Positions 1-64,000 of a stretch of 64,000 bases of DNA are shown here, piece after piece (within the stretch, counting starts at the first letter, position 1; every line of letters starts with the position of its first letter). Location of the stretch: the NCBI GenBank assembly GCA_001820095.1, contig MHOO01000011.1, positions 1,958-65,957 on the forward strand, read 5' to 3'. This DNA comes from Candidatus Staskawiczbacteria bacterium RIFCSPHIGHO2_01_FULL_39_25. GTDB taxonomy: Bacteria > Patescibacteriota > Minisyncoccia > Minisyncoccales > Staskawiczbacteraceae. Under the pieces are notes generated by a model. It saw only the letters and a list, made by a program, of their open reading frames with translations, was not told where the DNA came from and did no database searches. The translations under genes and the position numbers were made by a program.

Positions 1-138
1 TCCTAATTAACCTAATTATACTAATTAACCTAATCAAATCCTAAATCCTAATGCCAAAATTTTTAAAATGTTCTTTAGGAATTAGACATTTACCTGTTTA
101 GAAATTGATTAGAATAATTAGAGCAATTAGAATAATTC

Positions 139-1992
139 ATGAAGCTCAATCCTTTACTTAAAAATTTTATTTCCGTTATATTAATCCTCCTTATTGTCGG
201 GGGCATTTTCAGTGTTATTTATCTTCCTACGGAACAGCCAAATACTATTTCTCTTTCCCAGCTGGTGAGCGACATCAACCAAGATAAGGTTAAAAAAATT
301 ACCGTTTCAGGAGATAGCGTTAAAGTAACGTATACTGATAACAAAACGGCTGAATCCATGAAAGAAACAAATTCTGTTTTGCCTGACTTGCTAACAAATC
401 TGGGAGCCGATAAGGAAAAATTGAAAAAGATTGAAATTGAAGCATCGGTAAAGCAAGAAAGTGTCTGGTCGTGGCTGCTGCCGGCCTTAATCTATGGTAT
501 TCTGCCCCTGGTATTCATTGGGTTTTTCCTATGGACTATTATGAAGCAAGCAAGATCGGGAGCGGTACAGGTATTTGATTTTACGAAAGCAAAAGCCAGA
601 ATTTTTGGAGCCGAAGGGCACGGCAAGCAAAAAATTACTTTCAAAGATGTCGCCGGATTAAAAGAAGCAAAAGAAGAGCTGATAGAAATTGTAGATTTTT
701 TGAAATTTCCTAAAAAGTATTTGGCTATGGGAGCTAAGATACCAAGGGGTGTGTTGCTATTGGGACCCGCAGGCGTTGGAAAAACACTGCTTGCCAGAGC
801 TGTTGCCGGAGAAGCCAATGTGCCATTTTTTTCAATTTCCGGTTCAGAATTCGTTGAAATGTTTGTAGGGGTGGGTTCAGCCAGGGTGCGTGATTTATTT
901 TCAACCGCCAAGAAAGCTTCCCCATCTATTATTTTTATTGACGAACTGGACGCCATTGGAAGGCACCGGGGGGCTGGCATTGGAGGCGGCCATGACGAGC
1001 GAGAACAAACCCTCAACATGATTTTAGTGGAAATGGACGGCTTTGAAAAAGAATCTGGTGTCATTGTGATGGCAGCTACTAACCGGGGAGACATTTTAGA
1101 CCCTGCCCTGTTAAGGCCAGGCCGGTTTGACCGGAAGATTGTATTAGATCCGCCCGATGTCCATGACCGGGAAGAAATATTAAAGATCCACTCAAAAGAA
1201 AAACCGCTGGCTGAAAACATAAACTTTAAGGAAATTGCCGAACGAACCCCTGGTTTTTCCGGAGCCGATTTGGCCAACGTGGCAAACGAAGCGGCATTAC
1301 TGGCCGCACGGCAAAATAAAACGCAGGTATTCCAAACTGACTTTCTAGAAGCTATTGAAAAAGTATTGCTAGGCCCTGAACGGAAAAGCCATTTATTATC
1401 CAAAAAAGAAAAGGAAATTGCCGCCTACCATGAGGCCGGACATGCTTTGGTTTCCAGCTCAATTCCGGGAACCGAACCGGTCAGAAAAATATCCATTATT
1501 TCCAGGGGAATGGCCGGCGGCTATACATTGCAAGTGCCTAGTGAGTCAAACAAAATGAGGACAAAAACCCAGTTTTTAGCTGAAATTGCTACGTTGCTGG
1601 GGGGAATGTCCGCTGAACGATTGATATTTGGAGAAATGACTACCGGAGCATCAAATGATTTGGTGAAGGCTTCTGAATTAGCCAGAAGAATTGTAAAAGA
1701 GTACGGCATGTCTTCCTTGGGTCCTATCTCATTTGGAGATAAGGATGAAATGGTATTTTTGGGCAGGGAAATTTCAGAGCAAAGAAATTATTCTGAAGTG
1801 GTAGCCGAAAAAATTGACCGGGAAATTGAAACTATTATACGAGGCGCAGAAAAGAAAGCAGCAGAAATTGTAGCAAGGAAAAAAGATTTATTAGAGAAAA
1901 TCGCCAAAACGTTAATTGAAAAAGAAACGATAGAACGGGAGGAATTTGAAAAAATCATCGGCAACGGAAAAAAGAAAAACGGAAAAAAGTAA
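139..1992 (+). CDS. ftsH: ATP-dependent zinc metalloprotease FtsH
   Basis: 617 aa; N-terminal TM; AAA+ Walker A GPAGVGKT; zinc motif HEAGHA; ATG is the last triplet of the upstream ATTAG repeat (aataattcATG). Confidence 0.95.
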
Positions 1993-2043
1993 AAATGCTA
2001 GTCTTACAAATCTCACGGCCGTGATATTTGTAAGACTAGGAAA

Positions 2044-2116
2044 TGGGCCCATAGCTCAGCGGCAGAGCATTCCGCTTATATCGGACAGGTCCCAGGTTCG
2101 AATCCTGGTGGGCCCA
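2044..2116 (+). tRNA. tRNA, anticodon read as UAU (Ile-like); isotype uncertain
   Basis: Hand-folded cloverleaf: acceptor gggccca/tgggccc, T-loop ttcgaat, anticodon stem 4/5 bp with loop cttatat. Confidence 0.6.
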
Positions 2117-2121
2117 CTAAT

Positions 2122-2958
2122 ATGGATAAAACAGACATCAAAAAATTCCAGGTCACCATCTGGAGTTTTTATAAAGCAAATAAGCGAAATTTCCCGTGGC
2201 GTAACACAACAGACCCCTATAAAATTCTCGTTTCTGAAATCATGCTCCAGCAAACGCAGGCCGATAGGGTGGTTGCATTTTACGAAAGATGGATTAAGCG
2301 CTTCCCTGGTATTACATCGCTTGCAAGTGCCAAATTTAGCGAAATTTACCCCTTCTGGCAAGGACTTGGCTACAACCGGCGCGCCTTGGCGTTGCAAAAA
2401 CTAGCTAAAGAAGTGGCAAGCGAGCATCAGGGAAAACTGCCAGTCGATATTGTTTTATTGCAACAACTGCCCGGCATAGGGCCGTACACGGCGCAAGCCA
2501 TCAGCATTTTCTCATATAACAGGCCTCTTACATGCTTAGAAACTAATATCCGCCGGGTTTTTATCCACCATTTCTTTCCAGAAGGCGACGCAGTAACCGA
2601 TGAGGAAATTTTACCGTTATTAGATTTGGCATTGCCTGCAAAAAGATCACGAGAATGGCATTGGGCGCTCATGGATTATGGCGCACACTTAAAAAGTACT
2701 GTCCCCAATCCAAACCGCCGTCATAAAAATTACAGCATACAATCAAAATTTGAAGGCTCCGTTAGACAAATAAGAGGATCAATATTGAGAAATTTGGCAG
2801 GGAAAAAGATGAGTTTTTCTGAATTAATGAAAATATATCCACCGCGGAACAACGCGGAATCTTATGCGGAAAAACGCGGAAAACTAAAAATTATTTTAGA
2901 CAGCATGGAAAAAGAAGAGTTAATAACCCACGACAAAAAAAATTATTCGTTAAAATAA
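2122..2958 (+). CDS. HhH-GPD DNA glycosylase, MutY/Nth-like, apparently lacking the 4Fe-4S cysteine cluster
   Basis: N-terminus PWR..DPYKILVSEIMLQQTQ, GLGYNRRA, LPGIGPYTA helix-hairpin-helix; no Cys-x6-Cys-x2-Cys-x5-Cys loop seen. Confidence 0.75.
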   Translation: MDKTDIKKFQVTIWSFYKANKRNFPWRNTTDPYKILVSEIMLQQTQADRVVAFYERWIKRFPGITSLASAKFSEIYPFWQGLGYNRRALALQKLAKEVASEHQGKLPVDIVLLQQLPGIGPYTAQAISIFSYNRPLTCLETNIRRVFIHHFFPEGDAVTDEEILPLLDLALPAKRSREWHWALMDYGAHLKSTVPNPNRRHKNYSIQSKFEGSVRQIRGSILRNLAGKKMSFSELMKIYPPRNNAESYAEKRGKLKIILDSMEKEELITHDKKNYSLK

Positions 2959-2961
2959 GGT

Positions 2962-3120
2962 ATGAAAAAGAAACCAGCTAAAATAAAAACTGACGAAAAA
3001 ATGACACCGTATATGGAAAAATGGATTGCGAAAGTTGAAAAAGATATAAAGGCAGGGAAAAATATGAGCGGACCCTTTCATTCAACTGAAGAGCTTATGA
3101 AGCATCTTAATAAAAAATAA
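2962..3120 (+). CDS. small hypothetical protein (52 aa, Lys-rich)
   Basis: Uninterrupted ATG..TAA ORF in the gap between the glycosylase and tRNA-Val; no recognisable motif. Confidence 0.25.
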   Translation: MKKKPAKIKTDEKMTPYMEKWIAKVEKDIKAGKNMSGPFHSTEELMKHLNKK

Positions 3121-3127
3121 GAAGAGG

Positions 3128-3203
3128 GGGCGGTTAGCTCAATTGGTAGAGCGCGAAATTGACGTTTTCGAGGCAATAGGTTCGAATCCTATACCGCCCA
3201 CCA
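3128..3203 (+). tRNA. tRNA-Val(GAC)
   Basis: Acceptor gggcggt/accgccc; anticodon stem cgaaa/tttcg, loop ttGACgt; T-loop ttcgaat; 3' CCA encoded. Confidence 0.85.
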
Positions 3204-3207
3204 ATAT

Positions 3208-3927
3208 ATGAATTTAAAAATACTCTACGAAGACAACGATGCGCTGGTGATAGACAAACCTGCGGGAATCGTTGTTTTCCCAGAAGGCGAAACAAAAGGA
3301 AATACGGTGATTGATGCACTTTTAGAAAAATATCCGGATTTAAAAAGCGTAGGAGAGGCGCCGCGATACGGAATTGTCCATAGGCTTGATAAAGACACTT
3401 CTGGCCTGTTATTGGTGGCAAAAACTACGAAAGTCTTGATTTTTCTGCAAAAACAGTTTAAAAATAGAGAGGTAGAAAAGAAATATACCGCACTTGTTTG
3501 CGGAACAGCAAAAGACGACTACGGCGAGATTAAAACCCTTATTGGCAGGTCGCCCCAAGACCCCAGAAAACAGAAAGCATATTCCCTAGAAGAACTTAAT
3601 AAAATAGGCAAACGAGAAGCAATTACAGAATACAAAGTTTTAGAACGCTTTGAAAAATACACGTTATTGGAAGTACAGATAAAAACGGGCAGGAAGCATC
3701 AAATACGGTGCCATTTAGCCTACATCCACCATCCAATTGCAGGAGATAAAACGTATGGATTCAAAGATTCGCCTATGCCTGAAGGATTAACCAGGCAATT
3801 CCTGCATGCGTCATATTTGAAAATACAATTATCAAACGGCCAAACCAAGGAATTTAGGTCAGAATTGCCGGAAGAATTAGAAATAGTAATTAAGAATATA
3901 GAATCTGGTATCTTGAATCTGGAATAG
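3208..3927 (+). CDS. RluA-family pseudouridine synthase
   Basis: HRLDKDTSGLLLVAKT catalytic Asp motif; K..IRCHL; last about 12 codons lie in a TAGAATCTGG-type repeat. Confidence 0.85.
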   Translation: MNLKILYEDNDALVIDKPAGIVVFPEGETKGNTVIDALLEKYPDLKSVGEAPRYGIVHRLDKDTSGLLLVAKTTKVLIFLQKQFKNREVEKKYTALVCGTAKDDYGEIKTLIGRSPQDPRKQKAYSLEELNKIGKREAITEYKVLERFEKYTLLEVQIKTGRKHQIRCHLAYIHHPIAGDKTYGFKDSPMPEGLTRQFLHASYLKIQLSNGQTKEFRSELPEELEIVIKNIESGILNLE

Positions 3928-4012
3928 AATATGGAATAAAGAATATTTAAGATATATTCTAAATTCAAAATTCCATTCAAGCTACTAGATACTGAATTCA
4001 AGATTCAAAATA
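3895..4012. repeat. short-period repeat block (tagaatctggtatcttgaatct ... attccattcaagctac); copy 1 of 3
   Basis: Near-identical blocks at 31545-31670 and 33170-33250. Confidence 0.7.
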
Positions 4013-4014
4013 AA

Positions 4015-4443
4015 ATGTCAACCTTAACCGAAAAATTTAATACATCGCAAGAGAAAAAAATGCCGGATATCCGCCCTGGCGATCTTGTTAAAGTCCACCA
4101 AAAAATAAAAGAAGGAGATAAAGAACGAATACAAATATTTGAAGGAATCGTTATTGCCCGAAAACATGGCAAAGGTGTTTCAAGCACTATCACGGTAAGA
4201 AAGGTGGTAGAAGGGATTGGAGTAGAAAGAATATTTCCAGTGCACTCTCCTTCTATAGAAAAAATAGAAGTGGTAAAATCAAGCAAGGTGCGAAGGTCAA
4301 AACTGTATTATTTAAGGACTGCCAAGGGCACGAAAGCAAAATTGAAAAATAAAGAATTTGCTTCAGTTATTACTGAAAAAGAACCTGAAATTACAGAATC
4401 AGCTCCGGAAACTCCTACAGAAAAACCAGAAGAAATTACATAA
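4015..4443 (+). CDS. rplS: 50S ribosomal protein L19 with C-terminal extension
   Basis: [32 protein letters not shown] is the L19 signature. Confidence 0.9.
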
Positions 4444-4449
4444 AAATGT

Positions 4450-4536
4450 GCGCGGGTGGCGAAATTGGCAGACGCATATCCTTGAGGTGGATACGCTTTA
4501 AAAAGCGTGCAGGTTCGACTCCTGTCCCGCGCACCA
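4450..4536 (+). tRNA. tRNA-Leu(GAG)
   Basis: Long variable arm; anticodon stem tatcc/ggata, loop ttGAGgt; acceptor gcgcggg/cccgcgc; CCA encoded. Confidence 0.85.
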
Positions 4537-4552
4537 GCTCTTTTTTTAATTA

Positions 4553-4625
4553 GGGCGCTTAGCTCAGTTGGTAGAGCAGGATATTTACACTATCAAGGTC
4601 GGGGGTTCGAGTCCCTCAGCGCCCA
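4553..4625 (+). tRNA. tRNA-Val(TAC)
   Basis: Acceptor gggcgct/agcgccc; anticodon loop ttTACac; T-arm gggggttcgagtccctc. Confidence 0.75.
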
Positions 4626-4674
4626 CAGTTTCATAATTAGACTGCTGTGTTATAATGCATATAACATATAATTA

Positions 4675-5346
4675 ATGGGTTTAATTATGAAACTTAAAGA
4701 AAAAATATTAGCCCGCGAATTAAGAAGTAGGGGACTTTCATTGAATGAAATAATTACAGAAACAGGATTTGCAAAGGGTTCAGTAAGTCTTTGGGTCAGA
4801 GATATTGAACTAACTTTTGATCAGAAAAAGAATCTTTCTCAAAAGGGCTTAACTAAAGAGGCTATTGAAAAAAGAAGGATCACAAGGCTAAGTAGAGAAA
4901 ATGCCAGAAGACAGCTTATTATTGATAATGCTAAAAAAGAAATAAAAGCGACATCTTTGGCGGAATTAAAACTAATAGGGGCAATGTTATATTGGGCTGA
5001 AGGAGGCAAGACTCATGGCATTGCAAGACTTTCTAATGGCGATCCTAATGTAATTAAAGTCATGATGGAGTTTTTTAGAAAAATCTGTAATGTTCCAGAA
5101 AAAAAATTTAGAGGATATATTCACATTCATCCCCATCTCGATGTTAAAAGAGCTGAAATTTACTGGTCAGGAGTCTCGGGTATTCCATTAAATCAATTCT
5201 ATAAGACATATAATAAAATAAATAAAAGTAGTAAAAATAAAAGGGGCTCTCTACCTTTTGGAACGTTTGATATCTATGTTTGCAACACAGAATTACTTTT
5301 GAAAATTAAGGGCTGGATTGAGGGCATATACAAGAATATTATCTAA
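4675..5346 (+). CDS. hypothetical protein with N-terminal HTH and LAGLIDADG-like motif (possible homing endonuclease)
   Basis: HTH-like LSLNEIITETGFAKGSVSLWVRDI; LIGAMLYWAEGGK resembles the LAGLIDADG core; sits between tRNA-Val and tRNA-Phe. Confidence 0.4.
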   Translation: MGLIMKLKEKILARELRSRGLSLNEIITETGFAKGSVSLWVRDIELTFDQKKNLSQKGLTKEAIEKRRITRLSRENARRQLIIDNAKKEIKATSLAELKLIGAMLYWAEGGKTHGIARLSNGDPNVIKVMMEFFRKICNVPEKKFRGYIHIHPHLDVKRAEIYWSGVSGIPLNQFYKTYNKINKSSKNKRGSLPFGTFDIYVCNTELLLKIKGWIEGIYKNII

Positions 5347-5352
5347 AAATCA

Positions 5353-5424
5353 GCCGTGGTAGCTCATTGGCAGAGCAGACGCCTGAAGAGCGCCTGGTAG
5401 GGAGTTCGATTCTCCCCCGCGGCA
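5353..5424 (+). tRNA. tRNA-Phe(GAA)
   Basis: Anticodon loop ctGAAga; acceptor gccgtgg/ccgcggc with one G-U pair; T-arm gggagttcgattctccc. Confidence 0.8.
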
Positions 5425-5537
5425 CAAAAAAATCGCGAAGCGATTTTAGTTATTAGTTGATAGTTAGCAGTTGTTAGAAAAAAAATCTAGAAACTAACGA
5501 CTAAAGACTAATAACTATTTTGGCCTCGCCAAAATAT

Positions 5538-5611
5538 GCGGGTATAGCACAATGGTAGTGCATTTGGTTGCCAATCAAAGTACACGGGTTCGATTCCCGT
5601 TACCCGCTCCA
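5538..5611 (+). tRNA. tRNA-Gly(GCC)
   Basis: Acceptor gcgggta/tacccgc; anticodon loop ttGCCaa; T-arm cgggttcgattcccg; CCA encoded. Confidence 0.85.
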
Positions 5612-5641
5612 CAGTTTTTTGTTCTTTTACAAGGAAAAACC

Positions 5642-6097
5642 ATGGAACTTAATGCATCGCATTCTTTCCATCAAATTCTTCCTTGGCTTGCATTTTCGAA
5701 ACCAGCTGACCAATGGCTGGAATCTATGAGAGGGCAAACCATTGAAGCTCAACTGGAAAGCAGAAGAATAACAAAGGTTTGCGTCGAAGAAATGATCTCA
5801 ACCGCAGCGATAGGCATAGGAAAAGACAATAACCTTACCGTATATTTTAATTATTATGGGACTTCACTGCAAGATTGCATTGAATCGTTAGGCCATGAAA
5901 TTGGCCATACATTTCACTATGACTTATCTAAAACTCCGCCGATAAAAATAACTGATGATGATAGAGATGAAAAGTTGCTGTATATCATTGAAGATTTTTG
6001 CAACTTGTTTTCCTTAAAATGGATAATGGTCAATGATAAAAAAGAAATTGAACGATGCTGCAAGAAAGCGGGAGTCCGGTTTCACAATAATTCTTAG
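5642..6097 (+). CDS. hypothetical protein with HExxH zinc-metallopeptidase motif
   Basis: LGHEIGHTFH motif; the listed ORF start at 5552 lies inside tRNA-Gly, so start re-set to ATG 5642 (MELNASH). Confidence 0.45.
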   Translation: MELNASHSFHQILPWLAFSKPADQWLESMRGQTIEAQLESRRITKVCVEEMISTAAIGIGKDNNLTVYFNYYGTSLQDCIESLGHEIGHTFHYDLSKTPPIKITDDDRDEKLLYIIEDFCNLFSLKWIMVNDKKEIERCCKKAGVRFHNNS

Positions 6098-6123
6098 AGC
6101 CTATATAATAGGCTTTTTTTTAT
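6098..6123 (+). terminator. rho-independent terminator
   Basis: agcctatataataggct hairpin followed by T7. Confidence 0.6.
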
Positions 6124-6212
6124 TTAGAAAAAAGAGAAAAAACCCTAAAAATCAGCGCTTTTTTGGCGGTTTTCGGCAAGATTGACGCTTTTAAGAAAAT
6201 ATGGCGTAGCTA

Positions 6213-6241
6213 TTGACAAGGGTACTTAAATGTGCTAAGAT
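6213..6241 (+). promoter_or_regulatory. sigma70-like promoter (TTGACA-17-TAAGAT)
   Basis: Consensus -35 with 17-nt spacer upstream of the 3D-domain gene. Confidence 0.4.
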
Positions 6242-6777
6242 TAAAGTATGATCCCGAAAAGGGATTTTTTATTATGAAAAACACTATTTTTAAGAGTAAA
6301 TCCCCTATTATTAGCTCTATAGTAATAGGCGTTATATCTGGAATAGTATTGTATGGGACATTCGTTCCAGAAACCATCAACGCCGATCTTAAAAACTCGG
6401 CTCCTTTGGCCAACCAGTCAACACTGGTTAAAAACGGCCATCTAACCATTTGCAAGCTAGACAGATCTTCTTACGAAGTGGTTAAAAAGGTAAAAATGAT
6501 GGTTACGGCTTATTCAAGCACCGAAGACCAAACGGATGATACGCCGTTTATTACCGCTTCAGGCAAAAAGGTGGCTGATGGAATTATTGCCAATAACATG
6601 CTGCCATTTGGAACTAAAATAAGGATTCCAGAGCTCTACGGAGATAAGATTTTTACCGTAGAAGACAGGATGCATAAAAGAAAAGGCCACTACCAAGCTG
6701 ATATTTGGTTTGAAGAGCATATAGAAGCTAAAAACTTCGGGGCAAAAGTTGCCAATATAGAAGTGGTAGAGAGTTAA
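6232..6777 (+). CDS. 3D-domain (MltA-like) cell-wall protein
   Basis: N-terminal TM; TAYSS..QTDDTPFITASGKKVADGIIAN..LPFGTKIRIP..FTVEDR matches the 3D domain; the true start may be ATG at 6274. Confidence 0.7.
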   Translation: MLRLKYDPEKGFFIMKNTIFKSKSPIISSIVIGVISGIVLYGTFVPETINADLKNSAPLANQSTLVKNGHLTICKLDRSSYEVVKKVKMMVTAYSSTEDQTDDTPFITASGKKVADGIIANNMLPFGTKIRIPELYGDKIFTVEDRMHKRKGHYQADIWFEEHIEAKNFGAKVANIEVVES

Positions 6778-6796
6778 AAAATCTGAATCATTAAGC

Positions 6797-6830
6797 AAAA
6801 AGCCGCGTTAGAACGCGGCTTTTTGCTTTT
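6797..6830 (+). terminator. rho-independent terminator
   Basis: aaaaagccgcgttagaacgcggctttttgctttt. Confidence 0.7.
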
Positions 6831-6929
6831 ACGCAAGCCGCCTACGCGATGTAAAATTAATTTGATACTAACCCTTAAAAAGGATATTATTAAATAAAGG
6901 CATCAAACTATAATTAAAGATATAAAAAT

Positions 6930-7523
6930 ATGGGATATGCTAACTTGCAAAAAGGTTTTACAATGATCGCAGTCGTAGCGATTGTTGTTTTAGCCATGGT
7001 AATCGGAGGGGTAGTATACTTCGTTACCAGGCAAGAACCCTCAATCAATGAAACGATAGAAAAAGATAACGCCATGATGGACAAGGAAAACAACGATATG
7101 ATGGATGGCAAAATCATGCCTTCAGAATCTCAAGCGGGAATGATGAAATATTCAGGCGCGATACTTGCTGGCACATCAGCTGTTTTGCTTGACTTTACCA
7201 AGGCAGATTACGATGCTGCGTTAAATACTGATAAGCTCATCGTTCTTTATTTTTATGCCAACTGGTGCCCGATTTGCAGGGCTGAATTCCCGATCATGCA
7301 GAAAGCATTTAATGAACTAAACACCGACAAGGCAGTTGGTTTTCGGGTGAACTATAACGATAGTGAAACCGATAATGATGAGAAGAACTTAGCCAGACAG
7401 TTTGGAGTTGCCTATCAGCATACCAAAGTTTTCATTAAAAACGGCCGAAGAATTTTAAAGTCGCCCGAGAGCTGGGATAACAAACGCTACCATGCGGAGA
7501 TCGGTAAAGCATTAACCCAATAA
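6930..7523 (+). CDS. membrane-anchored thioredoxin-like protein (WCPIC active site)
   Basis: N-terminal TM; YFYANWCPICRAEFP thioredoxin CxxC motif. Confidence 0.75.
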   Translation: MGYANLQKGFTMIAVVAIVVLAMVIGGVVYFVTRQEPSINETIEKDNAMMDKENNDMMDGKIMPSESQAGMMKYSGAILAGTSAVLLDFTKADYDAALNTDKLIVLYFYANWCPICRAEFPIMQKAFNELNTDKAVGFRVNYNDSETDNDEKNLARQFGVAYQHTKVFIKNGRRILKSPESWDNKRYHAEIGKALTQ

Positions 7524-7538
7524 CATACATAATATACT

Positions 7539-8246
7539 ATGGTTCAAAGCATCTTTATCGGAGCATTTTTAGGAGGGCTTGTTTCGTTCCTTGCCCCCTG
7601 CGTTCTACCTATCATCCCCGGCTTTCTTGCCTATTTGGCGGGAGCTAGCACCACAAGAGCCGAAGCAAAGCGCAGAGAAATATTCATTAATAGCATTTTT
7701 TTTGTATCGGGATTTTCCATTGTCTTTGCGCTTCTCGGCGTACTCCTGAATACGCTCCTTGAAAATATCGCTTACGATGTCCAGATCTGGCTGTCGCGCC
7801 TTGGAGGCGTGATGATTATTTTTTTCGGGCTCTATTTGGTGGGGTTAATCAAAGTTCCTTTCTTAGAAAGAGAATACAAATTTGGCGTAAAAACTAGGTT
7901 CAAATCCCGCTATGCCACCTCATTTCTCTTTGGTTTGGCCTTTGCCGCAGGATGGACGCCGTGCGTTGGCCCCGCGCTCGGGGTTATCCTTGGCCTTGCC
8001 GCTACCCAGCCCGGATCAGCTTTTTTCCTTCTTCTAACCTATGCCCTGGGACTGGGAGTTCCATTCCTCATTGTTGGCGCATTTACCGGCCAAGCTGCTG
8101 AATTTATCAAGCGGCATGCCATAGAGCTTAGATACCTTAATATTATTTTTGGCGTTATTCTCCTGGCTCTTGGTGTTCTTATATTCACCCAGAAACTTTC
8201 TCTGATCGCCAACTTTGAATTTTTAAACAGCATACTTCTCAAATAA
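7539..8246 (+). CDS. ccdA: cytochrome c-type biogenesis / thiol-disulfide electron transporter CcdA (DsbD TM core)
   Basis: LAPCVLPIIPGFLAY and GWTPCVGPALG paired-cysteine TM motifs. Confidence 0.85.
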   Translation: MVQSIFIGAFLGGLVSFLAPCVLPIIPGFLAYLAGASTTRAEAKRREIFINSIFFVSGFSIVFALLGVLLNTLLENIAYDVQIWLSRLGGVMIIFFGLYLVGLIKVPFLEREYKFGVKTRFKSRYATSFLFGLAFAAGWTPCVGPALGVILGLAATQPGSAFFLLLTYALGLGVPFLIVGAFTGQAAEFIKRHAIELRYLNIIFGVILLALGVLIFTQKLSLIANFEFLNSILLK

Positions 8247-8250
8247 GATC

Positions 8251-9315
8251 ATGATCGCTCCAAAACCTTATCTTCTCGCAGCAATGCTTATCCTGATTGG
8301 AGGAGCAATTTATCTTATAAGCTTATATAGCATACCAAGAACGGGGCCAAACGAGCCAGTGACAGTTGCGCCCAGGACATCTGGGAAAAGTCAAATCTAC
8401 GAATTGGCCAAAGAGATTACTACGCCTGACGGATTTATAAACACCAATGGTAAATCCATCACGATCAACGAACTTATAGGCAAAAAGGTTATTTTAATTG
8501 ATTTTTGGACCTACAGTTGCATCAATTGCCAACGCACTACGCCGTATCTCAATGCGTGGTATGAAAAATATAAAGATAAAGGGCTTGTTATTATTGGAAT
8601 CCACACGCCCGAATTTGAATTTGAAAAAGATTATAATAACGTGAAAGCGGCCGTTGAAAAATTCGGCATCGCATTCCCTGTGGTGCTTGATAATGATTAT
8701 TCTACCTGGACGGCGTATAAAAACCGCTACTGGCCGCGAAAATATTTAATAGATATCGATGGGTATATTGTTTACGATCATATCGGCGAAGGAGCCTATG
8801 AAGAAACAGAAAAGGAAATTCAAGAGGCGCTCTCCGAGCGGATGACAATTTTGGGAGAAGGCGGCGCCATAAATCAATCCATTACCAAAGAAACTCCCAG
8901 TTATAGCGGAGCAAAAAGCCCGGAAACGTACTTCGGCGCGTTTCGCAACCAATTACTTGGGAATGGCGCGCAAGGCGTAGTCGGAAATCAACGGGGCCTT
9001 ACCATTCCTCAAGAACCCAAACTCAATACGCTTTACCTTGCAGGAGATTGGAATATTGCCAATGAGTTTGCCGAAAATAAAACAGGCCAAGCTAAGATAA
9101 TTTTCCGATACGAGGCTAAGAGCGTTTATTTTGTAGCTGGTTCAGAAAATGATGTGAAGATTAAAATTATCAAAGACGGCGAAATTGTTGGCGAGCAAAA
9201 CGTTCACTCACACAAACTTTATAATCTTATTGAAGATTCAGAGCTTGGCAACCATACGCTTGAAATTATCATTGAAAACCCAGGCCTTCGCGCTTATACC
9301 TTTACCTTTGGTTAA
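8251..9315 (+). CDS. TlpA/ResA-like thiol-disulfide oxidoreductase with C-terminal extracytoplasmic domain
   Basis: N-terminal TM; FWTYSCINCQRTTPYL CxxC redoxin fold; about 150-aa extra C-terminal domain. Confidence 0.75.
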   Translation: MIAPKPYLLAAMLILIGGAIYLISLYSIPRTGPNEPVTVAPRTSGKSQIYELAKEITTPDGFINTNGKSITINELIGKKVILIDFWTYSCINCQRTTPYLNAWYEKYKDKGLVIIGIHTPEFEFEKDYNNVKAAVEKFGIAFPVVLDNDYSTWTAYKNRYWPRKYLIDIDGYIVYDHIGEGAYEETEKEIQEALSERMTILGEGGAINQSITKETPSYSGAKSPETYFGAFRNQLLGNGAQGVVGNQRGLTIPQEPKLNTLYLAGDWNIANEFAENKTGQAKIIFRYEAKSVYFVAGSENDVKIKIIKDGEIVGEQNVHSHKLYNLIEDSELGNHTLEIIIENPGLRAYTFTFG

Positions 9316-9330
9316 TTCAATCTGAATAGC

Positions 9331-9378
9331 ACCAAACTAAAAACTTGCTATCAATAGCAAGTTTTTAGTTTGGTGCCC
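9331..9378. terminator. long hairpin, probable bidirectional terminator
   Basis: caccaaactaaaaacttgctat/atagcaagtttttagtttggtg, a 22-bp stem abutting the tRNA-Leu 3' end. Confidence 0.5.
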
Positions 9379-9457
9379 GAGGTGGGACTCGAACCCACAA
9401 GATATTACTATCGGTAGATCTTAAGTCTACTGCGGTTGCCAATTTCGCCACTCGGGC
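9371..9457 (-). tRNA. tRNA-Leu(TAA)
   Basis: Reverse complement folds with long variable arm; anticodon stem gtaga/tctac, loop ctTAAga; CCA encoded. Confidence 0.8.
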
Positions 9458-9461
9458 ATTA

Positions 9462-9548
9462 TTATATCAAAACATGAGGCCTGGGCGAGAATCGCACTCG
9501 CGTATAAGGGTTTTGCAGACCCTTGCTTTACTACTTAGCTACCAGGCC
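9462..9548 (-). terminator. long imperfect hairpin (ggcctgg...ccaggcc) followed by TGTTTT on the minus strand; terminator or small structured RNA
   Basis: About 80-nt self-complementary block between rbfA and tRNA-Leu. Confidence 0.35.
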
Positions 9549-9568
9549 GTGTTTTAGTTTAATTTACC

Positions 9569-9910
9569 CTATCTCTGCTCTTTTTTCAATTTTTCTAAAA
9601 GCTCTTCAACTTTGGCAGCCTCGGCAATAACCTTGTCTTTTATAAAGATAATTTTAGGAATCGGCCGCATATTGAGCATCTTATTTATCTTCTGCTGGAT
9701 ATCATACACCCCCTTATTTAAGACTTCAACTACCTTATCTGTTTTTTCCTCCGGAAAAGCGGAAATATAGGCTTTTGCTTCAATTAAGTTGGCAGTGGCA
9801 TCCACGTGGGTCAAAGTGACCAATGTGCCGTGAAAATTAAAATCCCTTGAAATAATTTTACCTATTTCGTGCTCCAGCAAAGAATTAACTTTTTCTATGC
9901 GATTTGGCAT
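9569..9910 (-). CDS. rbfA: ribosome-binding factor A
   Basis: 113 aa; RbfA-like KH fold sequence; immediately downstream of infB (classic infB-rbfA order). Confidence 0.8.
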   Translation of the reverse strand: MPNRIEKVNSLLEHEIGKIISRDFNFHGTLVTLTHVDATANLIEAKAYISAFPEEKTDKVVEVLNKGVYDIQQKINKMLNMRPIPKIIFIKDKVIAEAAKVEELLEKLKKEQR

Positions 9911-11469
9911 TATAATGCGCCCTTTTTGCGTTCTTCGGTAAATGCGACTAATATATCTGATTTTTCCACCTTAACGTTACCTTCAAATAAAATGCCGCAT
10001 TCATCTCCCTTTTTCAGCAAATCCATATCTTTTTTATCGCGCTGGAGGTTGATTATTTTGCCCGTTCCCACTTTTGCCTCATTGCGAAATACTTCCAGCC
10101 TTACCCCTTTTTTAATTTCGCCTTCCGTAATCTTTCCGCCTACAATCTGGCGGTTTTTTTCGGCAAAAAAGATGATAATGGCTTTAATTTTGCCCATTTC
10201 CTTGCGGATAGTTTCCGGCTCCAATGATTTTTCCATGCTATTCCTTGCCTCCTGGATCAACTCATAGATCACGTCAAACGTTTTTATCCTGACTGTCTTT
10301 TTTACGTCTTTTCTTAGCAATTGCAGTACTGCCGGATTAATTTTCACCCTGAAACCGATAATCTGGGCCTTAGACATTTCAGCCAGCTTTGCGTCTGATT
10401 CATTAATTTCCCCAACTTCACTCTTTAAAATCCTTAACATTACCTGGTCTTGAGGAAGGCCTTTCAACATGCCTTCAATGGCTTCCAGCGAGCCAAATAC
10501 ATCGCCCTTTAAAATAAGATGCAGTACTTTTTTATCGGCAGGAATATCTAACACTGTGGTACTGATTTCTCGTTTCTGCTCCCCCAGTTTTATTTTTTCT
10601 TCAGCCTGGGGAATAGTAGCATACATTTTGAATTTTTCCCCTACGCCCGGCACCGTTTGGAACCCCAATACAACGGCTGGCTGGCTTGGATAGGCTTGAA
10701 CAATGGCCTTGCCTTGGAAATCTTCCAATGACTTTACTTTAGCTAAGGCTAAATCAGTGGCAATGATATTTTTTTGCTTTAAAATCCCCTTTTCAACAAT
10801 CACGGTTACTACCGGCCCTTTCAGGCTATCCATGTATGATTCTATCACCAAGCCCTCTGCCGGCGCTTCTACGTCTGCCGTTAAATCCTGGAGGTCTGCT
10901 ACCAGCAAAATCATTTCCAGCAGTTCATTGATGCCTTTTTTTTCTTTGGCTGAAACATTGACCGATGGCACCTGTCCGCCCATTGATTCCACAAAAATAT
11001 CTATCTTTGAAAGCTCCCGTTTTATTTTTTCCGGGTCAGCTGTAGGAAGATCTATTTTATTCAACACCACAATCATAGGAATTTCAGCTTTTTTAATGGA
11101 GAGGATTGCCTCTTTGGTCTGGAGTTGAACGCTTTGGGCCGCATCCACTACCAAAAGAGCGATATCGGCGACATCGGCTCCGCGCAACCTCATAGCTGAA
11201 AACGCCTCGTGGCCGGGGGTGTCAATAAAAGTAATTTTTTTGCCGTGATGGTCTACTTCATAGGCCCCGATATGCTGGGTAATGCCCCCGGATTCTTTTG
11301 AGGTTATCTTAAAATCTTTTATGGCTTCTAACAAAGAGCTTTTTCCATGATCTACGTGACCTAAAACCACCACCACCGGCGGCCTTTTCCAAACTTCCTT
11401 TTGAGCTTGCTTTGGAGCTTCTTTTGGGAAATGAGGCTCTGCGCCTGTTTTTTTCTTTTTAGTTACCAT
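9910..11469 (-). CDS. infB: translation initiation factor IF-2 (short form)
   Basis: GTPase motifs [31 protein letters not shown]; 519 aa with no long N-terminal domain. Confidence 0.95.
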
Positions 11470-11470
11470 A

Positions 11471-11947
11471 TTACTTTTGGGGTGTAGGATTTATAGCTCT
11501 TGCTATTGCTTCTTTTTCTTCAGCGGAAAGAGTATAGTCTGACTTTCCTTTCACTACTGATTTTGCGTACATCCGGTTTCCTTCTTTGATAAAAAGGCTG
11601 GAAATAACAAAACCGCTATTTTCTTTATCCAGCAAAGCAATGACAAAACTTTGATTCCCGCCCATTTCATTAAAAGGATTAAATCTGACCACGCCTATTT
11701 TTTGAAAAGCTACTTTGGAAATATCTTCTAAAGACTTTATCCTTTCTAAGGCTTGGCCTATGCTTGCTTCCATATCTTTTGTTTTTTCAATCTGCGAAAA
11801 GAGCACCTCCCGTAAATCTTTTATTTTCCCTTTTTCCAACAAAGCATCAATGGCTCGGTTCATTTTTAGGTAGTAGAAAAACAAAAAAAAGCTTATCAAA
11901 GCCAAGAAACATATTATTATCGCGAGAACTATTACGAGTAACTCCAT
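11471..11947 (-). CDS. hypothetical membrane-anchored protein (DUF4446-like)
   Basis: N-terminal TM then conserved soluble domain; family assignment from memory, not verified. Confidence 0.4.
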   Translation of the reverse strand: MELLVIVLAIIICFLALISFFLFFYYLKMNRAIDALLEKGKIKDLREVLFSQIEKTKDMEASIGQALERIKSLEDISKVAFQKIGVVRFNPFNEMGGNQSFVIALLDKENSGFVISSLFIKEGNRMYAKSVVKGKSDYTLSAEEKEAIARAINPTPQK

Positions 11948-12048
11948 AGTGATTACAACTATTATACCCGTCAGTATATACTAATTTTATGGAGGATTCA
12001 ACTTTGTCTTTCTGGCATATTCATACACGGAAGGGAATGCTTCCCTCG

Positions 12049-12087
12049 GTCGGGATTTTCCGCTTATGCGGATAAATCTCGCGACCT
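12049..12087. repeat. hairpin repeat GGTCGGGATTTTCCGCTTATGCGGATAAATCTCGCGACC (family copy a, inverted)
   Basis: Reverse complement of copies at 15206-15248 and 61746-61789. Confidence 0.7.
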
Positions 12088-12170
12088 GATCCGACCCATC
12101 CCTTGGGTTCGAGTCCCACAACCACGAATTTAAAATTTTAACCAAAAAGATTTAGTTAAAATGATTAAAG

Positions 12171-12254
12171 CGGTGGGTGCAGGACTCGAACCTGCAAGGG
12201 GATTGCTCCCGCTGGTTTTCGAAACCAGTGCCTTACCAATTAGACTAACCCACC
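12171..12254 (-). tRNA. tRNA-Ser(CGA)
   Basis: Reverse complement: acceptor ggtgggt/acccacc; anticodon stem ctggt/accag, loop ttCGAaa; long variable arm; T-arm gcaggttcgagtcctgc. Confidence 0.8.
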
Positions 12255-12328
12255 ATATTTAAATTATATGGCATACTTAACAAAAATGCGGCCCAAAGCC
12301 GCATTTTTTAAATTTGATGATTTTAAAG

Positions 12329-12718
12329 CTAGCTCTTTGGCTCCTCTGTATGGTCAGGATTTTTTACTATCACTTTGTGCCAGTCGTTATAATCGTAGAT
12401 ATCTTGGATAATTACTCCACATACTACTCCTGCAAAAAAAGTGGGCAAATAAAAGAAGTCTATCACCCAAATTATAGCTAAAAGAATAATTCCCATAATC
12501 CAATGGTGAAGATGGATGGTCCATTTTCCATAATCTATGAATATAGAATCTACTTTGCCGCTTTTTACAAAGAGGTTGCAGAAAGCTTTAGAAAGAATAT
12601 AACCAAGAACGATGCCTCCGGTAAACAGAAAAGAATAGTAAAAGGAGGGTACCAGCACGATTGCCGGCAAGAACATTTTAACTTTAGAATTGTTGTTTTC
12701 GGCCATATTTTTACTCAA
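12329..12718 (-). CDS. hypothetical integral membrane protein
   Basis: 129 aa, 3 predicted TM; no motif. Confidence 0.45.
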   Translation of the reverse strand: MSKNMAENNNSKVKMFLPAIVLVPSFYYSFLFTGGIVLGYILSKAFCNLFVKSGKVDSIFIDYGKWTIHLHHWIMGIILLAIIWVIDFFYLPTFFAGVVCGVIIQDIYDYNDWHKVIVKNPDHTEEPKS

Positions 12719-12753
12719 TTATGCTAAAATCGAGTGAACTTATTTAGCTCTAA

Positions 12754-13251
12754 ATGCGACCAATATACCTATTTTTAGATATCCACAACTATGGTAAGTG
12801 TACGCCTTTTAAGGCTTCTAGTCAAGACCTTTCAGATATGCTATCATTTACTAATTACCCATTTGCAAAAGTCCAAATTTGCAAAGGTCCAAAAAAAATA
12901 ATTAATTTAATTTATATGATCATAATGGATCCTCAAGAAGTCCACGCAACAGCGGGTTTCGGCCAAGTTGATTTAATCGTTTCATCCATAGCAATTTTTA
13001 TCGGCCTTGTTTCAATTTATCTGATAATAAAGCTTACTAAAAATCTTGGCGGAAAAATTAAATCTGCGTTGCAGTTTTTCATTCTAGGAGTATCGGCAAA
13101 TATTCTGGCTATGATATGGAACATATTATTCGGCCATACCTTTACCATAAGTATTATTACGGTAGATGCGCACAACATTTTGATGGCTATAGGCATGATT
13201 TTTTTCATTATTTCAACTTACCGGTTCTCTTTGCTTATTCCCCGCAACTAA
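12754..13251 (+). CDS. hypothetical integral membrane protein
   Basis: 165 aa, several TM; start uncertain (alternative ATG at about 12916). Confidence 0.4.
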   Translation: MRPIYLFLDIHNYGKCTPFKASSQDLSDMLSFTNYPFAKVQICKGPKKIINLIYMIIMDPQEVHATAGFGQVDLIVSSIAIFIGLVSIYLIIKLTKNLGGKIKSALQFFILGVSANILAMIWNILFGHTFTISIITVDAHNILMAIGMIFFIISTYRFSLLIPRN

Positions 13252-13273
13252 AAAATATAGCTCATAACTAACG

Positions 13274-14467
13274 ATGGATGAAAAAAACAAAAATATCCTA
13301 TATGATTTTATAGTCCTTTTCATTGAAAAGGCAATGGATTTGCTAGGATCGGACCAAATTACCAATGCCATTGGCAAGGAAAATATTAAGCAAAAGTTTT
13401 TAAAAACAAAAAAGACAGCGCTGGTTGATGCGCTTGCTTCTCTGGATAAAGAAAGCATAAAACGCAAGATAACTACTATTATTGGGTTTTTATCAAATAA
13501 TTTTGGGGTTGATTTAACTGAAAAAACCCTAGAAGAAATATATAGCATCCAAGAAAGAAGGTATTCCCCGGTTCTTGCCAATGATATTATTCTGCCCTTA
13601 ATATCCGATAATTTTTTAGAAAAATATAGGTTGCAGTACCTATCTAAGGAACAGCTTGAAGCTAAGGTCATTGAAAAAACCAAAGAACTATTAGAATTAA
13701 ACGCTAAATTAGAAAAAAAAGTTTCTGAAAGAACAGCGGAGCTGACTCAAGCGAACAAAGAACTAAAAGAATTAGATGAAAGAAAATCTGAATTTTTGTC
13801 TATTATCGCCCATCAGCTGCGCACGCCCCTTTCAGGAATTAAATGGACGCTCAATATGTTAATTCACGGCGATCTCGGGCCGATTTCAAAGGAACAAGAA
13901 CGGTATTTGATAAAAAGCTATGAGGGCAACGAACGGTTAATTGCGATTGTTGAAACCATGCTAAGCGCCAATCGGATTGATTCGGCAAAATATGAATTGG
14001 ATTTAGAGAAGAATGAAATCGTTAACTTAGTGTTAGAAGTAATATCTGATAATTTGCCCTATGCAAAAACAAGAAATGTAACTATTCATTTTGAAAATCC
14101 CGATATTGTTATTCCCGAATTTATCTTTGACAAGGAAAAAATGCGCGATGTGCTGCAAAATCTGATTGATAACGCCATAAAATACAGCCGCCCCGCAGGA
14201 AAAGTAACTATTACCCTGCAGTATACGGACAATAAAGTTGAATTTGCCATTAAAGATAATGGCATTGGCATACCGACAGACCAGCAAGCTTTAATTTTTT
14301 CCCGTTTTTTTCGCAGCCACAATGCCCAATCGGCAGATCCTAATGGCAACGGGCTTGGCTTATTCATCGTTAAGAGTATAATAAATCTGCACGGAGGCAG
14401 GGTATGGTTTGAAAGCAAACAGAATTCCGGCACCGTTTTCCACTTTTCTCTTAACGCTAACCATTAA
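13274..14467 (+). CDS. sensor histidine kinase (cytoplasmic, no TM)
   Basis: H-box HQLRTPLSGI; N/G1/G2 boxes LIDNAIKYS, DNGIGIP, GNGLGLFIVKSII. Confidence 0.9.
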   Translation: MDEKNKNILYDFIVLFIEKAMDLLGSDQITNAIGKENIKQKFLKTKKTALVDALASLDKESIKRKITTIIGFLSNNFGVDLTEKTLEEIYSIQERRYSPVLANDIILPLISDNFLEKYRLQYLSKEQLEAKVIEKTKELLELNAKLEKKVSERTAELTQANKELKELDERKSEFLSIIAHQLRTPLSGIKWTLNMLIHGDLGPISKEQERYLIKSYEGNERLIAIVETMLSANRIDSAKYELDLEKNEIVNLVLEVISDNLPYAKTRNVTIHFENPDIVIPEFIFDKEKMRDVLQNLIDNAIKYSRPAGKVTITLQYTDNKVEFAIKDNGIGIPTDQQALIFSRFFRSHNAQSADPNGNGLGLFIVKSIINLHGGRVWFESKQNSGTVFHFSLNANH

Positions 14468-14478
14468 TGCACTAAAAA

Positions 14479-14877
14479 ATGACAACAGAAAATGTCACAA
14501 TTCTTCATAATAAAAAAATCCTCTGGGTTGAAGATGACACCTTTTTAATGGATATCATCGCCAAGAAGCTTTCCCAGATAGGGGCAATCCTCATTTATGC
14601 TACGGAAGGGAGCCAAGCCTTGTCCATTGCGGCAGAAAAGAAACCCGATATCATCATACTTGATATTTTGCTCCCCGGGTTAGATGGTTTAGAAATCCTT
14701 TCTAAACTTAAGTTTTCCCCCCACACCAAAGATATTCCCGTCATTATGTTTTCCAATTCAGATGAAGAATCGCAAGTTAAAGAAAGTGAAAAGTTGGGTG
14801 CTAGCGGGTTCTTTATCAAAGCCTCAGTAACTTTAGATGATATCATAGAAAAAATCAGCGAGGTTCTTTCCAAGTAA
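14479..14877 (+). CDS. response regulator, receiver domain only (CheY-like)
   Basis: ILWVEDD..; phospho-acceptor D in ILDILLPGLDG; K in FIKAS; no output domain. Confidence 0.85.
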   Translation: MTTENVTILHNKKILWVEDDTFLMDIIAKKLSQIGAILIYATEGSQALSIAAEKKPDIIILDILLPGLDGLEILSKLKFSPHTKDIPVIMFSNSDEESQVKESEKLGASGFFIKASVTLDDIIEKISEVLSK

Positions 14878-14887
14878 TATATTGTTA

Positions 14888-14929
14888 AACAAAAAGCTAT
14901 GGATTCTGCCCATAGCTTTTTGTTTAACA
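14888..14929 (+). terminator. rho-independent terminator
   Basis: aaaaagctatggattctgcccatagctttttgttt. Confidence 0.65.
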
Positions 14930-14931
14930 AG

Positions 14932-15004
14932 TGCCCTCGATAGGAATCGAACCTATATTTGCCCCTTAGGACGGGGCTGTTCTGATCCATTGAACTACGA
15001 AGGC
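14932..15004 (-). tRNA. tRNA-Arg(CCT)
   Basis: Reverse complement: acceptor gccttcg/cgagggc; anticodon stem gcccc/ggggc, loop gtCCTaa; T-loop ttcgatt. Confidence 0.8.
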
Positions 15005-15069
15005 TAAATTCTTACTTCATAGTATACAAAAATAAACAATTTGCAATGGTTTTGAAAGTTCTGTATAAT

Positions 15070-15332
15070 TACTTTGAGTTACGAAATGCTTTCGCGGTAT
15101 TTTTCCAGAATTTGGAGATAGAAATTTGATAGAATTTTAAAATGTAGCAAGCTACATTTTAAAATTATTGCGAATTTATAGCCCAAATTCTGGTAGGGAC
15201 GCGCAGGGTCGCGAGAAATTCCCGCGAAGCGGGATTTCCCGACCTAGGCGTAATTCGCTTTAGCGAATTCGCCCCGTCCTAGAAAAGACCCGAAAAAAAA
15301 CGTTTTACATGGGCATTTCGTAATTCAAAGTA
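15070..15332. mobile_element. MITE-like element copy 1 (TIR tactttgaGTTACGAAATGC / GCATTTCGTAATTCaaagta); carries GGGTCGCGAGA hairpin copy b internally
   Basis: 20-bp terminal inverted repeats shared with copies at 19161-19336 and 57348-57522; internal nested palindromes; no ORF. Confidence 0.75.
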
Positions 15333-15364
15333 AATACTAAAAATTAGTTAAATGCCATTATAGT

Positions 15365-16408
15365 ATGCCAAAATATTCATCCCCCATCGTAGAAATAGCA
15401 AAAAAATCCTGTCCGGCAGTCATTACGATTGTAGTTTCAAAAGACTTGCCCAAGGTAGAAGATTTTTATAGTTTTCCTTACGGAGGCAAAGAATATATCA
15501 TGCCCATGACAGGAAAAGGCGCCCATGGAAAATTGGAAAAAACCCAGATTGGAGGAGGGTCCGGATTTATCATTTCTCCCGATGGATATGTTATAACCTC
15601 AAACCACGTGGTAGCTGATATCACTGCTGACTATACCGTCATTGTGGACCCGACTCAAAAATATTCCGCCAAAGTGCTGTCAAGAAACCCCATTAACGAT
15701 ATTGCCATTTTGAAGGTTGACGGGCGCAATTTGCCGTATCTGGAATTGCATAATTCTGATAAAATCCAATTGGGGGAAGAAGTAGTTGCTATTGGAAATG
15801 CCTTGGGAGAGTTTCAGGACACATTATCAGCTGGCATAGTATCGGGCCTGTCCCGCTACATCACAGCCTTTGGAGGCATAGACCACCAAATGCAGAATTT
15901 ACGGGGCTTGATACAAACCGATGCCGCAATCAACCCTGGCAACTCTGGAGGGCCCTTGGTCAATATGGAAGGAAAGGTAATTGGGATAAATACCGCAATG
16001 ATTATGGGAGCCCAAAATATCGGGTTTGCCATACCCATTAATTATGCAAAAAAGGATCTGGCCGAAGTGCAAAAATATGGAAAAATAGTGGTTCCATTTT
16101 TAGGGGTAAAATATGTCTTGCTTTCAAAAGAAATGGCGCAGGCAAATAAACTGCCCGTAAGCGACGGGGCATTGGTGGTAAGAGAAGCATTGGGAGAACC
16201 TCCGGTAATCAAGGGGTCAGCCGCCGAAAGGGCGGGCATGAAGGAATTTGATATTATTTTGGAGTGCAATAAACAGAAAATCTCCGCCCAAAATCCATTA
16301 GCCCATATTCTGCAAAAATGCAAAATTGGCCAAGAAACACACTTTAAGGTACTGCGCGAGGGACAGGAAATGATACTCAAAGCAACGTTGGAAGAAAAAA
16401 TTTCATAA
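15365..16408 (+). CDS. HtrA/DegP-family serine protease (trypsin domain + PDZ)
   Basis: Catalytic triad context: ITSNHVV, NDIAIL, GNSGGPL; C-terminal PDZ. Confidence 0.9.
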   Translation: MPKYSSPIVEIAKKSCPAVITIVVSKDLPKVEDFYSFPYGGKEYIMPMTGKGAHGKLEKTQIGGGSGFIISPDGYVITSNHVVADITADYTVIVDPTQKYSAKVLSRNPINDIAILKVDGRNLPYLELHNSDKIQLGEEVVAIGNALGEFQDTLSAGIVSGLSRYITAFGGIDHQMQNLRGLIQTDAAINPGNSGGPLVNMEGKVIGINTAMIMGAQNIGFAIPINYAKKDLAEVQKYGKIVVPFLGVKYVLLSKEMAQANKLPVSDGALVVREALGEPPVIKGSAAERAGMKEFDIILECNKQKISAQNPLAHILQKCKIGQETHFKVLREGQEMILKATLEEKIS

Positions 16409-16429
16409 GTATCCAATATAGATTTATTC

Positions 16430-16458
16430 AAAAAAACAGCCCGCGGGCTGTTTTTTTG
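16430..16458 (+). terminator. rho-independent terminator
   Basis: aaaaaaacagcccgcgggctgttttttt. Confidence 0.7.
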
Positions 16459-16542
16459 AATGCCTGCCTTTACAGGGTTATCAATATTTTATATACTTTC
16501 TTAATGTGTAGTTTTCCCGTTCTTTGACAACATGGAAGGAGA

Positions 16543-17343
16543 ATGACCATGGCAGCAAAAGTAAAAAATAGTTTGGATTTTTATCTGGAAAAAATTTCAG
16601 AAACTCCTCTTCTGACTCCTGATGAAGAAAGGGTGCTTGCAGAAAAAATAGCGGAAGGAAGAAAAGCTAAAGATAAGTTGGCTATGGCAAATTTGAGATT
16701 AGTAGCTTCCATCGCCAAAAAGTACGCTGGTTGGTCTTCAAATTTCACCCTGGAAGATTTGGTCCAAGAGGGTAATGTTGGCCTTCTTAAAGCAATTGAA
16801 AAATTTGATCTCGCCCAAGGATGCAAATTTTGCACGTATGCTACCTATTGGATTAAGGAATCTATTTTTGAAGCCTTAATCTATAAGGGAAAAATGATTA
16901 GGACTCCCTCGTACATGGTCTGTAAAGTGGCTAAATATAATAAGGCAAAATCTCTTCTAAGGACAAAGTTGGGAAGAGATCCTTCAGAAAATGAATTGCA
17001 AAGGCGTCTGGGTTGGAACCTAGAAAATATTCATAAGGTAAAAGAATGCAGCGAACGTGATGCCCTGCCCACGGCTCCCCTTAGCGAGGAAATCGGAAGC
17101 ATACCTCTCTATGAAGAAGACCCCTTAAGCGCAATTACTGCCGCAGAAGACCTGGAAATTTTAGAAAAGATACTCCAGAAATGTTCTCTTCAAGAACAAA
17201 CGATACTTTCGATGAGATTCGGCCTTAAAGGCGCTGAAAGCCAATCAAGCTTTAAAAAGATAGGAGAACATCTCGGCATAAGCAGAGAAAGAGTTCGCCG
17301 AATTCAAGAAGAGACCTTCGAAAAAATCCGCGAGTGCGGATAA
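16543..17343 (+). CDS. RNA polymerase sigma-70 family factor (short, probable primary sigma)
   Basis: Regions 2-4: LANLRLVASIAKKY, EDLVQEGNVGLLKAIEKFD, YATYWIKESI; region 4 HTH at C-terminus. Confidence 0.85.
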   Translation: MTMAAKVKNSLDFYLEKISETPLLTPDEERVLAEKIAEGRKAKDKLAMANLRLVASIAKKYAGWSSNFTLEDLVQEGNVGLLKAIEKFDLAQGCKFCTYATYWIKESIFEALIYKGKMIRTPSYMVCKVAKYNKAKSLLRTKLGRDPSENELQRRLGWNLENIHKVKECSERDALPTAPLSEEIGSIPLYEEDPLSAITAAEDLEILEKILQKCSLQEQTILSMRFGLKGAESQSSFKKIGEHLGISRERVRRIQEETFEKIRECG

Positions 17344-17367
17344 TTCCTTCCATATTATTATACTTAG

Positions 17368-17400
17368 CCTATGGTTTTACCGTAGGCTCTTTTATTTATT
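17368..17400 (+). terminator. rho-independent terminator
   Basis: agcctatggttttaccgtaggct followed by T-rich tract. Confidence 0.6.
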
Positions 17401-17405
17401 TACAG

Positions 17406-17431
17406 TTTACAGACTCCCGGAGTCTGTAAAA
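17406..17431. repeat. palindromic repeat TTTACAGACTCCCGGAGTCTGTAAAA (copy 1 of 2)
   Basis: Identical copy at 52823-52850. Confidence 0.7.
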
Positions 17432-17451
17432 TACGGGGGTCTGTAAAATAG

Positions 17452-18198
17452 CTATAACTGTATCCTTGAAAATTGATACGCGCCAATTGCCAGCATTATC
17501 AGTGTAACACCCACTAATACTGAAATGCTTACCATGGGGGAAAATACATGTGCTCCACTGAATGCGTAGCGCAATCCGTCCACCCCATAAGAAAATGGAT
17601 TAATTTTAGTTAAAAAACTTAATGCTGTTGGAAGGTCGCGAAGGGGAAAAATAGCCCCCGAAAGAAAGAATAAGGGTTGGACTAAAAAGTTAAAAATAAG
17701 GGGAAATCCTTGCATGTCATCAAGCCGGGCGGCAATGGCAGCTCCCATGGCAGAAGATAATATAGCAACTAAAAATAAAAAGAGGAATGCCAAGGGCAAG
17801 CTGGCTAATGAAGCCGGCCGAAAGCCCGCAACCAGCGTAATAAAGAATACCAATGTTCCTTGAATCATAGCTACCGTAGCTCCCCCCAATACTTTTCCTA
17901 AAAGAATATGCATCCGAGGAACTGGCGCTACCAAGGTTTCTTTCAAAAAGCCAAACTGCTTATCCCAGATAATTTCAAGACCAGTAAAAATGGATGTAAA
18001 AAGAACCGACATAACTATGATGCCAGGCGCTAGAAATTGGATGTAATTTCCTCCGCCAGCTTTGGCATAGATAGGGCTTAATCCAAACCCAATTGCCAAA
18101 AGAAAAATGATGGGCTGCCCAAGCGCTCCCACAATGCTGGCTTTTTTACGTATAAAGCGCTTCAACTGGCGCAACCATAAGATGTAAATACCGTTCAT
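17452..18198 (-). CDS. ABC-2 type transporter permease
   Basis: 6 TM, ABC-2 family pattern; listed ORF extends to 18246 via a TTG in the ATTAG repeat (MIRIIRAIRIIRII); ATG at 18198 (MNGIY) taken as start. Confidence 0.8.
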   Translation of the reverse strand: MNGIYILWLRQLKRFIRKKASIVGALGQPIIFLLAIGFGLSPIYAKAGGGNYIQFLAPGIIVMSVLFTSIFTGLEIIWDKQFGFLKETLVAPVPRMHILLGKVLGGATVAMIQGTLVFFITLVAGFRPASLASLPLAFLFLFLVAILSSAMGAAIAARLDDMQGFPLIFNFLVQPLFFLSGAIFPLRDLPTALSFLTKINPFSYGVDGLRYAFSGAHVFSPMVSISVLVGVTLIMLAIGAYQFSRIQL

Positions 18199-18205
18199 AG
18201 ATGAA

Positions 18206-18356
18206 ATGATTCTAATTATTCTAATTGCTCTAATTATTCTAATCAATATCTAATGTCTCAATGACTAGTTGCTCAAGAAAACATTTTGGGCATTGGGATT
18301 TGGAAATTAGGACTTGATTAGGTCAATTAGAATAATTAGATTAATTAGAAATTTTA
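18206..18356. repeat. ATTAG-type 9-bp-periodic repeat, inverted pair (rc arm 18206-18258, spacer, forward arm 18300-18356)
   Basis: gattctaattattctaattgctctaattattctaatcaatatctaatg ... gacttgattaggtcaattagaataattagattaattagaaat; sits between ABC ATPase and permease genes. Confidence 0.8.
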
Positions 18357-18357
18357 A

Positions 18358-19152
18358 CTATCTCATTAATTTATTGTTGATTCGCATCTGGTTCAACCCT
18401 ACATTTCCCTGTTCTTCGCGCATGGTGCTACCCGTAAGGGTAATAAACGCATCTTCTAATTTATTGACTCCTGCTTTCTGGAGAATTTCCTCAATAGTTC
18501 CAATAATAAGGATCTTTCCATGGTCAATAATAGCAATTCGTTGGGCAATGCGTTCTACTTCCTCCATATGGTGGGTAGTAAAAAATATGGTAACGTGCTC
18601 TTTTTTATTCAAATTATTAATGTAGCTCCAAATATGGTTTCTGGTCTGGGGATCAAGGCCGATGGTGGGTTCATCTAGAAACAGTATTTTGGGGTGGTGC
18701 AGCAACCCGCGGGCAATTTCAAGGCGCCGTTTCATGCCTCCTGAAAAATTTTTCACAAATGAATCTCTGCGGTCATATAATTCCACTAAACGCAATAAAT
18801 CCAGAATACGCTCATGGTACATTGGTTTTTGCAATCCATAGAGAATGGCATGAAATTGCATATTTTCATAAGCGGTAAGTTCATTATCTAGGCTGGGATC
18901 TTGAAACACAATTCCAAAAGAAGCCCGCACTTGATGCTGCTGGCGCATGGGGTCGCATCCATTAATGATAATGCTTCCTGACGTAGGTTTTACCAAAGTG
19001 GTAAGCATTTTTATGGTAGTAGTTTTGCCCGCTCCATTGGGCCCTAAAAATGCAAATACTTCTCCCTTTTGCACACTAAAAGATATATCGTTTACGGCGG
19101 CAAAATCCCCATATTTTTTCGTAACACCTTTTGTTTCTATGATATTTTCCAT
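18358..19152 (-). CDS. ABC transporter ATP-binding protein
   Basis: Walker A GPNGAGKTTT; signature LSGGMKRRLEIA; Walker B ILFLDEPT. Confidence 0.95.
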   Translation of the reverse strand: MENIIETKGVTKKYGDFAAVNDISFSVQKGEVFAFLGPNGAGKTTTIKMLTTLVKPTSGSIIINGCDPMRQQHQVRASFGIVFQDPSLDNELTAYENMQFHAILYGLQKPMYHERILDLLRLVELYDRRDSFVKNFSGGMKRRLEIARGLLHHPKILFLDEPTIGLDPQTRNHIWSYINNLNKKEHVTIFFTTHHMEEVERIAQRIAIIDHGKILIIGTIEEILQKAGVNKLEDAFITLTGSTMREEQGNVGLNQMRINNKLMR

Positions 19153-19160
19153 TAGTATAA

Positions 19161-19336
19161 TACTTTGAATTACGAAATCCCTAATGAAAAGGCAAGTTTC
19201 AGGTCTTTTCTCTAAATTTCATCTGCAAATTTGCAATAATTGTGATGCGTAGGCAAGCTACGCCTCACAATTCTATCAAATTTTCGCCGTGAAATTTAAA
19301 GAAAATCCCTAGAAAGCATTTCGTAATTCAAAGTAT
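19161..19336. mobile_element. MITE-like element copy 2 (TIR TACTTTGAATTACGAAAT / ATTTCGTAATTCAAAGTA)
   Basis: Perfect 18-bp TIRs; internal palindrome ataattgtgatgcgtaggcaagctacgcctcacaattctat; no ORF. Confidence 0.75.
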
Positions 19337-19372
19337 AATGATAAAAAATGGGGAATTAGAATTTAGTTAATG

Positions 19373-19446
19373 TGGGAGACTAACGGGATTTGCACCCGTG
19401 CTAACGCTGCCACAGAGCGTTGTGCTGCTGCTACACCATAGCCTCC
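19373..19446 (-). tRNA. tRNA-His(GTG) with G-1:C73
   Basis: Reverse complement: extra 5' G pairing with discriminator C; anticodon stem acgct/agcgt, loop ctGTGgc; T-arm acgggtgcaaatcccgt; CCA encoded; D-loop (agcagcagc) lacks the usual GG. Confidence 0.6.
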
Positions 19447-19456
19447 ATAATTTTTG

Positions 19457-19528
19457 TGCCCTCGATAGGAATCGAACCTATATATCCAACTTAGAAGGTT
19501 GGTGTTCTATCCATTGAACTACGAGGGC
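19457..19528 (-). tRNA. tRNA-Arg(TCT)
   Basis: Reverse complement: acceptor gccctcg/cgagggc; anticodon stem ccaac/gttgg, loop ctTCTaa. Confidence 0.8.
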
Positions 19529-19604
19529 AAATCAGTTACAATCTTATCATAAATTTCTACCTTTGACAAGCCGGGCTTTTTCACGTATTATATTGATATA
19601 TAAC

Positions 19605-19673
19605 GGGGTGTTGTGTAACGGTAGCACGAACGCTTTGGGAGCGTTTAGTCTGGGTTCGAATCCCAGCACCCCG
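19605..19673 (+). tRNA. tRNA-Pro(TGG)
   Basis: Acceptor ggggtgt/gcacccc; anticodon stem aacgc/gcgtt, loop ttTGGga; T-arm tgggttcgaatccca; short D-arm. Confidence 0.75.
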
Positions 19674-19679
19674 ACACAG

Positions 19680-19815
19680 AAATAAATCTTAAGCACGAAA
19701 TCCGAAGCACGAAACAAATTCAAATTACCGAAATTAAAAATTCAAAAAGCGTTTCGAATTTCGCTTGACCCACAGGTCATCCCTGTAAGGTCCTATTCGG
19801 ATTTCGAATTTAACC
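19680..19815. repeat. CGGATTTCGAA / AAGCACGAAA short-period repeat block
   Basis: Includes gacccacaggtcatccctgtaaggtcctattcggatttcgaatt, whose reverse complement is at 23568-23615; related copies at 23690-23735 and 32755-32790. Confidence 0.65.
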
Positions 19816-19821
19816 TAATAT

Positions 19822-19892
19822 GCGGGTATCGTATAGCGGCATTACCCGACTTTTCCAAAGTCGTGATAGGGGTTCGACTCCCCTTACCCGCT
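19822..19892 (+). tRNA. tRNA-Gly(TCC)
   Basis: Acceptor gcgggta/tacccgc; anticodon stem cgact/agtcg, loop ttTCCaa; T-arm aggggttcgactcccct. Confidence 0.85.
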
Positions 19893-19965
19893 CAAAGTAA
19901 AATCATCTCATAAATGGGGACGTCGGACGTCCTCACTTTTCTGATAGGAAGCGATTTTTTTAACT

Positions 19966-19994
19966 TTGACAAATTAGCAAAATTCATGTATCCT
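19966..19994 (+). promoter_or_regulatory. sigma70-like promoter (TTGACA-17-TATCCT)
   Basis: Upstream of ORF 20039. Confidence 0.4.
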
Positions 19995-20038
19995 ACAACA
20001 ATTGTTGTTCTTTAACTCTTCAATAAAGGAAGCCTGTT

Positions 20039-21121
20039 ATGGAGACTAATCTTCCTAGGCAAGATCTGGAATTCCAACATGCGGTACTGCAGCAGCTTAT
20101 AAGCGAAAAAGAGGATTGCTTAAAAAACTTTCCTCATCAGCAAGAAGTAGGAAATATTTTATGGTCGCAACAGATTCTGAATAACGAACGCCAACGGCTC
20201 CAGAAAAGAGCTCAGGAATACTACCTGCTTATGCAAAAGTATGCAAGATTCATTGCTATGCTTAACCAGGTCGTAGCTACTGGCGCCAAAGCCAACCCTA
20301 ATGCTCGGCAACTCCATGCCATGAAACGGAGTATAGCCATATTGCGCAAGCACTCTAAGGAGATTGCTGATATCGTTGGATCTTCTATTGTTCCTATAGT
20401 GTCTCTTTCTGAACTCATATGGACAAGAAAATTCGGGGAGAATCTTGAGCGCAATGTAACAAATGCCTTGTTAGCATTAAGACAACGGCACGAACAAGCT
20501 GCCCGGCAGCGAGAAGCTATAACAACTGATATCTCTAAGGTAGAGGTTGAGGTAGAAGAGCTCCGCCAGGAATATCACCACCGGAAAGAAGCCCATGAAC
20601 AGAAATTAGGCAAACTGAAAGAGGAGCTTGGATATATTAATGAGCAACTTGCGCAAGCTAAAGAATCTATGGCAATAATTCTGTGCATAGGCGACCCCAT
20701 CACGTTTCCTCGATACCATCGGGAAAAGCACTGGAGAAATGATCCCGCAGTGAAAGCAATTGAAGAAAAACCTACTCTTGCCCCATGGCTTTTCGTAATG
20801 ATGCAGGGCGAGCATGACCAGGGGCAACCGCTTCCGCAAGATCGCTACTTAGCCCTTAAAAGCATCAGGGATATCCTAGATAAGCAGGGATACCACACGG
20901 TAAATGAAAAAATCATCTATCACAAAGTGTTTTCCATTGCCCATCAACGGAATACACACCAGAGGTGTACTATGAAAAAGATAGCTAGAGAAAAATTTAC
21001 TGACTGGCATCAAGAAGGCATTGGCTATAGCGGACGCCTCGTCTTTCACACTGATGAACGCGAGCGGATTTTCCGCTTTTGCTTTTACTCTAAAAACGAA
21101 GAGGACAAGGTGCTGGCATAG
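20039..21121 (+). CDS. hypothetical coiled-coil protein (360 aa) with atypical composition
   Basis: No recognisable motif; local GC and Gln/His/Arg usage are visibly higher than surrounding genes; follows a 5-tRNA cluster. Confidence 0.5.
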   Translation: METNLPRQDLEFQHAVLQQLISEKEDCLKNFPHQQEVGNILWSQQILNNERQRLQKRAQEYYLLMQKYARFIAMLNQVVATGAKANPNARQLHAMKRSIAILRKHSKEIADIVGSSIVPIVSLSELIWTRKFGENLERNVTNALLALRQRHEQAARQREAITTDISKVEVEVEELRQEYHHRKEAHEQKLGKLKEELGYINEQLAQAKESMAIILCIGDPITFPRYHREKHWRNDPAVKAIEEKPTLAPWLFVMMQGEHDQGQPLPQDRYLALKSIRDILDKQGYHTVNEKIIYHKVFSIAHQRNTHQRCTMKKIAREKFTDWHQEGIGYSGRLVFHTDERERIFRFCFYSKNEEDKVLA

Positions 21122-21132
21122 GCCACTTCCAC

Positions 21133-21212
21133 AAGCGCAAACTACGGTTTGCGCTTTTTTATTCCATATTTTTACCACCAAAAAAAAGCCGTTCATTGAA
21201 CGGCTTTTTTGA
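21133..21212. terminator. two adjacent hairpin terminators (21133-21170 plus-strand; 21181-21210 bidirectional)
   Basis: gcgcaaactacggtttgcgctttttt and aaaaaaagccgttcattgaacggctttttt. Confidence 0.7.
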
Positions 21213-21217
21213 TGTAA

Positions 21218-22753
21218 TTATCGCGCGTATTCTATCACCCTATTTTCGCGTATCACCGTTACCTTAATTTCTCCTGGATACTTTAACTCTTCTTCAATAT
21301 TATGGGCAATTTGCTTTGCTATTTTTTGAGCTCCTAAATCATCTACCATATCTGCCTTCACAAAAACCCTGATTTCCCGCCCTGCCTGTATGGCATAGGT
21401 TTTTTCAACTCCTTCAAACTTGTTAGCAATATCTTCTAATGCTTTTAACCTCTGCAAATAGTTTTCTAGGGTATCTTTCCTGGCTCCCGGACGAGACCCT
21501 GAAATAGAATCTGCCACGGTTACAATTACGGCTTCTATGGTGTCTGCCGGATAATCATTGTGATGGGCGCGCATAGCATGGATTACCGCTTCCGATTCCC
21601 CGAATTTCTCCAGAATCTTTATGCCAATTTCAATGTGGGAGCCCTGAATTTGCTGGTCAATAGCCTTGCCAATATCATGGAAAAGGCCGCCCCGTTTTGC
21701 CACTTGGCTATTGGCCTTCAGTTCATCAGCAATCGTTTCCGCAATAAGCGCCACTTCCATAGAGTGCTGCAGCACATTCTGACCATAACTTGTCCTGTAA
21801 TGCAGCCTGCCTAATATTTGGACGAGTTTTTCGTTCACCCCTAAAAGACTCATGTCATAGATTGCTTTCTCGCCAGCCTTTTTTATCACATCTGAAATTT
21901 CTGCGGTTGCCTCCGCTACTTTTTCTTCAATTTTTGCGGGCTGGATTCTTCCATCTTGAATAAGTTTGTCTAACGCAAGCTTTGCAATCTGCCTGCGGAT
22001 TGGGTTAAAACAAGAAATAACCACTGAATCGGGGGTTTCATCTAAAATCAGCTCCACTCCGGTTAATTTTTCAAACGCTTTAATATTCCTTCCCTCTTTG
22101 CCGATAATCCTTCCCTTAATATCTTCTGAAGGCAAGATAATCGTTGTGGTGCTTAATTCCTGGGTATGGGGAACCGCGCACTTTTGAATGGCCAATGTAA
22201 CAATTTCCCTAGCCCTAGCCGTAAGCGTTTCCTTGCCGCTTTCTTCCATTTTCTTCATTCTTTCCAAAATATCTTTTTGAGAGTCTATTTCTACCAAGGT
22301 TAAAAGTTCCTTTTTGGCATCTTCGCGGGACAAGCTTGCCACCTTCTCCAATTTTACCTCAGCCTCCGCCCGAAGCTTGTCTAATTCATCCTTTACCTTT
22401 TTTAATTTTTCAGCTTTCTCGTGTATTTCTGCTTCCTTTTTATCAAAAGCATCAATTTTCCCATCAAGAAGCTTTTCCCTATCCAAAAGAACCTGTTCAG
22501 CTCTTAAAAATTCCCTCCTTCTCTGGTCAATATCCTTCTGGGCTTTTTCGGTGATTTCAGATGCCTTAGTTTCAGCTTTTTTCACCAAATCAGCAGTTTC
22601 TTCTTTTACCTGCTGGACTTTCTTTTGAAGCCTTGCCTCCAAAGATCCCGCTCTCTTCTTCGCAATTGATTGCCGGATGTAGTACCCAAAAATTGTACCT
22701 CCTGCCAAAGACAATGCCGCTGATAAAATTAATATAATTGAATTTTGGTCCAT
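21218..22753 (-). CDS. rny: ribonuclease Y
   Basis: N-terminal TM, coiled coil, KH domain (GRIIGKEGRNIKAFE), HD domain (HSMEVA...HDIGK). Confidence 0.95.
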   Translation of the reverse strand: MDQNSIILILSAALSLAGGTIFGYYIRQSIAKKRAGSLEARLQKKVQQVKEETADLVKKAETKASEITEKAQKDIDQRRREFLRAEQVLLDREKLLDGKIDAFDKKEAEIHEKAEKLKKVKDELDKLRAEAEVKLEKVASLSREDAKKELLTLVEIDSQKDILERMKKMEESGKETLTARAREIVTLAIQKCAVPHTQELSTTTIILPSEDIKGRIIGKEGRNIKAFEKLTGVELILDETPDSVVISCFNPIRRQIAKLALDKLIQDGRIQPAKIEEKVAEATAEISDVIKKAGEKAIYDMSLLGVNEKLVQILGRLHYRTSYGQNVLQHSMEVALIAETIADELKANSQVAKRGGLFHDIGKAIDQQIQGSHIEIGIKILEKFGESEAVIHAMRAHHNDYPADTIEAVIVTVADSISGSRPGARKDTLENYLQRLKALEDIANKFEGVEKTYAIQAGREIRVFVKADMVDDLGAQKIAKQIAHNIEEELKYPGEIKVTVIRENRVIEYAR

Positions 22754-22904
22754 GTTTTTTAATTTCTAATTACTAATTTATAATTTCTATTAAATATCTG
22801 ATACTTTAATTTCTAAACACGACGGGTTTGAAAATTATTTCATTGAAAATTTAATAAAAATTAGAAATTGAAAATTGAAAATTTTAACAGTTTTTATAAA
22901 CAAA

Positions 22905-22935
22905 TAAAGCCCACTAACTCAGTGAGCCCGTATAT
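22905..22935 (-). terminator. rho-independent terminator downstream of clpP
   Basis: Minus-strand gggctcactgagttagtgggc hairpin followed by tttatttgttt. Confidence 0.45.
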
Positions 22936-22958
22936 AATATATTTTCTTGGGCAAAAAG

Positions 22959-23552
22959 CTATTTGGCCTCTTTCATTGAGCCTATTACTTCATCAATAAG
23001 TCCATACTCTTTTGCTTCTTGGGCAGTCATATAAAAATCCCTATCCGTATCTTTTTCCACTCTATCAATAGGCTGACCAGTATGTTTGGATAGAATCTGG
23101 TTAATAGACCCTTTGATTTTTACAATCTGCTTAGCAGTAATTTCTATCTCGGTTGCCTGGCCTTGGGCTCCTCCCATGACTTGGTGCAGCAGTATTTCAG
23201 CATTGGGAAGGGCAAACCTTTTGCCTTTGGTTCCCGATGCCAAAATAATTGCCGCCATGGAAGCTGTGAGTCCAATGCAGATAGTAGAAACCGGACACTT
23301 GATATACTGCATGGTGTCGTAAATAGCTAATCCTGCCGTTACCGAACCTCCAGGGCTGTTAATATAAAGCTTGATGTCTCTTTTGGGGTCTTTTGAAACC
23401 AAGTATAGCATCTGGGCAATAACCACATTTGCATTTAAATCGGTAACCGGACCCGCCAAAAAAACAATGCGCTCTTCTAAAAGCCTTGAAAATATGTCAT
23501 ATACGCGCTCACCGCGTTGTGATTTTTCTACAATAGTTGGCACTATTGGCAC
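22959..23552 (-). CDS. clpP: ATP-dependent Clp protease proteolytic subunit
   Basis: Active-site Ser context GLTASMAA, His in LLHQVMGG; listed ORF extends to 23624 through a repeat; GTG at 23552 gives the canonical N-terminus (VPIVPTIVE). Confidence 0.9.
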
Positions 23553-23689
23553 GTTATTGTTAAATTCGAAATTCCAATAGGACCTTACAGGGATGACCTG
23601 CAGGTCAAGCGAAATTCGAAACAATATCTAAATCCTAATGTTCAAATATTTTAAACGCATTTTGAATTTTGGATTTTGGATTTTGGATT

Positions 23690-23735
23690 TGTTTCGGATT
23701 TCGGATTTAGAATTTCGGATTTGAAAAAGTTTCCA
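23690..23735. repeat. TTTGGATTT / TTCGGATTT 8-9-bp tandem repeat
   Basis: ttttggattttggattttggatttgtttcggatttcggatttagaatttcggattt. Confidence 0.7.
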
Positions 23736-25026
23736 ACACTTGGAATACTTTTTCGTTATATATTGCTCCTTTAGTATACTCTTTTAATTGATTAATGTCA
23801 ATTTTGTCTATTTTATCTTTTTGGTGCTTTCGCAGTGCTTTGTTTATTTCTGCCTCCAGCTCTTCGTTAGAAACTTCTATCTGTTCGGCTTTCCCAATCT
23901 GCCGCAACACCAGAAAATTTTTAATTCTTTTTTCAGCTTCCAGGGCAAAAGATTTTTTAATTTCCTCTTCAGTCTTTTTAATGCTGGATAAATATTCTTC
24001 AAAGGTCATTTTAAAATTTTGGGCAATATGGTTTTTCATATCCTCAAACAGCCGCACCTGTTCATACTCAACCATTTTTTCGGGAATATCAAAACTGGTT
24101 TTTTGTGAAATTTTTTCCAAAATTTCTCCCCGTTTTCTCTGTTTTTCTGTTTCATTCTTCTCCATAGTTATCCCCTCTTTCAAATTTTCTTTCAGGGCAA
24201 CTAAGGTATCAAATACGGAGACGGGAGCTCCCGCTTCGCGGTAAGCTCTCGCGTCTTGACCCAGACTTTTTGCAAATTCATCGTTGATTTCAGGCAGCTC
24301 CATTTTTTGCACCGAAATTATTTTTACTTTAAAAGTGCTTTCTTTTCCCGCAATTGCCTTATTGGGAGTGTTTTCAGGAAAGTGCGCCACAAACTCTTTC
24401 TCTTCGCCTGATTTCATGCCAATAATATTATTCTCAAAATCTTTCAAAAATCCGCCCTCGCCCAATATAAACTTATCGCGAACTTCTTTCCCATTATTGA
24501 TATTCTCATTTTTATATTCAATTTCTATAAAATCTTTGTTTTCCGCCCCCCGGTCAATTTGCGAAAATTTTGCGCGGGACTTTTGCAGGTATGCCAATGT
24601 TTCTTCAATTTCTTTTTCATCAACTGAAATTTCCTGGCCTTTTACCATTGCCGCAATCTCTTTATAATCAGGCAATTCAACATCGGGCAAAACGGTAACC
24701 TTCACCTTAAACAAAAAAGGGTTATCTTTAGCGATCTTTAAAATTTGCACCTCTGGCTCGCCAATGGGTTCTAAATTATTTTCAACAATAAACTTGGTGT
24801 AGGCGCCCTTTACCGCCAAATCTCCTGCTTCCATAAGCAAATTTTCCGGCCCCACCTGTTTTTCCACCATCTCTTTCGGCACATTTCCCTTCCTGAAACC
24901 ATCCATTTTTACATGGCTTTTTAGGTGCTCTAAAGCTTTATCAAGGTACGTCTGAAATTCTTTTTCATCTAACTCAAAGTTGATTTCAACTAGCGATTTC
25001 TCTAATTTTTTAAGATCTGTTTTCAT
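23707..25026 (-). CDS. tig: trigger factor
   Basis: N-terminal ribosome-binding domain GFRKGNVPK; FKBP-like middle domain; upstream of clpP as in most bacteria. Confidence 0.9.
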   Translation of the reverse strand: MKTDLKKLEKSLVEINFELDEKEFQTYLDKALEHLKSHVKMDGFRKGNVPKEMVEKQVGPENLLMEAGDLAVKGAYTKFIVENNLEPIGEPEVQILKIAKDNPFLFKVKVTVLPDVELPDYKEIAAMVKGQEISVDEKEIEETLAYLQKSRAKFSQIDRGAENKDFIEIEYKNENINNGKEVRDKFILGEGGFLKDFENNIIGMKSGEEKEFVAHFPENTPNKAIAGKESTFKVKIISVQKMELPEINDEFAKSLGQDARAYREAGAPVSVFDTLVALKENLKEGITMEKNETEKQRKRGEILEKISQKTSFDIPEKMVEYEQVRLFEDMKNHIAQNFKMTFEEYLSSIKKTEEEIKKSFALEAEKRIKNFLVLRQIGKAEQIEVSNEELEAEINKALRKHQKDKIDKIDINQLKEYTKGAIYNEKVFQVLETFSNPKF

Positions 25027-25155
25027 GAGTTACATATGAATTCTTTTTGGCAAGTTTTAGCAAGGACCGTTTTAGCAAGGACGGTCCTTGCTAATTTGCG
25101 GCTCACACTAATGTGAGCCGCAAAAGTTGAGTCTATGTGAGTCTATGAGTCTATG

Positions 25156-27153
25156 TTATATGAGAAACGGAACAATAAGCAAGGCTACAATATTGAGAAC
25201 TTTAATCATGGGGTTAATAGCAGGACCCGCAGTATCTTTATAGGGGTCTCCGACGGTGTCTCCGGTGACAGCCGCCTGGTGGGCAAAACTGCCTTTTCCG
25301 CCCAAGTTTCCCTCTTCTATGTACTTTTTAGCATTGTCCCATGCAGCCCCTCCCGTAGTCATAGAGATGCCCACAAAGAGGCCGGTAATAATGCTGCCAA
25401 TTAACAAACCTCCCAAGGCTTGGACTCCCAAAAACACTCCCACCAAAATTGGTGCAGCCACAGGAATAATTGCCGGAATTAACATTTCTTTAATAGCGGC
25501 TTTGGTAACAATATCAACACATTTGCCATATTCTGGCTTTGCGGTGCCTTCCATTAAGCCTTTTATTTCTCTAAATTGCCTGCGCACCTCTTCCACTACT
25601 TTGCCCGCGGTCTTTCCCACCGCTCCCATTAAGAATGAAGCAAACAAGTAAGGAAGCAAGCCGCCAATCAGCAAACCGGCAATTACTTTGGGGTCAGCCA
25701 GTACAAAGTTTGCCGCCCGCAGAGAACCCGATAAATCAATAACCTGCTGGCTATAAGCCGCAAACAATACCAAGGCTGCTAAGCCTGCTGAAGCAATGGC
25801 GTATCCCTTAGTTACCGCTTTGGTGGTATTGCCGACGGCATCTAACGCGTCGGTAATTTTCCTTACTTCTTCTGGCATGCCCGACATTTCTGCAATTCCG
25901 CCGGCGTTATCAGTAATAGGGCCGTAAGCGTCAACTCCCACCACAATTCCCGAAATAGAAAGCATCGCCATAACCGCCAGCGCCACTCCATAAATTCCTG
26001 CCAGTTGGAAACTGATGATCGTGCCAAAAGCAATTAACAATACCGGATAGGCCGTTGACTGCATACCAAGCCCGATGCCCCTGATAATGTTGGTTGCATG
26101 CCCGGTTTCTGAAGCCTTTGCAATTGATCTGACCGGGCTGTATTTTTTTGACGTGTAATACTCAGTGATAATAAACATTCCGGCGGCAACGGCCAAGCCT
26201 ACCAACGTGGAAAAGTATAAATTATCTACGGAAATTTCCTGCCCTGCCATCATTTTAGTAATTAAGGGGTAAAAACCAAGCGCCGATAGCACTACCGACA
26301 CTGCCAAGCCTTTGTACATGCTTCCCATAATGCTTTGTGATTTTCCTAGTTTCACAAAAAAGCTTCCGACAATTGAAGTTAAAATTGAAATACTGCCTAA
26401 AAATAACGGTAGCAATACAAACTGCGGAGCGCGGGGGAATAATAACGCCCCCAAAATCATGGTGGCTACCGTGGTTACCGCATACGTTTCAAAAATGTCA
26501 GCTGCCATGCCAGCACAGTCTCCCACATTATCTCCCACCTGGTCAGCAATGACTGCCGGGTTTCTTGGGTCGTCTTCGGGAATGCCTTTTTCCACTTTGC
26601 CCACTAAGTCAGCTCCCACATCAGCGGCTTTAGTATAAATGCCTCCGCCGACTCTGGCGAAGACCGAAATCAAGCTTGCGCCAAATCCAAGCGCAACTAG
26701 TGCCTGTATATCCTTGGTGATAAAATAATAGCCAGAAACCGCTAATAATCCTAAGCTGACTACCAAAAGGCCTGTTACGAGTCCGCCCTTGAATGATAAG
26801 TCCAAGGCAAAGCTAAGCCCCCGTTCTGCAGCTTTGGCTACCCGCGTATTGGTTTGGGTTGAAACAAGCATCCCAATGAATCCTGACAAACCAGATAAAA
26901 ATGCTCCAATCAAAAAACCAAGAGCCATTTTCCAACCCATAAAGAACAAAAGGCCGATGGCAATGGCAATGGCCACAATGCTTACCGTTCTGTACTGCCT
27001 TTTTAAATAGGAAATAGCGCCCTCTTGAATGGCCTGGGTAATGGCTATGGCTTTATCTTTTGCTACCGGAGCCTTGTTGATTCCCGTAATTAAGAAAAAC
27101 ACAAATGCAATGGCAAACAGCGAAACGATGATAGGAAAATAGGTGATTAACAT
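25156..27153 (-). CDS. hppA: membrane-bound pyrophosphatase (H+/Na+-translocating PPase)
   Basis: [18 protein letters not shown] and [15 protein letters not shown] signature motifs; about 15 TM. Confidence 0.95.
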
Positions 27154-27159
27154 GCCAAC

Positions 27160-27300
27160 GAATTTTCAATTTTCAATTCCCAATTTTCAATCAATTATCA
27201 ATGAAACGAATTTTCAATGACGAAAACGTTAATTTGATAATTTGGTAATTTAATACTTGATTGATAATTGATACTTGATAATTGATAATTAAAATTTACT
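27160..27300. repeat. TTTTCAATT / TTGATAATT short-period repeat block
   Basis: caattttcaattcccaattttcaatcaattatcaatg ... ttgataattgatacttgataattgataatt; related copies at 42905-42960 (inside ksgA) and 61685-61740. Confidence 0.7.
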
Positions 27301-28612
27301 CTTCTTTTTTAGTTTTTTTCTTTTTTGCCTTGCCCGCCGTAGCTTCAGTGGAGGCAGGGCCTTCCTCTTTTTCTTCGGTTTTTGCGCTGGTCGGTTCTTT
27401 AGTTTCGTTTTGTTCTTCGGTTTCTCCATTCTTGGGTTCTTTTGTTTTTTCGGCGGGCTTAATATCTATTTTCCAGCCGGTTAAATTTGAAGCCAATCTC
27501 ACATTTCTGCCGTCTTTGCCAATTGCCAGCGATAACTGATCTTCTGGAACAAACACTACCGCCGTATTTTTTTCTTCAATTTTAACTTCGGCAATCTTAG
27601 CGGGAGATAATGCATTCGCAATAAATTTTTCAGGGTCTTGGCTCCAAGCAATAATATCAATTTTTTCCCCGCCTAATTCATTAATCACCGCCATAATTCT
27701 TGTTCCCCGCTGGCCTACGCAGCTGCCAATGGGGTCAATGCGCTCTTCGGCAGAGTCAACGGCAATTTTTGTCCGGTAGCCGGGCTCTCGGGCAATAGAT
27801 TTTATCACCACGATCCCCGAAGCAATTTCAGGCACCTCTAATTCAAAAAGCCTTGAAACTAATTTTGGATAAGCCCTTGAAAGCAATACCACCGATCCTT
27901 TGGGAGTCTCTTCAACTTTTAAGATATAGAATTTTAACCGTTGCCCCTGCCGATAAAATTCTCCCGGAATCTGTTCCTCCCGATTTAAAATACCCAATGT
28001 TTTGCCAATATCAATAAGCACTACATTTCCTTCTATGCGCTGTACGATTCCTGAAATAATTTCCCCCTCTTTTGATTTGTATTCTGATGCAATGGTTTCC
28101 TTTTCAGCCTCCCGTATTTTTTGCAGAATAACCTGCTTGGCTGTTTGCGCAGCAATTCTGCCGTAATCTTGCTTTGAGACTAGCGGAATTTCCAATTCTT
28201 CTCCCAATTTAATATCTGGATTCTTTTGCTTTGCCTCTTCCAGCATGATATGTTTCTCGGGATTGAAGACCACTTTTTTAGTCATTTCATCGCCCTCGGC
28301 GCTTTTCTCAAAGTCTTCAGAAGGCATCATCTTTTTTTCTTTCAGCGCTTCAATTTCTTCTTCGGTATACAACATTGATTCATCAACTACCAACTTTACC
28401 TGCCAAAACTTAACATCGCCGGAAACCGGATTGAATTTTGCTTTTATTTTCTGGCCCTTTTGGCCATAGTCTTTTTTGTATGCTGTAGCTATGGCTGCTT
28501 CCAGCGTTTCAATAATGACTTCAGGGGAAATGCCCCTGGCTTCTGCAATTTGGGCCAATGCCCGTTGAAAAGATTTTAAGTCCATTGAAGTCAGGGAGTA
28601 GGTCGCTCGCAA
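27296..28612 (-). CDS. nusA: transcription termination/antitermination factor NusA with Lys/Glu-rich C-terminal tail
   Basis: N-terminal domain, S1, KH1/KH2 (DPIGSCVGQRGTRIMAVINELGGEKIDII). Confidence 0.9.
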   Translation of the reverse strand: MRATYSLTSMDLKSFQRALAQIAEARGISPEVIIETLEAAIATAYKKDYGQKGQKIKAKFNPVSGDVKFWQVKLVVDESMLYTEEEIEALKEKKMMPSEDFEKSAEGDEMTKKVVFNPEKHIMLEEAKQKNPDIKLGEELEIPLVSKQDYGRIAAQTAKQVILQKIREAEKETIASEYKSKEGEIISGIVQRIEGNVVLIDIGKTLGILNREEQIPGEFYRQGQRLKFYILKVEETPKGSVVLLSRAYPKLVSRLFELEVPEIASGIVVIKSIAREPGYRTKIAVDSAEERIDPIGSCVGQRGTRIMAVINELGGEKIDIIAWSQDPEKFIANALSPAKIAEVKIEEKNTAVVFVPEDQLSLAIGKDGRNVRLASNLTGWKIDIKPAEKTKEPKNGETEEQNETKEPTSAKTEEKEEGPASTEATAGKAKKKKTKKEE

Positions 28613-28730
28613 GCTCGCTCTTCAGAAACCCACGGTTTCTGATACTCGCTTCGCTCGTAGTTTCCTAGACGGGGAAACCGAAGTTTCCCCGACCCCCTTC
28701 CAGTTGTATTAATATTTGTAAATCTCTTTA
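28613..28730. other. GC-rich multi-hairpin block upstream of nusA (possible leader or structured RNA)
   Basis: gaaacccacggtttc, ggggaaaccgaagtttcccc, tcgctcgcaagctcgctc; composition contrasts with flanks. Confidence 0.3.
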
Positions 28731-28736
28731 CTATTT

Positions 28737-28768
28737 AAAAAAAAGTCCGTTTTCAGACGGACATGATT
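28737..28768 (-). terminator. rho-independent terminator (minus strand)
   Basis: Minus-strand gtccgtctgaaaacggac followed by T7. Confidence 0.65.
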
Positions 28769-28877
28769 AATTCAATCTATTAATTGCTTTTAGTCTAGCA
28801 AAATAAAAAAGCAGTGTCAACATTAAATAAAAAATCGCCCTTGCGCAAAGCTTGGGCGACATGTTTTTAATTGTCAA

Positions 28878-29150
28878 CTATTTATTAGTAGCAGTTAGTT
28901 GTTTCTCTTGTTGTTCTTTTTGCTCAAGAAGCAGTTGGTCTTCTTTTTCCTGACGATAAAAAACAAAGAACATCAATGAACCCAAAAAAGCAACAATGGT
29001 CATAGCAATTAAAGTAATCATTGCCTCAGAAAAAGGCTTGTATCTTTCCGTAAACACCAGAAAGATATAGAAACCGATAAAAAAAACGCCACTTAAAAAA
29101 AACATCGCAGAAAAAATCATTGTGTACCAGAGTTTCTGCTGTGTTGTCAT
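28878..29150 (-). CDS. hypothetical small membrane protein (2 TM, Gln/Glu-rich tail)
   Basis: 90 aa; no motif. Confidence 0.4.
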   Translation of the reverse strand: MTTQQKLWYTMIFSAMFFLSGVFFIGFYIFLVFTERYKPFSEAMITLIAMTIVAFLGSLMFFVFYRQEKEDQLLLEQKEQQEKQLTATNK

Positions 29151-29171
29151 GGGACACCTCCTTTGGAGTGG

Positions 29172-29660
29172 TTAGGGATTGATTATTGACATTCTAATAA
29201 TGCGAATAATTTGTTCTTCTTTATCAACAATAATAAAAGACAGCGTAAATATAATATTCCACACAATCATAAATATAAATTGCAACATTCCTAAGAGAAG
29301 AAAAAATGTCAAGCCCTTATTTGCTTTTTTCCACTCTGTCCCAGTAAAAACACGGAATACAAGCAAACTTGTGTCTTTGGGTTCCATTGAAGCCAAACAC
29401 GATTGATAGTAATTTATCATTTTTTGAGTTTTCCAATTAATTACAGACCAAAATAAGAATAAAACGAAACCAGCTATCCCAACAAAACGGTATAAAAGAG
29501 AATTTGGCATTTGAGCGCCCAAAAAAGATAACGCACCCAAATTGATGATAATAAATATTTGGCTACGAGACCATAGTAATCTTTCTTCGTTGGTCAGACA
29601 CATGCATATTCCTGTGTACATTACCTTTTGTTCATCAGTCATTTTTGGCGTTTCTGGCAT
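29172..29660 (-). CDS. hypothetical membrane protein (4 TM)
   Basis: 162 aa; no motif. Confidence 0.4.
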   Translation of the reverse strand: MPETPKMTDEQKVMYTGICMCLTNEERLLWSRSQIFIIINLGALSFLGAQMPNSLLYRFVGIAGFVLFLFWSVINWKTQKMINYYQSCLASMEPKDTSLLVFRVFTGTEWKKANKGLTFFLLLGMLQFIFMIVWNIIFTLSFIIVDKEEQIIRIIRMSIINP

Positions 29661-29740
29661 AAGTATCCTTTCTTGAGTAGAAAACAGCTTGAAATGTCAA
29701 AGAACGAATGGTTAATTTATATCAGCTAAAAGTTATAAAG

Positions 29741-30139
29741 TCAAATTTCTTCAACTACATTTGGAAAATAGTGAAGCTTGGCATTCCGTGTGTTTTCGTT
29801 AACAAGGATTCCGATGACATCAATTTGATAAGGGTGATTTTGTTGGTACTTGTTTTTTTCCAGCCAAATTTCGGCCATTTGTTTTAGTTTTCTTTGTTTT
29901 CTGAAGTCTACATGCTCTTCAGGATAAGCTGATTGGAAGGATGTTGCCTTTAGTGATTTAACCTCTATAAAGTGGATGGTAGAATCAAAACGCGCAAAAA
30001 ATTTAAATTTTTTGCGCGCAATAATATCAATTTCTCCAAAACTTATCCTATAGTTTTTACCAATAATATTATACCCTTTCCTAACAAGATATTCACAAGC
30101 CATCTTCTCTCCTAGTTCACCTAATTCTTTAGTGGTCAT
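29741..30139 (-). CDS. yraN: YraN-family (UPF0102) endonuclease-like protein
   Basis: GE..GE..A..YL...GY.IIGKNYR...GEIDIIA...IHFIEVK pattern of UPF0102. Confidence 0.75.
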   Translation of the reverse strand: MTTKELGELGEKMACEYLVRKGYNIIGKNYRISFGEIDIIARKKFKFFARFDSTIHFIEVKSLKATSFQSAYPEEHVDFRKQRKLKQMAEIWLEKNKYQQNHPYQIDVIGILVNENTRNAKLHYFPNVVEEI

Positions 30140-31084
30140 TTATCTTGGAAGCTTCTCTGTGGGCGGATATAGTTTTTCATCAATAGTCCTTTCAAAACAC
30201 ACCCGTCCCTGGCCATGATCCCAGTTTTGAGAGTATTCTCCCGATGCTGGATAAGGGTATTTCGCAGTTGACTGAACCTTGCTGCTTAAATTAAACACGG
30301 CACATAGTTCAAACTTTAAGGCAGTTGAATCTTTGAGATAGTATTCATACGATTGATCTGTTTGGGGGTCAGCAGGAACCACATAGCCGGATATTGAATC
30401 CTCTAAATCTGACAACGAAGCTGGCATTTGCCCCTTTCTTTGCCAGTAGTTTACAATTTGTGATTGAATGCCCTGCAGGTCGCTTACCCTTTGTTGGTCA
30501 AATTGAAGCAGTCTTGCTTGCATAGGAGATCCCACGATAAAAAATGCCCCAATTACCATAATCAAGATAATTGTGCCCGTAGACCAGGCATAGTATTTTG
30601 CCGAGCTTGAAGGTTCCGCCCTTCTTACATCATCTAAGTAGTATCCAAATACAGCACCGGCCACCAAGAGCACCGAAAACGATTTTAAGATGAATTTTGC
30701 GGTAACATCGCCCCCCAAAAAGTTATAAATAACACTCACCAAGTCGCCAACAATAATAAGCGAGGCTATAAAAAGGGTTAAATAAATAAGCCATTTTCTT
30801 ATCTTTGATTCACGCGCCTGCAATTCTCTTTTATAAATTTTGTTCAGATACCACGAGGCAAGGATAAAAAGCGGAAAAATAATAATTAACGAAGAAACTG
30901 AAAACCTAATGGGCCAAACGTATGATTGATACCCATATCGTATTTGCAATATGTCTGGAAAAAAATAATTTATGTATTGCCAGCATAAGGTAATAAAGCT
31001 GATGGCTGACCAATATAAGGCCACCATAGCAAAAAGATGCAAGAATACATCGCGGGGCAAATTTCTTTTTATAATAGTTTCCAT
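30140..31084 (-). CDS. hypothetical membrane protein (DUF5671-like N-terminal 4-TM domain + Cys-containing C-terminal domain)
   Basis: 314 aa; family assignment from memory of the CPR-typical DUF5671, not verified. Confidence 0.4.
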   Translation of the reverse strand: METIIKRNLPRDVFLHLFAMVALYWSAISFITLCWQYINYFFPDILQIRYGYQSYVWPIRFSVSSLIIIFPLFILASWYLNKIYKRELQARESKIRKWLIYLTLFIASLIIVGDLVSVIYNFLGGDVTAKFILKSFSVLLVAGAVFGYYLDDVRRAEPSSSAKYYAWSTGTIILIMVIGAFFIVGSPMQARLLQFDQQRVSDLQGIQSQIVNYWQRKGQMPASLSDLEDSISGYVVPADPQTDQSYEYYLKDSTALKFELCAVFNLSSKVQSTAKYPYPASGEYSQNWDHGQGRVCFERTIDEKLYPPTEKLPR

Positions 31085-31179
31085 AATAGTTAATATAATA
31101 CTTCTTATCCTTTATATTAAATGGTATACTGAAAAAGTAAAGCATAAAGGTCGCAACAAAATTTTTTACATATCTATTT

Positions 31180-31347
31180 ATGGATGAACAACAAAAAGAA
31201 AAATTAATGGCGACGTGCTCATGCGGCTCCGGCAAGCCCTATGGCACATGCTGCGGAAAAGAGGAAATGTGCTTTTGCGGGTCGGGAAAAATGGCAAAAG
31301 ATTGTTGCATGATTTCCCCCGAAACTCATGATATGGGAAACCCATAA
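31180..31347 (+). CDS. small SEC-C motif protein (55 aa)
   Basis: Two copies of the SecA C-terminal metal-binding motif: CSCGSGKPYGTCCG and CFCGSGKMAKDCC; not in the supplied ORF list (<60 aa). Confidence 0.5.
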   Translation: MDEQQKEKLMATCSCGSGKPYGTCCGKEEMCFCGSGKMAKDCCMISPETHDMGNP

Positions 31348-31393
31348 AAAAACTTTTGCAAAAAACACCCGTAGCGCTACGGGTGTTTTTTAT

Positions 31394-31467
31394 TGGTGGA
31401 CCTGGCGAGAATCGAACTCGCGCCTCGTCAATGCGAATGACGTGTAATGCCATTTTACTACAGGCCC
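31394..31467 (-). tRNA. tRNA-Ala(CGC)
   Basis: Reverse complement: acceptor gggcctg/caggtcc with G3:U70 Ala identity pair; anticodon loop ttCGCat; CCA encoded. Confidence 0.8.
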
Positions 31468-31472
31468 GCGTG

Positions 31473-31543
31473 TCGGGGTGCTGGGAATTGAACCCAGTCT
31501 ACACCCTCCCGAAGGGTGCGTACTGCCGGCATACTCCACCCCG
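31473..31543 (-). tRNA. tRNA-Pro(CGG)
   Basis: Reverse complement: acceptor cggggtg/caccccg; anticodon stem caccc/gggtg, loop ttCGGga; T-arm ctgggttcaattcccag. Confidence 0.75.
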
Positions 31544-31544
31544 T

Positions 31545-31670
31545 TATAGAATCTTGAATTTGGAATCTAGTAGCTTGAATGGAATTGTGAATTTAGAATG
31601 TAGGTTTTTCAATTCTTCATTCTTTTATTCTATTCTAGATTCAAGATACCAGATTCTATATTCACACTAC
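31545..31670. repeat. TAGAATCTGG / ATTCCATTCAAGCTAC repeat block (copy 2)
   Basis: Matches 3895-4012 and 33170-33250. Confidence 0.65.
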
Positions 31671-33154
31671 TAAGTGACCCAATACTTGCTTTTTGTTACC
31701 TTGTCTTGCTCTGCCTGCACTTCAAATTTTTCCTCTTTTGATTTCTCTGCTAAATTTTTCAGTTTTTTATCATCTAATGCCCCTAAAGTTTTGATTTCTC
31801 CCTCTAAAAATTCCTTAGTATTTTTCTTTGGATCATCCAATACATATCCCAATAGTATATCTAAAATTTGCCCTACCTTAGGCCCCGGCTGTATTTTTAA
31901 AATATCCATAATATCTTTTCCGTCCACCTTCAACATTTTCACAGAAATAGGATCTTTTGAAACTTTTTCAATAACATATTTTAAATGCCGCAACTTATAA
32001 GGCTCTGCCTTTGGAACACCAGAACCAATCCTGTCAGCTTCCCGTAATTGCAACAATTCCTCCATATTTTCAGGCCTTACCTTTTTTACCAATCTTCTTA
32101 CCGATGATTCTGAAACTTCATCTACATTATAGTAAAACATATGGTGCCGTATCAAATTTACTATTTTTTCAGTGTCTTTATTTGAAAACTTCAAACGTTG
32201 TAAAATCTGGAAGGCCATTTTAGCTCCTAGAACTTCGTGGTTATAAAAAGTGGATTCTTTGCCCTCGCCAACTTTTGCGCGGGGTTTTCCAATATCATGG
32301 AAGAGGGCTGCCAGCCTTACATGCATATTAAATTTTTTCTTAGCAGCGTATTCCAGCGCTTTTAAGGCATGCTGGTAGCAATCATAGATATGGTGCTTAT
32401 TCTGGCCAACACCGTAATTTTCTTCTAATTCAGGGACAATATGTTTTAAAAGGCTAAGGTTGCGGAGCAAATCAACGCCATCAGAAGCCTTAGGCAACAT
32501 AATAATTTTTACAAATTCATCCCGTATTCTTTCTTGTGAAATAGCCTTTAGCCAAATGCTGTTTTTTTTAATAGCTTCGGCAGTTTTTGGTTCAATGGTA
32601 AATTCTAAGGTTGTTGCAAACCGCACTGCTCTTAACATTCGCAGAGCATCTTCATTAAACCTTTCATCGGGACTTCCAACGGTTCTAATAATTTTTTTCT
32701 TCAGATCTTTTTGCCCATCGAAAAGATCTATGATATTTAAATTGGATTTTATCTTTATTTCGGATTTCGAATTTCGTGCTTCGGATTTAATACCAATGGC
32801 CATTGCATTTACGGTAAAATCCCTTCTTGCCACATCTTCGTCTAAACTTTTAGCGAATCTTATTTCATCAGGATGGCGCTTATCTGAATATTTGGCTTCT
32901 AGCCGGTAGGTTGTAATTTCAACTTCTGGGATTTTCTCGCTTCCTGTTTTTGCCGTTACGGTCAAAAATTTATTCTCATAAAAATTATCAGGAAACACTT
33001 TTTGGATTTCTTCTGGCGCAGCTTCCGTAGCAACATCCCAATCTTTGGGTTCTATGCCAAGCAAAAAATCACGGACGCATCCGCCGACGATATAAGCCTG
33101 ATAGCCCGCGTCTTTCAACTTCTTCAGTATGGATTTTACCTCTTGTGGGATAAC
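31670..33154 (-). CDS. cca: CCA-adding tRNA nucleotidyltransferase with HD domain; carries an in-frame repeat insertion
   Basis: GGCVRDFLLG..DWD polymerase-beta head; HD motif HDIGK; listed ORF to 33232 reads through a repeat, ATG at 33154 (MVIPQEV) taken as start; codons for IKSEARNSKSEIKIKS (about 32755-32790) are a CGGATTTCGAA repeat copy. Confidence 0.85.
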   Translation of the reverse strand, partial: VIPQEVKSILKKLKDAGYQAYIVGGCVRDFLLGIEPKDWDVATEAAPEEIQKVFPDNFYENKFLTVTAKTGSEKIPEVEITTYRLEAKYSDKRHPDEIRFAKSLDEDVARRDFTVNAMAIGIKSEARNSKSEIKIKSNLNIIDLFDGQKDLKKKIIRTVGSPDERFNEDALRMLRAVRFATTLEFTIEPKTAEAIKKNSIWLKAISQERIRDEFVKIIMLPKASDGVDLLRNLSLLKHIVPELEENYGVGQNKHHIYDCYQHALKALEYAAKKKFNMHVRLAALFHDIGKPRAKVGEGKESTFYNHEVLGAKMAFQILQRLKFSNKDTEKIVNLIRHHMFYYNVDEVSESSVRRLVKKVRPENMEELLQLREADRIGSGVPKAEPYKLRHLKYVIEKVSKDPISVKMLKVDGKDIMDILKIQPGPKVGQILDILLGYVLDDPKKNTKEFLEGEIKTLGALDDKKLKNLAEKSKEEKFEVQAEQDKVTKSKYWVT

Positions 33155-33169
33155 CATTATTAAGAATCT

Positions 33170-33250
33170 GGAATCTTGTATCTTGAAGCTAGAATACGAA
33201 CCGTAAAATTCTATATTCAACATTCCATTCAAGCTACCAGATACAAGATT
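33170..33250. repeat. TAGAATCTGG / ATTCCATTCAAGCTAC repeat block (copy 3)
   Basis: Matches 3895-4012 and 31545-31670. Confidence 0.65.
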
Positions 33251-33315
33251 CTAGATTCATAGTATAGTAAAGTTTGCTTTTTTTCAATTTTTATCGTAAA
33301 ATCATTTAATTAATT

Positions 33316-33387
33316 GCTCCCGTGGTGAAATGGATATCACGACAGGCTTCGAACCTGTTATTGGGGGTTCGAGTCCCTCCGGGAGCA
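33316..33387 (+). tRNA. tRNA-Arg(TCG)
   Basis: Acceptor gctcccg/cgggagc; anticodon stem acagg/cctgt, loop ctTCGaa; T-arm gggggttcgagtccctc. Confidence 0.8.
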
Positions 33388-33414
33388 CAGCGCATTTTGC
33401 TAATCCTTATTCTT

Positions 33415-33816
33415 ATGAAAAAATTTTTACCGTTATTCCTATTATCATTAACTGTGTTACTGTTGTTTTCAGGAGTAGCACAGGCATCAGTATGCCCAGA
33501 ATTTAAGACTTCGCTGGTGCCTTGCGGGCAAAAGCCTGATTGCCCCTGCGAGCTTTTAGACCTTTTTGAAATGATTGGAAGAGTTTATTATTTCTTTGTC
33601 TGGGACATTGCAACTCCGCTTGCAGGTTTAATGATAGTAGTTGGGGGAGTTATGTTGCTGGTTTCTGGAGGCAATCCAGGATTGGCAGGAAGGGCAAAAA
33701 ATATCATAAAGTGGTCAATTATAGCTATTCTCTTAATTTTCGGCTCTTGGTTAATTATTGATTTTGTGTTAAAAGCAATAGGGTATACGAGAGCAGGAAA
33801 TTGGAGCGCATTTTAA
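33415..33816 (+). CDS. T4SS-pilin-like (VirB2/TrbC-like) small secreted membrane protein
   Basis: Signal peptide, Cys-rich CPEFKTSLVPCGQKPDCPCE, then two TM helices flanking GGNPGLAGRAKNIIKW; listed ORF start 33322 overlaps tRNA-Arg, ATG 33415 (MKKFLPLF) used; pattern shared with the N-terminus of ORF 50590. Confidence 0.5.
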   Translation: MKKFLPLFLLSLTVLLLFSGVAQASVCPEFKTSLVPCGQKPDCPCELLDLFEMIGRVYYFFVWDIATPLAGLMIVVGGVMLLVSGGNPGLAGRAKNIIKWSIIAILLIFGSWLIIDFVLKAIGYTRAGNWSAF

Positions 33817-33846
33817 CCCTTCAATAATTGCACTCGTAACTCACGT

Positions 33847-33919
33847 GCGCCCGTAGCTCAGTTGGCAGAGCAAATCCCTCTTAAGGATAAGGTCATTGGT
33901 TCGAATCCAATCGGGCGCA
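33847..33919 (+). tRNA. tRNA-Lys(CTT)
   Basis: Acceptor gcgcccg/cgggcgc; anticodon loop ctCTTaa; T-arm attggttcgaatccaat. Confidence 0.8.
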
Positions 33920-34048
33920 CACTTTCCCTGCCAAATATCTCTAAAGGGGTTTACAAAGAACTAAAAATATACTATAGTAATACAAAAGAAAGCAGTTGCT
34001 TTCTTTTGTATTTAAAAAATCATATAATTAACGTGAACTATAAATCTT

Positions 34049-34315
34049 ATGCTTAAAAAAGAGAAAAAAGAAAAGCTAATAAAAGAACACAGTATCCATG
34101 AAAAGGATACCGGCTCTTCAGATGTGCAAATTGCCCTGCTTTCAGAAGAAATAGATGCATTAGTCGCGCACTTAAAAGAACATCCGAAAGATATCCATTC
34201 TAAACGAGGGCTTATTAGGATGGTGGTAAAAAGAAAGAAATTGTTAAGCTACCTTCAAAAGAACGATGAAAAACGATACAAGGAAATTATTAAGAAATTG
34301 GGGCTGAAGAAGTAA
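34049..34315 (+). CDS. rpsO: 30S ribosomal protein S15
   Basis: 88 aa; TGSSDVQIALLSEEI..L..HLKEH.KD.HS.RGL S15 signature; upstream of pnp as usual. Confidence 0.9.
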   Translation: MLKKEKKEKLIKEHSIHEKDTGSSDVQIALLSEEIDALVAHLKEHPKDIHSKRGLIRMVVKRKKLLSYLQKNDEKRYKEIIKKLGLKK

Positions 34316-34324
34316 TTCAATCGC

Positions 34325-34822
34325 ATGCTAACAAAGTCTAAAGAACAACGAGTTGAAGTGTTGATTGATGTGCAGAATTTATACTATTCTGCCAGAAATT
34401 TATACCAATCTAAGGTTAATTTCCGCGAAGTTTTAAAAACCGCCGTTGCCGGAAGAAAATTTATCAGGGCGTTCGGGTATGTGGTAAGGACAAAAACGGG
34501 CGAGGAAAAACCATTCTTTGATGCGCTATCAAAATTAGGAATTGAGACACGAGTACGAGATCTACAAGAATGGTACGGCGGAGCCAAAAAAGCTGACTGG
34601 GACGTAGGCATTGTTATTGACGCCATTAGAACCTCTCCAGGGCTGGATGTCATAGTCTTGGTTTCAGGCGATGGCGATTTTATTTCTTTGGTTGAATATT
34701 TGAAAAACCAAGGCAGAAGGGTAGAGGTTATGGCATTCGGCAGAAGCACTTCCGCAAAATTAAAAGAAATAGCTGACGAGTTTATTGACATGGATGAGTC
34801 AGAAAAATACTTGTTAAAATAA
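34325..34822 (+). CDS. NYN-domain (LabA-like PIN-family) protein
   Basis: VLIDVQNLYYSAR...VIVLVSGDGDF acidic-residue pattern of NYN/LabA nucleases; inserted between rpsO and pnp. Confidence 0.65.
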   Translation: MLTKSKEQRVEVLIDVQNLYYSARNLYQSKVNFREVLKTAVAGRKFIRAFGYVVRTKTGEEKPFFDALSKLGIETRVRDLQEWYGGAKKADWDVGIVIDAIRTSPGLDVIVLVSGDGDFISLVEYLKNQGRRVEVMAFGRSTSAKLKEIADEFIDMDESEKYLLK

Positions 34823-34929
34823 TTATAAGCAACACTAATCTACAAATGACACCCTAATTTACCAACTACGAACAATGGGTTCGTATTCGTACATTAGTGT
34901 GCGATTAGTAATTGGTGTCGCTATAAAAA

Positions 34930-37050
34930 ATGGATAAAGAAATATTTGAGCTGCAAATTGGGGGCAAGGCTTTTAAAATCAAGCTTACCGACTGGGCTCC
35001 TCAAGCCTCGGGTTCATGCTTGGTGCAATACGGCGACACTGAAGTTATTGCTAACGCCACCATGTCTCCTAAGAACGTGGAGGGACAGGATTTTTTTCCG
35101 CTTACCGTAGAATACGAAGAAAAGTTTTACGCCGCAGGAAGAATTTACGGTTCGCGCTTTCTCAAAAGGGAAAGCAGGCCTACCGATGAAGCTATTTTAA
35201 CGTCACGGATGATTGATAGGGCCGTACGCCCCTTGTTCCCCAAAGACTTTAAAAAAGAGGTCCAGGTTATCACTACCTGCCTTTCATGGGACAGCGAAAA
35301 TGATCCTGATATATCGGCCATGGTAGCCGCTTCTTTTGCTTTGGCCATTTCACCGATTCCTTGGAACGGGCCTCTGGCGGCTATAAGGATTGGCAAAACC
35401 AATGGATCGTTTGTCATTAACCCTGACTATAGGCAAAGGGCTGAAGGCAGCATGGACTTAACATTGTCAGCCATAGAAAAAGACGGGAAAATCCTCATTA
35501 ATATGATTGAAATGGGAGGAAAAGAAGTGACAGAAAGTGAAATATTGGAAGCTACGGCATTCGCCGAACCAGAACTGAAAAAAATCATTGATTTCCAAAA
35601 AAAGATCATAGCGAAAATAGGAAAAGAAAAAATGCCGTTTGCGCCCGCAGTGGAGTTAGATATTGAAAAGGATATCCATGAATTTTTGGGCGATAAGCTG
35701 GAAAAGGCAATTACTCATGCCAACCCGGGTGAAAAAAACCTGGGCCAAGCAGATGCATTGCAAGAGCCGTTAAGCGCTTTTATCAAAGAGAAATATCCTG
35801 ATCAAGAAAAAGAAAAACAGGTGTTGCCGTTTTTTGAAAAGGAAATTGAAAAAATAATCATACGGAATATTTTGGAAAAAAACCAGCGGCCCGATGGCAG
35901 GACAATAGAAGAAATCAGGCCTCTTTCCTGTGAAGTTGGCGTCTTGCCAAGAACCCATGGCAGCGGAGTCTTTTGCCGCGGATTAACAAAAATTTTATCT
36001 ATTTTGACCCTAGGCGGACCGACCGACCAGCAGATTTTAGAGGGGATGGAAATTGTCGGCAAAAAAAGATTTTTGCACCACTATAATTTTCCGCCCTTTT
36101 CAACCGGTGAAACGGCGCCTTTGCGAGGGCCCAAAAGGAGGGAAATCGGCCACGGCCATTTAGCCGAAAAAGCATTGCTGCCGGTTATCCCATCAGCTGA
36201 TGTGTTCCCCTACACCATACGAATTGTTTCAGAGGCGCTATCCAGCAATGGATCTACTTCCATGGCTTCAGTGTGCGCTGCCACGGTAGCGCTCATGGAC
36301 GCTGGGGTACCCATCAAAGAACCCGTGGCAGGAATCTCTATTGGATTGGCAAAAGATGAGCAATCCGGAAAGTATAAAGTGTTAACCGATATCCAAGGGC
36401 CTGAAGACCATTTTGGAGATATGGATTTTAAGGTCGCCGGAACAAAAAATGGCGTTACCGCAATCCAGATGGATATAAAAATTGATGGCATTGATGGAAA
36501 CATTATTCAAGAGGCCTTAGAAAGGGCAAAGGATGCAAGATTGAAAATTCTTGATATAATAAAGAAAGAAATTCCCGAACCGCGCAAAAAGCTTTCTATG
36601 TACGCGCCTAAAATACTTTCACTGCAAATTAACCCTGCGAAGATCGGGGAAGTGGTAGGGCCGAAAGGAAGCGTAATAAACAAAATGATCCAGGAGTTCG
36701 GCGTCAGCATAGACATTGAAGATTCCGGCTTGGTATTTATTGTGGGCCAAGACCAAGAATCGGTTGATGCCACCGCCAATAGGATAAAAAGCATTGTAAG
36801 AGAAGTCATGGTTGGAGAAACCTTTGAGGGAATCGTAAGAAAGATTATGGATTTTGGCGCATTTGTAGACATACTGCCCGGCCAATCAGGACTGGTGCAT
36901 ATATCTAAATTTGTCCCCCACCAGATAAAAAATGTGCAGGAAGTAGTAAAAGAAGGCGATGTCATTCCCGTAAAGGTGGTTTCCATTGATGAATTAGGGA
37001 GGATAAATCTTTCGGCAATAGAGGCCGGATTCAAACCTCGCAAACGATAG
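34930..37050 (+). CDS. pnp: polynucleotide phosphorylase
   Basis: Two RNase PH domains, KH (IGEVVGPKGSVINKMIQEFG) and S1 (GETFEGIVRKIMDFGAFVDI). Confidence 0.95.
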   Translation: MDKEIFELQIGGKAFKIKLTDWAPQASGSCLVQYGDTEVIANATMSPKNVEGQDFFPLTVEYEEKFYAAGRIYGSRFLKRESRPTDEAILTSRMIDRAVRPLFPKDFKKEVQVITTCLSWDSENDPDISAMVAASFALAISPIPWNGPLAAIRIGKTNGSFVINPDYRQRAEGSMDLTLSAIEKDGKILINMIEMGGKEVTESEILEATAFAEPELKKIIDFQKKIIAKIGKEKMPFAPAVELDIEKDIHEFLGDKLEKAITHANPGEKNLGQADALQEPLSAFIKEKYPDQEKEKQVLPFFEKEIEKIIIRNILEKNQRPDGRTIEEIRPLSCEVGVLPRTHGSGVFCRGLTKILSILTLGGPTDQQILEGMEIVGKKRFLHHYNFPPFSTGETAPLRGPKRREIGHGHLAEKALLPVIPSADVFPYTIRIVSEALSSNGSTSMASVCAATVALMDAGVPIKEPVAGISIGLAKDEQSGKYKVLTDIQGPEDHFGDMDFKVAGTKNGVTAIQMDIKIDGIDGNIIQEALERAKDARLKILDIIKKEIPEPRKKLSMYAPKILSLQINPAKIGEVVGPKGSVINKMIQEFGVSIDIEDSGLVFIVGQDQESVDATANRIKSIVREVMVGETFEGIVRKIMDFGAFVDILPGQSGLVHISKFVPHQIKNVQEVVKEGDVIPVKVVSIDELGRINLSAIEAGFKPRKR

Positions 37051-37112
37051 CGGACAGCATATAGCTTTAGTAGAAAGCTAAATCCTATAAGCTATGCCTT
37101 AAATCCTAATAA

Positions 37113-38222
37113 ATGCCAGCAGACGCCAAAGAAATACAAGCAAAAGAATTGCTGCAGAGGACTAACATCAGAACCATGCGAAAAGACCTTCAACAATTAA
37201 GGGAGGCTGACGTTGTAAAAGAAAGTGAAAAAATAGTTGCCGCAAAAATCGCCAAAGAACCCGTCCAAAAATCATCTCCTGCTCCAGAATCCGCAGATAA
37301 GCAAATACCCCCGGCGCAAGATAAAAAAATTGGGGTAAATGCCCCGGAAGAAAGGGAGGAAAATTTGAAGGTAGGCCAATACGAAGAAAAAATTACCTAC
37401 CCAATCTCTTGGCCGGCGCCCGAGCCGATTCGTACTGTAAAAGATTCTGGGCAAAAGGCCGCACAGGAAAAAGTTGCAAAAGAACCTTTTCCAGAAATAG
37501 AGCATAAAGCGCCCGCTACCGAGACTGAAAAACAAAAAATATTTCTGCTCACATCGCAGCGGGCTAAACTAGAACATCAGCTAACCATCATCGCCAAGGA
37601 AGAGTCTCCCCTTGTTTCAGAAAAAAACCAGCTGTCGCTCCAACAGAAAGATTTGCAGAAAAAACTTAACCCCCTCATAGAAGAAGAAAAGAAAATTGAA
37701 GCGGAAAAAACAAAGATAGAAAATAGGGAGAAAGAAAATACTATTGTTGCGCAAAGGCAGTACCTAGAAAAAGAGCGCTGGAAACTTGAAGATCAAAGGC
37801 AAAAAATAGAAAAGAAACGATGGCCCATAGAAGAACACTTAGCAAAATTAGAAGAGAAAATCCAAGACATTGATGCGAAATATGAAAAAATTACTTTGGA
37901 AAAAGGCGATTTAAAAACAAAAATTGCAGAAATTAATAGCGCCCTAAAAGAGCTTAACTTTAGCATTCTGCCTTCAGAAGAAACCGCAAAGCAAGAATTG
38001 ATGGAAAAACCAAAGGAACATATGCCAATAGAGCCGTCGAAGCTTTCGAGGCCGGCAGAAAAGAATACTCTAAAAGCAGTTCCGCCAACGGTAAAAGAAA
38101 AGTTTGTACAGTCTACTAAGATTGAGGAAGAACGCAGGAGAAAATTCATGGAAGATGTTGAACGATGGGCGTCATTATCCGATAAAAATAATCATGATGA
38201 TTCGAATAATTCTAGGGCGTAA
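37113..38222 (+). CDS. hypothetical Lys/Glu-rich coiled-coil protein
   Basis: 369 aa low-complexity; no motif. Confidence 0.4.
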   Translation: MPADAKEIQAKELLQRTNIRTMRKDLQQLREADVVKESEKIVAAKIAKEPVQKSSPAPESADKQIPPAQDKKIGVNAPEEREENLKVGQYEEKITYPISWPAPEPIRTVKDSGQKAAQEKVAKEPFPEIEHKAPATETEKQKIFLLTSQRAKLEHQLTIIAKEESPLVSEKNQLSLQQKDLQKKLNPLIEEEKKIEAEKTKIENREKENTIVAQRQYLEKERWKLEDQRQKIEKKRWPIEEHLAKLEEKIQDIDAKYEKITLEKGDLKTKIAEINSALKELNFSILPSEETAKQELMEKPKEHMPIEPSKLSRPAEKNTLKAVPPTVKEKFVQSTKIEEERRRKFMEDVERWASLSDKNNHDDSNNSRA

Positions 38223-38250
38223 TATAAAATTATTAATCTAAGAGAGATTT

Positions 38251-38607
38251 ATGGAAAAAAATTTCATTGACGAGTTAAAGAAAAAATTAGAGCAGGAAAA
38301 GGCTTCTTTAACCAAAGAGTTGGAAAGTTTCGCCACAGAAGATAAGAATATAAAAGATAATTGGGACGCAAAGCGGCCTAATAGCGAAGGCACCGATATG
38401 GAAGAAAAAGCTGATGAAGTTGAAGAATACGATAACCTATTATCGTTAGAGCATAGACTTGAATTAAAGCTTAAAGACGTTAACTTGGCCCTAGAAAAAA
38501 TGGGAAGCGGTAGCTATGGAGCCTGTGAAAAGTGCGGCAAAGGAATTGAAGAAAAAAGGCTATTAGCGTGCCCTGAAGCAAGGCTGTGTATCCAGTGCAA
38601 CAGCTAA
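38251..38607 (+). CDS. DksA/TraR-family C4 zinc-finger protein
   Basis: Coiled-coil N-terminus; C-terminal CEKCGKGIEEKRLLACPEARLCIQC zinc finger. Confidence 0.7.
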   Translation: MEKNFIDELKKKLEQEKASLTKELESFATEDKNIKDNWDAKRPNSEGTDMEEKADEVEEYDNLLSLEHRLELKLKDVNLALEKMGSGSYGACEKCGKGIEEKRLLACPEARLCIQCNS

Positions 38608-38624
38608 TAGAATATTGTCTTTTG

Positions 38625-38650
38625 AAAATCCGAGCTGTAGCTCGGATTTT
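38625..38650 (+). terminator. rho-independent terminator
   Basis: aaaatccgagctgtagctcggatttttt. Confidence 0.75.
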
Positions 38651-38693
38651 TTAATAGAAAATTAATGATATGCTAATATAATAAAGTAGCACG

Positions 38694-38721
38694 TTGACAA
38701 CTATATCCCATAATGTATAAT
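38694..38721 (+). promoter_or_regulatory. consensus sigma70 promoter (TTGACA-16-TATAAT) with 5'-UTR hairpin and GGGGGA RBS
   Basis: Perfect -35 and -10 hexamers; hairpin cattgagagcatgttgttctcaatg at 38735-38760. Confidence 0.55.
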
Positions 38722-38797
38722 AAAACTAGCATTGAGAGCATGTTGTTCTCAATGATCTGACCTTTGTCAATTTAATCTTCAGAAGGGGGAAATTACC

Positions 38798-39544
38798 ATG
38801 AACGCACAGCTTCGTACTGAGGCCATTACGCCTCTTCCCGGATCGTTAAATGCGAAAACAAGCGGCAAGACCTTGCCCCTTGCCGAGCTGGCAACTAATA
38901 AGAATGGCAGCCAGCCTATGAAAAATACCAAAGTGGGTGCAATCCTTCAGGATTATCCGCAAACTAAAGTTACGGTTCTCAAAACCATTGCTTGGATGGA
39001 ATTGGCCTTTATCGTTGTTTTGGCGGCGCTCTGCTATTTCATTGCTACCAGCAAGAACAGTGTTGCAGGCACAACAAGCATGCTTGTTCCCAAAAACGAA
39101 GCAAGTAGCAAAAATACGATTGCTGCCAACAACGACAAGACACCAGAAAAGCTTCCCGGAGATTTTTCGTCCCGAGGGCTTGAAATAACTGGCAAGTGGT
39201 CTACCGATGGCACAGACGGATACTATATTACAATAAAAGGGAAGATCAAAACGGACAAAGAACGCTACGTTCTATTTTACCAGTCGCAGAACAAATCAGC
39301 TGGATCAGAGCCGCCTAAGAAAGTAGCTCGCGGAGAACTAACAAAAATAGACCTGATTACTGGCGAATGCGACACCATAAAAGAAAGGGTTCTTTACTTC
39401 ACTCGTCCTGCAACATTCCAGTTGATAGATTACCACACTGAAGAGCTAGTTTGCCAAAAAACGATATCTGGCGCAGCTCCACCCGTTGCGCAAAAAACAA
39501 GCACCAGCTCACTGGCCCCCAAACTAAAATCCAAAAAAAAGTAA
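38798..39544 (+). CDS. hypothetical single-TM protein with extracytoplasmic domain; higher local GC
   Basis: 248 aa; TM at about residues 60-85; no motif. Confidence 0.45.
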   Translation: MNAQLRTEAITPLPGSLNAKTSGKTLPLAELATNKNGSQPMKNTKVGAILQDYPQTKVTVLKTIAWMELAFIVVLAALCYFIATSKNSVAGTTSMLVPKNEASSKNTIAANNDKTPEKLPGDFSSRGLEITGKWSTDGTDGYYITIKGKIKTDKERYVLFYQSQNKSAGSEPPKKVARGELTKIDLITGECDTIKERVLYFTRPATFQLIDYHTEELVCQKTISGAAPPVAQKTSTSSLAPKLKSKKK

Positions 39545-39644
39545 CCGGCTATATGCTGGGAACCCATCCAAAGGCATTGAGAGAACCTCAACGCCTTTTT
39601 TATTTATAAAATAAGGTGATATAATAAATCTGTATTAAAAGCAT

Positions 39645-41186
39645 ATGCCAAGTAAAGTTTTTTCAGCCGCCATTGCGGGATTAGATGCCAAGCTTGTAGA
39701 GGTAGAAATTGATGTTTCCCACGGATTGCGTTCTTTTTCTATTGTAGGGTTGCCGGACAAAGCCGTAGAAGAATCTAAAGAACGGATTGAAGCCGCCATC
39801 AAAAGCTCTAAGTTATCATCTCCCCATAGCCGGACTCTTAGAACTTTAGTTAACCTAGCCCCTGCTGATTTAAAAAAAGAGGGCTCCCTCTATGATCTGC
39901 CAATAGCATTGGCTTTTTTAGTGGCATCAAAGCAAACTAATTTTATTACAAAAGATAAAATATTTTTAGGAGAATTATCGTTAGATGGAAACTTAAGGCC
40001 GATTAAAGGAGCCCTATCGTTTGCTTTGCTTGCTAAAAAGCAGGGTTTAAAAGAAATAATTCTGCCAAAACAAAATGCCAAGGAGGCGGCCTTAGTAAAA
40101 GACATAAGCGTTATTGGCGTAGAATCTTTAGCCCAAACTCTGGCCCATTTAGAAAATAGGAAACCAATTCCGGCCTTTTTGCCGCAAGACGAACATTCCG
40201 TCCCAAGCCCAGAAAATTCCGTGGACATTGGTTGGGTAAAGGGCCAAGAATATGCCAAGCGGGCACTGGAAATTACGGCAGCCGGAGCGCATAACCTGTT
40301 TTTCTTTGGCCCGCCGGGCGGAGGAAAAAGCTTGCTGGCAAAATCGCTGCCTTCCATACTGCCTAAATTGACGTTTGCGGAAGCTTTAGAAGTTACCAAA
40401 ATTTATAGCATTGCGGGATTATTGCCAGAACATCAAACCCTTATAAATTTCAGGCCTTTCAGATCTCCCCACCACGTATCTTCTGACGTAGCCCTCATAG
40501 GCGGAGGGAACCCTCCCAGGCCCGGAGAAATAACCTTGGCCCACCGAGGAGTATTATTTCTAGACGAGTTTCCCGAATTCCACCGAGATGTGCTGGAATC
40601 TCTGCGCCAACCCATTGAAGATGGGAAGATTACCGTTTCCCGGGCAAAACATACGTTCACTTTTCCCAGCCGGTTTATGCTGGTTGGCGCCAGCAATCCG
40701 TGCCCCTGCGGATATTTAAATAGCCCAGATAGGCCCTGCTCTTGCTCTCCTTCGCAAATTTCTATGTACAAAAGAAAGCTCTCAGGGCCCCTCATGGATA
40801 GAATGGACATTTTTATTGAAGTGCCGGCGGTAAAATATGAAAAACTTGCTTCACAGTCTTTGGAAAACAACCAGAGTAAATTGGTAAAAGAGCGGATAGA
40901 AAAAGCTAGGGAAATCCAAAAGGAACGGTTTAAGAACGACCTGCCTCTGCAGGCAGGGAACATATTAGTAAACGCGGAAATGAATTTCCCGGAAATTAAA
41001 AAGTATTGCCAGCATGACGGACAGTCCCAGAATCTTTTAAAAAAGTATGTTGACTCCGGCAAATTATCTGCGCGAGGATATCATAGAATCCTAAAGGTTG
41101 CCAGGACCATTGCAGATTTGCAAGGGAGCGAGAACATACAGCATGACCATATCGCAGAATCTTTAATGTACCGATTGAAAGATTAA
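39645..41186 (+). CDS. comM: Mg-chelatase-like AAA+ ATPase YifB/ComM
   Basis: Lon-like N-terminal domain, Walker A GPPGGGKS, Walker B LFLDEF, C-terminal domain. Confidence 0.9.
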   Translation: MPSKVFSAAIAGLDAKLVEVEIDVSHGLRSFSIVGLPDKAVEESKERIEAAIKSSKLSSPHSRTLRTLVNLAPADLKKEGSLYDLPIALAFLVASKQTNFITKDKIFLGELSLDGNLRPIKGALSFALLAKKQGLKEIILPKQNAKEAALVKDISVIGVESLAQTLAHLENRKPIPAFLPQDEHSVPSPENSVDIGWVKGQEYAKRALEITAAGAHNLFFFGPPGGGKSLLAKSLPSILPKLTFAEALEVTKIYSIAGLLPEHQTLINFRPFRSPHHVSSDVALIGGGNPPRPGEITLAHRGVLFLDEFPEFHRDVLESLRQPIEDGKITVSRAKHTFTFPSRFMLVGASNPCPCGYLNSPDRPCSCSPSQISMYKRKLSGPLMDRMDIFIEVPAVKYEKLASQSLENNQSKLVKERIEKAREIQKERFKNDLPLQAGNILVNAEMNFPEIKKYCQHDGQSQNLLKKYVDSGKLSARGYHRILKVARTIADLQGSENIQHDHIAESLMYRLKD

Positions 41187-41194
41187 GCAACTCC

Positions 41195-41235
41195 CTTGCA
41201 AACAAAATGTGTTAGGCTTAGCCTAACACATTTTT
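41195..41235. terminator. bidirectional hairpin terminator containing TTAGGCTTAGCCTAA palindrome
   Basis: aaaatgtgttaggcttagcctaacacattttt; the same palindrome core recurs at about 59933-59952. Confidence 0.6.
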
Positions 41236-41258
41236 ATGTTAATTTTTTAACTTTAAGA

Positions 41259-42431
41259 TCATTTATATTTAAGCAATGATCCTATTAAATATTTAGCTAA
41301 GGGGTTTTTAGCTCCCATGACCTGAAAATGCACATGGCATCCTGTTGCCTTTCCGGTTCTTCCCATTAAGCCAATCCTATCGCCTACATTAACCTGATCG
41401 CCGGGTTTTACAAATAACGTGGTAAGGTGTCCGTAATAAGTGACTATCCCCCCAGAATGCAATACGGTAATATGGTTTCCCATCCCCAGGTTCCATTTTC
41501 CATTAGACGCTGTTCTCTGCACCGTTCCCGCGGCCGCAGCATAAATAGGGGTTCCGCACTTATTAGCCACGTCTACGCCGTTATAATAGTGAAGCCCTTG
41601 GCTAATTTGTCCTTCGGCAGGGAAAATAAAGAAACTATCAGCCAACGGAGTGATTCCAATTCCAATAGAGGGAATTAGCTTTTGCGGCATAAAGCCCCCC
41701 GGAACAATTAATATATCCCCAATAAAAATATCCCCTTCGCCACTAAGGCCGTTAAGGGCAACAATGTCCTCGGTTTTTGATTTATATATTTTGCCTAAAT
41801 CACTTATGGTATCGCCGGATTTTACAATATGGAGCAACCCCGAAACTGGCAAGATAACCAGCTTTTGGCCCGTCTTAAGAGTTGAATTTTTAGAAAGGCT
41901 ATTTGCCCAGAGAAGCGTATTCACCGAGACATTAAAGCTTTGGGCAATAGATTCTATGGTATCTCCCGGTTGAACTATGTAATCGGTTACATCTTTTCTC
42001 TCTTGGACCTGTTCAGACCCCCCCATAATAGCTCCCAGGGTTTGCGTAGTCAGCACCCGCGGCGTTGAAATACCATAAACAAAATTATCCTCAATGATCT
42101 TTAAATCAGGGGTTTCACGCACCATGATATTGCTTTGGTCAAAAAAGAGATCGCCAGCATCTGAATTTTCGTTCTCAAAAAAGGAATTAAAAGAGAGCAC
42201 CTCGCCTTCTTTAAAATAGCTTAATCTAGCCAAACTATCTGAACCGGAAAACAATAGGCCTAACAATACCAAAGAAAAAAACCCAAAATAAAAAAGAGGG
42301 TTTTTAAATCTTTTTGAACAAAGAAAGCTGCCTATATTTTTTACCCGGTTAAATAAAATCCTTTGGATTTTAACCCCGCTTTTAGCGGGATTATTTAACT
42401 GGGTGAATTTTTCGTTAAAAAAGGTAAACAA
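41259..42431 (-). CDS. LysM-domain M23-family peptidoglycan metalloendopeptidase
   Basis: Two LysM (YIVQPGDTIESIAQSF; HIVKSGDTISDLGKIY); M23 motifs HYYNGVD and GCHVHFQV. Confidence 0.9.
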   Translation of the reverse strand: MFTFFNEKFTQLNNPAKSGVKIQRILFNRVKNIGSFLCSKRFKNPLFYFGFFSLVLLGLLFSGSDSLARLSYFKEGEVLSFNSFFENENSDAGDLFFDQSNIMVRETPDLKIIEDNFVYGISTPRVLTTQTLGAIMGGSEQVQERKDVTDYIVQPGDTIESIAQSFNVSVNTLLWANSLSKNSTLKTGQKLVILPVSGLLHIVKSGDTISDLGKIYKSKTEDIVALNGLSGEGDIFIGDILIVPGGFMPQKLIPSIGIGITPLADSFFIFPAEGQISQGLHYYNGVDVANKCGTPIYAAAAGTVQRTASNGKWNLGMGNHITVLHSGGIVTYYGHLTTLFVKPGDQVNVGDRIGLMGRTGKATGCHVHFQVMGAKNPLAKYLIGSLLKYK

Positions 42432-42574
42432 TAGGTAATGTTTAGATTAACTAAGTATTAAATCAATTTTATCCCCTTTAAGCCCCTCTGTCAAGACTTA
42501 TCCACAATGCCAAGAGTAGTGATTTTTGTCCATAATATACGTAATTTAACTAATTTTTAATTCAAATTATCGCA

Positions 42575-42583
42575 TGGTATAAT
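42575..42583 (+). promoter_or_regulatory. extended -10 element (TGGTATAAT) upstream of ksgA
   Basis: TGnTATAAT 15 nt before the ATG. Confidence 0.4.
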
Positions 42584-42597
42584 AGGTCAAATATCAA

Positions 42598-43512
42598 ATG
42601 AATTTACTCTCAATCGCTACCATAAAAAACCTGCTGACTGAATTTGGAACTAAGCCCTCAAAAGGGATGGGCCAGAATTTTTTGATAGATGAAAAAACGC
42701 TTAATAACATTATAGAAGCCGCCCAGCTTACCGAAGAAGACACGGTATTGGAAATAGGACCCGGGCTGGGAACTCTTACCAAAGCATTGGCAGAAAAAGC
42801 CAAAAAAGTCATTGCCATAGAAAAAGACGCTGTTTTTATTGAAATTCTTAAAAAAACCCTTAGTAATTTTATGAATGTTGATATAATTAATGGCAACATT
42901 CTTAAAATGAATTTTCAATTATCAATTATCAATTTTCAATCAAATTCCAATATTCAATTGCCAAAAAATTATAAATTGGTTGCTAACCTGCCTTATTATA
43001 TTACCTCTCCGGTCATAAGAAAGTTTTTAGAGATGGAAAATTCTCCAACGTCCATGGTATTTATGATACAAAAAGAAGTGGCTCAAAGAATTTGCGCCAA
43101 GCCGCCAAACATGAGCCTGCTAGCAGTCTCCGTACAGTATTATGCTAAACCCGAAATTATATCATACGTCTCAAAAAAATGCTTTTGGCCTTCTCCAAAC
43201 GTTGACTCTGCCATTATTAAGATTGTGCCGCGGAATTACGCAGAAATTAACCCTGCAAAATCGCCTGAAAGCGATAGCGGAGCAAGCGCGAAACCGCCCC
43301 AAAAAAAAGATATAGATTTGTTTTTTAAGGTGGCAAAAGCGGGGTTTTCCCATCCTAGAAAACAACTATTAAATAACTTATCTGTAAGCCTGAAAATGAA
43401 TAAAGAAAAAATAAATTTATGGCTTTTAACCAACAATATACGGCCATCACAGAGGGCAGAAACACTGACGATAGAAAATTGGACTAGCCTTGCAAATAGC
43501 TTCCCGGTGTGA
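42598..43512 (+). CDS. ksgA: 16S rRNA (adenine1518/1519-N6)-dimethyltransferase RsmA/KsgA with two in-frame low-complexity insertions
   Basis: GQNFL, SAM motif VLEIGPGLGTLT, NLPYYITSP; insertion MNFQLSIINFQSNSNIQ is a TTTTCAATT repeat copy (42905-42960); second insert NPAKSPESDSGASAKPPQKK. Confidence 0.9.
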   Translation: MNLLSIATIKNLLTEFGTKPSKGMGQNFLIDEKTLNNIIEAAQLTEEDTVLEIGPGLGTLTKALAEKAKKVIAIEKDAVFIEILKKTLSNFMNVDIINGNILKMNFQLSIINFQSNSNIQLPKNYKLVANLPYYITSPVIRKFLEMENSPTSMVFMIQKEVAQRICAKPPNMSLLAVSVQYYAKPEIISYVSKKCFWPSPNVDSAIIKIVPRNYAEINPAKSPESDSGASAKPPQKKDIDLFFKVAKAGFSHPRKQLLNNLSVSLKMNKEKINLWLLTNNIRPSQRAETLTIENWTSLANSFPV

Positions 43513-43564
43513 ATAAATCTGGGTGTATTGCTTTCTATAATTATGCTAAAATGAAGAAATATTT

Positions 43565-45931
43565 ATGCGTGATTTTTTCTCATCTATTCTGAAACAAAAA
43601 AAGATACTGTTTTTTATCTTGCTCTTTTTTGTTATCTCGGGAATTTTTTTGCCAAAAACAACATTTGCAATAGAATGGGTGGATAAAATAATAGATTCAA
43701 TAAGATATGCTCCCGAGAGAGTAGCAGCATTCATTGTAATATCATTTATTGCATTGCCAGCTATAACAGCAACATGGATTTTCAGAATGCTTGCTAACAT
43801 GGCGTATGCAACATTTAACTATGTGTTAAGTGAAATGATCCAAGATCCTGGAGATCAATGGGCAATAACTCGTAATCCTGTCTTTCTTGGCAGTTGGAAT
43901 ATTATAAAAAGCTATGCCAACATGTTTATTGTGCTGGGGCTTATTACCATTGCATTAGCCACTATTTTAAAATTTCGTGAAGATTATGGGGCAAAAAAGT
44001 TACTGCCGACACTTATAGGGGTTGCTCTCTTAGTTAATTTTTCCACGGTATTTGTTGGAATCATGATTGATGCATCAAACTTGGTAATGAAACACCTTGT
44101 GGTGGGAGGAGAACAGCAAGGTACTATTATTTCTTCCCTAAATATAGCTCACAACAATATTGTAGATCCATTATATAACCAAGCAATAGCTTCGGCGAGC
44201 GAAGCAAAAGATTGGTATGCCCCAATAGGCATAGGCTTAACCTATATAAGTGCAGAATATATTTTTGCAGCAATATATTTAGCCGTAGCGGTAATATTGT
44301 TTCTAATAACCTTAGTATTTATAGAAAGATATATTATGCTGGCAATTTTATTTATCTTTTCTCCACTAGCTTTTGTAGCTTTTATTTTTCCGGCCACAAA
44401 AAAGTTTTTTAGCAATTGGCTCCATCGTTTCCTTACTGCTTGTTTTTCCGGAGTAATTGCTGCTTTCTTTCTTAAGTTATCAGTAGGCATTCTAACTGTA
44501 TTTTCAACATCTGGTTCTAATATTTTTACCACATTTCAGGGAGAATCAGTTCTAGATACTATGCCGAAAATATGGATGCATCTTCTAATTGTTCAGGGAT
44601 TTTTATTTGCCGGATATAAATCGGCAAAGAAATCAAGTATTGTAGCGACCACAGTGATAGACACTGCAAAAGCTGTTGCTGGCGTAGTGATTGGAGCAAC
44701 TGCCGCAGTTGCCACTGGCGGCGCCTCGGCAGCCTTAAGGGCTACTGGAATTCCTGGAGCTGCACAAAGGGCTAAAGAGGGAATGAGTTATTATGGAACA
44801 AAATTAGCAGAAAGATTTGAGCCTCTTACTGGGGTTAGAAAAGGTACAGCTGATAGAATGAGACAACAAATGTTGCAAAAGCAAGTATCTACATCTGAAT
44901 CTGAAGAAAAAATGTCTGCCATGAGTTCTGAAGAAAGAGTTAAGTTAGCCTCTAAATTTAGAGATAATCGGTTGCTTTCTATAACTCCAGTTGATCCAAC
45001 TAAAATACAAGAAACAGTGGGACTTACAAAAGCTCTATTGAAGAATAAGGAGTTCGGTAATCTTGATAACGCACAACAAAGGCAACTTATTGAATTTATC
45101 AAAAGCAATGCTCCCAGCACAATCTCTATGAAGGAGTTTTCAAAGGTAAATGCTGACTATGGAGCCTACGATACGGATGCAGTTAATCAAGAAAAGAGAA
45201 AACTTATTGGCAAAACTAATCCTCGAACAGGTAACGCATATCTTGAGCATGACATGAATAATCCAAATGCAGCTCAATTTAAAGACATGCAAACTGATGC
45301 TGAAAATACCGTAATCAGAGATGCTTATGCTAAAATGGATGATAGTGAATTTAAGAAAATGAGCAATCAAGATATAGCAACCGAAGCAAAACAAGAAACC
45401 GCAAGAGGCAAACTAGCATTAGAAGAAGCTATAAAAAGAAATATACTTGGCATGGTTGGCAGCTTCGCAGAAACTGCCACACTAATTCAGGGTTCAGAAA
45501 AATATGGTTCAAAGGCCATGTATGAAGCTAAGAAAATTGACCCCAAATATGCTGAATATGATACAAAGGGAATACATGAACAACTTACTAAAAATGGCGT
45601 ACCAAATCCAACAATGGTTCCAACAACATCGCCTGACTTTATTAGAGCCCAACAAGAAGTTAAGTCAAACGCATATAAAAAGCTCACCGCTGGTTCTATT
45701 AGAAAAGACCTCTCTGATGATGCATTTGACTTGGAATTAGTGAAAAATGTCAGCGCTAAAAAGATAAGTGAAGCTAATAAGCAAGAGGGGCTCTCAACTA
45801 AGAAAATTGAAAAACTTAAAGCTTTAGAAGCAGATATCCAAGCAAAAGTATTGAATGCTTATGCAACTGGAAATAACGATGAAGCAGATCAATGGGCAGC
45901 TAAATTAAAAGCGATTAGAGCATTGTCTTAA
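43565..45931 (+). CDS. VirB6/TrbL-like polytopic membrane protein with about 450-aa Lys/Glu/Ala-rich C-terminal domain
   Basis: Signal peptide plus 7-8 TM in first 380 aa; first gene of the cluster containing PrgI-like and VirB4; assignment by topology and context only. Confidence 0.4.
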   Translation: MRDFFSSILKQKKILFFILLFFVISGIFLPKTTFAIEWVDKIIDSIRYAPERVAAFIVISFIALPAITATWIFRMLANMAYATFNYVLSEMIQDPGDQWAITRNPVFLGSWNIIKSYANMFIVLGLITIALATILKFREDYGAKKLLPTLIGVALLVNFSTVFVGIMIDASNLVMKHLVVGGEQQGTIISSLNIAHNNIVDPLYNQAIASASEAKDWYAPIGIGLTYISAEYIFAAIYLAVAVILFLITLVFIERYIMLAILFIFSPLAFVAFIFPATKKFFSNWLHRFLTACFSGVIAAFFLKLSVGILTVFSTSGSNIFTTFQGESVLDTMPKIWMHLLIVQGFLFAGYKSAKKSSIVATTVIDTAKAVAGVVIGATAAVATGGASAALRATGIPGAAQRAKEGMSYYGTKLAERFEPLTGVRKGTADRMRQQMLQKQVSTSESEEKMSAMSSEERVKLASKFRDNRLLSITPVDPTKIQETVGLTKALLKNKEFGNLDNAQQRQLIEFIKSNAPSTISMKEFSKVNADYGAYDTDAVNQEKRKLIGKTNPRTGNAYLEHDMNNPNAAQFKDMQTDAENTVIRDAYAKMDDSEFKKMSNQDIATEAKQETARGKLALEEAIKRNILGMVGSFAETATLIQGSEKYGSKAMYEAKKIDPKYAEYDTKGIHEQLTKNGVPNPTMVPTTSPDFIRAQQEVKSNAYKKLTAGSIRKDLSDDAFDLELVKNVSAKKISEANKQEGLSTKKIEKLKALEADIQAKVLNAYATGNNDEADQWAAKLKAIRALS

Positions 45932-45943
45932 ATTTGGTTAATT

Positions 45944-46447
45944 ATGGAAAAAATTAATAATCAACGAATAGTCTTTAACCTACCAGAAGATACCACAATA
46001 GTTGAAGTTATTGATGAAATTTTGAAAAATAATGGACTTGAGGAAAATAATAAAGAATTCATTAATAAATTAAAACAAGAGAAAGAGCCTAAATTTAGCG
46101 TAGCCAAAGACGCAGCGATAACCCTTGCACAAAAAAAGATCCCTGAAAAAAAGTTAATTGAACTACTGGCAAAACATCTCGAAACTTCTAAAGAAAATGC
46201 TGAAAAAATAGTGCGAGACATTAAGCAAAAACTTATTCCTTATGCTAAAAAAGTACCCACAGAAGAACCACTGAAAAAGAAAGAAATCATTCAGGCCGAA
46301 TCCCAAAAATCTCCCTTGCCTTATAGCAAAAAAATAGAAACCGCTAATGTAGAAGAAAACGCGGAAAAACTACAGAAGGCAAGAACGGTAATTCAGCAGA
46401 AAGAAGAAAGTAAGGGACCGGATTCGTACCGAGAAACTCTTGATTAG
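45944..46447 (+). CDS. hypothetical protein
   Basis: 167 aa, Lys/Glu-rich; no motif. Confidence 0.4.
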   Translation: MEKINNQRIVFNLPEDTTIVEVIDEILKNNGLEENNKEFINKLKQEKEPKFSVAKDAAITLAQKKIPEKKLIELLAKHLETSKENAEKIVRDIKQKLIPYAKKVPTEEPLKKKEIIQAESQKSPLPYSKKIETANVEENAEKLQKARTVIQQKEESKGPDSYRETLD

Positions 46448-46920
46448 GGTTTAGCGTCTAGGGGTTAGGGTATAGACAAAACTAATTAAACGCTAGACTC
46501 CAACACCTAAACCCTAATTCATTATGTATTTAGAATCCTATAAAAAACTCATAGTTTGGCAAAAATCTATTGAATTAGTAAAAAAAGTTTATATTTTAAC
46601 AAGCAACTTTCCACAGAGCGAACTTTATGGAATAACTTCACAAATGAGAAGAGCAGCAATATCTATTCCTTCAAATATAGCCGAGGGATACTCAAGAAAA
46701 AATTTAAAAGAATATTTACAATTTTTAAGAATTTCTTATGGTTCATCAACAGAGTTAGAGACCCAATTAATAATAGCAAAAGATTTATATAAGAACATAC
46801 ACTATAAACCTACCGAGGAACTACTAGAAGAAGTATTAAAAATGTTGAATGTAATGATTAATAAATTAGAAAACAAAAATTAACTAACTAAACGCTATAC
46901 CCTATACGCTAAACCCTAAC
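46444..46920. repeat. inverted-repeat-flanked cassette carrying a four-helix-bundle gene (IR arms about 46444-46522 and 46881-46920)
   Basis: Left ttagggtttagcgtctaggggttagggtatag vs right ctataccctatacgctaaaccctaa (reverse complement). Confidence 0.65.
46524..46883 (+). CDS. four-helix-bundle protein (23S rRNA intervening-sequence protein / Avd-like family)
   Basis: ISIPSNIAEGYSRKNLKEYLQFLRISYGSSTELETQLIIAKDL is the family signature. Confidence 0.8.
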   Translation: MYLESYKKLIVWQKSIELVKKVYILTSNFPQSELYGITSQMRRAAISIPSNIAEGYSRKNLKEYLQFLRISYGSSTELETQLIIAKDLYKNIHYKPTEELLEEVLKMLNVMINKLENKN

Positions 46921-46923
46921 AAT

Positions 46924-47328
46924 ATGTCACAATATCCCATTCCACAATTTATTGAAGAAGAAGGAAAAATTATCTTTTTCCTAACATTCCGGCAATTTTT
47001 TCTGCTTGCAGGAGGAGGAGCTGTTTGCCTTATTATATATTTTCTAGCCCCTTATTCCCTCTTTTTGGGCGCCGCGGCCCTTATTATGATAACGGTTATC
47101 GTCATAGCCTTTGTGAAGGTTCAGAACGCATCCATAGTAACTGTTGTGCTTAATATGCTTGGATTTATGGTAGGTAAAAAAAACTACACCTGGAGTAAAA
47201 GGGGAACAAATGCACGGCCCGAAACAGAAAGAAAGCAAGAATTTAAAAAACCCGTTGAAGTTCCGGCCCCAAAACTACAGCCCAGCAAACTAAGAGCAGC
47301 GCAGAAGATGATAGAGGTGAGGAAGTAA
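46924..47328 (+). CDS. PrgI/VirB3-like small T4SS membrane protein
   Basis: IPQFIEEEGKIIFFLTFRQFFLLAGGGAVCLIIYFL N-terminal pattern with two TM; immediately upstream of VirB4. Confidence 0.5.
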   Translation: MSQYPIPQFIEEEGKIIFFLTFRQFFLLAGGGAVCLIIYFLAPYSLFLGAAALIMITVIVIAFVKVQNASIVTVVLNMLGFMVGKKNYTWSKRGTNARPETERKQEFKKPVEVPAPKLQPSKLRAAQKMIEVRK

Positions 47329-47377
47329 TTATCCTAATTAACCTAATTATTCTAATTGTTCTAATCAAACCCTAATG
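47329..47377. repeat. ATTAG-type repeat arm (rc orientation) ending in ccctaATGtcc, which supplies the start of ORF 47375
   Basis: ttatcctaattaacctaattattctaattgttctaatcaaaccctaatg. Confidence 0.8.
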
Positions 47378-47770
47378 TCCAATGAAAAAAATACAAAATA
47401 CGATTTAGAAGAAAGAACTGCTAAATTCGGAGAAGATATTATAAATTTTGCAAAAATCATTCCAGTAAATCCAGTTACTCAAAGAATTATTCCTCAATTA
47501 GTAGCATCCGGAACTTCTATGGGCTCAAATTACTGTGAAGCAGACGATGCAGAATCTGGCAAAGACTTTAAGCATAAAATAGGAATTTGCAAAAAAGAGG
47601 GCAGAGAAACAAAATACTGGCTAAGGATGATAGCTGCTGCAGTGCCAGCATTAAGAGAAGAAGCACGAGTTTTTTGGCAGGAAGCTAAAGAATTACACTT
47701 AATCTTTAATGCTATTTATCGTAAAGTTAACAAAAAGCCTTTAGAAATTAAAAAATTAAGTATTGATTAG
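47375..47770 (+). CDS. four-helix-bundle protein, second paralog (TIGR02436-like)
   Basis: SGTSMGSNYCEADDAESGKDFKHKIGICKKEGRETKYWLRM matches the 4HB/IVS family pattern; flanked on both sides by ATTAG repeat arms. Confidence 0.65.
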   Translation: MSNEKNTKYDLEERTAKFGEDIINFAKIIPVNPVTQRIIPQLVASGTSMGSNYCEADDAESGKDFKHKIGICKKEGRETKYWLRMIAAAVPALREEARVFWQEAKELHLIFNAIYRKVNKKPLEIKKLSID

Positions 47771-47811
47771 GTAAATTAGATTAATTAGTATAATTAGAAT
47801 AATTTCAAAAC
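47765..47811. repeat. ATTAG-type repeat arm (forward orientation) ending aataatttcaaaacATG, which supplies the start of ORF 47812
   Basis: attaggtaaattagattaattagtataattagaataatttcaaaac; same terminal 27 nt precede ORF 48788. Confidence 0.8.
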
Positions 47812-48486
47812 ATGGAGCCGGCGACACAAGATTTTTTAGAAATTCAAGACATTAGAGAAGGCATTGTGATCTTGAAAAATAACAACATACGGGGGATATT
47901 AATGGTTTCCTCTATTAATTTTGCCTTAAAATCTGACGAGGAGCAGTCAGCCATTATTTATGCCTTCCAGAGTTTTTTAAACTCGCTGGATTTTTCGTGC
48001 CAGATTATCATACAATCCAGAAACATCAATATCACCCCCTACTTAGACAACATTAAAGCATTAGAAGAAAACCAAACGAGCGAGCTCATGAAAGCACAAA
48101 CTGCCTCATACGGAGAATTTATCCGAGAGCTAGTGAAAGGAGACAATGTAATGACAAAAAGCTTTTATGTGGTGGTGCCATATACGTTAGCAGAAATACT
48201 GGGAGTTGGATCTGCGGTAAGCAAATTTAATTTCTCTGAAATGCTAGGATTAGGCAAGAAAAGCAAAGGGGAGAATAAGCCGATAATAAAAGATGAAGAC
48301 TTTGAAAAGTGCAAAAACCAGCTTTGGCAAAGGATGGAATTTGTAGCCATGGGGTTAAAGAGGTGCGGATTAGACGTTATTCCCCTGACCACCCCGGAGT
48401 TGATTGAACTATTTTGGGCAACCCACCACCCCAGTGAAGCAGAAATCGGATACTCGCCGGAAGTAGTGCCAGAACTGCTGAAATAA
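47812..48486 (+). CDS. VirB4-family protein, N-terminal fragment
   Basis: FLEIQDIREGIVILKNNNIRGILMVSSINFALKSDEEQ matches the N-terminal domain of Gram-positive-type VirB4 (TcpF/PrgJ-like); stops at TAA at the first base of a repeat. Confidence 0.6.
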   Translation: MEPATQDFLEIQDIREGIVILKNNNIRGILMVSSINFALKSDEEQSAIIYAFQSFLNSLDFSCQIIIQSRNINITPYLDNIKALEENQTSELMKAQTASYGEFIRELVKGDNVMTKSFYVVVPYTLAEILGVGSAVSKFNFSEMLGLGKKSKGENKPIIKDEDFEKCKNQLWQRMEFVAMGLKRCGLDVIPLTTPELIELFWATHHPSEAEIGYSPEVVPELLK

Positions 48487-48787
48487 TTATTCTAATTGAC
48501 CTAATTTCTAATTGTTCTAATCAAATCCCAATTCCCAAGCCCCAATTCCCAAACGTAATTTGGGAATTAAGGAATTAGGCATTATTTTCTAGCAAGCGAA
48601 GGCAATAAAGATTCACAAATATTTATTGCCAAGCGGCGACGAAAATATGCTTTGCATATTTAGAATAATAGAAATAGGATTTATATAATACGTCGCTCGG
48701 TCGGCATACGTGAAACTGCGGTTTCCCCTATGCCTCCCTTGGCTAGTATTATTAGAGCAATTAGTATAATTAGAATAATTTCAAAAC
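48487..48787. repeat. composite repeat cassette splitting virB4: ATTAG arm, CCCAATTCCCAA repeats, and a 130-bp element (48655-48787) that is the inverted copy of 60153-60285
   Basis: Direct comparison: reverse complement of 48655-48787 matches 60153-60285 at about 97% over about 130 nt. Confidence 0.85.
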
Positions 48788-50590
48788 ATGTCATTTTTTA
48801 GTAAAAAAGAAAATAAGCAAAAAGGAGAAACAGAAGAAAGGTTCTTTGAAGAAGAGACTCTTAATATAAAGGATATTATTGCGCCTCCTTACATCGGGAT
48901 AACCCAGGACCATATTAATTTGGGCGAAAAATTCACCAAATCTTTTTTCATCTTTTCTTATCCTAGGTATTTAAACACAGGCTGGCTTTCCCCCGCTATT
49001 AACCTCAATGTCCCTATGGACATATCTTTTTTCATCCATCCCGTTAACAGTGAATTGATTTTAAAAAAATTAAGGTCAAAAATTACCCAAGTTTCCTCTG
49101 AATTAATGGAGCGGCAGGAAAAGGGGTTAATCCGCGATCCGGCGCTTGAAACCGGCTACCAGGACATTGAAACCTTAAGAGATAAGATAATTACTGCCCA
49201 GGAAAAAATGTTCCGGTTTGGGCTTTATATTACCGTATACCGGGACAATGCGGAACAAATGCGGGAAGTAGAATCAACTCTGCGGTCAATTTTTGAATCC
49301 CGACTAATCTATATAAAGCCCGCCCTATTCAAACAAAAAGAAGGGTTTATTTCCACCAGCCCCTACGGAATGGATTTGCTTTCGGTCCACATTCCTATGA
49401 ACACCGAACCGCTTTCCACCACCTTTCCATTTACGTCATTTGATTTAAGCTCTAACGAGGGAATTTTATACGGCATTAATGGCCACAATAATTCTTTGGT
49501 ATTATTTGACCGTTTTACCTTAGAAAACTCCAACATGGTGGTTTTTGCCAAGTCAGGATCCGGGAAATCATACGCCATAAAGCTGGAAATATTGAGATAC
49601 CTAATGTGGGGAGTTGATGTGATTGTTATTGACCCTGAAAATGAATATGAATTTTTGGCTGATGGAGTGGGAGGAGATTTCTTTAAGATATCACTAACAT
49701 CAGATTACCACGTAAACCCTTTTGACTTGCCAGTGCCAGGGCCCGATGACAGCGTAGATGACATTTTGCGGTCAAACGTAATAAATTTAGTGGGATTGTT
49801 AAGAATTATGCTAGGCGGATTGACGCCGGAAGAAGACAGCATCTTAGACCAAGCCCTTACCGAAACTTACGCCATACGGGATATTACCCCCCAATCTGAC
49901 CCTGCTACCTGGCAGGAAAATATACCGGTAATGTCTGACTTTGCGGAAATTTTAGAAAATATGACCGGAGCTGAATCCTTAGCCAGGCGCCTTAAAAAAT
50001 TCACCCAGGGAACGTTTGCGGGATTTTTTAATAGAAAATCAAATATTACGATTGAAAAAAACTTTATTGTGTTTGGCATACGGGATATGGAAGAATCTTT
50101 AAAACCCATTGCCCTGTTTATGGTCATGCGCTACGTATGGAATATCATCAGGAGCACGGTAAAAAAGAGGATTCTGGTTATTGATGAAGCCTGGTGGCTG
50201 ATGCAATCAGAAGATGGAGCTTCATTCTTGTTTGGCTTGGTAAAAAGGGGCAGAAAATATTGGCTGGGGGTAACTACCATAACCCAAGACATAGAAGATT
50301 TTATGAAGTCTTCATATGGCAAAGCCATTATTACCAATTCTTCGCTGCAGCTTTTGTTAAAACAGTCTCCGGCGGCTCTTGACGTACTGCAAACCACCTT
50401 TGACTTAACCGAACAGGAAAAAACACTTTTATTGGATGCCAATGTGGGAGAAGGCCTTTTCTTTGCCGGAAAAAAGCATGTCTATATCGGCGTAAAAGCC
50501 AGCTACACCGAAGACCAGATTATAACTACCAGCCCCGGGGAGGTTGAAAAAATCAGGGAGGCAAGGAAAAAATTACAACAACAGCAGTAA
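48788..50590 (+). CDS. VirB4/TrbE/CagE-family T4SS ATPase, C-terminal (ATPase) part
   Basis: IAPPYIGIT...FFIFSYPRYLNTGWL; Walker A FAKSGSGKSYAIK; Walker B VIDEAWWLM; 600 aa. Confidence 0.85.
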   Translation: MSFFSKKENKQKGETEERFFEEETLNIKDIIAPPYIGITQDHINLGEKFTKSFFIFSYPRYLNTGWLSPAINLNVPMDISFFIHPVNSELILKKLRSKITQVSSELMERQEKGLIRDPALETGYQDIETLRDKIITAQEKMFRFGLYITVYRDNAEQMREVESTLRSIFESRLIYIKPALFKQKEGFISTSPYGMDLLSVHIPMNTEPLSTTFPFTSFDLSSNEGILYGINGHNNSLVLFDRFTLENSNMVVFAKSGSGKSYAIKLEILRYLMWGVDVIVIDPENEYEFLADGVGGDFFKISLTSDYHVNPFDLPVPGPDDSVDDILRSNVINLVGLLRIMLGGLTPEEDSILDQALTETYAIRDITPQSDPATWQENIPVMSDFAEILENMTGAESLARRLKKFTQGTFAGFFNRKSNITIEKNFIVFGIRDMEESLKPIALFMVMRYVWNIIRSTVKKRILVIDEAWWLMQSEDGASFLFGLVKRGRKYWLGVTTITQDIEDFMKSSYGKAIITNSSLQLLLKQSPAALDVLQTTFDLTEQEKTLLLDANVGEGLFFAGKKHVYIGVKASYTEDQIITTSPGEVEKIREARKKLQQQQ

Positions 50591-52206
50591 TGTGTTACAA
50601 TTGTAATAATATGCAAATGCCAAAAAAATATAAAAAAGTTATTGTTGTACTGATCTTTATAGCTGTTATATTACCGCAAAGTACCTTGATTTTGGCATCG
50701 GAGGTAAACTACCCTCCCATTCCAGGAGCTCCTAGCCCCACCGATTTATTTTCATATATTGCCTACTTTATTACGTTTGCCGTAGTTGCAGCCGGGATAA
50801 TGGGGGTGGTATCTATTGTTATTGCGGGAATTAAGATATTGATCAATGCGGGCAGCCCGGCGGCAATAGGCGACGCAAAAGACAGAATTTTTGGCGCCAT
50901 TTTAGGGATCATCCTTTTAATGGCCTCTTTTATAATTCTGCGAACTATCAATGCGGAATTAGTTAATGAAAGAACGATTGCCCCAGACCTTAAAGCAGGC
51001 GCTGTTTATTATACTGTTAGTTCTGGCCTTAATGAAGATGGGGAGCTTTATATACAAGCGCCAGAAGCAGAGTCAAACACTGCTAATATACCACAACCAT
51101 ATGACACAATTTACTATTACTGCGAAGGCAATCCGGCAAATTATAGAAATCTTTTAGTGTGGGTATATAACGATTTTAACTTTCAGATAGATCGAAATAA
51201 AAATGGAGGCGCTGATGTTAATACTATTGTATTACCATGCAATCAAGGCACCCCCATATTAGACACTATCCTTTCTTTTAAAAGAAGCTACGAATACCCG
51301 GGAATTTATCTCTATCTTACCAATAAATGCACGGGCGTTAGTTCCCCCTCTCTAACACTAAGTGGTGATGTGCCCCGTTTTGATGCTCAAGCAAATAAAG
51401 AACAAAGACCTAAATCATTAAGAATTGTTAATGGAAAGGACCCCCGCCAAATATATGGAGTTATTTTTAATAAAAACCCTAAATTTACCGGGGAGTGTAC
51501 GCGGGTAGTATGGAATCCACAGCCAAATATTGAAAGTGAGTGCATAATTTTAGATGGGCAAGATGCTAAACCAAATGTATTCTTGACTGAAGAAAAATTT
51601 CTCCCCGAATCAATGTATGTAGTAAATTTTGATATAGATCTTGGACCAAGAGCAGGTGGCAGTATTGAGCTTTATAGTAAAGATTATATAGCGAGAATCC
51701 CGCAAAAAGCTGGCCCCAGCAATACTACCTCAGTAGGAACTGATGCTCAAAGGAATGCTGCTTTTGATATTGGCAATGTATTGCACATAAAAAATCCGGT
51801 GGAAGGTCAACCCACCCCAGATGCGTTGCTAAGAAAACCATTTTTTAAGGGGATAGGAGTAAGGTTTACGGCTACATACCCAGACACCGTAGAAGAAAGC
51901 TATGCTAATGGCAGTAGTGTGGGAGCCCGCTACTATGAGTATGGTTCGGCAACGACGCCCATAAACGGACAATATGAAAATTATCCTGAGGGAGGTGGAG
52001 GTGCCCAGTGCAATGATTATGACTATGAATGCATACGTAAGATAAAACATAATGGAACTTACTATACTATTTTTTATGCTCATAATAATTTGATCGGGGG
52101 TGAAGTTTGTGTAGTTAATACTAAATCAACTAATTTGCGCGATACTAAAATATTAGATAATAATAAAGTGATAACGGAGATAACTATAATTCCCACCACT
52201 CCCTAA
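50590..52206 (+). CDS. secreted/membrane protein: N-terminal T4SS-pilin-like domain fused to about 400-aa Cys/Gly/Asn-rich extracellular domain
   Basis: After the signal peptide, FITFAVVAAGIMGVVSIVIAGIKILINAGSPAAIGDAKDRIFGAILGIILLMASFIIL aligns by eye with the pilin ORF 33415; start more likely ATG 50611 (MQMPKKYKK). Confidence 0.5.
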   Translation: MCYNCNNMQMPKKYKKVIVVLIFIAVILPQSTLILASEVNYPPIPGAPSPTDLFSYIAYFITFAVVAAGIMGVVSIVIAGIKILINAGSPAAIGDAKDRIFGAILGIILLMASFIILRTINAELVNERTIAPDLKAGAVYYTVSSGLNEDGELYIQAPEAESNTANIPQPYDTIYYYCEGNPANYRNLLVWVYNDFNFQIDRNKNGGADVNTIVLPCNQGTPILDTILSFKRSYEYPGIYLYLTNKCTGVSSPSLTLSGDVPRFDAQANKEQRPKSLRIVNGKDPRQIYGVIFNKNPKFTGECTRVVWNPQPNIESECIILDGQDAKPNVFLTEEKFLPESMYVVNFDIDLGPRAGGSIELYSKDYIARIPQKAGPSNTTSVGTDAQRNAAFDIGNVLHIKNPVEGQPTPDALLRKPFFKGIGVRFTATYPDTVEESYANGSSVGARYYEYGSATTPINGQYENYPEGGGGAQCNDYDYECIRKIKHNGTYYTIFYAHNNLIGGEVCVVNTKSTNLRDTKILDNNKVITEITIIPTTP

Positions 52207-52270
52207 AATTTTGTATCCACCAAAAAACCACCGATTTTGACTCGGTGGTTTTTTGATTGGTATATTTTTA

Positions 52271-52813
52271 CTAAATAACAGGGCTAATGACTACGCGCCT
52301 ATCAAAGCCCTCTCCCTGGCTTTCGGTAATAATGTCCTGCCTTCCCGACAGCTCTGTATGAATTATCCTTCTTTCATATGCTGACATAGGGGGTAATATT
52401 TTCTTTTCTTTAGTGATTGCAACTTCATCAGCCAAACTCCTAGCCAAGCCTTTTAGGTATTCAATTTTCTTTTTTTTATAATCATTAATATCTACGTTTA
52501 GGTGAAAATTGTTCTCTAATTTTTTATTTAGTAAAATCCTTAAAACTCTCTGAAGCTCAAATAACGTTTGCCCGCCCTGGCCAATTAACATTTGCGGGTC
52601 ATCTAATGTAATATCTACAGTTACTAAATACATACTAGGAGCTTCGTTAACACTTGGGACATCCAAAAGCAGGTCATCTTTTTTATCTTGAACCTCTTTA
52701 TTTTCTTGTGGTATAGCAGATAGATTTACGGTAACCACAAAAGACGACACCGTCATTTTCTGCAGCATCTCTTCAACTTTTTCTTTAATAATGTTGATTT
52801 GGCTTTGATTCAT
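52271..52813 (-). CDS. Jag/KhpB (KH + R3H RNA-binding protein)
   Basis: R3H motif ERRIIHTEL; downstream of yidC as in the canonical origin locus. Confidence 0.8.
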   Translation of the reverse strand: MNQSQINIIKEKVEEMLQKMTVSSFVVTVNLSAIPQENKEVQDKKDDLLLDVPSVNEAPSMYLVTVDITLDDPQMLIGQGGQTLFELQRVLRILLNKKLENNFHLNVDINDYKKKKIEYLKGLARSLADEVAITKEKKILPPMSAYERRIIHTELSGRQDIITESQGEGFDRRVVISPVI

Positions 52814-52822
52814 CGTTTCTTG

Positions 52823-52850
52823 TTTTACAGACTCCCGGAGTCTGTAAAAT
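52823..52850. repeat. palindromic repeat TTTTACAGACTCCCGGAGTCTGTAAAAT (copy 2)
   Basis: Identical to 17406-17431. Confidence 0.7.
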
Positions 52851-53561
52851 TTATTCGGGTACTTTTTTTAAAATATAGTATTGCTGGGCGATAGAAACTA
52901 TCCCGCTCACTATCCAGTAGAGCCCCAGCGCCGATGGCAATTTTAAAAGGATAATGACCGTGACAAATGGAAAAAAGTAAAGCATTTGCTTTTGCATAAT
53001 AGTCCCAATATCCTTGGCTTTTGCCTTATCTGGCTTAGGCATTAACATTTTAGTCTGGAAAAACTGGAGAATGCCCGCCAATATGGCAAACACTAAGTTT
53101 GGTTGAGCCAAATCTACCATCTGTAAAAACATTGAATTAATTTGAATTGGGTTTACCACAAAACTGTAAAGATTCCCAAGCTCTTCTGGTTTTAACCCCA
53201 GCCAAAAAACCCTGTAAAGCGCAATTAAAATAGGAAGCTGTATAATTACTAAGAATAAGCCGCTAAAGGGGTTAATTTTTTCTTTACGGTATAGCTCTAG
53301 GGTTTCTTGGGCCTGTTTTTCCTTGTCGTTTTTAAATTTGCTCTGTATCTCCTGTAATTTGGGCTGAAGCCTCTGGAGAACTTTTTGGGAGTGCAATGCT
53401 TTTACCGATAAGGGATATAAAACAAATTTTATAACTACCGTAAGAACAATAATTGCAACACCAAAATCATGTCCGGGGAAATAATTGTAAATTAACACCA
53501 GCACATTAAATAAGGGCTTGTATAAAAGAACATCAAAAATAGTTACTAAAAAACCAAACAT
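52851..53561 (-). CDS. yidC: membrane protein insertase YidC/Oxa1 (short form)
   Basis: 5 TM with conserved LPILIALYRVFW and IQQYYI regions. Confidence 0.85.
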   Translation of the reverse strand: MFGFLVTIFDVLLYKPLFNVLVLIYNYFPGHDFGVAIIVLTVVIKFVLYPLSVKALHSQKVLQRLQPKLQEIQSKFKNDKEKQAQETLELYRKEKINPFSGLFLVIIQLPILIALYRVFWLGLKPEELGNLYSFVVNPIQINSMFLQMVDLAQPNLVFAILAGILQFFQTKMLMPKPDKAKAKDIGTIMQKQMLYFFPFVTVIILLKLPSALGLYWIVSGIVSIAQQYYILKKVPE

Positions 53562-53574
53562 TGCTTTGGAGTTG

Positions 53575-53904
53575 TTATATTTTTTTAAAGAATTTTGCGA
53601 TAGCCGCCTGTATTTCTAGAAACTCTTTCTTATTGATTTGAGGCAACGCAATAATAACTACATCTGCCGGTTTTTTCAGATTTTTCAATTCATAAAAAGC
53701 TGCGTCCCTTAATCTTCTCTTAATTTTATTCCTTTGGGTAGCTTTGGAGGAAACTTTCTTGCTTACGATAAAGCCGAAACGGCCTTCTGGCAAATGATTT
53801 CCCATTGACTTGCATACCAAAAAATCATTTTTTATAGTTTCCCCCCTTTTAAAGACGGCATCAAAATCCTTTTTCTTAGTTAATCGGTTAATTTTGGGCA
53901 ACAA
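53575..53904 (-). CDS. rnpA: RNase P protein component
   Basis: LPKINRLTKKKDFDAVFKRG and KATQRNKIKRRLR RnpA signatures; listed ORF to 53952 uses a TTG inside the ATTAG repeat; the TTG at about 53901-53904 gives the canonical N-terminus. Confidence 0.85.
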   Translation of the reverse strand: MLPKINRLTKKKDFDAVFKRGETIKNDFLVCKSMGNHLPEGRFGFIVSKKVSSKATQRNKIKRRLRDAAFYELKNLKKPADVVIIALPQINKKEFLEIQAAIAKFFKKI

Positions 53905-53912
53905 CTTAAATG

Positions 53913-54057
53913 AATTCCTAATTATTCTAATTGCTCTAATTATTCTAATCAAATCCTAACTTCTAATGTCTAATTTATAAAAAATACTTATTCATTGGGA
54001 TTTGAGTATTGGGGCTTGATTAGGTTAATTAGAAATTAGGTTAATTAGTATAATTCC
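53913..54057. repeat. ATTAG-type 9-bp-periodic inverted repeat pair (rc arm 53913-53975; forward arm 54020-54057)
   Basis: cctaattattctaattgctctaattattctaatcaaatcctaacttctaatgtc ... cttgattaggttaattagaaattaggttaattagtataatt. Confidence 0.8.
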
Positions 54058-54060
54058 GCA

Positions 54061-54195
54061 TTATACCGCTAATTTCTTCCTTCCCTTTGCTCTCCTTCTT
54101 TGGATAACCTGCCTGCCTTTTTTAGTTTGTGCGCGTTTTAGGAAGCCATGGGTCCTTTTTCTCTTTTTCTTTTTTGGTTTATAGGTAAAACTCAT
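54061..54195 (-). CDS. rpmH: 50S ribosomal protein L34
   Basis: Hand translation [44 protein letters not shown] (44 aa); not in the supplied ORF list. Confidence 0.9.
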
Positions 54196-54575
54196 AATTA
54201 AATTGTATTTAATATTAATTTTAGTATAATATGGCTAGTATAGTACAAAATAGGCCCTTGGTCAAACCATATTTTAATTTGAAATTTGAAATATTTTACA
54301 TTGAATTCAAATGGCCTAAATTTCAAATTTCAAATTCATCGGTATTGTGCGTCTAAATAGAAACATATCACACAAATTATCCACAGTTTAACCACAGTTG
54401 TTCTTATTTTACCCTAATTTGACAAAGGGTTAATAAATAGAAAAAATACACTATTAAGTAATACTCACCTAATTCAAGATAAGTGAAAATGTATTTCACT
54501 TATCTGTTAGACCTATTGCGTAATAAGGTTTGTAGTATAAAAACTTATTACGCAACAGGTCTATTGTTTGTAATT
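54196..54575. other. putative oriC part 1 (rpmH-dnaA intergenic) with DnaA box TTATCCACA at 54377-54385 and a 17-bp perfect hairpin at 54510-54561
   Basis: Canonical rpmH-dnaA position; AT-rich; consensus DnaA box; AAATTTCAAATT repeats at 54285-54340. Confidence 0.6.
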
Positions 54576-55934
54576 ATGGAAAATACTGAGCTATGGCAAT
54601 CGGTGTTAGCACAAATGCAGCTTCATATCTCTAAGGCAAACTTTGCGACGTGGTTTCAAAACACCGGGATTGCGCTTAAGGAAAATGAAAAAGTGATTAT
54701 TTCCGTCCCCAATGCTTTTTCTAAAGAGTGGCTTAGTAATAAGTACTACAAATTAATGTTAAAGATAATGCATGATATAGATGCCACCATTAAAGAATTG
54801 GAATTTACCATTAATCCCCAATCATTAAAAGCTCTCGTAGTTAAAGAGGCGGCAGATACCGCGAAGATAGACATAGAACAGCTTAAATTTGATGAGTTTA
54901 AAATCAACAAAGAAACCAACCTCAATCCTCGCTACACGTTTGAAAATTTTGTCGTAGGCTCATTCAATGAGCTGCCTTGCGCTGCGGCCCTGGCGGTTTC
55001 CGAAAACCCCGGCTATGCCTATAACCCCCTTTTTATTTACGGAGGCGTGGGGTTAGGCAAAACCCACCTCATACAGGCCATTGGCAACCAAATAGCCAAC
55101 GATCCTAAAAAAAAGAAGGTAAGGTACATGCCTTCTGAAAAGCTGGTGTCGGGCATTGTGGCGGCCATTAGAAGCAATAGCATGGAATCCTTTAAGGCCA
55201 GCTTGGCTCCCATAGATGTATTAATTATTGATGATATTCAATTCATTGCGGGAAAAAATAAAAGCCAGGAAGAGTTTTTTCATGTGTTCAATTCTTTGTA
55301 TGAAAAAAACAAACAGATTATTCTTTCTTCTGATAGGCCGCCGAACGCCATACCAGAGCTAGAAGAACGGCTAAGATCAAGGTTGGGAGGCGGTATGACG
55401 ATTGACGTAAGCCTGCCAGATTATGAAACCAGATTGGCGATACTTAAAACAAAGCTTCAAGAAAAAAATATAAAACTGCCAGAAGATGTGCTAGAATATA
55501 TAGCTTCTAATGTAAAAAAGAACGTACGGGAGCTGGAAGGAGCCCTCAATAGCCTATTAATTTACTATAAAATCAATAACAACATCCCCAACTTGGAAAT
55601 TGCTAAAAAACTGTTAAAAGGTTTTGTGTTTTCTCCTTTTGACGTGGCAAACTATAAAAAAATAATTGAAACAGTAGCTAAATTTTACAACCTAGAAGAA
55701 AAAAATCTTTTTGACTCAACAAGGCGGAAAGAAATTGTAAGGCCCCGCCAGGTAGCAATGTTTTTACTAAGAAAGGAGTTAAAATATTCTTTTCCCGCCA
55801 TTGCCAGAAAATTCGGCGGCAAAGACCATACCACGGTGATTTACGCTTACAAAAAAATCCTCCGCGAGTCAGAAGAAAACAACAAATTAACCGATGAATT
55901 AAACTTAATAAAGCAGAGAGTATATAGTGGATAA
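54576..55934 (+). CDS. dnaA: chromosomal replication initiator DnaA
   Basis: Walker A GGVGLGKTHL; DnaA box-binding C-terminal domain (RPRQVAMFLLRKELKYSFPAIARKFGGKDHTTVIYAYKKI); listed ORF starts at 54483, ATG 54576 (MENTELW) after the hairpin is preferred. Confidence 0.95.
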   Translation: MENTELWQSVLAQMQLHISKANFATWFQNTGIALKENEKVIISVPNAFSKEWLSNKYYKLMLKIMHDIDATIKELEFTINPQSLKALVVKEAADTAKIDIEQLKFDEFKINKETNLNPRYTFENFVVGSFNELPCAAALAVSENPGYAYNPLFIYGGVGLGKTHLIQAIGNQIANDPKKKKVRYMPSEKLVSGIVAAIRSNSMESFKASLAPIDVLIIDDIQFIAGKNKSQEEFFHVFNSLYEKNKQIILSSDRPPNAIPELEERLRSRLGGGMTIDVSLPDYETRLAILKTKLQEKNIKLPEDVLEYIASNVKKNVRELEGALNSLLIYYKINNNIPNLEIAKKLLKGFVFSPFDVANYKKIIETVAKFYNLEEKNLFDSTRRKEIVRPRQVAMFLLRKELKYSFPAIARKFGGKDHTTVIYAYKKILRESEENNKLTDELNLIKQRVYSG

Positions 55935-56170
55935 CCCACATAATAACTTGCATATTAAAAAAATAAAAAATATATACCATTATTATTACCTGCCCTATTT
56001 ATATTTTTTTTAACTACACTATCCACAGGTTATTTTTAAAAAAATTAAGGACAAATTAAAATAAAATTTTAATAAAAAATTCATAAAATACGCGAGCTAA
56101 TAACAATAATAAGTTTTAATATATTAATAACTATTGTTAAAAATTAATAACCTGAAAAAAGAAAAGGAAT
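55935..56170. other. putative oriC part 2 / DNA unwinding element (dnaA-dnaN intergenic, extremely AT-rich)
   Basis: About 85% AT; partial DnaA box TATCCACAG at about 56010. Confidence 0.5.
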
Positions 56171-57295
56171 ATGAAAATAGAAATATTAAAAGAAAACCTA
56201 AAATCAGCCCTTAGTGTAATAGAAAGAGTGGTGGGAAAAAACTTATCATTGCCTATTTTAGATAATGTATTAATAAATACCGAAGATAGTTTTTTAAACT
56301 TAATTTCCACTGATTTAGAAACTACCATAAAGTTGTGGGTATTAACTAAAATAGTTAAAAAAGGCAAGGTGGTGGTTCCAGCAAAATTTCTTTCTAATTT
56401 TATCTCTTCCTTGCCGAATGAAAAAATAACCATTGAGTCTAAAGAGTATAATTTATTTATTGAATGCGGCAGCCTTAAAACCCAAATCCAAGGACACAAC
56501 CCGGAAGATTTTCCTATTATTCCAGAGTTTAAGGATGTGGATTTTATAGAAGTGGATAATAAAAAATTCTGCCAGGGGGTTTCCCAAATTATTGATATTG
56601 CCCAACCATCGCAATCAAAGCCAGAAATTTCCGGTATTTATTTTTCTTTTTCTAAAAACAGCATTAAGATTGTGGCAACCGACAGCTTTAGGCTTGCAGA
56701 AAAAAATGTTGCGCTAGAAAATTCTATAAAAAAAGAGTATTCTTTTATACTCCCCCAAAAACCAGCGCGAGAGTTGACGAATATTTTAGAAAACAAGGAA
56801 GGCATTCTTAAAATATATTTTTCCAGTAGCCAGATATTATTTGAGTCTCCCATGAAAGAAATGCCACATCCGCAAATTCAAATTACCTCCCGCTTAATTG
56901 AGGGGGAATATCCCAACTACCAAGATATTATCCCCACTAAATTTAAAACAAATATTACCCTAAAACGAGATGATTTTTTAAGCCAGATAAAAACAGCTTC
57001 GCTGTTCGCGAGCAAGGTTAACGAGGTAAAGATTTCAGCAGATGCTGAAAAAAAAGAAATAGAAATTTTTTCCCAGAATCCAGAAGTTGGGGAAAATAAG
57101 TCAAGGATTCCAGTAAAGATTGACGGAGAAAACATACAAGTATCTTTTAATTACAAATTTTTAATAGATGGCCTTTTAAACATTAAGAGCTCGGAAGTAA
57201 TTTTTGATATAAGTAAGGAGGAGGGCCCCTGTATTTTAAGGCCCGTAGGAGATGCCAGCTATATTTATGTAGTAATGCCAATTAAGTCTATTTAA
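56171..57295 (+). CDS. dnaN: DNA polymerase III beta sliding clamp
   Basis: 374 aa; three-domain clamp pattern. Confidence 0.9.
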   Translation: MKIEILKENLKSALSVIERVVGKNLSLPILDNVLINTEDSFLNLISTDLETTIKLWVLTKIVKKGKVVVPAKFLSNFISSLPNEKITIESKEYNLFIECGSLKTQIQGHNPEDFPIIPEFKDVDFIEVDNKKFCQGVSQIIDIAQPSQSKPEISGIYFSFSKNSIKIVATDSFRLAEKNVALENSIKKEYSFILPQKPARELTNILENKEGILKIYFSSSQILFESPMKEMPHPQIQITSRLIEGEYPNYQDIIPTKFKTNITLKRDDFLSQIKTASLFASKVNEVKISADAEKKEIEIFSQNPEVGENKSRIPVKIDGENIQVSFNYKFLIDGLLNIKSSEVIFDISKEEGPCILRPVGDASYIYVVMPIKSI

Positions 57296-57310
57296 CTAAG
57301 CGCGAAACTA

Positions 57311-57342
57311 AAAAAACAACCCCGCGGGGTTGTTTTTTTAGT
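57311..57342 (+). terminator. rho-independent terminator
   Basis: aaaaaaacaaccccgcggggttgttttttt. Confidence 0.75.
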
Positions 57343-57347
57343 TTCTA

Positions 57348-57522
57348 GACCTTGAATTACGAAATGCTTTCACGGTATTTTCTCCAAATTTGAAGGCGAA
57401 AATGTGATAGAATTTTAAAATATAGTTTACTACATTTTAAAATTATTGCACATTTGTAGACCAAATTTGGAGAAAATACCTAAAACTTGCCGTTTCATGG
57501 GGCATTTCGTAATTCAAGGTCT
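57348..57522. mobile_element. MITE-like element copy 3 (TIR AGACCTTGAATTACGAAATGC / GCATTTCGTAATTCAAGGTCT)
   Basis: Perfect 21-bp TIRs; interior about 85% identical to copy 1; right end overlaps the PBP1A stop codon. Confidence 0.8.
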
Positions 57523-59854
57523 AGTAGTTCGGTGGCGGTGGTTCTGGGCTTGGAGTCGGCGTAGGTGTGGGCGTAGGTGTCGGTGGCGGGGTTTCTGTCG
57601 GGGACATTTCTTCTGGGGTTGGCTCTATTGTTCCCACCCAATTTCTTACCGCTTCTTCCCATAGGAAATACAGGGGGTCTTGGGCGGGGTTTTCGGGCGC
57701 CGGGCCTAAGGGATTATTTTTATTAATGTAGTGCAGAATGCTGTGGGTGGAATCTAGCGGCAGTTGGCCTAATAAAATGGGATTTATGTTTTGAGGAATT
57801 TCGGGCGCGGTAAAGTCTTCCTTTGGGTGGGTGCTTAGCATTTTTTCAATAATTTTTCTCCAAATGGGAGCTGCTAGGCCAATACCTGTTTTTTTGTTGG
57901 TTGAGCTGTTGTCATTATTGCCAACCCATACCCCTACCGAGGCAAATGGGGTATACCCCATTGTCCATGCATCGTTGTAGTATTGGGTGGTTCCTGTTTT
58001 AGCGGCCACCTGATAACTATCAAAGCGCAGGGCGTTATTTGCGCCAAATATGGGAGCCCTTGCATTATTATCTGAAAGAATATCATTAATCGCCCTTGCC
58101 GCTTGGGTATCAAGCACCTTAGTGGGTTGTTTGCGGTTCTCTTCAATAATATTCCCTTCGCTATCTTCTATTTTTAAAACGCTGACAGGGGGCGTTTTAA
58201 AGCCTTCGGTGGCAAAAACACCGTATGCCGAGGTCATTTCCAGTAAAGTTACCTCGCCTCCCCCCAACACCAAAGAGAGCCCATAGCGGTCCGGTTCGGT
58301 GAGGGTAGTAATGCCAAGATCTTGAGCGGTTTGCAAACTGTCTTTTAACCCAGTTAAGTATAGAAGTCCTACTGATGGTATATTAAGGGATTGGGCCAAT
58401 GAGGATTTTAGTGAAACCATTCCCCGATAGCCTCCATCGTAATCTTGGGGGTGGTAGCAGTTGAGGCCGTATTGGTCTTTCCTTTGGTTCCCGTCGGCGC
58501 TGCAATAAGGGTTGAATTCGGTTTTAATGTCCCACAATATAGTTGAGGGAGTATATCCTTTTTTAAAGGAAGTTGCGTAGACAAAGGGCTTAAAAGATGA
58601 TCCTGGCTGCCGCAAACCCATGGTTGCCACATCAAATTTAGGATCAAATAGACAACTGCCGCTGGTTTTTTCATCGCATCCTTTAGGATATGACTTTGCA
58701 AAGTAATCTTTTGATCCAACGAGGGATAAAATTTGCCCGGTTTTTGGGTCAATCACCACCACGGCGGTGTTGTTTGCATTAAATTGCACATTTGTTTTAT
58801 CGGCGGTTGCAATTACGTCTTCAATGTAATGTTGAAGCTCCCAGTCTATGCTGGTATACACCCTTAGCCCCTTTTCTTTTAAAAAGTCTTCTCCATACTT
58901 ATCCTCCAAGTATTTATTAACATACATTACAAAGTGGGGAGCCTTTATGGGTGTTAAAGAATCAGAAAAAACCAATGTTTCTTCTTTCGCTTCTTTTAAT
59001 TGTTGCTCATTAATATATCCAAGCTCTTTCATGCGGTCTAAAATATAGTCTTTCTTTTGAAGAAGCTGTTTTTTATGGGATCCGTAAGGGGAGTAGTAAC
59101 TTGGCGCCGGAATTAAGGCGGTGAGAACCGCAGCTTGAGCCATAGAAAGGTCGGAGGCGGGCTTGTTAAAATAGGTTTGGCTTGCCGCCTGGGCGCCATA
59201 AGCGTTTTGTCCAAAAGGGATGGCGTTTAGGTACCAGTTTAAAATTTGGTCTTTTGAGTACCTTCTTTCCAGCTCTATGCTTAATACCACCTCCCTTACT
59301 TTTCGGGATAGCGTTTTCTGGTTGGTTAAGTACACTGAACGGATAAGTTGCTGGGTGATGGTGGAACCTCCTTGTTTAGCTGATTGGAGCCTTAAATCAA
59401 CTAAGATAGATCGTGCAAGGGCCTTAAAATCTATGCCTCCATGCTGGTAGAATCTTGCATCCTCGGATGCAAGCACAGCGTTCTTTAAATTGCTTGAAAT
59501 TTTATCAAAGGGAACGATTACTCTTTTTTCTTCTCCGTAAATATCGTATAAGATAACTTTTCCCGTTCTATCATAGATTTTAGTTGATTGTATAAAGGGG
59601 CTCTCAGTGAATTTTTCCGGGCGGGGCAGGTCGTAGGTGTAATAGAAAAATAAAAATAACCCGAGGCTCAGCCCAAATAGCAGAAAAAAAGCAAAACATT
59701 TGGCGAAGAAAAATAGAATATCTCTTTTCCTCTTCTTTTTAATGGCAGTGAACGCATGGTAAAGCGATTTTTTTGTAGCCGAAAACGCCAAAACGAACCG
59801 TTTTTTTAGGGATGATTCTAAGGTGTTAGTAATAGTTTTTTTCTTTTTGGCCAT
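57521..59854 (-). CDS. class A penicillin-binding protein (PBP1A: glycosyltransferase + transpeptidase) with Pro/Thr-rich C-terminal tail
   Basis: GT51 motif ASEDARFYQHGGID; transpeptidase SSFKPF, SLN, KTGT; tail PTPTPTPTPTPSPEPPPP. Confidence 0.9.
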   Translation of the reverse strand: MAKKKKTITNTLESSLKKRFVLAFSATKKSLYHAFTAIKKKRKRDILFFFAKCFAFFLLFGLSLGLFLFFYYTYDLPRPEKFTESPFIQSTKIYDRTGKVILYDIYGEEKRVIVPFDKISSNLKNAVLASEDARFYQHGGIDFKALARSILVDLRLQSAKQGGSTITQQLIRSVYLTNQKTLSRKVREVVLSIELERRYSKDQILNWYLNAIPFGQNAYGAQAASQTYFNKPASDLSMAQAAVLTALIPAPSYYSPYGSHKKQLLQKKDYILDRMKELGYINEQQLKEAKEETLVFSDSLTPIKAPHFVMYVNKYLEDKYGEDFLKEKGLRVYTSIDWELQHYIEDVIATADKTNVQFNANNTAVVVIDPKTGQILSLVGSKDYFAKSYPKGCDEKTSGSCLFDPKFDVATMGLRQPGSSFKPFVYATSFKKGYTPSTILWDIKTEFNPYCSADGNQRKDQYGLNCYHPQDYDGGYRGMVSLKSSLAQSLNIPSVGLLYLTGLKDSLQTAQDLGITTLTEPDRYGLSLVLGGGEVTLLEMTSAYGVFATEGFKTPPVSVLKIEDSEGNIIEENRKQPTKVLDTQAARAINDILSDNNARAPIFGANNALRFDSYQVAAKTGTTQYYNDAWTMGYTPFASVGVWVGNNDNSSTNKKTGIGLAAPIWRKIIEKMLSTHPKEDFTAPEIPQNINPILLGQLPLDSTHSILHYINKNNPLGPAPENPAQDPLYFLWEEAVRNWVGTIEPTPEEMSPTETPPPTPTPTPTPTPSPEPPPPNY

Positions 59855-59954
59855 TTTTCCATTTAACCGATAGGTATATTATATCTTAAAAGACTTATAG
59901 AAATCCATAGGCCGCCGTGTTATTCCGTAATGAGCTAGGCTTAGCCTAACTCAA

Positions 59955-59990
59955 GCTAAAACCCCTCTTGAGAGGGGTTTTAGCTTATTG
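59955..59990. terminator. bidirectional hairpin terminator
   Basis: ctaaaacccctcttgagaggggttttag. Confidence 0.65.
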
Positions 59991-59999
59991 TGATTAAAT

Positions 60000-60203
60000 T
60001 TATTCTTCTTCGTCGGCCGCTACTTCATCGTCATCATCCTCTTCATCGTCTGCTTCATCATCCTTAACCTCTTCCTCTTCATTGCCATCGTCGTAATCAT
60101 CAAAGTCGTCTACTTGGCTGATAACATTGAGAAATTCCTCTTCCATTTTTTGAATTATTCTAATTATTCTAATTGCTCTAATAATACTAGCCAAGGGAGG
60201 CAT
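60000..60203 (-). CDS. small highly acidic protein (about 60% Asp/Glu)
   Basis: ATG at 60203 lies in the 130-bp inverted-repeat element (MPPLASIIRAIRIIRII); internal ATG at 60146 (MEEEFLNV) is an alternative start. Confidence 0.4.
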   Translation of the reverse strand: MPPLASIIRAIRIIRIIQKMEEEFLNVISQVDDFDDYDDGNEEEEVKDDEADDEEDDDDEVAADEEE

Positions 60204-60370
60204 AGGGGAAACCGCAGTTTCACATATGCCGACCGAGCGACGTATTATATAAATCCTATTTCTATTATTCTAAATAATAACTAATGTCTAATTTCTAAAA
60301 ACTTTTGGCATTAGGATTTAGGATTTGATTAGGTCAATTAGTATAATTAGGTTAATTAGACTAATTTATT
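60147..60370. repeat. composite repeat: ATTAG arm, 130-bp element 60153-60285 (inverted copy of 48655-48787), ATTAG arms to 60370
   Basis: See feature 48487-48787. Confidence 0.85.
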
Positions 60371-60438
60371 ATGCTTACTTTCCCTATTATATTTTTTCAC
60401 AGACCATTGTCAACCCCTTTTTTCCACAATCACATAAA

Positions 60439-60960
60439 TTACCCATGAACTCCTTTTAGGACAGCGCACAGGGCTATTCCTAAAGCATCTGCCGCATCAT
60501 CTTTTTTACGGCTTTTTTCTTTCAAGTTAAAGCTGCTTAAATCAAGCAATTCTTTGGTCATCTCTTGCACTTGTTTTTTTTCTGCCTTTCCGTAGCCGAC
60601 TACCGTCATTTTTACCTGAAGGGGGGTAAATTCAAGAGTAGGAATATTCTTTTTTGCCGCCGCTAATAGTATTACTCCCTTCGCCTGGCTCACCGGCATG
60701 GCCGTTTTAAAATTCTTAAAAAAATAAAGGCTTTCCACCGACATTATATCGGGTTTATGTTTTTCAATAAGCTTATTAATGGCATTATGGATTATTTTTA
60801 GCCGTTCTCCAGGAGAGTCAAAAGCAGTGGTGGTAATGCACCCAAAATCAACTACCTTGGGCTTTTCATTTCGGTCTTGGGGTAAATGCTTGGGAATTTT
60901 TGTAGTGATAACGCCGTACCCAACAATGGCGGTTCCCGGATCAATGCCTAAAATAATCAT
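60439..60960 (-). CDS. ruvC: crossover junction endodeoxyribonuclease RuvC
   Basis: MIILGIDPGTAIVGYGVI N-terminus with catalytic Asp; 173 aa. Confidence 0.9.
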   Translation of the reverse strand: MIILGIDPGTAIVGYGVITTKIPKHLPQDRNEKPKVVDFGCITTTAFDSPGERLKIIHNAINKLIEKHKPDIMSVESLYFFKNFKTAMPVSQAKGVILLAAAKKNIPTLEFTPLQVKMTVVGYGKAEKKQVQEMTKELLDLSSFNLKEKSRKKDDAADALGIALCAVLKGVHG

Positions 60961-61697
60961 AGCGAAAATTTCAAATTAGAGTATATATCCTGTATGGCGT
61001 CGTTTTCATCTAGCGCCTCAAAAAGCTTTTCAGCTTTTTCTTTATCCTTGCCGCTTATTTCGATTTCTTCTTTGGCAACCCAATCCAGCGACGCAGACTG
61101 AATTTTCAGCTGTTTTTCTTCCAATGCCTTTTTTATTTTTTCTAAGTCTTCCGGCTTGGTATAAATGGCCAGCATGTTCTCTTGCCAGCGCACGTCTTCT
61201 GCCCCAGCTTCTATGGCCAGCAGCTCAAGGGTCTCTTTTGCTCCTTGGTTTTCGGGCACCATAATAGCGCCCTTCCTATCAAACATCCATTTTACTGCCC
61301 CTTCTCCGGCTATCTTGCCTTCATGCTGGCTTAAAATGCTCTTTACATCTCCTAATGTCCTATTTTTATTGTCAGTAATGCCCTCCATAATAATAGAAAA
61401 ACCTCCGGGGCCGAATCCTTCAAAAGATACCTCTTCCAGGCTTTCACCTGCCAATTCTCCCGTGCCTTTTTTAATAGCCCTTTCAATGTTTTCTTTGGGC
61501 ATATTAAATTCTTTGGCTTTTTCTATGGCAGCCTTCAATTGAATATTGCTGGCAGCATCAGGCCCCTTTTCTTTTACAGCAATAGTAATAACCCTTCCCA
61601 TTTTGGAAAAGATTTTCCCTTTCTTGGCATCATTAGCGTTTTTGGTTGCTGCGACTGTTTTAAAATGGCTATGACCGGACATACTACGAATTTTCAA
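60957..61697 (-). CDS. YebC/PmpR-family transcriptional regulator
   Basis: MSGHSHFKTV..KKGKIFSKMGRVITIAVKEKG family N-terminus; 246 aa. Confidence 0.85.
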   Translation of the reverse strand: MKIRSMSGHSHFKTVAATKNANDAKKGKIFSKMGRVITIAVKEKGPDAASNIQLKAAIEKAKEFNMPKENIERAIKKGTGELAGESLEEVSFEGFGPGGFSIIMEGITDNKNRTLGDVKSILSQHEGKIAGEGAVKWMFDRKGAIMVPENQGAKETLELLAIEAGAEDVRWQENMLAIYTKPEDLEKIKKALEEKQLKIQSASLDWVAKEEIEISGKDKEKAEKLFEALDENDAIQDIYSNLKFSL

Positions 61698-61880
61698 TTT
61701 TCAATTTACAATTTTCAATAAGTAGGTGTCGAAATTTTCACAATAGGGTCGCGAGATTTATCCGCTTTAGCGGAAAATCCCGACCTAGGAAAATTTCGAC
61801 GGATTTAATTATTTCAAATTGAATAATTTCAAATTGATTTCAAATGGCCTAAATTTCAAATTTCAAATTGATTTTCCACC
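61685..61880. repeat. mixed short-period repeats (TTTTCAATT block; GGGTCGCGAGA hairpin copy c at 61746-61789; AAATTTCAAATT block)
   Basis: Copies elsewhere: 27160-27300, 42905-42960, 12049-12087, 15206-15248, 54285-54340. Confidence 0.7.
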
Positions 61881-62896
61881 TTTTTCTTTTTGAGTTTTAA
61901 ATTTATTATTAAAACTGCTGATGCGGAAACTATGGCTAAAGTAATGGCGGTTAAAAATAAGAGCCATGGATCTGACATTCCTTTTCCCAGTGGCGCACTT
62001 AATAATGAGCCCGCAGAATCTCCTATTGATGGCCCAGCTGCCGCCAATGCCAGGTTGCCCGCATTACTCTTATCAGATTTTTTGTTTTCTGGCAATATTT
62101 GGGTAATTTTATTTGCGGCGCCAGGCGTTAAGGTGCTGCTCCACTGCCAGCCGGATGCTGTGCCATTATAAGATTGGTTTTTTGGAGCATTCTGGTAAGA
62201 AGCCGAACTGACAATTTTTCCATTAGGCAAAATTAAATCTAGGCTGTCTTGGTCATTGTTTAGCGTGATGTTTGTTGCGGGCCTTTTTAACACCAAATAT
62301 CCCTTGCCCAATATGGTTATATTTTTGGGAAAAGTATATTCAGTGAGCGCTCCCTGGCTGTCTTTAATTTTCCAGCCCCCCATATCAACATCAAAGCTAT
62401 TGGCATTATACAATTCAATCCATTCGCTCGTATCATCCGGCCCTTCTGGCGCCGGCAGAATTTCATTAATCACAATACCGCCAGGATATATTATAGTATC
62501 GGGCGCCGGGCTTGCTTCTAGCTTTGGCGCGCTAGATACCACATTATTTTGTTCTTGGACGGGCGGGCTGGAATTTTCTACTTGAGCCGATGGTTCCGCT
62601 CCCGTGGTCTCGCCGGAGCTTTTAGCAGAGTCAGATCCCAAAACATAAGCCAATCCCTGGTCTTTTATTTTTTGTAATGTTTTTTCTCCAATGCCTTTCA
62701 CCCTCAATAAGTCATCAACTGATGAAAACGGCCTGGCGTCTACTATCCTTTGCGCTATGGTAGGCCCAACTCCTGTTAGCTCTTCTAATTGAGGTAGCGA
62801 GGCAGTATTGATCTCAACTTTATCTGCTGCAAAAACAAAAAGCGAAGCAAGCAATAAAACAAGGAATGTCAGCAAAACTTTCTTCATCTTTTTCAT
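61856..62896 (-). CDS. ComEA-like helix-hairpin-helix DNA-binding domain fused to a lamin-tail domain, with C-terminal TM anchor
   Basis: HhH: LEELTGVGPTIAQRIVDARPFSSVDDLLRVKGIGEKTLQKI; lamin-tail domain: GGIVINEILPAPEGPDDTSEWIELYNANSFDVDMGGWKIKD. Confidence 0.7.
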   Translation of the reverse strand: MKKMKKVLLTFLVLLLASLFVFAADKVEINTASLPQLEELTGVGPTIAQRIVDARPFSSVDDLLRVKGIGEKTLQKIKDQGLAYVLGSDSAKSSGETTGAEPSAQVENSSPPVQEQNNVVSSAPKLEASPAPDTIIYPGGIVINEILPAPEGPDDTSEWIELYNANSFDVDMGGWKIKDSQGALTEYTFPKNITILGKGYLVLKRPATNITLNNDQDSLDLILPNGKIVSSASYQNAPKNQSYNGTASGWQWSSTLTPGAANKITQILPENKKSDKSNAGNLALAAAGPSIGDSAGSLLSAPLGKGMSDPWLLFLTAITLAIVSASAVLIINLKLKKKKVENQFEI

Positions 62897-63025
62897 TATA
62901 CATTTTTATGTAAAAAAAGTCGCCAATGGTTGGCGACTTACACGAAAAAAGCACCAATCATATGAGAGGCGCCTTCGTGGTTTTAGGATGTGTGGGGTGG
63001 TGTGGAAAATTAATTTATCAGGCCA

Positions 63026-63290
63026 GGAGTGTGGGACTCGAACAGAACCAATTGAGCTCTCGTATATTGCTTGTATTCAAGGATTGAGGAATGAAACGAT
63101 GCCTTGCGCATCGTTTCATTCTGAATACGCAGAAGACAAGCAAGTGACAGAGCCCGAAGGGAAGCGAAAACAGAGATGATGTCTGCGTTGCGACTTCGGA
63201 AACATAGCGCAAGGCTATGTTTCCTCGTCGCGCCTTGACCTCATCTCTGTTTTCGCTTCTCAAGCTGGTTCTGTTCGAGTCCCACACCCC
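63026..63290. repeat. 265-bp nested palindromic element with 24-bp TIRs (GGAGTGTGGGACTCGAACAGAACC / GGTTCTGTTCGAGTCCCACACCCC); MITE or structured RNA
   Basis: Internal 13-bp hairpin 63089-63121 and a 20-bp outer stem gcgaaaacagagatgaNgtc enclosing further hairpins; TIRs resemble a tRNA T-arm/acceptor; contains the ruvB stop codon. Confidence 0.7.
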
Positions 63291-64000
63291 TAGGTTGCTT
63301 TATTTTTAGCCCTAAATGCTCATAGGCGCGAGAAGAGGCAATGCGCCCTTTTGGGGTACGCTCAATAAAGCCGCATTGCATTAAATAGGGTTCATACATA
63401 TCTAAAATGGTGTCTTCTTCTTCTAGGGCTGCTGCCGCTAGTGATTGAAGCCCCACGGGTCCGCCGTTAAACTTTTCTATTAAGGCCAGTAAGATTTTAA
63501 TATCTCCGGGTTCCAACCCCAATGGGTCAATTTCCAGAGAGCTTAGCGCGTGCTCGGTAATTTCTTTGGTGGCAATGCCGGTGCTTTTTACCTGGGCAAA
63601 ATCACGAACCCTTTTTAAAAGCCGGTTAGCAACCCGCGGCGTAAAGCGCGACCGTTTGGCGATAATGGCAATGGCTTCCGGCTCAATATTAATGTTCAAG
63701 ATTTTAGCAGACCGCTCAATAATTTTTTCAATATCTTCTGGATTGTAAAAATTAAGTTGGAAGGTAGCCCCGAACCGGTTTCTTAAGGGAGCTGACAACA
63801 GGCCCGGCCGCGTGGTAGCTCCGATAAGAGTAAAATGGGGAAGCTTTAATTCCATGGTTCTTGCCATGGGCCCCTTGCCTAAAATAAGGTTTAGCTTATA
63901 ATCTTCCATGGCAGGATAAATATATTCTTCCACGGATTTATGGATTCTGTGTATTTCATCTAAAAACAGGACATCGCCCTCGGCTAAGTTGGTTAAAATT
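63241..64000 (-). CDS. ruvB: Holliday junction branch-migration ATPase RuvB (partial; N-terminus beyond window)
   Basis: [24 protein letters not shown] sensor/arginine-finger region, winged-helix C-terminus; last about 16 codons are encoded by the palindromic element. Confidence 0.9.

Follow-up and report, generated by a model that had tools for sequence, protein, structure and literature searches.

Can the ATPase of a type IV secretion system (T4SS) be broken in two by a block of repeats and still work? The question is raised by a window of 64,000 nt (the whole stretch of DNA analysed here) from Candidatus Staskawiczbacteria bacterium RIFCSPHIGHO2_01_FULL_39_25 (GCA_001820095.1, contig MHOO01000011.1, positions 1,958-65,957 of the forward strand), in which open reading frames (ORFs) of 224 aa (47812-48486) and 600 aa (48788-50590) are separated by a spacer of 301 nt (48487-48787). 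A sequence-only reading, whose ORF coordinates were correct, took the two for a VirB4 gene split by a repeat cassette that supplied a stop and a new start, the product being either a functional pair of polypeptides or a pseudogene. We conclude instead that they are a native two-gene pair, trsD and virB4, of the monoderm-type T4SS of Patescibacteria. Taken jointly, the identities of both genes, the conserved split, the spacer block as an insertion, its kinship with a family of cassettes and its potential to form a hairpin are claims that we hold with high confidence.

Identity of the two genes

The genes discussed are as follows.

46924-47328, plus strand: prgI (VirB3-like; PF12666), operon context
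47812-48486, plus strand: trsD, a stand-alone protein like the VirB4 N-terminal domain (NCBIfam, fold matches, selection)
48788-50590, plus strand: virB4, type IV secretion ATPase, 600 aa, the length typical of the lineage (conju_CD1110, Pfam)

The larger ORF was proposed to be the remainder of VirB4, and its profile matches agree: it scores 349.8 bits against conju_CD1110 (curated equivalog cut-off 325) over profile positions 172-732, contains the Pfam domains P-loop_TraG, AAA_10 and DUF87 (PF19044 at E=6e-27), and carries a Walker A motif, GSGKS, in its translation. It is not a full-length single-chain VirB4, the N-terminal profile positions 2-119 being found on the separate 224-aa ORF.

The resemblance of that smaller ORF to the N-terminal part of monoderm-type VirB4 was also correctly perceived. 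Among NCBIfam profiles its matches cover positions 2-119 of CD1110 VirB4 (752 positions in length) and 105-233 of VirB4_plasma, and it also matches the TrsD model NF041427 at E=2.8e-8 (33.8 bits, far under the cut-off of 200). The TraC-like family PF26593 is precomputed on every listed trsD homologue; a local Pfam scan of the 224-aa ORF gave no family. A sequence search of TrsD against the PDB returned no significant match, so a fold search was needed instead, and the top 14 PDB matches of the AlphaFold model are all TrwK/VirB4 chains. In TrsD, a homologue of the VirB4 N-terminal domain is encoded as a gene of its own. The published account agrees, describing TrsD as remotely homologous to the VirB4 N-terminus and counting 1,664 homologues that adjoin virB4 in Patescibacteria (PMC12102498).

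The position of the gene fits as well: virB4 follows it directly in a T4SS operon of the monoderm type, which is the TrsD/TraD context. In the pGO1/pSK41-type systems (TrsD with TrsE/VirB4) and in the T4SS of Patescibacteria a protein of about 200 aa resembling the VirB4 N-terminus likewise lies directly upstream of a VirB4 of about 600 aa, and the operon of this T4SS type likewise has PrgI/VirB3, VirB6/TrbL and a pilin-like gene and lies beside rnpA-rpmH-dnaA (PMC12102498). Nothing essential distinguishes the present locus from these TrsD and VirB4 systems, except that here the operon spacers hold hairpin cassettes, of which the main text of that report makes no mention (the words “intergenic” and “23S” are absent from it).

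The split is older than the repeats

Comparison with relatives indicates that the division between trsD and virB4 is ancestral and predates the cassette. Across about 45 distinct related loci the trsD stop never shifts (it follows ...PELLK) and virB4 always begins at its own ATG, and a stop codon stands between the two genes in all of about 60 related loci; no uninterrupted gene, which was to be expected in sister genomes had a cassette cut it, is present among close relatives. The gap from stop to ATG is 2-30 nt in 27 distinct loci, at orthologous positions (for instance TAAttattATG in locus L006), and in some cassette-free relatives the two codons even overlap. Since stop and ATG already occupy the same positions in relatives that have no cassette, both are native and neither was donated by the repeat. 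The two-gene layout also occurs on Bacillota plasmids. Among the best 120 matches listed per query, homologues are either about 220 aa or about 600 aa long (for virB4, about 595-623 aa, or about 1265 aa with an intein), and 149 of the best 150 representatives at 50% identity fall well short of the fused length. The joined ORFs align collinearly with the single fused one, P0308 (797 aa), with no residues missing at the junction and 23 extra there. As the sole fused homologue, P0308 could itself be a sequencing or gene-calling artefact.

The recent cutting of an intact virB4 of about 820 aa by a cassette that donated a stop and a new start would suit two features of the locus, namely that the left arm has the TAA as its first triplet while the repeat extends through the virB4 ATG, and that both ORFs together tile the full-length VirB4 profile. 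Against the conserved codons of cassette-free relatives, a split found in every related locus examined, in Bacillota and in print (PMC12102498), and the rarity of the fused form, we regard this history as extremely improbable; the comparison with cassette-free sites already refutes it. We think it just as far-fetched that one or both ORFs are pseudogene remnants, a reading which has the unusual spacer and nothing else in its favor. Both are full length in comparison with orthologues, virB4 scores above its curated cut-off, and the essential genes listed for a cultured Saccharibacterium include the TrsD homologue beside virB4 (PMC12102498). Moreover, non-synonymous differences per site (0.07-0.15 over both genes, 0.14-0.15 for trsD) are far below the saturated synonymous ones (0.76-0.82), a pattern from which strong purifying selection on trsD and virB4 is evident.

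The spacer is a hairpin cassette

The elements of the spacer, here called cassette C, are as follows, together with the repeat shared by the two start codons.

48487-48787, plus strand: trsD/virB4 spacer, ORF-less hairpin cassette C (longest ORF 21 aa; fold; no Rfam match)
48485-48521, plus strand: left arm of CTAATT 9-nt units, starting inside the trsD stop codon
48751-48780, plus strand: right arm of AATTAG 9-nt units, ending 7 nt before the virB4 ATG
48657-48780, plus strand: 124-nt module common to cassette C and 60153-60276 (minus strand), 98.4% identity, with the hairpin GGCATACGTGAAACTGCGGTTTCCCCTATGCC inside
47784-47814, plus strand: exact 31-nt repeat, copy 1 (cassette B right arm, TCAAAAC and the trsD ATG)
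48760-48790, plus strand: exact 31-nt repeat, copy 2 (right arm, TCAAAAC and the virB4 ATG)

Period-9 arrays were found by TRF at 48484-48521 and 48751-48780, and the TAA of the first ORF (48484-48486) is, as had been seen, the first triplet of a repeat unit, TAATT in the complement orientation of ATTAG. The description of the block as made only of repeats holds for the arms (about 37 and 30 nt) and for the 124-nt module; it does not hold for some 118 nt (48539-48656) that have no second copy in the window and contain only local hairpins. The cargo of the cassette amounts to 205 nt. As RNA the spacer folds at -88.8 kcal/mol (z = -5.96), its stem consisting of two 14-bp blocks (28 bp in all); folding of the antisense strand is no weaker than that of the sense strand. 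Five contigs (L014-L018), each assembled from a different sample accession, have exactly the same spacer, and this agreement of independent assemblies rules out an assembly artefact.

The identical 27 nt noticed ahead of both ORFs belong to the 31-mer ATTAGTATAATTAGAATAATTTCAAAACATG, which ends in each ATG and occurs exactly twice (0 expected in shuffles), with similarity extending to 40 nt at 95% identity. This repeat is the right arm common to cassettes B and C plus 7 nt, abutting each native start codon. It had been supposed to be a portable motif that provides upstream signals for both genes, a proposal we have dropped, as the shared 27 nt contain no Shine-Dalgarno motif and no above-chance promoter. 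Promoters and terminators in 46300-49000 are no more numerous than chance predicts, and the plus strand of the cargo has none. We also considered cassette C as a decayed gene of the IVP type carried by its siblings, and rejected this when a tblastn search with IVP1 and IVP2 turned up no trace of such a gene; an alignment of cassettes B and C with the cassette of locus L020 shows homology in the arms only.

A family of cassettes in the window and in relatives

Arrays of three ATTAG units spaced 9 nt apart occur 17 times in the 64-kb window, at six loci, where 0 are expected. The related elements are as follows.

46444-46919, plus strand: cassette A, TAGGGT-type arms around IVP1 (32-nt arms, 84% complementary)
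46524-46883: IVP1, 119 aa, cassette A cargo (PF05635, E=2.6e-36)
47326-47806, plus strand: cassette B in the prgI/trsD spacer, ATTAG-type arms around an IVP gene (50-nt arms, 80% complementary; fold)
47375-47770, plus strand: IVP2, 23S_rRNA_IVP/four-helix-bundle protein, 131 aa, cassette B cargo (PF05635, E=2.2e-10; TIGR02436, E=4e-17)
1-137, plus strand: ORF-less ATTAG-arm hairpin element ending 1 nt before an ATG
18202-18350, minus strand: ORF-less ATTAG-arm hairpin element between two minus-strand genes
53916-54055, minus strand: ORF-less ATTAG-arm hairpin element at the rnpA 5' end, placed in the rpmH/rnpA spacer by synteny with L014 and L003
60153-60367, minus strand: ORF-less ATTAG-arm element with the 124-nt module of cassette C, downstream of a consensus promoter

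Cassette B sits one spacer before cassette C, 976 nt upstream, and the two have both arms in common (left arms 81-88% identical). All ATTAG-arm copies fold as long interrupted hairpins; the ORF-less ones are nearly symmetric, and their linker motifs are shuffled between copies, so that the strands listed above imply no orientation for these elements.

The same spacer is occupied repeatedly in relatives. In L020 it holds an ATTAG-arm IVP cassette with 85-90% nucleotide identity to cassette B, the IVP2 dN/dS against the L020 copy being 0.09. Elsewhere the trsD/virB4 spacer contains hairpin cassettes with IVP, PDDEXK_3 or GIY-YIG genes, or shorter ORF-less hairpins; IVP-bearing examples are known from L020, L010, L021, L025, L035 and L061, and in L003 an IVP gene likewise lies between TAGGGT-type arms. 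Each of the 15 ORF-bearing cassettes examined has the orientation of the operon. The 301-nt block is thus an ORF-less member of a hairpin cassette family with arms of CTAATT/AATTAG 9-nt units, inserted in a tiny trsD/virB4 gap. Our search of the accessible literature found no description of operon spacers colonised in this way by hairpin cassettes.

Discussion

Among the closest known counterparts are the intervening sequences (IVS) of 23S rRNA in Coxiella, Leptospira and Salmonella (PMC4990558), in which terminal inverted repeats likewise close a long stem around a loop. In Coxiella the S23p ORF lies in this loop, closed by a 28-bp stem that RNase III cuts (PMC4990558). The S23p/23S_rRNA_IVP four-helix-bundle ORF is optional in IVS, with ORF-less versions occurring, and is similarly absent from cassette C and present in its siblings A and B; the sporadic, selfish-looking distribution is also alike. 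Whereas an IVS lies in an rRNA helix, the cassettes lie between protein-coding genes of an mRNA operon, and there is no rRNA in the window. Their arms are also unlike those of IVS in being arrays of 7-9-nt units with unpaired linkers, their cargo includes PDDEXK_3 and GIY-YIG genes, and RNase III cleavage is here a prediction only. We infer that the cassette is selfish and akin to the intervening sequences of rRNA.

A second likeness is to MITEs, Correia elements and REPINs, which are likewise short inverted-repeat elements that lie between genes in multiple copies, include derivatives lacking an ORF, and are transcribed as part of operons, where their RNA can fold into hairpins; terminal inverted repeats in multiple copies are what we find here, at six loci in 64 kb. 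Unlike MITEs, the cassettes have ORF-bearing siblings that encode IVP, PDDEXK_3 or GIY-YIG proteins rather than a transposase, and no target-site duplication is visible. Small nuclease-fold genes between conserved genes are also familiar from T4-like phages as free-standing homing endonuclease genes (intronless homing), and the presence of the GIY-YIG and PD-(D/E)XK genes in such gaps varies between close relatives, as does the cassette cargo here. We know of no such phage examples with flanking hairpin arms, and IVP, the commonest cargo here, is to our knowledge not a known nuclease.

How might such an insertion be tolerated? Pairing of the arms would turn the insert into one stem-loop, whose base would begin inside the trsD TAA and end 7 nt before the virB4 ATG, so that folding would bring stop and start back to the short distance that coupled, Shine-Dalgarno-independent translation of virB4 requires. 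Alternatively, the stem might be an RNase III substrate, as predicted, and be clipped out like the IVS of 23S rRNA. Judging from sequence and predicted folds, folding away or clipping is a tentative proposal, which we rate at somewhat under an even chance. The virB4 gene has no Shine-Dalgarno motif in 42 of 44 distinct loci (two have one). Of 23 cassettes, 15 have an arm that begins no more than 4 nt from the first base of the stop codon, and 20 have one that ends 0-10 nt before the ATG. As the ancestral spacer is tiny, any insertion would leave its arms flush with stop and start, and this geometry is therefore not independent evidence of function. Copy-specific co-evolution of the arms was not detected either, since in a duplex-energy matrix the two arms of one copy pair no more strongly with each other than with arms from other copies.

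Nor is there a wobble bias toward the sense RNA (22 sense G-U pairs versus 32 antisense), and hence no evidence of selection on it; together with an antisense strand that folds as well, this means that pairing could matter at the DNA level instead. The cassette could then be a MITE- or REPIN-like non-autonomous element without any role for an RNA hairpin, its inverted arms being recognised, as duplex or single-strand hairpin, by an enzyme supplied in trans. Multiple copies with common arms and variable interiors would fit, as would arm types that mostly track cargo types; the one exception, TTTGAAATT-type arms, which surround an IVP gene in L061 and a GIY-YIG gene in L026, suggests cargo exchange through the arms. 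Yet the operon, the ORFs of its cassettes and their cargo yielded no gene for a transposase or tyrosine transposase, cassette borders display no clear target-site duplication, and the linkers that join the repeat cores lack the complementarity of typical terminal inverted repeats. Every ORF cargo also runs in the direction of the host operon, an arrangement that suggests reliance on host transcription. We consider a purely DNA-level element unlikely, though still to be taken seriously. Less credible again, and in our view improbable, is that the ORF-less cargo is itself functional, as a small RNA, leader or internal promoter module for virB4 and for the gene after 60153-60367. The 124-nt module is 98% identical at two loci, in the same orientation relative to the downstream gene, and contains TATAAT and a well-formed hairpin; two near-identical copies fit recent duplication equally well, and its promoter-like sites do not exceed chance. 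Rfam gave no match in any cassette (46300-49000 at E<=10, the whole window and four related loci), a 19-mer of the hairpin had just two matches among 185,579 species genomes, in unrelated phyla and judged to be chance, so that we rejected a conserved RNA, and no similarity to the cargo was found in 64 related loci.

Returning to an RNA-level explanation, we speculate, with considerable doubt, that IVS-like hairpin cassettes are a general and undescribed class of selfish element in Patescibacteria that cancels its own cost in the RNA. Such elements would have arms of short tandem units and would carry an IVP, PDDEXK_3 or GIY-YIG gene or none. Their insertion sites would be the gaps of 2-20 nt between stop and start in essential operons, and their cost would be cancelled by folding that reunites stop and start and so preserves Shine-Dalgarno-independent coupling, or by RNase III clipping, while ORF-less copies such as cassette C would ride on the same arms.

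With these results, the idea of a secretion ATPase broken by repeats and yet working dissolves, as TrsD plus VirB4 is the standard published layout, and annotators should not flag trsD/virB4 as a split gene or pseudogene. What takes its place is a T4SS operon, reported to be essential in a cultured relative, whose spacers have repeatedly been colonised by hairpin cassettes in tiny genomes, and these cassettes share architecture and cargo with the intervening sequences of rRNA, yet lie between protein-coding genes. If the hairpin makes insertions harmless, this would explain how selfish elements persist in streamlined genomes, and it would provide a concrete genetic context for the widespread, function-unknown 23S_rRNA_IVP and GxxExxY (PDDEXK_3) families. 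Should the class prove general, it would represent an mRNA-spacer counterpart of introns, inteins and the intervening sequences of rRNA.

Results

Identity of the two genes

ORF calls and domain matches place trsD, virB4 and cassettes A to C of the window, which stems from a Candidatus Staskawiczbacteria genome, in a type IV secretion (T4SS) operon.

Genes of the operon
43565-45931: TrbL/VirB6 gene
between the TrbL/VirB6 gene and prgI: 167-aa ORF
46924-47328: prgI (VirB3-like)
47812-48486: 224-aa ORF (trsD)
48788-50590: 600-aa ORF (virB4)
after the 600-aa ORF: pilin-like gene

The operon adjoins the jag (R3H)-yidC-rnpA-rpmH-dnaA origin region (52271-54000 in the window, and likewise in the related locus L014), a placement that agrees with the origin-proximal position reported for Patescibacteria T4SS genes (PMC12102498).

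The sequence-only reading had the coordinates of ORFs and repeat right, and its view of the 224-aa ORF as resembling the VirB4 N-terminus, with the 600-aa ORF as the remainder, is borne out by profile tiling, alignment and fold matches. The 600-aa protein, 100% identical to P0001 (encoded on GCA_001820275.1), scores 349.8 bits against the CD1110 VirB4 equivalog, above its curated cut-off of 325 bits, over positions 172-732 of 752; the 224-aa ORF matches positions 2-119, and the two tile this one profile. The smaller ORF aligns, too, with positions 105-233 of the Mbov_0397 VirB4 profile and, at a score below the model's cut-off, with the stand-alone TrsD/TraD family, and the top 14 PDB matches of its AlphaFold model (pLDDT 71) are only TrwK/VirB4 chains of plasmid R388. 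When concatenated, the ORFs are collinear with P0308, a rare fused homologue of 797 aa (46% identity), with no residues missing; the alignment is interrupted only at the junction, by 23 residues comprising the TrsD tail and the VirB4 head. We note that some VirB4 orthologues of about 1265 aa (P0043, P0085, P0090, P0103 and P0106) carry LAGLIDADG_3 and Intein_splicing domains, so that inteins, too, have invaded virB4 in other lineages.

An old, native split

It had been proposed that the repeat cassette split virB4 and donated a stop and a start, or else that the gene is a pseudogene. None of this survives comparison with relatives. Among the best 120 of 7,679 VirB4 matches, lengths are about 600 aa, or about 1265 aa with an intein; the best 120 of 5,971 matches to the 224-aa ORF are about 220 aa, and the fused form occurs in one of the 150 best representatives (50% clustering). 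We located the trsD stop and virB4 start in 64 related loci from metagenomes and in several from genomes; rather than an uninterrupted gene, every one has a stop after ...PELLK and virB4's own ATG. The gap is only 2-30 nt in 27 distinct loci (for instance TAAttattATG in L006, 13 nt in L009 and TAAatATG in L074), and in cassette-free relatives, where stop and start sit at these same native places, the genes abut or overlap (overlaps for instance in L004 and L067). Plasmids of Pontibacillus and Clostridium perfringens likewise encode, in this order, PrgI, a TrsD-like protein and a VirB4 of about 620-640 aa. A 2025 paper describes TrsD as distantly homologous to the VirB4 N-terminus and as the most abundant Patescibacteria T4SS component; 1,664 homologues adjoin virB4, among them one that is listed as essential for a cultured Saccharibacterium (PMC12102498). 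Non-synonymous differences in trsD and virB4 (0.07-0.15 per site, against saturated synonymous differences of 0.76-0.82 per site) argue against a pseudogene, and by this measure both genes are under selection. Given the two-gene layout of every locus examined, the short gaps, the published TrsD and this selection, the trsD stop and virB4 start are native, the two genes were separated long ago, and no pseudogene is involved. The gene pair is a published layout, and the split is thus ordinary and already explained; the earlier observation is confirmed, its interpretation in part supported.

The spacer is a hairpin cassette

The 301-nt spacer is bounded by period-9 arrays, of CTAATT units at its start and of AATTAG units at its end. 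An assembly artefact is ruled out as its source, since five contigs, each from a different sample accession, carry the identical spacer. The spacer block was inserted into a tiny gap that was already there, and it belongs to a multi-copy family, whose ATTAG-type arms are present at six loci of the window. It is one of three consecutive cassettes, A, B and C, each of which takes up a whole intergenic spacer between stop and start codon.

Cassettes and other palindromic elements of the window
46444-46919: cassette A, 32-nt TAGGGT-type arms (7-nt TTAGGGT/CTAAACC units), with IVP1, a 119-aa 23S_rRNA_IVP four-helix-bundle gene (PF05635, E=2.6e-36)
47326-47806: cassette B, ATTAG-type arms, with a 131-aa IVP gene (IVP2)
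48484-48780: cassette C, ATTAG-type arms, no ORF (longest 21 aa)
1-137: ATTAG-type element
18202-18350: ATTAG-type element
53916-54055: ATTAG-type element
60153-60367: ATTAG-type element
33158-33264, 31545-31660, 15066-15336, 19152-19344, 15112-15187, 57400-57455, 54508-54563: other intergenic palindromes

All ATTAG copies give long predicted hairpins, with paired repeat cores of 5-7 nt and the linkers as small internal loops. The left ends of B and C are 81-88% identical until the IVP start codon in B (ATT in C), the right ends 95% identical over 40 nt, and by sequence identity the two are siblings. The 31-mer ATTAGTATAATTAGAATAATTTCAAAACATG occurs exactly twice in the window (47784-47814 and 48760-48790; none expected by chance). 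The "portable motif" noticed earlier is indeed shared by both ORFs, but supplies no start codon: it is the right arm plus TCAAAAC, abutting each gene's own ATG. A 124-nt part of cassette C (48657-48780), which includes a TATAAT at 48685-48690, has a copy with 98% identity at 60153-60276, and the other approximately 118 nt are unique within the window. The cargo of C has no Rfam match, no detected IVP remnant and no counterpart among related loci; only two species genomes, both unrelated, contain a 19-mer taken from the hairpin of this cargo. IVP2 has a dN/dS of 0.09 between the window and L020, which indicates strong purifying selection.

Several further features were seen. The cassette A arm type also flanks an IVP gene 3' of virB4 in the sister genome L003. 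A perfect TTGACA-16-TATAAT promoter consensus (about 60384-60411, minus strand) lies directly upstream of the ATTAG element at 60153-60367, and after this element comes an extremely acidic ORF of 48 aa (MEEEFLNVISQVDDFDDYDD...; 60000-60146, minus strand). IRIIR-type peptides in ORF lists are mere translations of ATTAG arrays (47243-47368, and the N-termini of 53575-53952 and 60000-60203, all minus strand) and can lead to miscalled start codons, for example that of rnpA. Other palindrome families include GAATCT-unit arms and GCATTTCGTAATTCAAAGTA pairs; the intergenic spacers of this genome are generally rich in hairpin repeats. Inverted fragment pairs resembling a tRNA 3' end (GGTTCGAGTCCCAC...) lie at 12106-12192 and 63012-63304, one beside tRNA-Ser; no tRNA is called at 63 kb.

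A recurrent landing site

The gap between trsD and virB4 is a recurrent landing site of cassettes. In L020 (TrsD 77% identical) it holds an ATTAG-arm IVP cassette with 85-90% nucleotide identity to cassette B, and the prgI-trsD spacer holds an ORF-less ATTAG hairpin, the opposite of the arrangement in the window.

Contents of the trsD-virB4 spacer in other related loci
L010, L021, L025, L035: IVP cassettes, AAAATG-type arms
L061: IVP cassette, TTTGAAATT-type arms
L023, L039: PDDEXK_3 genes (134 and 147 aa), CGAATT-type arms
L026, 1038-1540: GIY-YIG gene (96 aa), TTTGAAATT-type arms
L001, L028, L031, L036, L046, L056, L069: ORF-less hairpins, 40-148 nt

That TTTGAAATT-type arms enclose GIY-YIG in L026 and IVP in L061 suggests cargo exchange. 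ORF cargo is co-oriented with the operon in all 15 ORF-bearing cassettes examined. Separately, the prgI-trsD spacer of L003 (4690-5215) has a PDDEXK_3 (GxxExxY-type) gene between TTCCGCG/CGCGGAA unit arrays, an architecture like that of the window cassettes with a different unit and cargo, and the trsD-virB4 spacer of L055 (1524-1996; 471 nt, ORF-less) is predicted to fold very stably (-139 kcal/mol) and matches no Rfam family.

Discussion

How might such insertions be tolerated? Of 44 distinct related loci, 42 have no Shine-Dalgarno motif before virB4, and in cassette-free relatives the genes abut or overlap; virB4 expression therefore probably depends on a nearby trsD stop, or else on a start region free of structure. 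An insert of 300-500 nt would then disturb virB4 expression unless folded away or removed. The insert might fold away, with the terminating ribosome melting the stem base and so freeing the start codon. In 15 of 23 cassettes the stop codon's first base lies no more than 4 nt from the start of the arm, and in 20 of 23 the arm ends 0-10 nt before the ATG; the predicted stem of cassette C runs from the second base of the TAA to 7 nt before the virB4 ATG. Alternatively, RNase III might remove the insert, as it does the intervening sequences (IVS) of 23S rRNA (PMC4990558). Since a copy's own arms pair no better than arms across copies, wobble mismatches show no bias to the sense strand and the antisense strand folds no worse than the sense one, the data are compatible with pairing at either the RNA or the DNA level; tolerance at the RNA level is what we infer.

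The cassettes resemble the IVS of 23S rRNA in their closing stem, optional IVP ORF and sporadic distribution, but an IVS is defined by its location in rRNA, and the cassettes lie in an mRNA spacer. In copy number and inverted ends they are like MITEs and Correia elements, yet no transposase parent was identified in the operon and among the cassette ORFs, and no target duplication could be demonstrated. Their nuclease-fold cargos recall the free-standing homing endonuclease genes of phages. ORFs of the 23S_rRNA_IVP family are reported from within CPR rRNA insertions (PMC11270868). In the literature, which we covered incompletely, no account was found of such cassettes between protein-coding genes, a silence that hints only weakly at novelty. 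With the gene split explained, the remaining interest lies in the family of hairpin cassettes occupying the spacers of this secretion operon.

Follow-up and report, generated by a model that had tools for sequence, protein, structure and literature searches.

The 64-kb stretch of Staskawiczbacteria DNA that was analyzed as a whole (hereafter the window) carries a dnaA region bracketed by two inverted repeats, copies A and B, each of which lies directly upstream of a start codon. The bracketed genes encode a VirB4-like ATPase, a 538-aa ORF, Jag/R3H, YidC, RnpA, L34, DnaA, DnaN, PBP1A, and a 48-aa acidic ORF, in agreement with the gene content listed in an earlier note on this DNA. The repeat arms are placed almost symmetrically about a cluster of DnaA boxes (~5.5 kb and ~5.9 kb away) that is conserved in the related loci L037, L013, L016, and L059. 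The main features of the region are:

47812–48486, plus strand: TraC-like gene (224 aa), which precedes element A and stands as a gene of its own in all relatives.
48657–48790, plus strand: repeat copy A, in which palindromic module and ATTAG array are followed by an 8-nt spacer and the start codon (ATG) of the VirB4-like gene; 5 independent contigs carry it unchanged.
48788–50590, plus strand: gene for the VirB4-like ATPase (600 aa), which follows copy A.
54377–54396, plus strand: DnaA boxes upstream of dnaA (one perfect, the adjacent one with one mismatch); candidate oriC.
59962–59975, minus strand: intrinsic terminator-like hairpin after the acidic ORF.
60000–60146, minus strand: conserved, hyper-acidic 48-aa ORF, downstream of copy B.
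60144–60276, minus strand: repeat copy B, built likewise of palindromic module and ATTAG array, with a spacer of 7 nt before the ATG that opens the 48-aa acidic ORF; identical in 10 contigs.
60386–60413, minus strand: consensus sigma-70 promoter (TTGACA-16-TATAAT, 12/12 matches), conserved in all relatives, which would drive the copy-B leader.

The description of the first two genes as halves of virB4 is misleading, as the 224-aa TraC-like and the 600-aa VirB4-like protein are encoded by separate genes in every relative examined; VirB4 homologues measure 594–623 aa among the 120 listed.

An inverted-repeat search returned arms at 48657–48786 and 60147–60276 (130 nt, 97 % complementary, with 11,360 nt between them), and a gapped alignment of 48657–48790 on the plus strand with the reverse complement of 60144–60276 gave 130 identical columns out of 134, with the match extending up to both start codons. 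The previously noted inverted repeats of about 130 bp around an 11.4-kb segment are thus real, and both their inversion and their length are retained in the alignment. The left arm had also been positioned correctly; the right arm, given as 60153–60285, had been set about 6–9 nt too far to the right (true position 60144/60147–60276), and instead of a single mismatch the copies differ at four places (3 mismatches and 1 single-base indel), leaving uninterrupted identical runs of 52, 55, 13, 7, and 3 nt. A 45-nt core of the repeat occurs exactly twice in the window and in none of 100 shuffles.

Each copy is composed of three parts, namely a quasi-palindromic module of ~85 nt, an array of ATTAG 9-mers, and a spacer of 7–8 nt to the ATG. 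The ATTAG array is furthermore the gene-proximal arm of a longer hairpin, the complementary CTAAT array of which is found upstream:

48485–48546, plus strand: distal CTAAT-type arm of the hairpin enclosing copy A, starting at the TraC-like stop codon.
48547–48656, plus strand: additional loop cargo present in element A only (two small hairpins).
48676–48763, plus strand: module core of copy A, TATATAAT ... CGGTCGGCA-stem-loop-TGCCTCCCTT ... ATTATTA (100-bit covariance-model match; fold; covariation).
48739–48783, plus strand: proximal ATTAG 9-mer array (arm) of element A.
60147–60194, minus strand: proximal ATTAG array (arm) of element B.
60170–60257, minus strand: module core of copy B (100-bit covariance-model match).
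60303–60366, minus strand: distal arm (CTAAT-type on the minus strand) of the hairpin enclosing copy B.

The CTAAT and ATTAG arms (45–64 nt, 79–82 % complementary) constitute terminal inverted repeats that can pair into a hairpin, and folding of the whole elements gave z = −6.1 for element A and −2.8 for element B. Since the hairpins reach significance on either strand, with antisense folds that are even more stable (largely owing to base composition), a function as palindrome at the DNA level is equally allowed. No homologue was found for the extra loop cargo of element A (48547–48656).

Elements A and B belong to a set of six ATTAG hairpins dispersed over the window, two of them with a copy of the module, and triplets of ATTAG-N4 were found 17 times in the window as compared to an expectation of 0. 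All six share the same order (5'-CTAAT arm, loop or cargo, ATTAG arm, 7–12 nt, start codon) and are co-oriented with the downstream gene, which encodes FtsH, an ABC permease, the TraC-like protein, VirB4, RnpA, or the acidic ORF. The siblings, together with a second cassette of a different arm type, are:

1–138, plus strand: cargo-less ATTAG hairpin directly upstream of the ftsH start codon.
18202–18356, minus strand: cargo-less ATTAG hairpin upstream of the ABC-2 permease gene.
46444–46919, plus strand: second PF05635 cassette, with the other arm type (TAGGG / CTAAACCC).
47325–47805, plus strand: sibling ATTAG hairpin with a PF05635 (23S rRNA IVS protein) gene as loop cargo.
53916–54055, minus strand: cargo-less ATTAG hairpin between rpmH and rnpA.

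The stem-loop-ORF anatomy known from 23S rRNA intervening sequences (IVS) is displayed by both PF05635 cassettes of the window and by 18 of the 21 scored in relatives.

The module itself, laid out as 5' TATATAAT – CGGTCGGCA – variable stem-loop – TGCCTCCCTT – ATTAT 3', has nine members at different sites in six Staskawiczbacteria genomes, those of L013, L016, L059, and L027 (the last with two) being located elsewhere and contributed by a covariance model; altogether, 6 of the ~50 species loci examined (~20 kb each) contain it. Across the nine members, 88.9 % of the stem cells are paired (95 % in the basal helix), and both sides have changed in 7 pairs, corresponding to 21 cells as compared to 8.4 ± 2.2 in shuffles, none of which reached 21 in 500 trials, and to at most 4 cells in slid controls. 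Searches with an exact 36-mer and an exact 20-mer yielded nothing relevant in GTDB representative genomes or JGI metagenomes. With Rfam 15, tRNAs alone reached the gathering score in the window and no curated model matched the repeat; at E ≤ 10, the region gave spurious miRNA-type matches only. Between the window and L037, a stretch of 30 nt, TTAGAATAATAGAAATAGGATTTATATAAT, has stayed 100 % identical with the remainder diverged, which hints that some sequence-specific function, for example, as promoter or protein-binding site, may exist beyond that of a selfish hairpin.

Comparison with relatives reveals different histories of the two copies. In the nearest relatives, the TraC-like and VirB4 genes are separated by 5 nt (L088) and 13 nt (L091) as compared to 301 nt in the window, showing that copy A lies within a 301-nt insertion at this junction; no obvious target-site duplication was seen there relative to L088, which is not the direct ancestor. 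Copy B is the older one and resides in a conserved 5'UTR downstream of the consensus promoter: in every relative examined, promoter and acidic ORF are conserved at this site and the leader between them is hypervariable, with L088 carrying an 'empty' ATTAG hairpin. Presence/absence polymorphism at orthologous sites is hence seen both at the element A junction and at site B (versus L088 and L091). L092 and L037 have a PF05635 cassette ahead of VirB4. L037, a related species, has an orthologous copy B' and a second copy, A', at another site between rnpA and yidC; no genome besides it and that of the window was noted for such a pair, and its copies are direct repeats. The paralogues A and B are 97 % identical, as opposed to 77–85 % for copies compared between the two genomes. 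No transposase or integrase domain was detected by Pfam in any annotated ORF of the window.

We consider it probable, with some reservation, that the two arms are paralogous, gene-proximal parts of a composite intergenic hairpin element that sits in sense orientation 5' of start codons, and not origin-flipping devices. Copies A and B would be inverted only because each is sense-oriented before its own gene and the VirB4-like gene (plus strand) and the acidic ORF (minus strand) face each other. Such elements resemble the Correia (CREE/nemis, Neisseria), ERIC, RUP, BOX, and REP/REPIN repeats in being short, non-coding, terminally inverted, dispersed between genes, and gene-adjacent, and resemble Correia-type MITEs in their variable presence at orthologous sites and, presumably, as co-transcribed hairpins. 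CREE can create promoters and can serve as binding or cleavage targets of RNase III (PMC2649163; reviews PMC10969869, PMC2229807), and BOX elements are modular with internal units that vary in number (PMC3049150). Unlike in Correia-type MITEs, however, the arms are arrays of tandem 7–9 nt units, which at a given site vary in sequence from species to species. The elements strictly follow the sense orientation, stop 7–12 nt short of a start codon, and can carry cargo (a PF05635 gene or the 85-nt module), and neither target-site duplication nor, in the 64-kb window, a transposase was found.

The sibling cassettes share with the 23S rRNA IVS of Coxiella, Leptospira, and Salmonella a terminal inverted-repeat stem with an S23p/PF05635 ORF in the loop; the Coxiella IVS additionally carries tandem heptamers, variable in number, directly before its ORF and is excised by RNase III (PMC4990558). 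In contrast to these, the cassettes are located between protein-coding genes of a T4SS-like operon, and the repeat arms A and B are ORF-less, sharing only the arm type. The window contains no rRNA, with all elements lying between protein-coding genes, and no rnc gene.

Heptamer arrays also make up the cyanobacterial STRR. Direct repeats of the heptamer TAACTGA upstream of start codons were described in Beggiatoaceae, Cyanobacteria, and Bacteroidetes, where canonical Shine-Dalgarno sites are rare and a post-transcriptional role was proposed (PMC4679880). The likeness consists in tandem short units a few nucleotides before the start codons of functionally unrelated genes (6/6 in the window), the differences in the 9-nt unit (ATTAG-N4) and in the pairing with an inverted partner to give a hairpin, almost all TAACTGA repeats being direct only. 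TIGR arrays of CPR bacteria and phages comprise two alternating repeats of 8–12 nt with 9-nt spacers (~36-nt unit) and an adjoining Nop-domain Tas gene, whereas the unit found here has 9 nt (5 conserved, 4 variable) and occurs in inverted pairs, with no Nop/Tas gene in the window. Tests of the window did not identify the repeat as a described RNA family, a TIGR array, or a Hin/Gin/Fim switch.

A possible, though rather unlikely, alternative is that the module is a shared cis-regulatory RNA, i. e., a structured leader (riboswitch-like, protein-binding, or an initiation-occluding thermometer) that co-regulates particular genes. The covariation of its stem, the conserved motifs CGGTCGGCA and TGCCTCCCTT, the invariable sense orientation with a gene downstream, and the start codons of L059 and L027 that lie within the 3' strand of the basal helix (CATAATTATG) all agree with such a role. 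However, the downstream genes are unrelated (VirB4, the acidic ORF, yidC, rpmH, a small membrane protein, and, at a distance, dnaA), and the module is missing at the same orthologous sites in most relatives. Unlike a ligand pocket, moreover, the conserved internal loop is turned into Watson-Crick pairs in L016 and the apical loop of L013 tolerates a 40-nt palindrome, and no Rfam match was obtained even at E ≤ 10.

It appears unlikely that the module instead acts as a portable promoter cassette, in which TATATAAT at its 5' end would be the −10 box of an internal promoter for the downstream gene. This motif, or ATAAT, is indeed invariant in 9/9 members, the window and L037 agree at 100 % of the positions in the 30-nt upstream block, and Correia elements create promoters at their ends (PMC2649163). 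Nonetheless, no acceptable −35 is present and the site was not reported by the promoter scan (threshold of 9/12 matches). The position directly following TATAAT covaries with the one it pairs with in the helix (A-U, G-C, U-A) and consequently belongs to the folded strand. Copy B is, moreover, already served by the 12/12 promoter ~150 nt upstream, and L027b has a separate extended −10 upstream of the module.

The interpretation proposed earlier, according to which the repeats are an origin-spanning inversion substrate or switch, holds with respect to the anatomy (a near-identical inverted repeat around dnaA/dnaN) but not with respect to function, as no evidence for flipping was obtained; we regard it as improbable that RecA recombination between A and B flips the dnaA segment in this sense. 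Origin- or terminus-symmetric inversions classically involve inverted rrn operons or IS copies around oriC, with which the arms share inverted homologous sequences symmetric around the origin. Those repeats, however, are kilobases long and both orientations occur among strains, whereas the present arms have 130 nt and one orientation was seen. The 97 % identical arms with perfect runs of 52 and 55 nt would suffice for homologous recombination, such lengths being above the minimal homology for RecA; besides their symmetric position, the presence of ruvC and ruvB also speaks in favor, as does an older inversion across the origin that is visible, with different breakpoints, in the Nealsonbacteria-like loci L055 and L057. 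Yet the reference orientation was found in 14/14 VirB4-carrying and 24/24 RuvC-carrying contig records, these 38 records stemming from at least 9 different sample or assembly accessions and representing the consensus level, so that minority orientations would not show. There are likewise no hybrid arms, because copy B retains its four differences from copy A in 10/10 contigs checked. The same gene order prevails in ~45 Staskawiczbacteria species, nearly all without the repeat, and the inverted geometry is not conserved, since the L037 copies are direct repeats with the second one at a different site (rnpA–yidC) and other relatives have none at these sites. Unlike Hin/Gin/Fim switches, the segment shows a single orientation and a geometry unconserved in relatives, and the window lacks a recombinase or invertase gene (Pfam annotation of ORFs). 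GC skew around the origin region was uninformative on inversion. Low-frequency RecA-mediated inversion across the identical runs is physically possible; none was observed.

The earlier note had remarked that each copy can seed an ORF (MPPLASIIRAI...); that a small protein is encoded or seeded in this way is highly improbable. An ATG with a 23-codon open frame exists in copy A and the frame of copy B continues into the acidic ORF to give a 67-aa ORF, but the copy A frame differs from that of VirB4 and terminates ahead of it. In L037, another frame is used in B', with a stop after 13 codons, and the ATG is replaced by CTG in A'; no Pfam match was found, and gene callers annotate the 48-aa form. 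An assembly artefact or chimeric join, to which metagenome assemblies are liable at repeats, can practically be dismissed because independent NCBI and ENA assemblies from several samples reproduce both copies and both flanks base for base.

Summed up, the composite hairpin element that we favor belongs to a family resembling IVS- and MITE-like elements that colonize mRNA leaders, as sibling hairpins with the same arms carry PF05635 loop cargo. Ectopic gene conversion, with array-armed hairpins as partners, or else transposition supplied in trans may have given rise to copy A. The elements are probably co-transcribed with the downstream gene and, by analogy with Correia/ERIC-type MITEs and 23S rRNA IVS, would act, if at all, as leader hairpins that control RNA processing and stability or translation initiation. 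Inversion of the 11.4-kb segment by homologous recombination would then be a possible side effect rather than their purpose. As both arms sit just before start codons, such a flip would swap the upstream contexts, placing VirB4 under the consensus promoter of the acidic ORF and joining the acidic ORF to the T4SS-like operon.

The inverted repeat described in the earlier note is borne out: a repeat search of the window returned two arms (48657-48786 and 60147-60276) of 130 nt that are 97% complementary, and both copies, A on the + strand and B on the - strand, were recovered in independent assemblies. Only the right arm had to be repositioned, as it had been set 6-9 nt too far to the right, and the single mismatch first noticed grows to four differences between the copies. 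When gaps are allowed, 48657-48790 aligns with the reverse complement of 60144-60276 as far as the two start codons, and 130 of the 134 columns are identical, the longest unbroken runs measuring 52 and 55 nt. Shuffles never contain the GC-rich 45-nt core, of which the window has exactly two occurrences. The gene context is as follows:

TrbL-like, PF05635 (S23p, the 23S rRNA IVS protein), PrgI-like, PF05635 and TraC-like (224 aa) genes, then copy A; + strand
VirB4-like gene (600 aa) and a 538-aa ORF, after copy A; + strand
Genes for Jag, YidC, RnpA and L34; - strand
54377-54396, DnaA boxes, one perfect and one with one mismatch
Genes for DnaA and DnaN; + strand
Gene for PBP1A and a 48-aa acidic ORF, then copy B; - strand
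Genes for RuvC, YebC, ComEA and RuvB, after copy B; - strand

Each copy ends 7-8 nt ahead of an ATG, at 48788 for the VirB4-like gene and at 60146 for the acidic ORF, and both genes are directed into the bracketed segment, which alone suffices to explain the inverted geometry. The inversion of the copies is thus due only to the orientation of the two downstream genes. The origin-centred inversion that had been proposed for the repeat would place VirB4 and the acidic ORF each behind the upstream sequence of the other, and homologous recombination over the 52-55 nt identical runs is possible at low frequency. The contig records, whose listed locations cover at least nine different sample or assembly accessions, contain only the reference order (14 of 14 with this VirB4, 24 of 24 with this RuvC), copy B keeps its four differences from A in all ten contigs checked, and about 45 species of Staskawiczbacteria share the gene order. 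The 64-kb window has no gene for an invertase, integrase or transposase. In the related genome L037, an orthologous copy B' shares its strand with a second copy, which lies between rnpA and yidC, so that the two are direct repeats. With a single orientation observed and no conservation of its geometry, the repeat matters little as an inversion substrate. An older origin-spanning inversion with breakpoints unlike the repeat positions is seen in the Nealsonbacteria-like loci L055 and L057 (also L056 and L070), where the block from PrgI through VirB4 to DnaA-DnaN is inverted relative to its TrbL and PBP1A-RuvC-YebC flanks.

GC skew did not locate the origin in the window. Next to the DnaA boxes, the rpmH-dnaA spacer has a box conserved as TATAATATGG(Y)TA(R)TATA(S)TA (window 54206-54260; L013 9066-9100; L016 9770-9800; L037 9455-9490), which may be a promoter or origin element.

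Each copy consists of an approximately 85-nt quasi-palindromic module (TATATAAT, CGGTCGGCA, a stem-loop, TGCCTCCCTT and ATTATTA) and an array of ATTAG-N4 9-mers. Since complementary CTAAT arrays lie upstream of both copies (48485-48546 for A, 60303-60366 for B), the whole element folds as a long hairpin enclosing the module (z = -6.1 for A and -2.8 for B). The window contains 17 ATTAG-N4 triplets, with none expected, and six ATTAG hairpins of one architecture, in which a CTAAT arm, a loop with or without cargo, an ATTAG arm and 7-12 nt are followed by a start codon. All six have the orientation of their downstream genes (ftsH, ABC-2 permease, TraC-like, VirB4-like, rnpA and acidic ORF); three are empty, one carries a PF05635 gene (47325-47805) and two carry the module as copies A and B. 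The hairpin 5' of ftsH (window 1-64) and the distal arm of element B (60298-60359) form a 62-nt, 97% complementary pair 60 kb apart; this second pair of long inverted repeats could likewise serve as a substrate for recombination.

The 7-9 nt units of the hairpin at a given orthologous site vary from species to species, as compared in the acidic-ORF leaders of L008, L010, L012, L022, L025, L037 and L088. The unit types include ATTAG-N4, AATTATC/TTGAAAA, TTTACAA/TTTCAAA and GCGTCTAG/CTAAACCC, and several stand side by side in the window (27161-27290, 42906-42951, 54283-54339, 61685-61872); the arms seem to undergo concerted evolution within a genome. A pair of 46-nt hairpin repeats, 91% identical (12041-12086, +; 61747-61792, -), has a motif GGTCGGGAT recalling the module's GGTCGGCAT, and its 61.7-kb copy is the loop cargo of a TTGAAAA-type hairpin 5' of yebC. 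Beside the intact tRNA-Ser gene (12170-12254, -), its 3' part (T-arm and acceptor) is partially repeated in inverted orientation (12106-12147 versus 12151-12192), which may be the remnant of an integration or recombination event. A separate family of palindromic intergenic repeats of roughly 190 nt and about 81% mutual identity (15066-15336, 19152-19348, 57335-57520; L037 8640-8750 and 9760-9940) has one member between dnaN and PBP1A, within the bracketed segment, and gave only spurious hairpin (miRNA-model) matches in Rfam.

Both PF05635 genes of the window are loop cargo of inverted tandem-array arms on the + strand (cassettes 46444-46919 and 47325-47805), the gene at 46524-46883 lying between arms of non-ATTAG type. 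Across 13 related loci, all 22 PF05635 genes are sense-oriented within the T4SS-like operon, and significant inverted repeats flank 18 of the 21 that could be scored (cassettes in L009, L010, L012-L014, L016, L025, L091 and L092). This anatomy, inverted-repeat flanks around an S23p gene, is that of 23S rRNA intervening sequences (IVS), whereas the cassettes sit between genes of a T4SS-like operon and IVS elements in 23S rRNA; the cassettes look like IVS elements placed outside rRNA. In Coxiella, RNase III excises the IVS, which has a 28-bp terminal stem, an S23p ORF in the loop and tandem heptamers in variable number (PMC4990558).

Copy B lies within the 5'UTR of the acidic ORF (60000-60146, -), which encodes a hyper-acidic 48-aa product (MEEEFLNVISQVDDFDDYDD...DEEE) without a Pfam match, is preceded by a promoter matching the consensus at 12 of 12 positions (60413-60386, -) and has its own intrinsic terminator (59962-59975, -). 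ORF and promoter are conserved in all relatives examined, and each Staskawiczbacteria locus examined has the ORF between PBP1A and ruvC. The leader that separates promoter and ORF is hypervariable: some species have a short one, others a hairpin of 7-9 nt arrays peculiar to the species. In L088, which is closest to the window by VirB4 (88% identity), the site holds an ATTAG hairpin that is empty. At site A, the TraC-like/VirB4 spacer measures 301 nt in the window as compared to 5 nt in L088 and 13 nt in L091, and L092 and L037 have a PF05635 cassette ahead of VirB4 in place of copy A. The notion that virB4 is split into two halves by an insertion fails, as the TraC-like and VirB4-like genes are separate in all relatives and VirB4 homologues measure 594-623 aa among the 120 listed. 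Copies A and B are 97% identical, while window and L037 copies share 77-85%; this higher identity within than between genomes indicates either that the second copies had independent origins or that the copies of each genome are homogenised.

Further members of the module family were found with a covariance model:

L013 and L016, rpmH-dnaA spacer, directly abutting the conserved box
L059, 5'UTR of rpmH, whose ATG falls within the terminal CATAATTATG
L027, two copies, both of which end at a start codon

Scored on a hand-specified structure, used in place of an unconvincing alternative that RNAalifold proposed for four sequences, 88.9% of the stem cells of nine members are paired, and changes on both sides affect seven pairs and 21 cells. 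None of 500 shuffles, which give 8.4 +/- 2.2 such cells, comes up to this value, and slid controls have no more than four. In L013, a 40-nt perfect palindrome (GTTCGCATAAAAATTAAAAT gaa ATTTTAATTTTTATGCGAAC, 9001-9043) lies inside the apical loop of the module, and palindromes thus appear to insert into loops of pre-existing hairpins; in L016, the internal loop has turned into Watson-Crick pairs. Both features are more in keeping with a palindromic mobile element than with an RNA that binds a ligand. The module is not taken for a riboswitch or known leader, as Rfam gave no match (window at the gathering score, element in E-value mode), the downstream genes are unrelated and large apical insertions are tolerated. 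TIGR arrays, considered since they are present in CPR bacteria, were rejected because their unit structure differs and no Tas gene was found in the window. Neither an antisense ORF nor an antisense promoter (TTCACA-18-TATTAT) is conserved in L037 or L013, and the same holds for the frame and start codon of the MPPLASIIRAI ORF thought to be seeded by the copies. The covariance model also gave a weak match in the acidic-ORF leader of L052 (28.8 bits, E = 0.22), which is not clearly homologous, and the likeness of GAAACUGCGGUU and CCUCCC to the 16S rRNA 3' end was set aside as post hoc. In a strand test of G·U versus A·C pairs, 15 of 17 elements fold more stably as antisense and one as sense, with one tie; shuffles trace most of this to a sense strand rich in A and C, and the structure may be one of RNA or of DNA. 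An exact 36-mer of the core had no match in GTDB representative genomes, a 20-mer had two in JGI metagenomes (both by chance, in coding regions of unrelated high-GC organisms), and two patterns had none in viral contigs.

Summed up, the repeat arose by recent duplication of a small palindromic leader element, through a copying mechanism that we infer, and is part of a family of array-armed hairpin cassettes that is specific to the lineage and has a putative function, if any, at the RNA level. The nearest known systems are Correia/ERIC-type MITEs (PMC2649163), S23p-bearing 23S rRNA IVS (PMC4990558) and start-codon-proximal heptamer arrays (PMC4679880), from which the cassettes differ by their tandem-array arms, their strict sense placement just 5' of start codons and their loop cargo. 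More speculatively, and with considerable doubt, these may be undescribed, fast-evolving, sense-oriented hairpin cassettes of Staskawiczbacteria (CPR), directly 5' of start codons, with arms of 7-9 nt arrays and loops accepting cargo (S23p/PF05635 genes, the ~85-nt covarying palindromic module, nested palindromes), which would colonise mRNA leaders and operon junctions in an IVS-like manner instead of 23S rRNA, the 130-nt repeat being one recent cargo-copying event. If so, RNase III or RNase Y could, by processing the hairpins, tune or uncouple the genes of compact operons, and this could offer a first way to approach the role of S23p proteins by experiment.

Ahead of many gene starts, these reduced CPR genomes have repeat-array hairpins that are specific to the species and whose cargo comes and goes; this cargo includes PF05635 genes, a group familiar in other settings from 23S rRNA intervening sequences. 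Such hairpins cause annotation errors in the form of spurious N-terminal extensions and apparently 'split' genes. Should they be processed or affect translation, they would represent a post-transcriptional layer of organisation specific to the lineage, and would let operon structure vary rapidly.

Follow-up and report, generated by a model that had tools for sequence, protein, structure and literature searches.

Results

A type IV secretion gene cluster that ends in a long fusion gene

The window analysed here is a 64,000-nucleotide stretch from Candidatus Staskawiczbacteria, an ultra-small groundwater bacterium, and it contains a cluster of type IV secretion system (T4SS) genes on the plus strand. 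These encode a VirB6/TrbL-like polytopic membrane protein of 788 aa with a long hydrophilic C-terminal extension (43565..45931; PF04610 at residues 199–322, 27.1 bits against a gathering score of 25.9), a PrgI/VirB3-like membrane protein (46924..47328; PF12666, 32.6 bits against 27), a TrsD/TraC-like protein (47812..48486) and the 600-aa C-terminal part of a VirB4-type ATPase (48788..50590; NF045971, 349.8 bits against a cut-off of 325; PF19044, 6e-27). The TrsD/TraC-like protein matches NF041427 TrsD at 2.8e-8, which is under the curated cut-off of that model, as well as the N-terminal part of VirB4, and is the equivalent of the VirB4 N-terminal domain encoded as a separate gene. The same split is seen in related loci, with the N-terminal part recognised as PF26593 TraC-like, and has been reported for Patescibacteria (PMC12102498). 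With homologues of VirB4, TrsD, PrgI/VirB3 and VirB6 clustered in this way, the locus is a chromosomal T4SS of the Patescibacteria type, which is related to MPF-FATA. No relaxase or coupling protein (T4CP) was seen near the cluster in this window, which is a part of the genome only; ten large window ORFs that were sampled are housekeeping genes (nine assigned by Pfam, one without a match).

The last gene of the VirB6/PrgI/TrsD/VirB4 cluster, next to dnaA, is a chromosomal, single-copy gene on the plus strand (50590..52206) encoding 538 aa from its first ATG. It directly follows VirB4, as the preliminary description had stated, and its ATG overlaps the TAA stop of the VirB4 ORF by one base (TAATG). 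The product is 100% identical to NCBI OGZ63728.1 (‘hypothetical protein’, Ca. Staskawiczbacteria), and an identical protein is present on at least three contigs. Translation may in fact start at M8 or M10, since the protein is 531 aa long in the NCBI annotation and 529 aa in other sources.

Beyond the cluster lie rnpA, yidC and jag on the minus strand, followed by dnaA and dnaN, all as read from ORF translations; in the window jag (R3H) alone is confirmed by Pfam, and the other four agree with the Pfam-annotated order in related loci. The order VirB4, fusion gene, jag/yidC/rnpA, dnaA recurs in all eight related loci examined, and in each of them the fusion gene is directly downstream of virB4, sometimes with one small gene between. 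A hairpin with A-run and T-run flanks, assigned to neither strand, separates the convergent fusion gene and jag (52220..52256). Its RNA fold has an energy of -21.9 kcal/mol (z = -6.1 relative to shuffles) and it was not called by a consensus terminator scan; it is likely to be a bidirectional terminator at which the T4SS transcription unit ends.

The N-terminal region and its relation to VirB2-like pilins

The protein consists of a VirB2-like pilin hairpin and a β-rich ectodomain of approximately 410 residues, joined by a linker. Residues 1–36 (50590..50697, plus strand) form a Sec-type signal peptide with a basic KKYKK stretch and a hydrophobic core, modelled by AF2 as a helix at residues 12–30, and cleavage is predicted after A36. 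The family consensus at this point, read from the sequence pattern, is ALA↓LE, of the A-x-A type; A36 is nearly invariant, and E38, Y41 and P42 just downstream are invariant. Hydrophobic segments occupy residues 14–39, 52–94 and 97–125. The pilin domain (residues 37–121; 50698..50952, plus strand), recognised by a PF18895 match, by BLASTP and as a hairpin in the AF2 model, comprises a helix (53–85), the loop AGSPAAIGDAKDR (86–99) and a second helix (100–120), with a conserved RTIN motif at its end. AF2 places the helices at residues 53–85 and 90–120, and the helical hairpin has a pLDDT of about 83–92. A signal peptide followed by two hydrophobic helices with a short loop between them is the layout of PF18895 pilins, and the fusion protein has it.

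The match to Pfam T4SS_pilin PF18895 (residues 62–118, E 1.1e-3) scores 19.5 bits, which is below the gathering score of 26.6 bits. The same family is matched by 10 of 11 close homologues (E ≤ 0.1) and by all ten sampled family relatives, at 16.6–32.4 bits, with four of the ten above the gathering score. Within the window, BLASTP aligns the fusion protein with the product of ORF 33415–33816 (34% identity over 71 aa, E 4e-9), and when an N-terminal profile of the fusion family was compared with 226 window ORFs this ORF was the sole match (E 2e-10 to 1e-10), the other multi-helix membrane proteins of the window giving none. The profile score of ORF 33415 is 35.9 bits, compared with 0.2 ± 2.1 bits (maximum 15.1) for 2000 shuffles that preserve the composition of each hydrophobic segment; none of the 2000 reached the real score. 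The preliminary description had related the two N-termini and had named generic hydrophobicity as the competing account, and the resemblance goes beyond that. Sequence comparison thus identifies the N-terminal part as a VirB2-like T4SS pilin domain (PF18895) that is a homologue of the stand-alone pilin.

Conservation over 20-residue blocks of the protein peaks in the helix-2 segment 101–120 (2.9 bits per column), and T119, I120 and N121 at its end are nearly invariant. The linker from helix 2 to the first β strand (residues 122–136; 50953..50997, plus strand) has a fixed length, the segment 121–137 being 17 ± 0.8 residues long across 139 family members. This peak of conservation in helix 2, together with a linker that keeps its length, leads us to propose that the region makes specific protein contacts and is more than a membrane anchor.

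The ectodomain

After helix 2 there are 413 residues, and the AF2 model of the whole protein (pLDDT 83, pTM 0.74) divides them into three parts, all on the plus strand. The conserved β-rich core (residues 137–372; 50998..51705) carries C178, C217, C247, C303 and C318 and is predicted with a pLDDT of 84–98 over residues 151–370. A variable insert follows (residues 373–475; 51706..52014) that differs in length and sequence among relatives; here the model is weak, the means of 10-residue blocks from about 371 to 480 being 43–67 except for 85 at 391–400, and alignment occupancy falls as low as 0.09. The segment 363–481 ranges from 0 to 219 residues among relatives (median 73) and is 119 residues long in this protein. 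In the conserved C-terminal β module (residues 476–538 and the stop; 52015..52206), which holds C481, C507 and a terminal IIPTTP, the pLDDT returns to 93–96 and conservation to 1.3–2.0 bits.

The eight cysteines listed in the preliminary description (C178, C217, C247, C303, C318, C474, C481 and C507) are all conserved, each being present in 9–11 of 11 close homologues and in 87–100% of 139 family members. Its wording ‘Cys/Gly/Asn-rich’ was an overstatement for an ectodomain with 1.9% Cys, 8.2% Gly and 9.0% Asn. The number of ectodomain cysteines is even in 121 of 139 members, C474 and C481 are missing jointly in 16, and 138 of 154 members have three N-terminal hydrophobic segments and none further on. 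By this topology and cysteine parity the ectodomain should lie outside the cell, as had been suggested.

No Pfam family matches the ectodomain of the fusion protein or of its close homologues, and no adhesin, lectin or enzyme fold can be assigned to it. The best Foldseek matches of the predicted structure are γ-crystallins and microbial βγ-crystallins (probability up to 0.99, E 1e-3 to 5e-2), with TM scores of 0.60–0.68 that are normalised to the target, the tool not giving the aligned query residues. The closest structural likeness of the modelled ectodomain is thus, weakly, to the βγ-crystallins. Conserved core residues include Y240, C247, G249, S276, Y289 and G290, and from the residue pattern alone a putative βγ-crystallin-like Greek-key module may be placed at residues ~226–320.

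A family with exchangeable modules

A profile of the ectodomain alone matched at least 374 cluster representatives, nearly all of the matches beginning at residue ~115–140, and a pilin domain precedes the ectodomain in 150 of 154 family members. The fusion is thus a fixed, conserved architecture and no assembly artefact. All source labels seen for family members read ‘hypothetical protein’. The T4SS of Patescibacteria and its small VirB2-like pilins have been published; we found no published description of a VirB2-type pilin fused to a large ectodomain (a ‘modular pilin’) in the literature.

Several relatives carry further domains on the same scaffold: SpaA_2/SpaA_3 adhesin-type domains are inserted in a 2057-aa protein (P0067), DUF7107 is found in P0150 and Peptidase_M23 in P0134. 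Some relatives have three tandem paralogues bearing different ectodomains. The C-terminal module is kept at the extreme C-terminus of giant relatives, for example at residues 1334–1405 of a 1405-aa protein.

The stand-alone small pilin

The 133-aa product of ORF 33415–33816 (plus strand) matches PF18895 at 35.8 bits, above the gathering score. An upstream GTG start is excluded because a tRNA lies at 33316–33387. Orthologues in other Staskawiczbacteria are 45–63% identical, and in two loci (L011 and L012) synteny is kept, with the gene lying between that of the CCA-adding enzyme and rpsO; L012 shares a contig with a fusion gene locus (L005). This small pilin gene is conserved and syntenic ~10–20 kb upstream on the same contigs, and its product is likely to be a partner of the fusion protein or the major pilin. 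Within 8–10 kb on either side of VirB4 in the related loci examined, the sole pilin-domain genes are the fusion gene or its paralogues, so the fusion protein could be the main T4SS-linked pilin instead of a minor one.

Discussion

Possible roles of the fusion protein

Epibiotic growth of Patescibacteria requires the T4SS and its pilins, and a pilus that acts as a conduit has been put forward as a hypothesis (PMC10633639, PMC12857230). A T4SS pilus has so far been demonstrated in no Patescibacterium, and polymerisation has been shown for no Patescibacteria pilin (PMC12857230). Pili-like appendages link ultrasmall cells to their hosts (PMC7906910).

The reading that we favour, tentatively, is that the fusion protein is a modular VirB2-like pilin of the chromosomal T4SS, a minor subunit that is possibly located at the tip, displayed on the surface and in contact with the host. 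After signal cleavage the hairpin would sit in the membrane with both termini outside, as in the VirB2, TraA and TrbC pilins, and with both ends outside the disulfide-bonded ectodomain would therefore be on the cell surface. The T4SS would then extract the hairpin like that of any pilin and build it into a pilus or stalk made mainly of the small pilin. A VirB2-type helix would be crowded if each of its subunits bore a 45-kDa appendage, so the fusion protein would probably be a minor subunit. Most plausibly it would be assembled first, as the initial layer, and so end at the tip; on this steric argument and by analogy, a tip location is plausible. The ectodomain core may serve as a scaffold from which the hypervariable insert contacts or attacks the host-cell envelope, a part that SpaA-like or M23 peptidase modules would take in relatives. 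The protein would functionally stand in place of VirB5 or PrgB-type adhesins by means of a different protein, and is a candidate host-contacting component of the T4SS.

The position after virB4, the relatives with SpaA or M23 domains, the hypervariable insert and the co-occurring syntenic small pilin all fit a tip or minor-pilin role. To this extent the earlier suggestion of a pilus-tip adhesin or minor pilin is consistent with the findings, although no binding or enzymatic fold can be assigned, and the ‘cargo’ that it also mentioned gained no specific support.

It is also possible, if somewhat unlikely, that the protein is a membrane-anchored T4SS subunit that never polymerises, with its hairpin docked to VirB6/VirB3/VirB4 and its ectodomain forming a wall-spanning or extracellular part of the channel. 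Such a subunit would act in place of the VirB8/PrgL-type or stalk components, which mostly escape detection in Patescibacteria; VirB8 homologues are almost absent there, and another protein has been suggested instead (PMC12102498). A gene that is single-copy, translationally coupled to VirB4 and strictly syntenic is what one would expect for a core part of the machine, conservation within the protein is highest in the hairpin and the fixed-length linker, and a pilus has been demonstrated for none of these systems. However, a core part would not be expected to tolerate a hypervariable insert of 0–219 residues, adhesin-type extensions of 1400–2000 residues or duplication into three divergent tandem paralogues; moreover, it is a pilin domain in particular that serves as the anchor, and the small pilin partner is itself conserved.

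We consider it improbable that the protein is a pro-protein, cut after helix 2 in the region of RTIN and the fixed linker to give a small pilin and a released, disulfide-bonded effector or enzyme that acts on the host envelope. The unusual conservation of the junction (T119, I120, N121), the constant linker length and the M23 peptidase on the same scaffold in one relative would suit such a scheme, as would the C-terminal processing known in the VirB2 family from the maturation of RP4 TrbC. No protease or recognisable cleavage motif was identified, however; a Sec signal alone would be enough for secretion, so that a two-helix leader would be an odd cost; and the retention of the extreme C-terminal module even in giant variants suggests one folded unit tethered to the hairpin.

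Equally little credence attaches to a homopolymeric thick filament in which the fusion protein is the major subunit and a VirB2-like core is coated by ectodomains, comparable to the outer domains of flagellins or to large type IV pilins. The fusion gene or its paralogues are the sole pilin-domain genes inside the T4SS cluster in this lineage, and the pilin helices are highly conserved. Yet by our own estimate from published F-type pilus geometry, a steric inference, each subunit has ~650–700 square ångströms of surface, which leaves too little room for a 45-kDa domain on every one unless these domains extend far outwards, and a conserved small pilin is encoded nearby. Finally, the long ORF might be an artefact, for example of an assembly error or frameshift that fused two genes, or its hydrophobic helices might resemble those of pilins by chance. 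The sub-threshold Pfam match of the protein itself might speak for this reading, which can be rejected with near certainty, as the same architecture recurs in about 150 independent cluster representatives drawn from many assemblies, the identical protein is on at least three contigs and the shuffle control gave 0 of 2000.

Comparison with known systems

The closest relatives are the small VirB2-like pilins of Patescibacteria (PF18895), for example SEML1_0014–0019 of Ca. Southlakia epibionticum (PMC10633639, PMC12102498). With these the fusion protein shares a homologous signal peptide, the helix-loop-helix domain and the G..P...G.AK loop, a gene in or near a chromosomal VirB6/PrgI/TrsD/VirB4 cluster by dnaA, and the lack of a relaxase or coupling protein seen nearby. 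The small pilins are ~100–190 aa long and end soon after helix 2 (the published genes are 381–435 nt where a length is shown, with nothing reported past helix 2), whereas the fusion protein, at 538 aa, exceeds this size and adds a folded, disulfide-bonded ectodomain of ~410 residues. The E..YP at the mature N-terminus and the RTIN after helix 2 are motifs of the fusion family, and its gene is the fixed last gene of the operon whereas the published small pilins are encoded in arrays of small genes.

VirB5 and TraC-type minor pilins, the pilus-tip adhesins of Gram-negative systems, offer a parallel of another kind. VirB5 is encoded by the gene after virB4 in those systems and is a soluble helical-bundle protein of ~220 residues without a pilin hairpin. 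Like it, the fusion protein is Sec-secreted and encoded right downstream of virB4, and its proposed role is similarly at the distal end of the pilus, in contact with the target; unlike it, the fusion protein has a pilin hairpin and a β-rich domain predicted by AF2 in place of a helical bundle, and no VirB5 family matched it in Pfam or NCBIfam at E ≤ 0.1. The relation is one of analogy, in position and proposed role, and not of membership.

The PrgB-type adhesins of Gram-positive conjugative T4SSs are likewise large surface proteins that accompany a monoderm-type T4SS, and the fusion protein would similarly provide cell-cell contact; its giant relatives have SpaA-like prealbumin-fold domains typical of Gram-positive surface proteins. 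PrgB-type adhesins are undetected in Patescibacteria (PMC12102498). In contrast to PrgB the fusion protein is anchored by a pilin hairpin, and a Pfam search detected no sequence similarity to known adhesin families.

The βγ-crystallins (microbial PDB 3hzb and 3so1, and vertebrate γ-crystallins) are recurrent best structural matches of the ectodomain model, and its Y....C.G...S pattern loosely resembles the crystallin Greek-key signature. Pfam gave no crystallin match in the fusion protein or its close homologues, hhalign of the ectodomain with γ-D and γ-B crystallin sequences gave a probability below 2%, and no canonical calcium-binding motif is visible by eye in the ectodomain. The likeness spans at most one part of the ectodomain.

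With modular type IV pilins such as PilB of Streptococcus sanguinis (PMC8179133) the fusion protein shares a principle, namely that a functional (adhesive) module is grafted onto the pilin polymerisation module and presented by the filament. Type IV pilins belong to an unrelated superfamily (type IV filaments) and have a prepilin-peptidase signal and one N-terminal helix, whereas the fusion protein has a Sec-type signal, a two-helix VirB2-type hairpin and its functional module after the second helix; in our reading of the leader, ~36 residues with a hydrophobic core, the class III signal peptide (a short basic leader with G↓F/M...E5) is absent. With some doubt, we suggest that VirB2-class pilins may be modular in the manner of type IV pilins, and that in a lineage centred on Staskawiczbacteria the T4SS filament may bear large exchangeable ectodomains (a βγ-crystallin-like core with a hypervariable insert, SpaA-like stalks or an M23 peptidase) as determinants of host recognition or envelope breaching. 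If true, such pilins would be the first T4SS class of their type and would provide a direct handle on the host specificity of otherwise uncharacterised symbionts.

The fusion gene and its pilin domain

The ORF at 50590-52206 (+) encodes a protein of 538 aa, here called the fusion, and its ATG overlaps the TAA stop (TAATG) of ORF 48788-50590, which encodes a VirB4-type ATPase (NF045971, 349.8 bits, cut-off 325; PF19044, 6e-27). A 100% identical database protein is labelled 'hypothetical protein' from Candidatus Staskawiczbacteria (CPR/Patescibacteria class Paceibacteria), and as sources annotate the protein from either M8 (531 aa) or M10 (529 aa), its exact start is uncertain. There are three hydrophobic segments, all N-terminal, and none further on. 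A Sec-type signal peptide makes up the first (family consensus ALA|LE; A36, E38, Y41 and P42 are conserved); the second and third pair as a helix-loop-helix hairpin, with helices at 53-85 and 90-120 and the loop AGSPAAIGDAKDR. An AlphaFold2 model built from a 139-sequence alignment (pLDDT 83.3, pTM 0.74) has this hairpin followed by a short linker and then a beta-rich ectodomain. Across the 139 relatives, no part of the protein is better conserved than helix 2 of the pilin domain (2.9 bits per column), and the linker (121-137) is of constant length, 17 +/- 0.8 residues. A type IV pilus pilin was considered and rejected, as the leader reads as Sec-type and not prepilin-type.

The likeness of the N-terminus to the stand-alone small pilin ORF 33415-33816 (+), on which the preliminary description had rested its reading, proved to be real, with 34% identity over 71 aa by BLASTP (E 4e-9). 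PF18895 (T4SS_pilin) matches the fusion at residues 62-118 with E 1.1e-3, under the gathering score; ORF 33415 clears that score with 35.8 bits. Among the 226 ORFs of the window, the sole other match to the N-terminal-domain profile of the family is ORF 33415, at about 1e-10, and its real sequence scores 35.9 bits as against 0.2 +/- 2.1 (maximum 15.1) for 2000 shuffles in which the composition of each hydrophobic segment was kept. The BLASTP, profile and shuffle results together argue that the similarity is not one of generic hydrophobicity, the possibility on which the earlier reading would have fallen. With the pilin domain alone as query, a word-indexed protein search returned one irrelevant 60-aa match.

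The small pilin gene has the CCA-adding enzyme gene on one side and rpsO (S15)-NYN-pnp on the other, and two tRNA genes flank it (window 33316-34315). Orthologues occur in other Staskawiczbacteria, where the gene order is kept (related loci L011, 4309-9651, and L012, 2358-9715), and on contig MHOR01000007.1 the small pilin and fusion genes are about 20 kb apart. From the orthologues, the synteny and this shared contig we conclude that the lineage has retained, in a conserved region close to the replication origin, a single small pilin and at least one modular pilin. A 'pilin' gene of Ca. Southlakia (Saccharimonadia), SEML1_0024, also adjoins rpsO (SEML1_0025) and was scored non-essential (PMC10633639), so that the pilin-rpsO adjacency may be old.

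Family and architectural variants

An ectodomain-only profile searched against 1.84 billion cluster representatives retrieves 374 proteins at E <= 1e-3 (296 at E <= 1e-10), and in almost all 374 the match starts at residue ~115-140. The pilin domain is present in 150/154 retrieved family proteins and the three-segment N-terminus in 138 of them; PF18895 is matched by all ten sampled divergent members, and in four the score exceeds the gathering threshold. The position of the match start, the near-universal pilin domain and the PF18895 matches show that the pilin-ectodomain fusion is a fixed architecture. Every source label seen for a family member is 'hypothetical protein', and the named members are Ca. 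Staskawiczbacteria or carry generic MAG labels. A search of genomes with the full-length family alignment gave 4 loci.

The same scaffold carries other modules: in P0067 (2057 aa) the domains SpaA_2 and SpaA_3, which have the prealbumin fold and are characteristic of surface proteins of Gram-positives, in P0150 a Cys-rich DUF7107 and in P0134 a Peptidase_M23 domain. Two related loci, L009 (7109-12538; 913/444/391 aa) and L010 (2-4664; 499/664/380 aa), have a tandem array of three pilin-domain fusion genes with differing ectodomains where the window has a single gene. The 913-aa protein has a distinct Cys-rich C-terminal region, with an apparently helical stretch and without a match to the ectodomain profile.

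The ectodomain

All eight cysteines picked out in the preliminary description are conserved, although by composition the ectodomain is not the 'Cys-rich' domain described there (1.9% C, 8.2% G, 9.0% N). Cysteine number is even in 121/139 members, and C474 and C481 are lost jointly in 16 of the 139. This parity and paired loss fit a disulfide-bonded extracytoplasmic domain. In VirB2-type pilins both termini of the hairpin face outward, and by analogy the ectodomain would sit on the cell surface. Elsewhere in the window, 8251-9315 (+) encodes a Redoxin/AhpC-TSA and Thioredoxin_10 protein, which might be an extracytoplasmic thiol-disulfide oxidoreductase for the numerous surface proteins with cysteines.

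Model confidence for the ectodomain is high over residues 151-370 and 481-538 but low in the stretch that separates them (about 371 to 480); among the 139 relatives, segment 363-481 has a hypervariable length of 0-219 residues. Searches of Pfam and NCBIfam gave no family match to the ectodomain, PDB sequence searches gave none up to E = 1 for the ectodomain profile or up to E = 10 for the full-length family profile, and hhalign between ectodomain blocks detected no related internal repeats. By Foldseek against the PDB, the top and recurrent matches are gamma-crystallins and microbial beta-gamma-crystallin domains, with probabilities up to 0.99 and TM per target of 0.60-0.68, but E values of just 1e-3 to 5e-2. 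A beta-gamma-crystallin-like Greek-key module in the ectodomain is thus a lead from the model and not an assignment. Its tentative placement at about residues 226-320 comes from a reading of the sequence pattern, as the Foldseek output used gives no aligned query residues. Sequence homology with crystallins was rejected, the hhalign probability being below 2% against gamma-crystallin sequences (approximate queries).

The locus

The gene order in the window is ksgA, VirB6/TrbL-like (788 aa), an unknown gene, 23S_rRNA_IVP, PrgI (VirB3-like), a second 23S_rRNA_IVP gene, TrsD/TraC-like, VirB4 and the fusion gene. Beyond it lie a strong hairpin with A/T flanks (-21.9 kcal/mol, z = -6.1), jag, yidC and rnpA in convergent orientation, and then dnaA and dnaN. 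Each of the eight related loci examined repeats the series VirB4, (one small insert), fusion, jag/yidC/rnpA, dnaA. The rest of the window encodes housekeeping genes (ten large ORFs sampled, nine of them assigned by Pfam and one without a match), with neither a relaxase nor a coupling protein seen; these neighbours, and the conserved synteny beside dnaA, led us to reject a mobile conjugative element.

In the VirB6/TrbL-like protein (43565-45931, +) the Pfam match is restricted to residues 199-322; roughly the C-terminal half, from about residue 390, appears hydrophilic and charged by eye and has no family at E <= 0.1, and the protein would be an 'extended VirB6'. Between it and the first IVP gene, 45944-46447 (+) is a 167-aa lysine- and glutamate-rich ORF without a convincing family match; relatives have in the corresponding slot a gene of 214-227 aa without a Pfam match, and this ORF may be a component of the T4SS that has escaped recognition. 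The gene at 41259-42431 (-), just upstream of ksgA and VirB6 and at the same place in a relative, encodes a LysM and Peptidase_M23 protein, a candidate VirB1 analogue that would hydrolyse the cell wall for the T4SS; an M23 domain is also found on the pilin fusion itself in one relative, P0134.

The 23S_rRNA_IVP four-helix-bundle genes between the T4SS genes (window 46524-46883 and 47375-47770, +) occupy differing slots of the same operon across related genomes (L001 5061-5426, L003 146-508, L008 7206-7589, L009 3045-3410 and 3929-4294) and are accompanied by PDDEXK_3 genes or fragments, and the VirB4 gene of L001 (1265 aa) contains an intein that includes a LAGLIDADG endonuclease. Small selfish elements seem to land repeatedly in this operon. 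A 300-bp AT-rich (34% GC) non-coding spacer (48487-48787) separates the TrsD-like gene from VirB4, where the gap is 12-16 bp in L002 and in the JGI contig with P0067. The spacer has a hairpin-like inverted repeat (TTCCCAAA...TTTGGGAA), with no remnant of 23S_rRNA_IVP genes and no Rfam family.

Proposed role

The demonstrated features are a pilin-homologous hairpin and a conserved extracytoplasmic ectodomain in which one insert varies; the gene belongs to the operon, and a small pilin co-occurs with it. The fusion is a VirB2-like T4SS pilin domain with a large surface domain, inside an already described system. We propose that the T4SS would treat its hairpin as a pilin. We estimate from the published geometry of the F-pilus that a VirB2-type helix would be crowded if each subunit carried a 45-kDa appendage, and for this reason the fusion is most likely a minor subunit. 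It is plausibly in the first layer assembled, which would place it at the tip, displaying a scaffold whose variable or accessory modules would contact or attack the host envelope. The preliminary description, which suggested a pilus-tip adhesin or a minor pilin with a cargo or binding domain, is in part supported: pilin homology and conserved cysteines stand, and the role is one that we infer.

The protein has three rival readings. It may be a non-polymerising, membrane-anchored part of the channel or stalk, possibly in the missing VirB8 role; we think this rather unlikely, though it would fill a gap in the parts list (the missing VirB8 or stalk equivalent). It is improbable that the protein is a pro-protein cut at the conserved junction, and we would be equally surprised by a decorated homopolymer, in which the crowding just described would arise. 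That the fusion ORF is an artefact is practically refuted by the ectodomain-profile family, the pilin domain in nearly all its members and the shuffle control. A conserved operon gene in which the pilin module is joined to a large, variable, surface-exposed domain is a concrete candidate for what makes contact with the host.

Relation to known systems

In Gram-negative systems virB5, whose product is the tip adhesin, directly follows virB4, which is the position of the fusion gene, although the fusion and VirB5 share no homology. The Patescibacteria T4SS described in PMC12102498 has VirB4, TrsD, PrgI, VirB6 and VirB2-like pilins, these last detected with PF18895; it often lies near dnaA and mostly lacks a relaxase. 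Small VirB2-like pilins alone are listed there, and a PrgB-type adhesin was not detected. The fusion protein accessions were not found in the part of its supplement covered. Ca. Southlakia cannot grow as an epibiont without its T4SS and an array of small pilins, and pilin genes with readable lengths span 381-435 nt there (PMC10633639), in contrast to the 538 aa of the fusion.

Few machines have been shown to be essential for the epibiotic life of Patescibacteria, and the T4SS is among them, its cargo and manner of host engagement being open questions (PMC10633639, PMC12857230), and a pilus conduit is a speculation in a review (PMC12857230). A pilin joined to a large ectodomain is not mentioned in the passages retrieved by keyword from these three sources (PMC12102498, PMC10633639, PMC12857230). 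The fusion offers a testable candidate host-contact element of an essential but mechanistically obscure machine. The modular-pilin concept was found in the literature, within incomplete coverage that leaves an earlier description elsewhere possible, only for type IV pili, as in S. sanguinis PilB (PMC8179133), and the fusion would carry this principle over from type IV pili to T4SS pilins.
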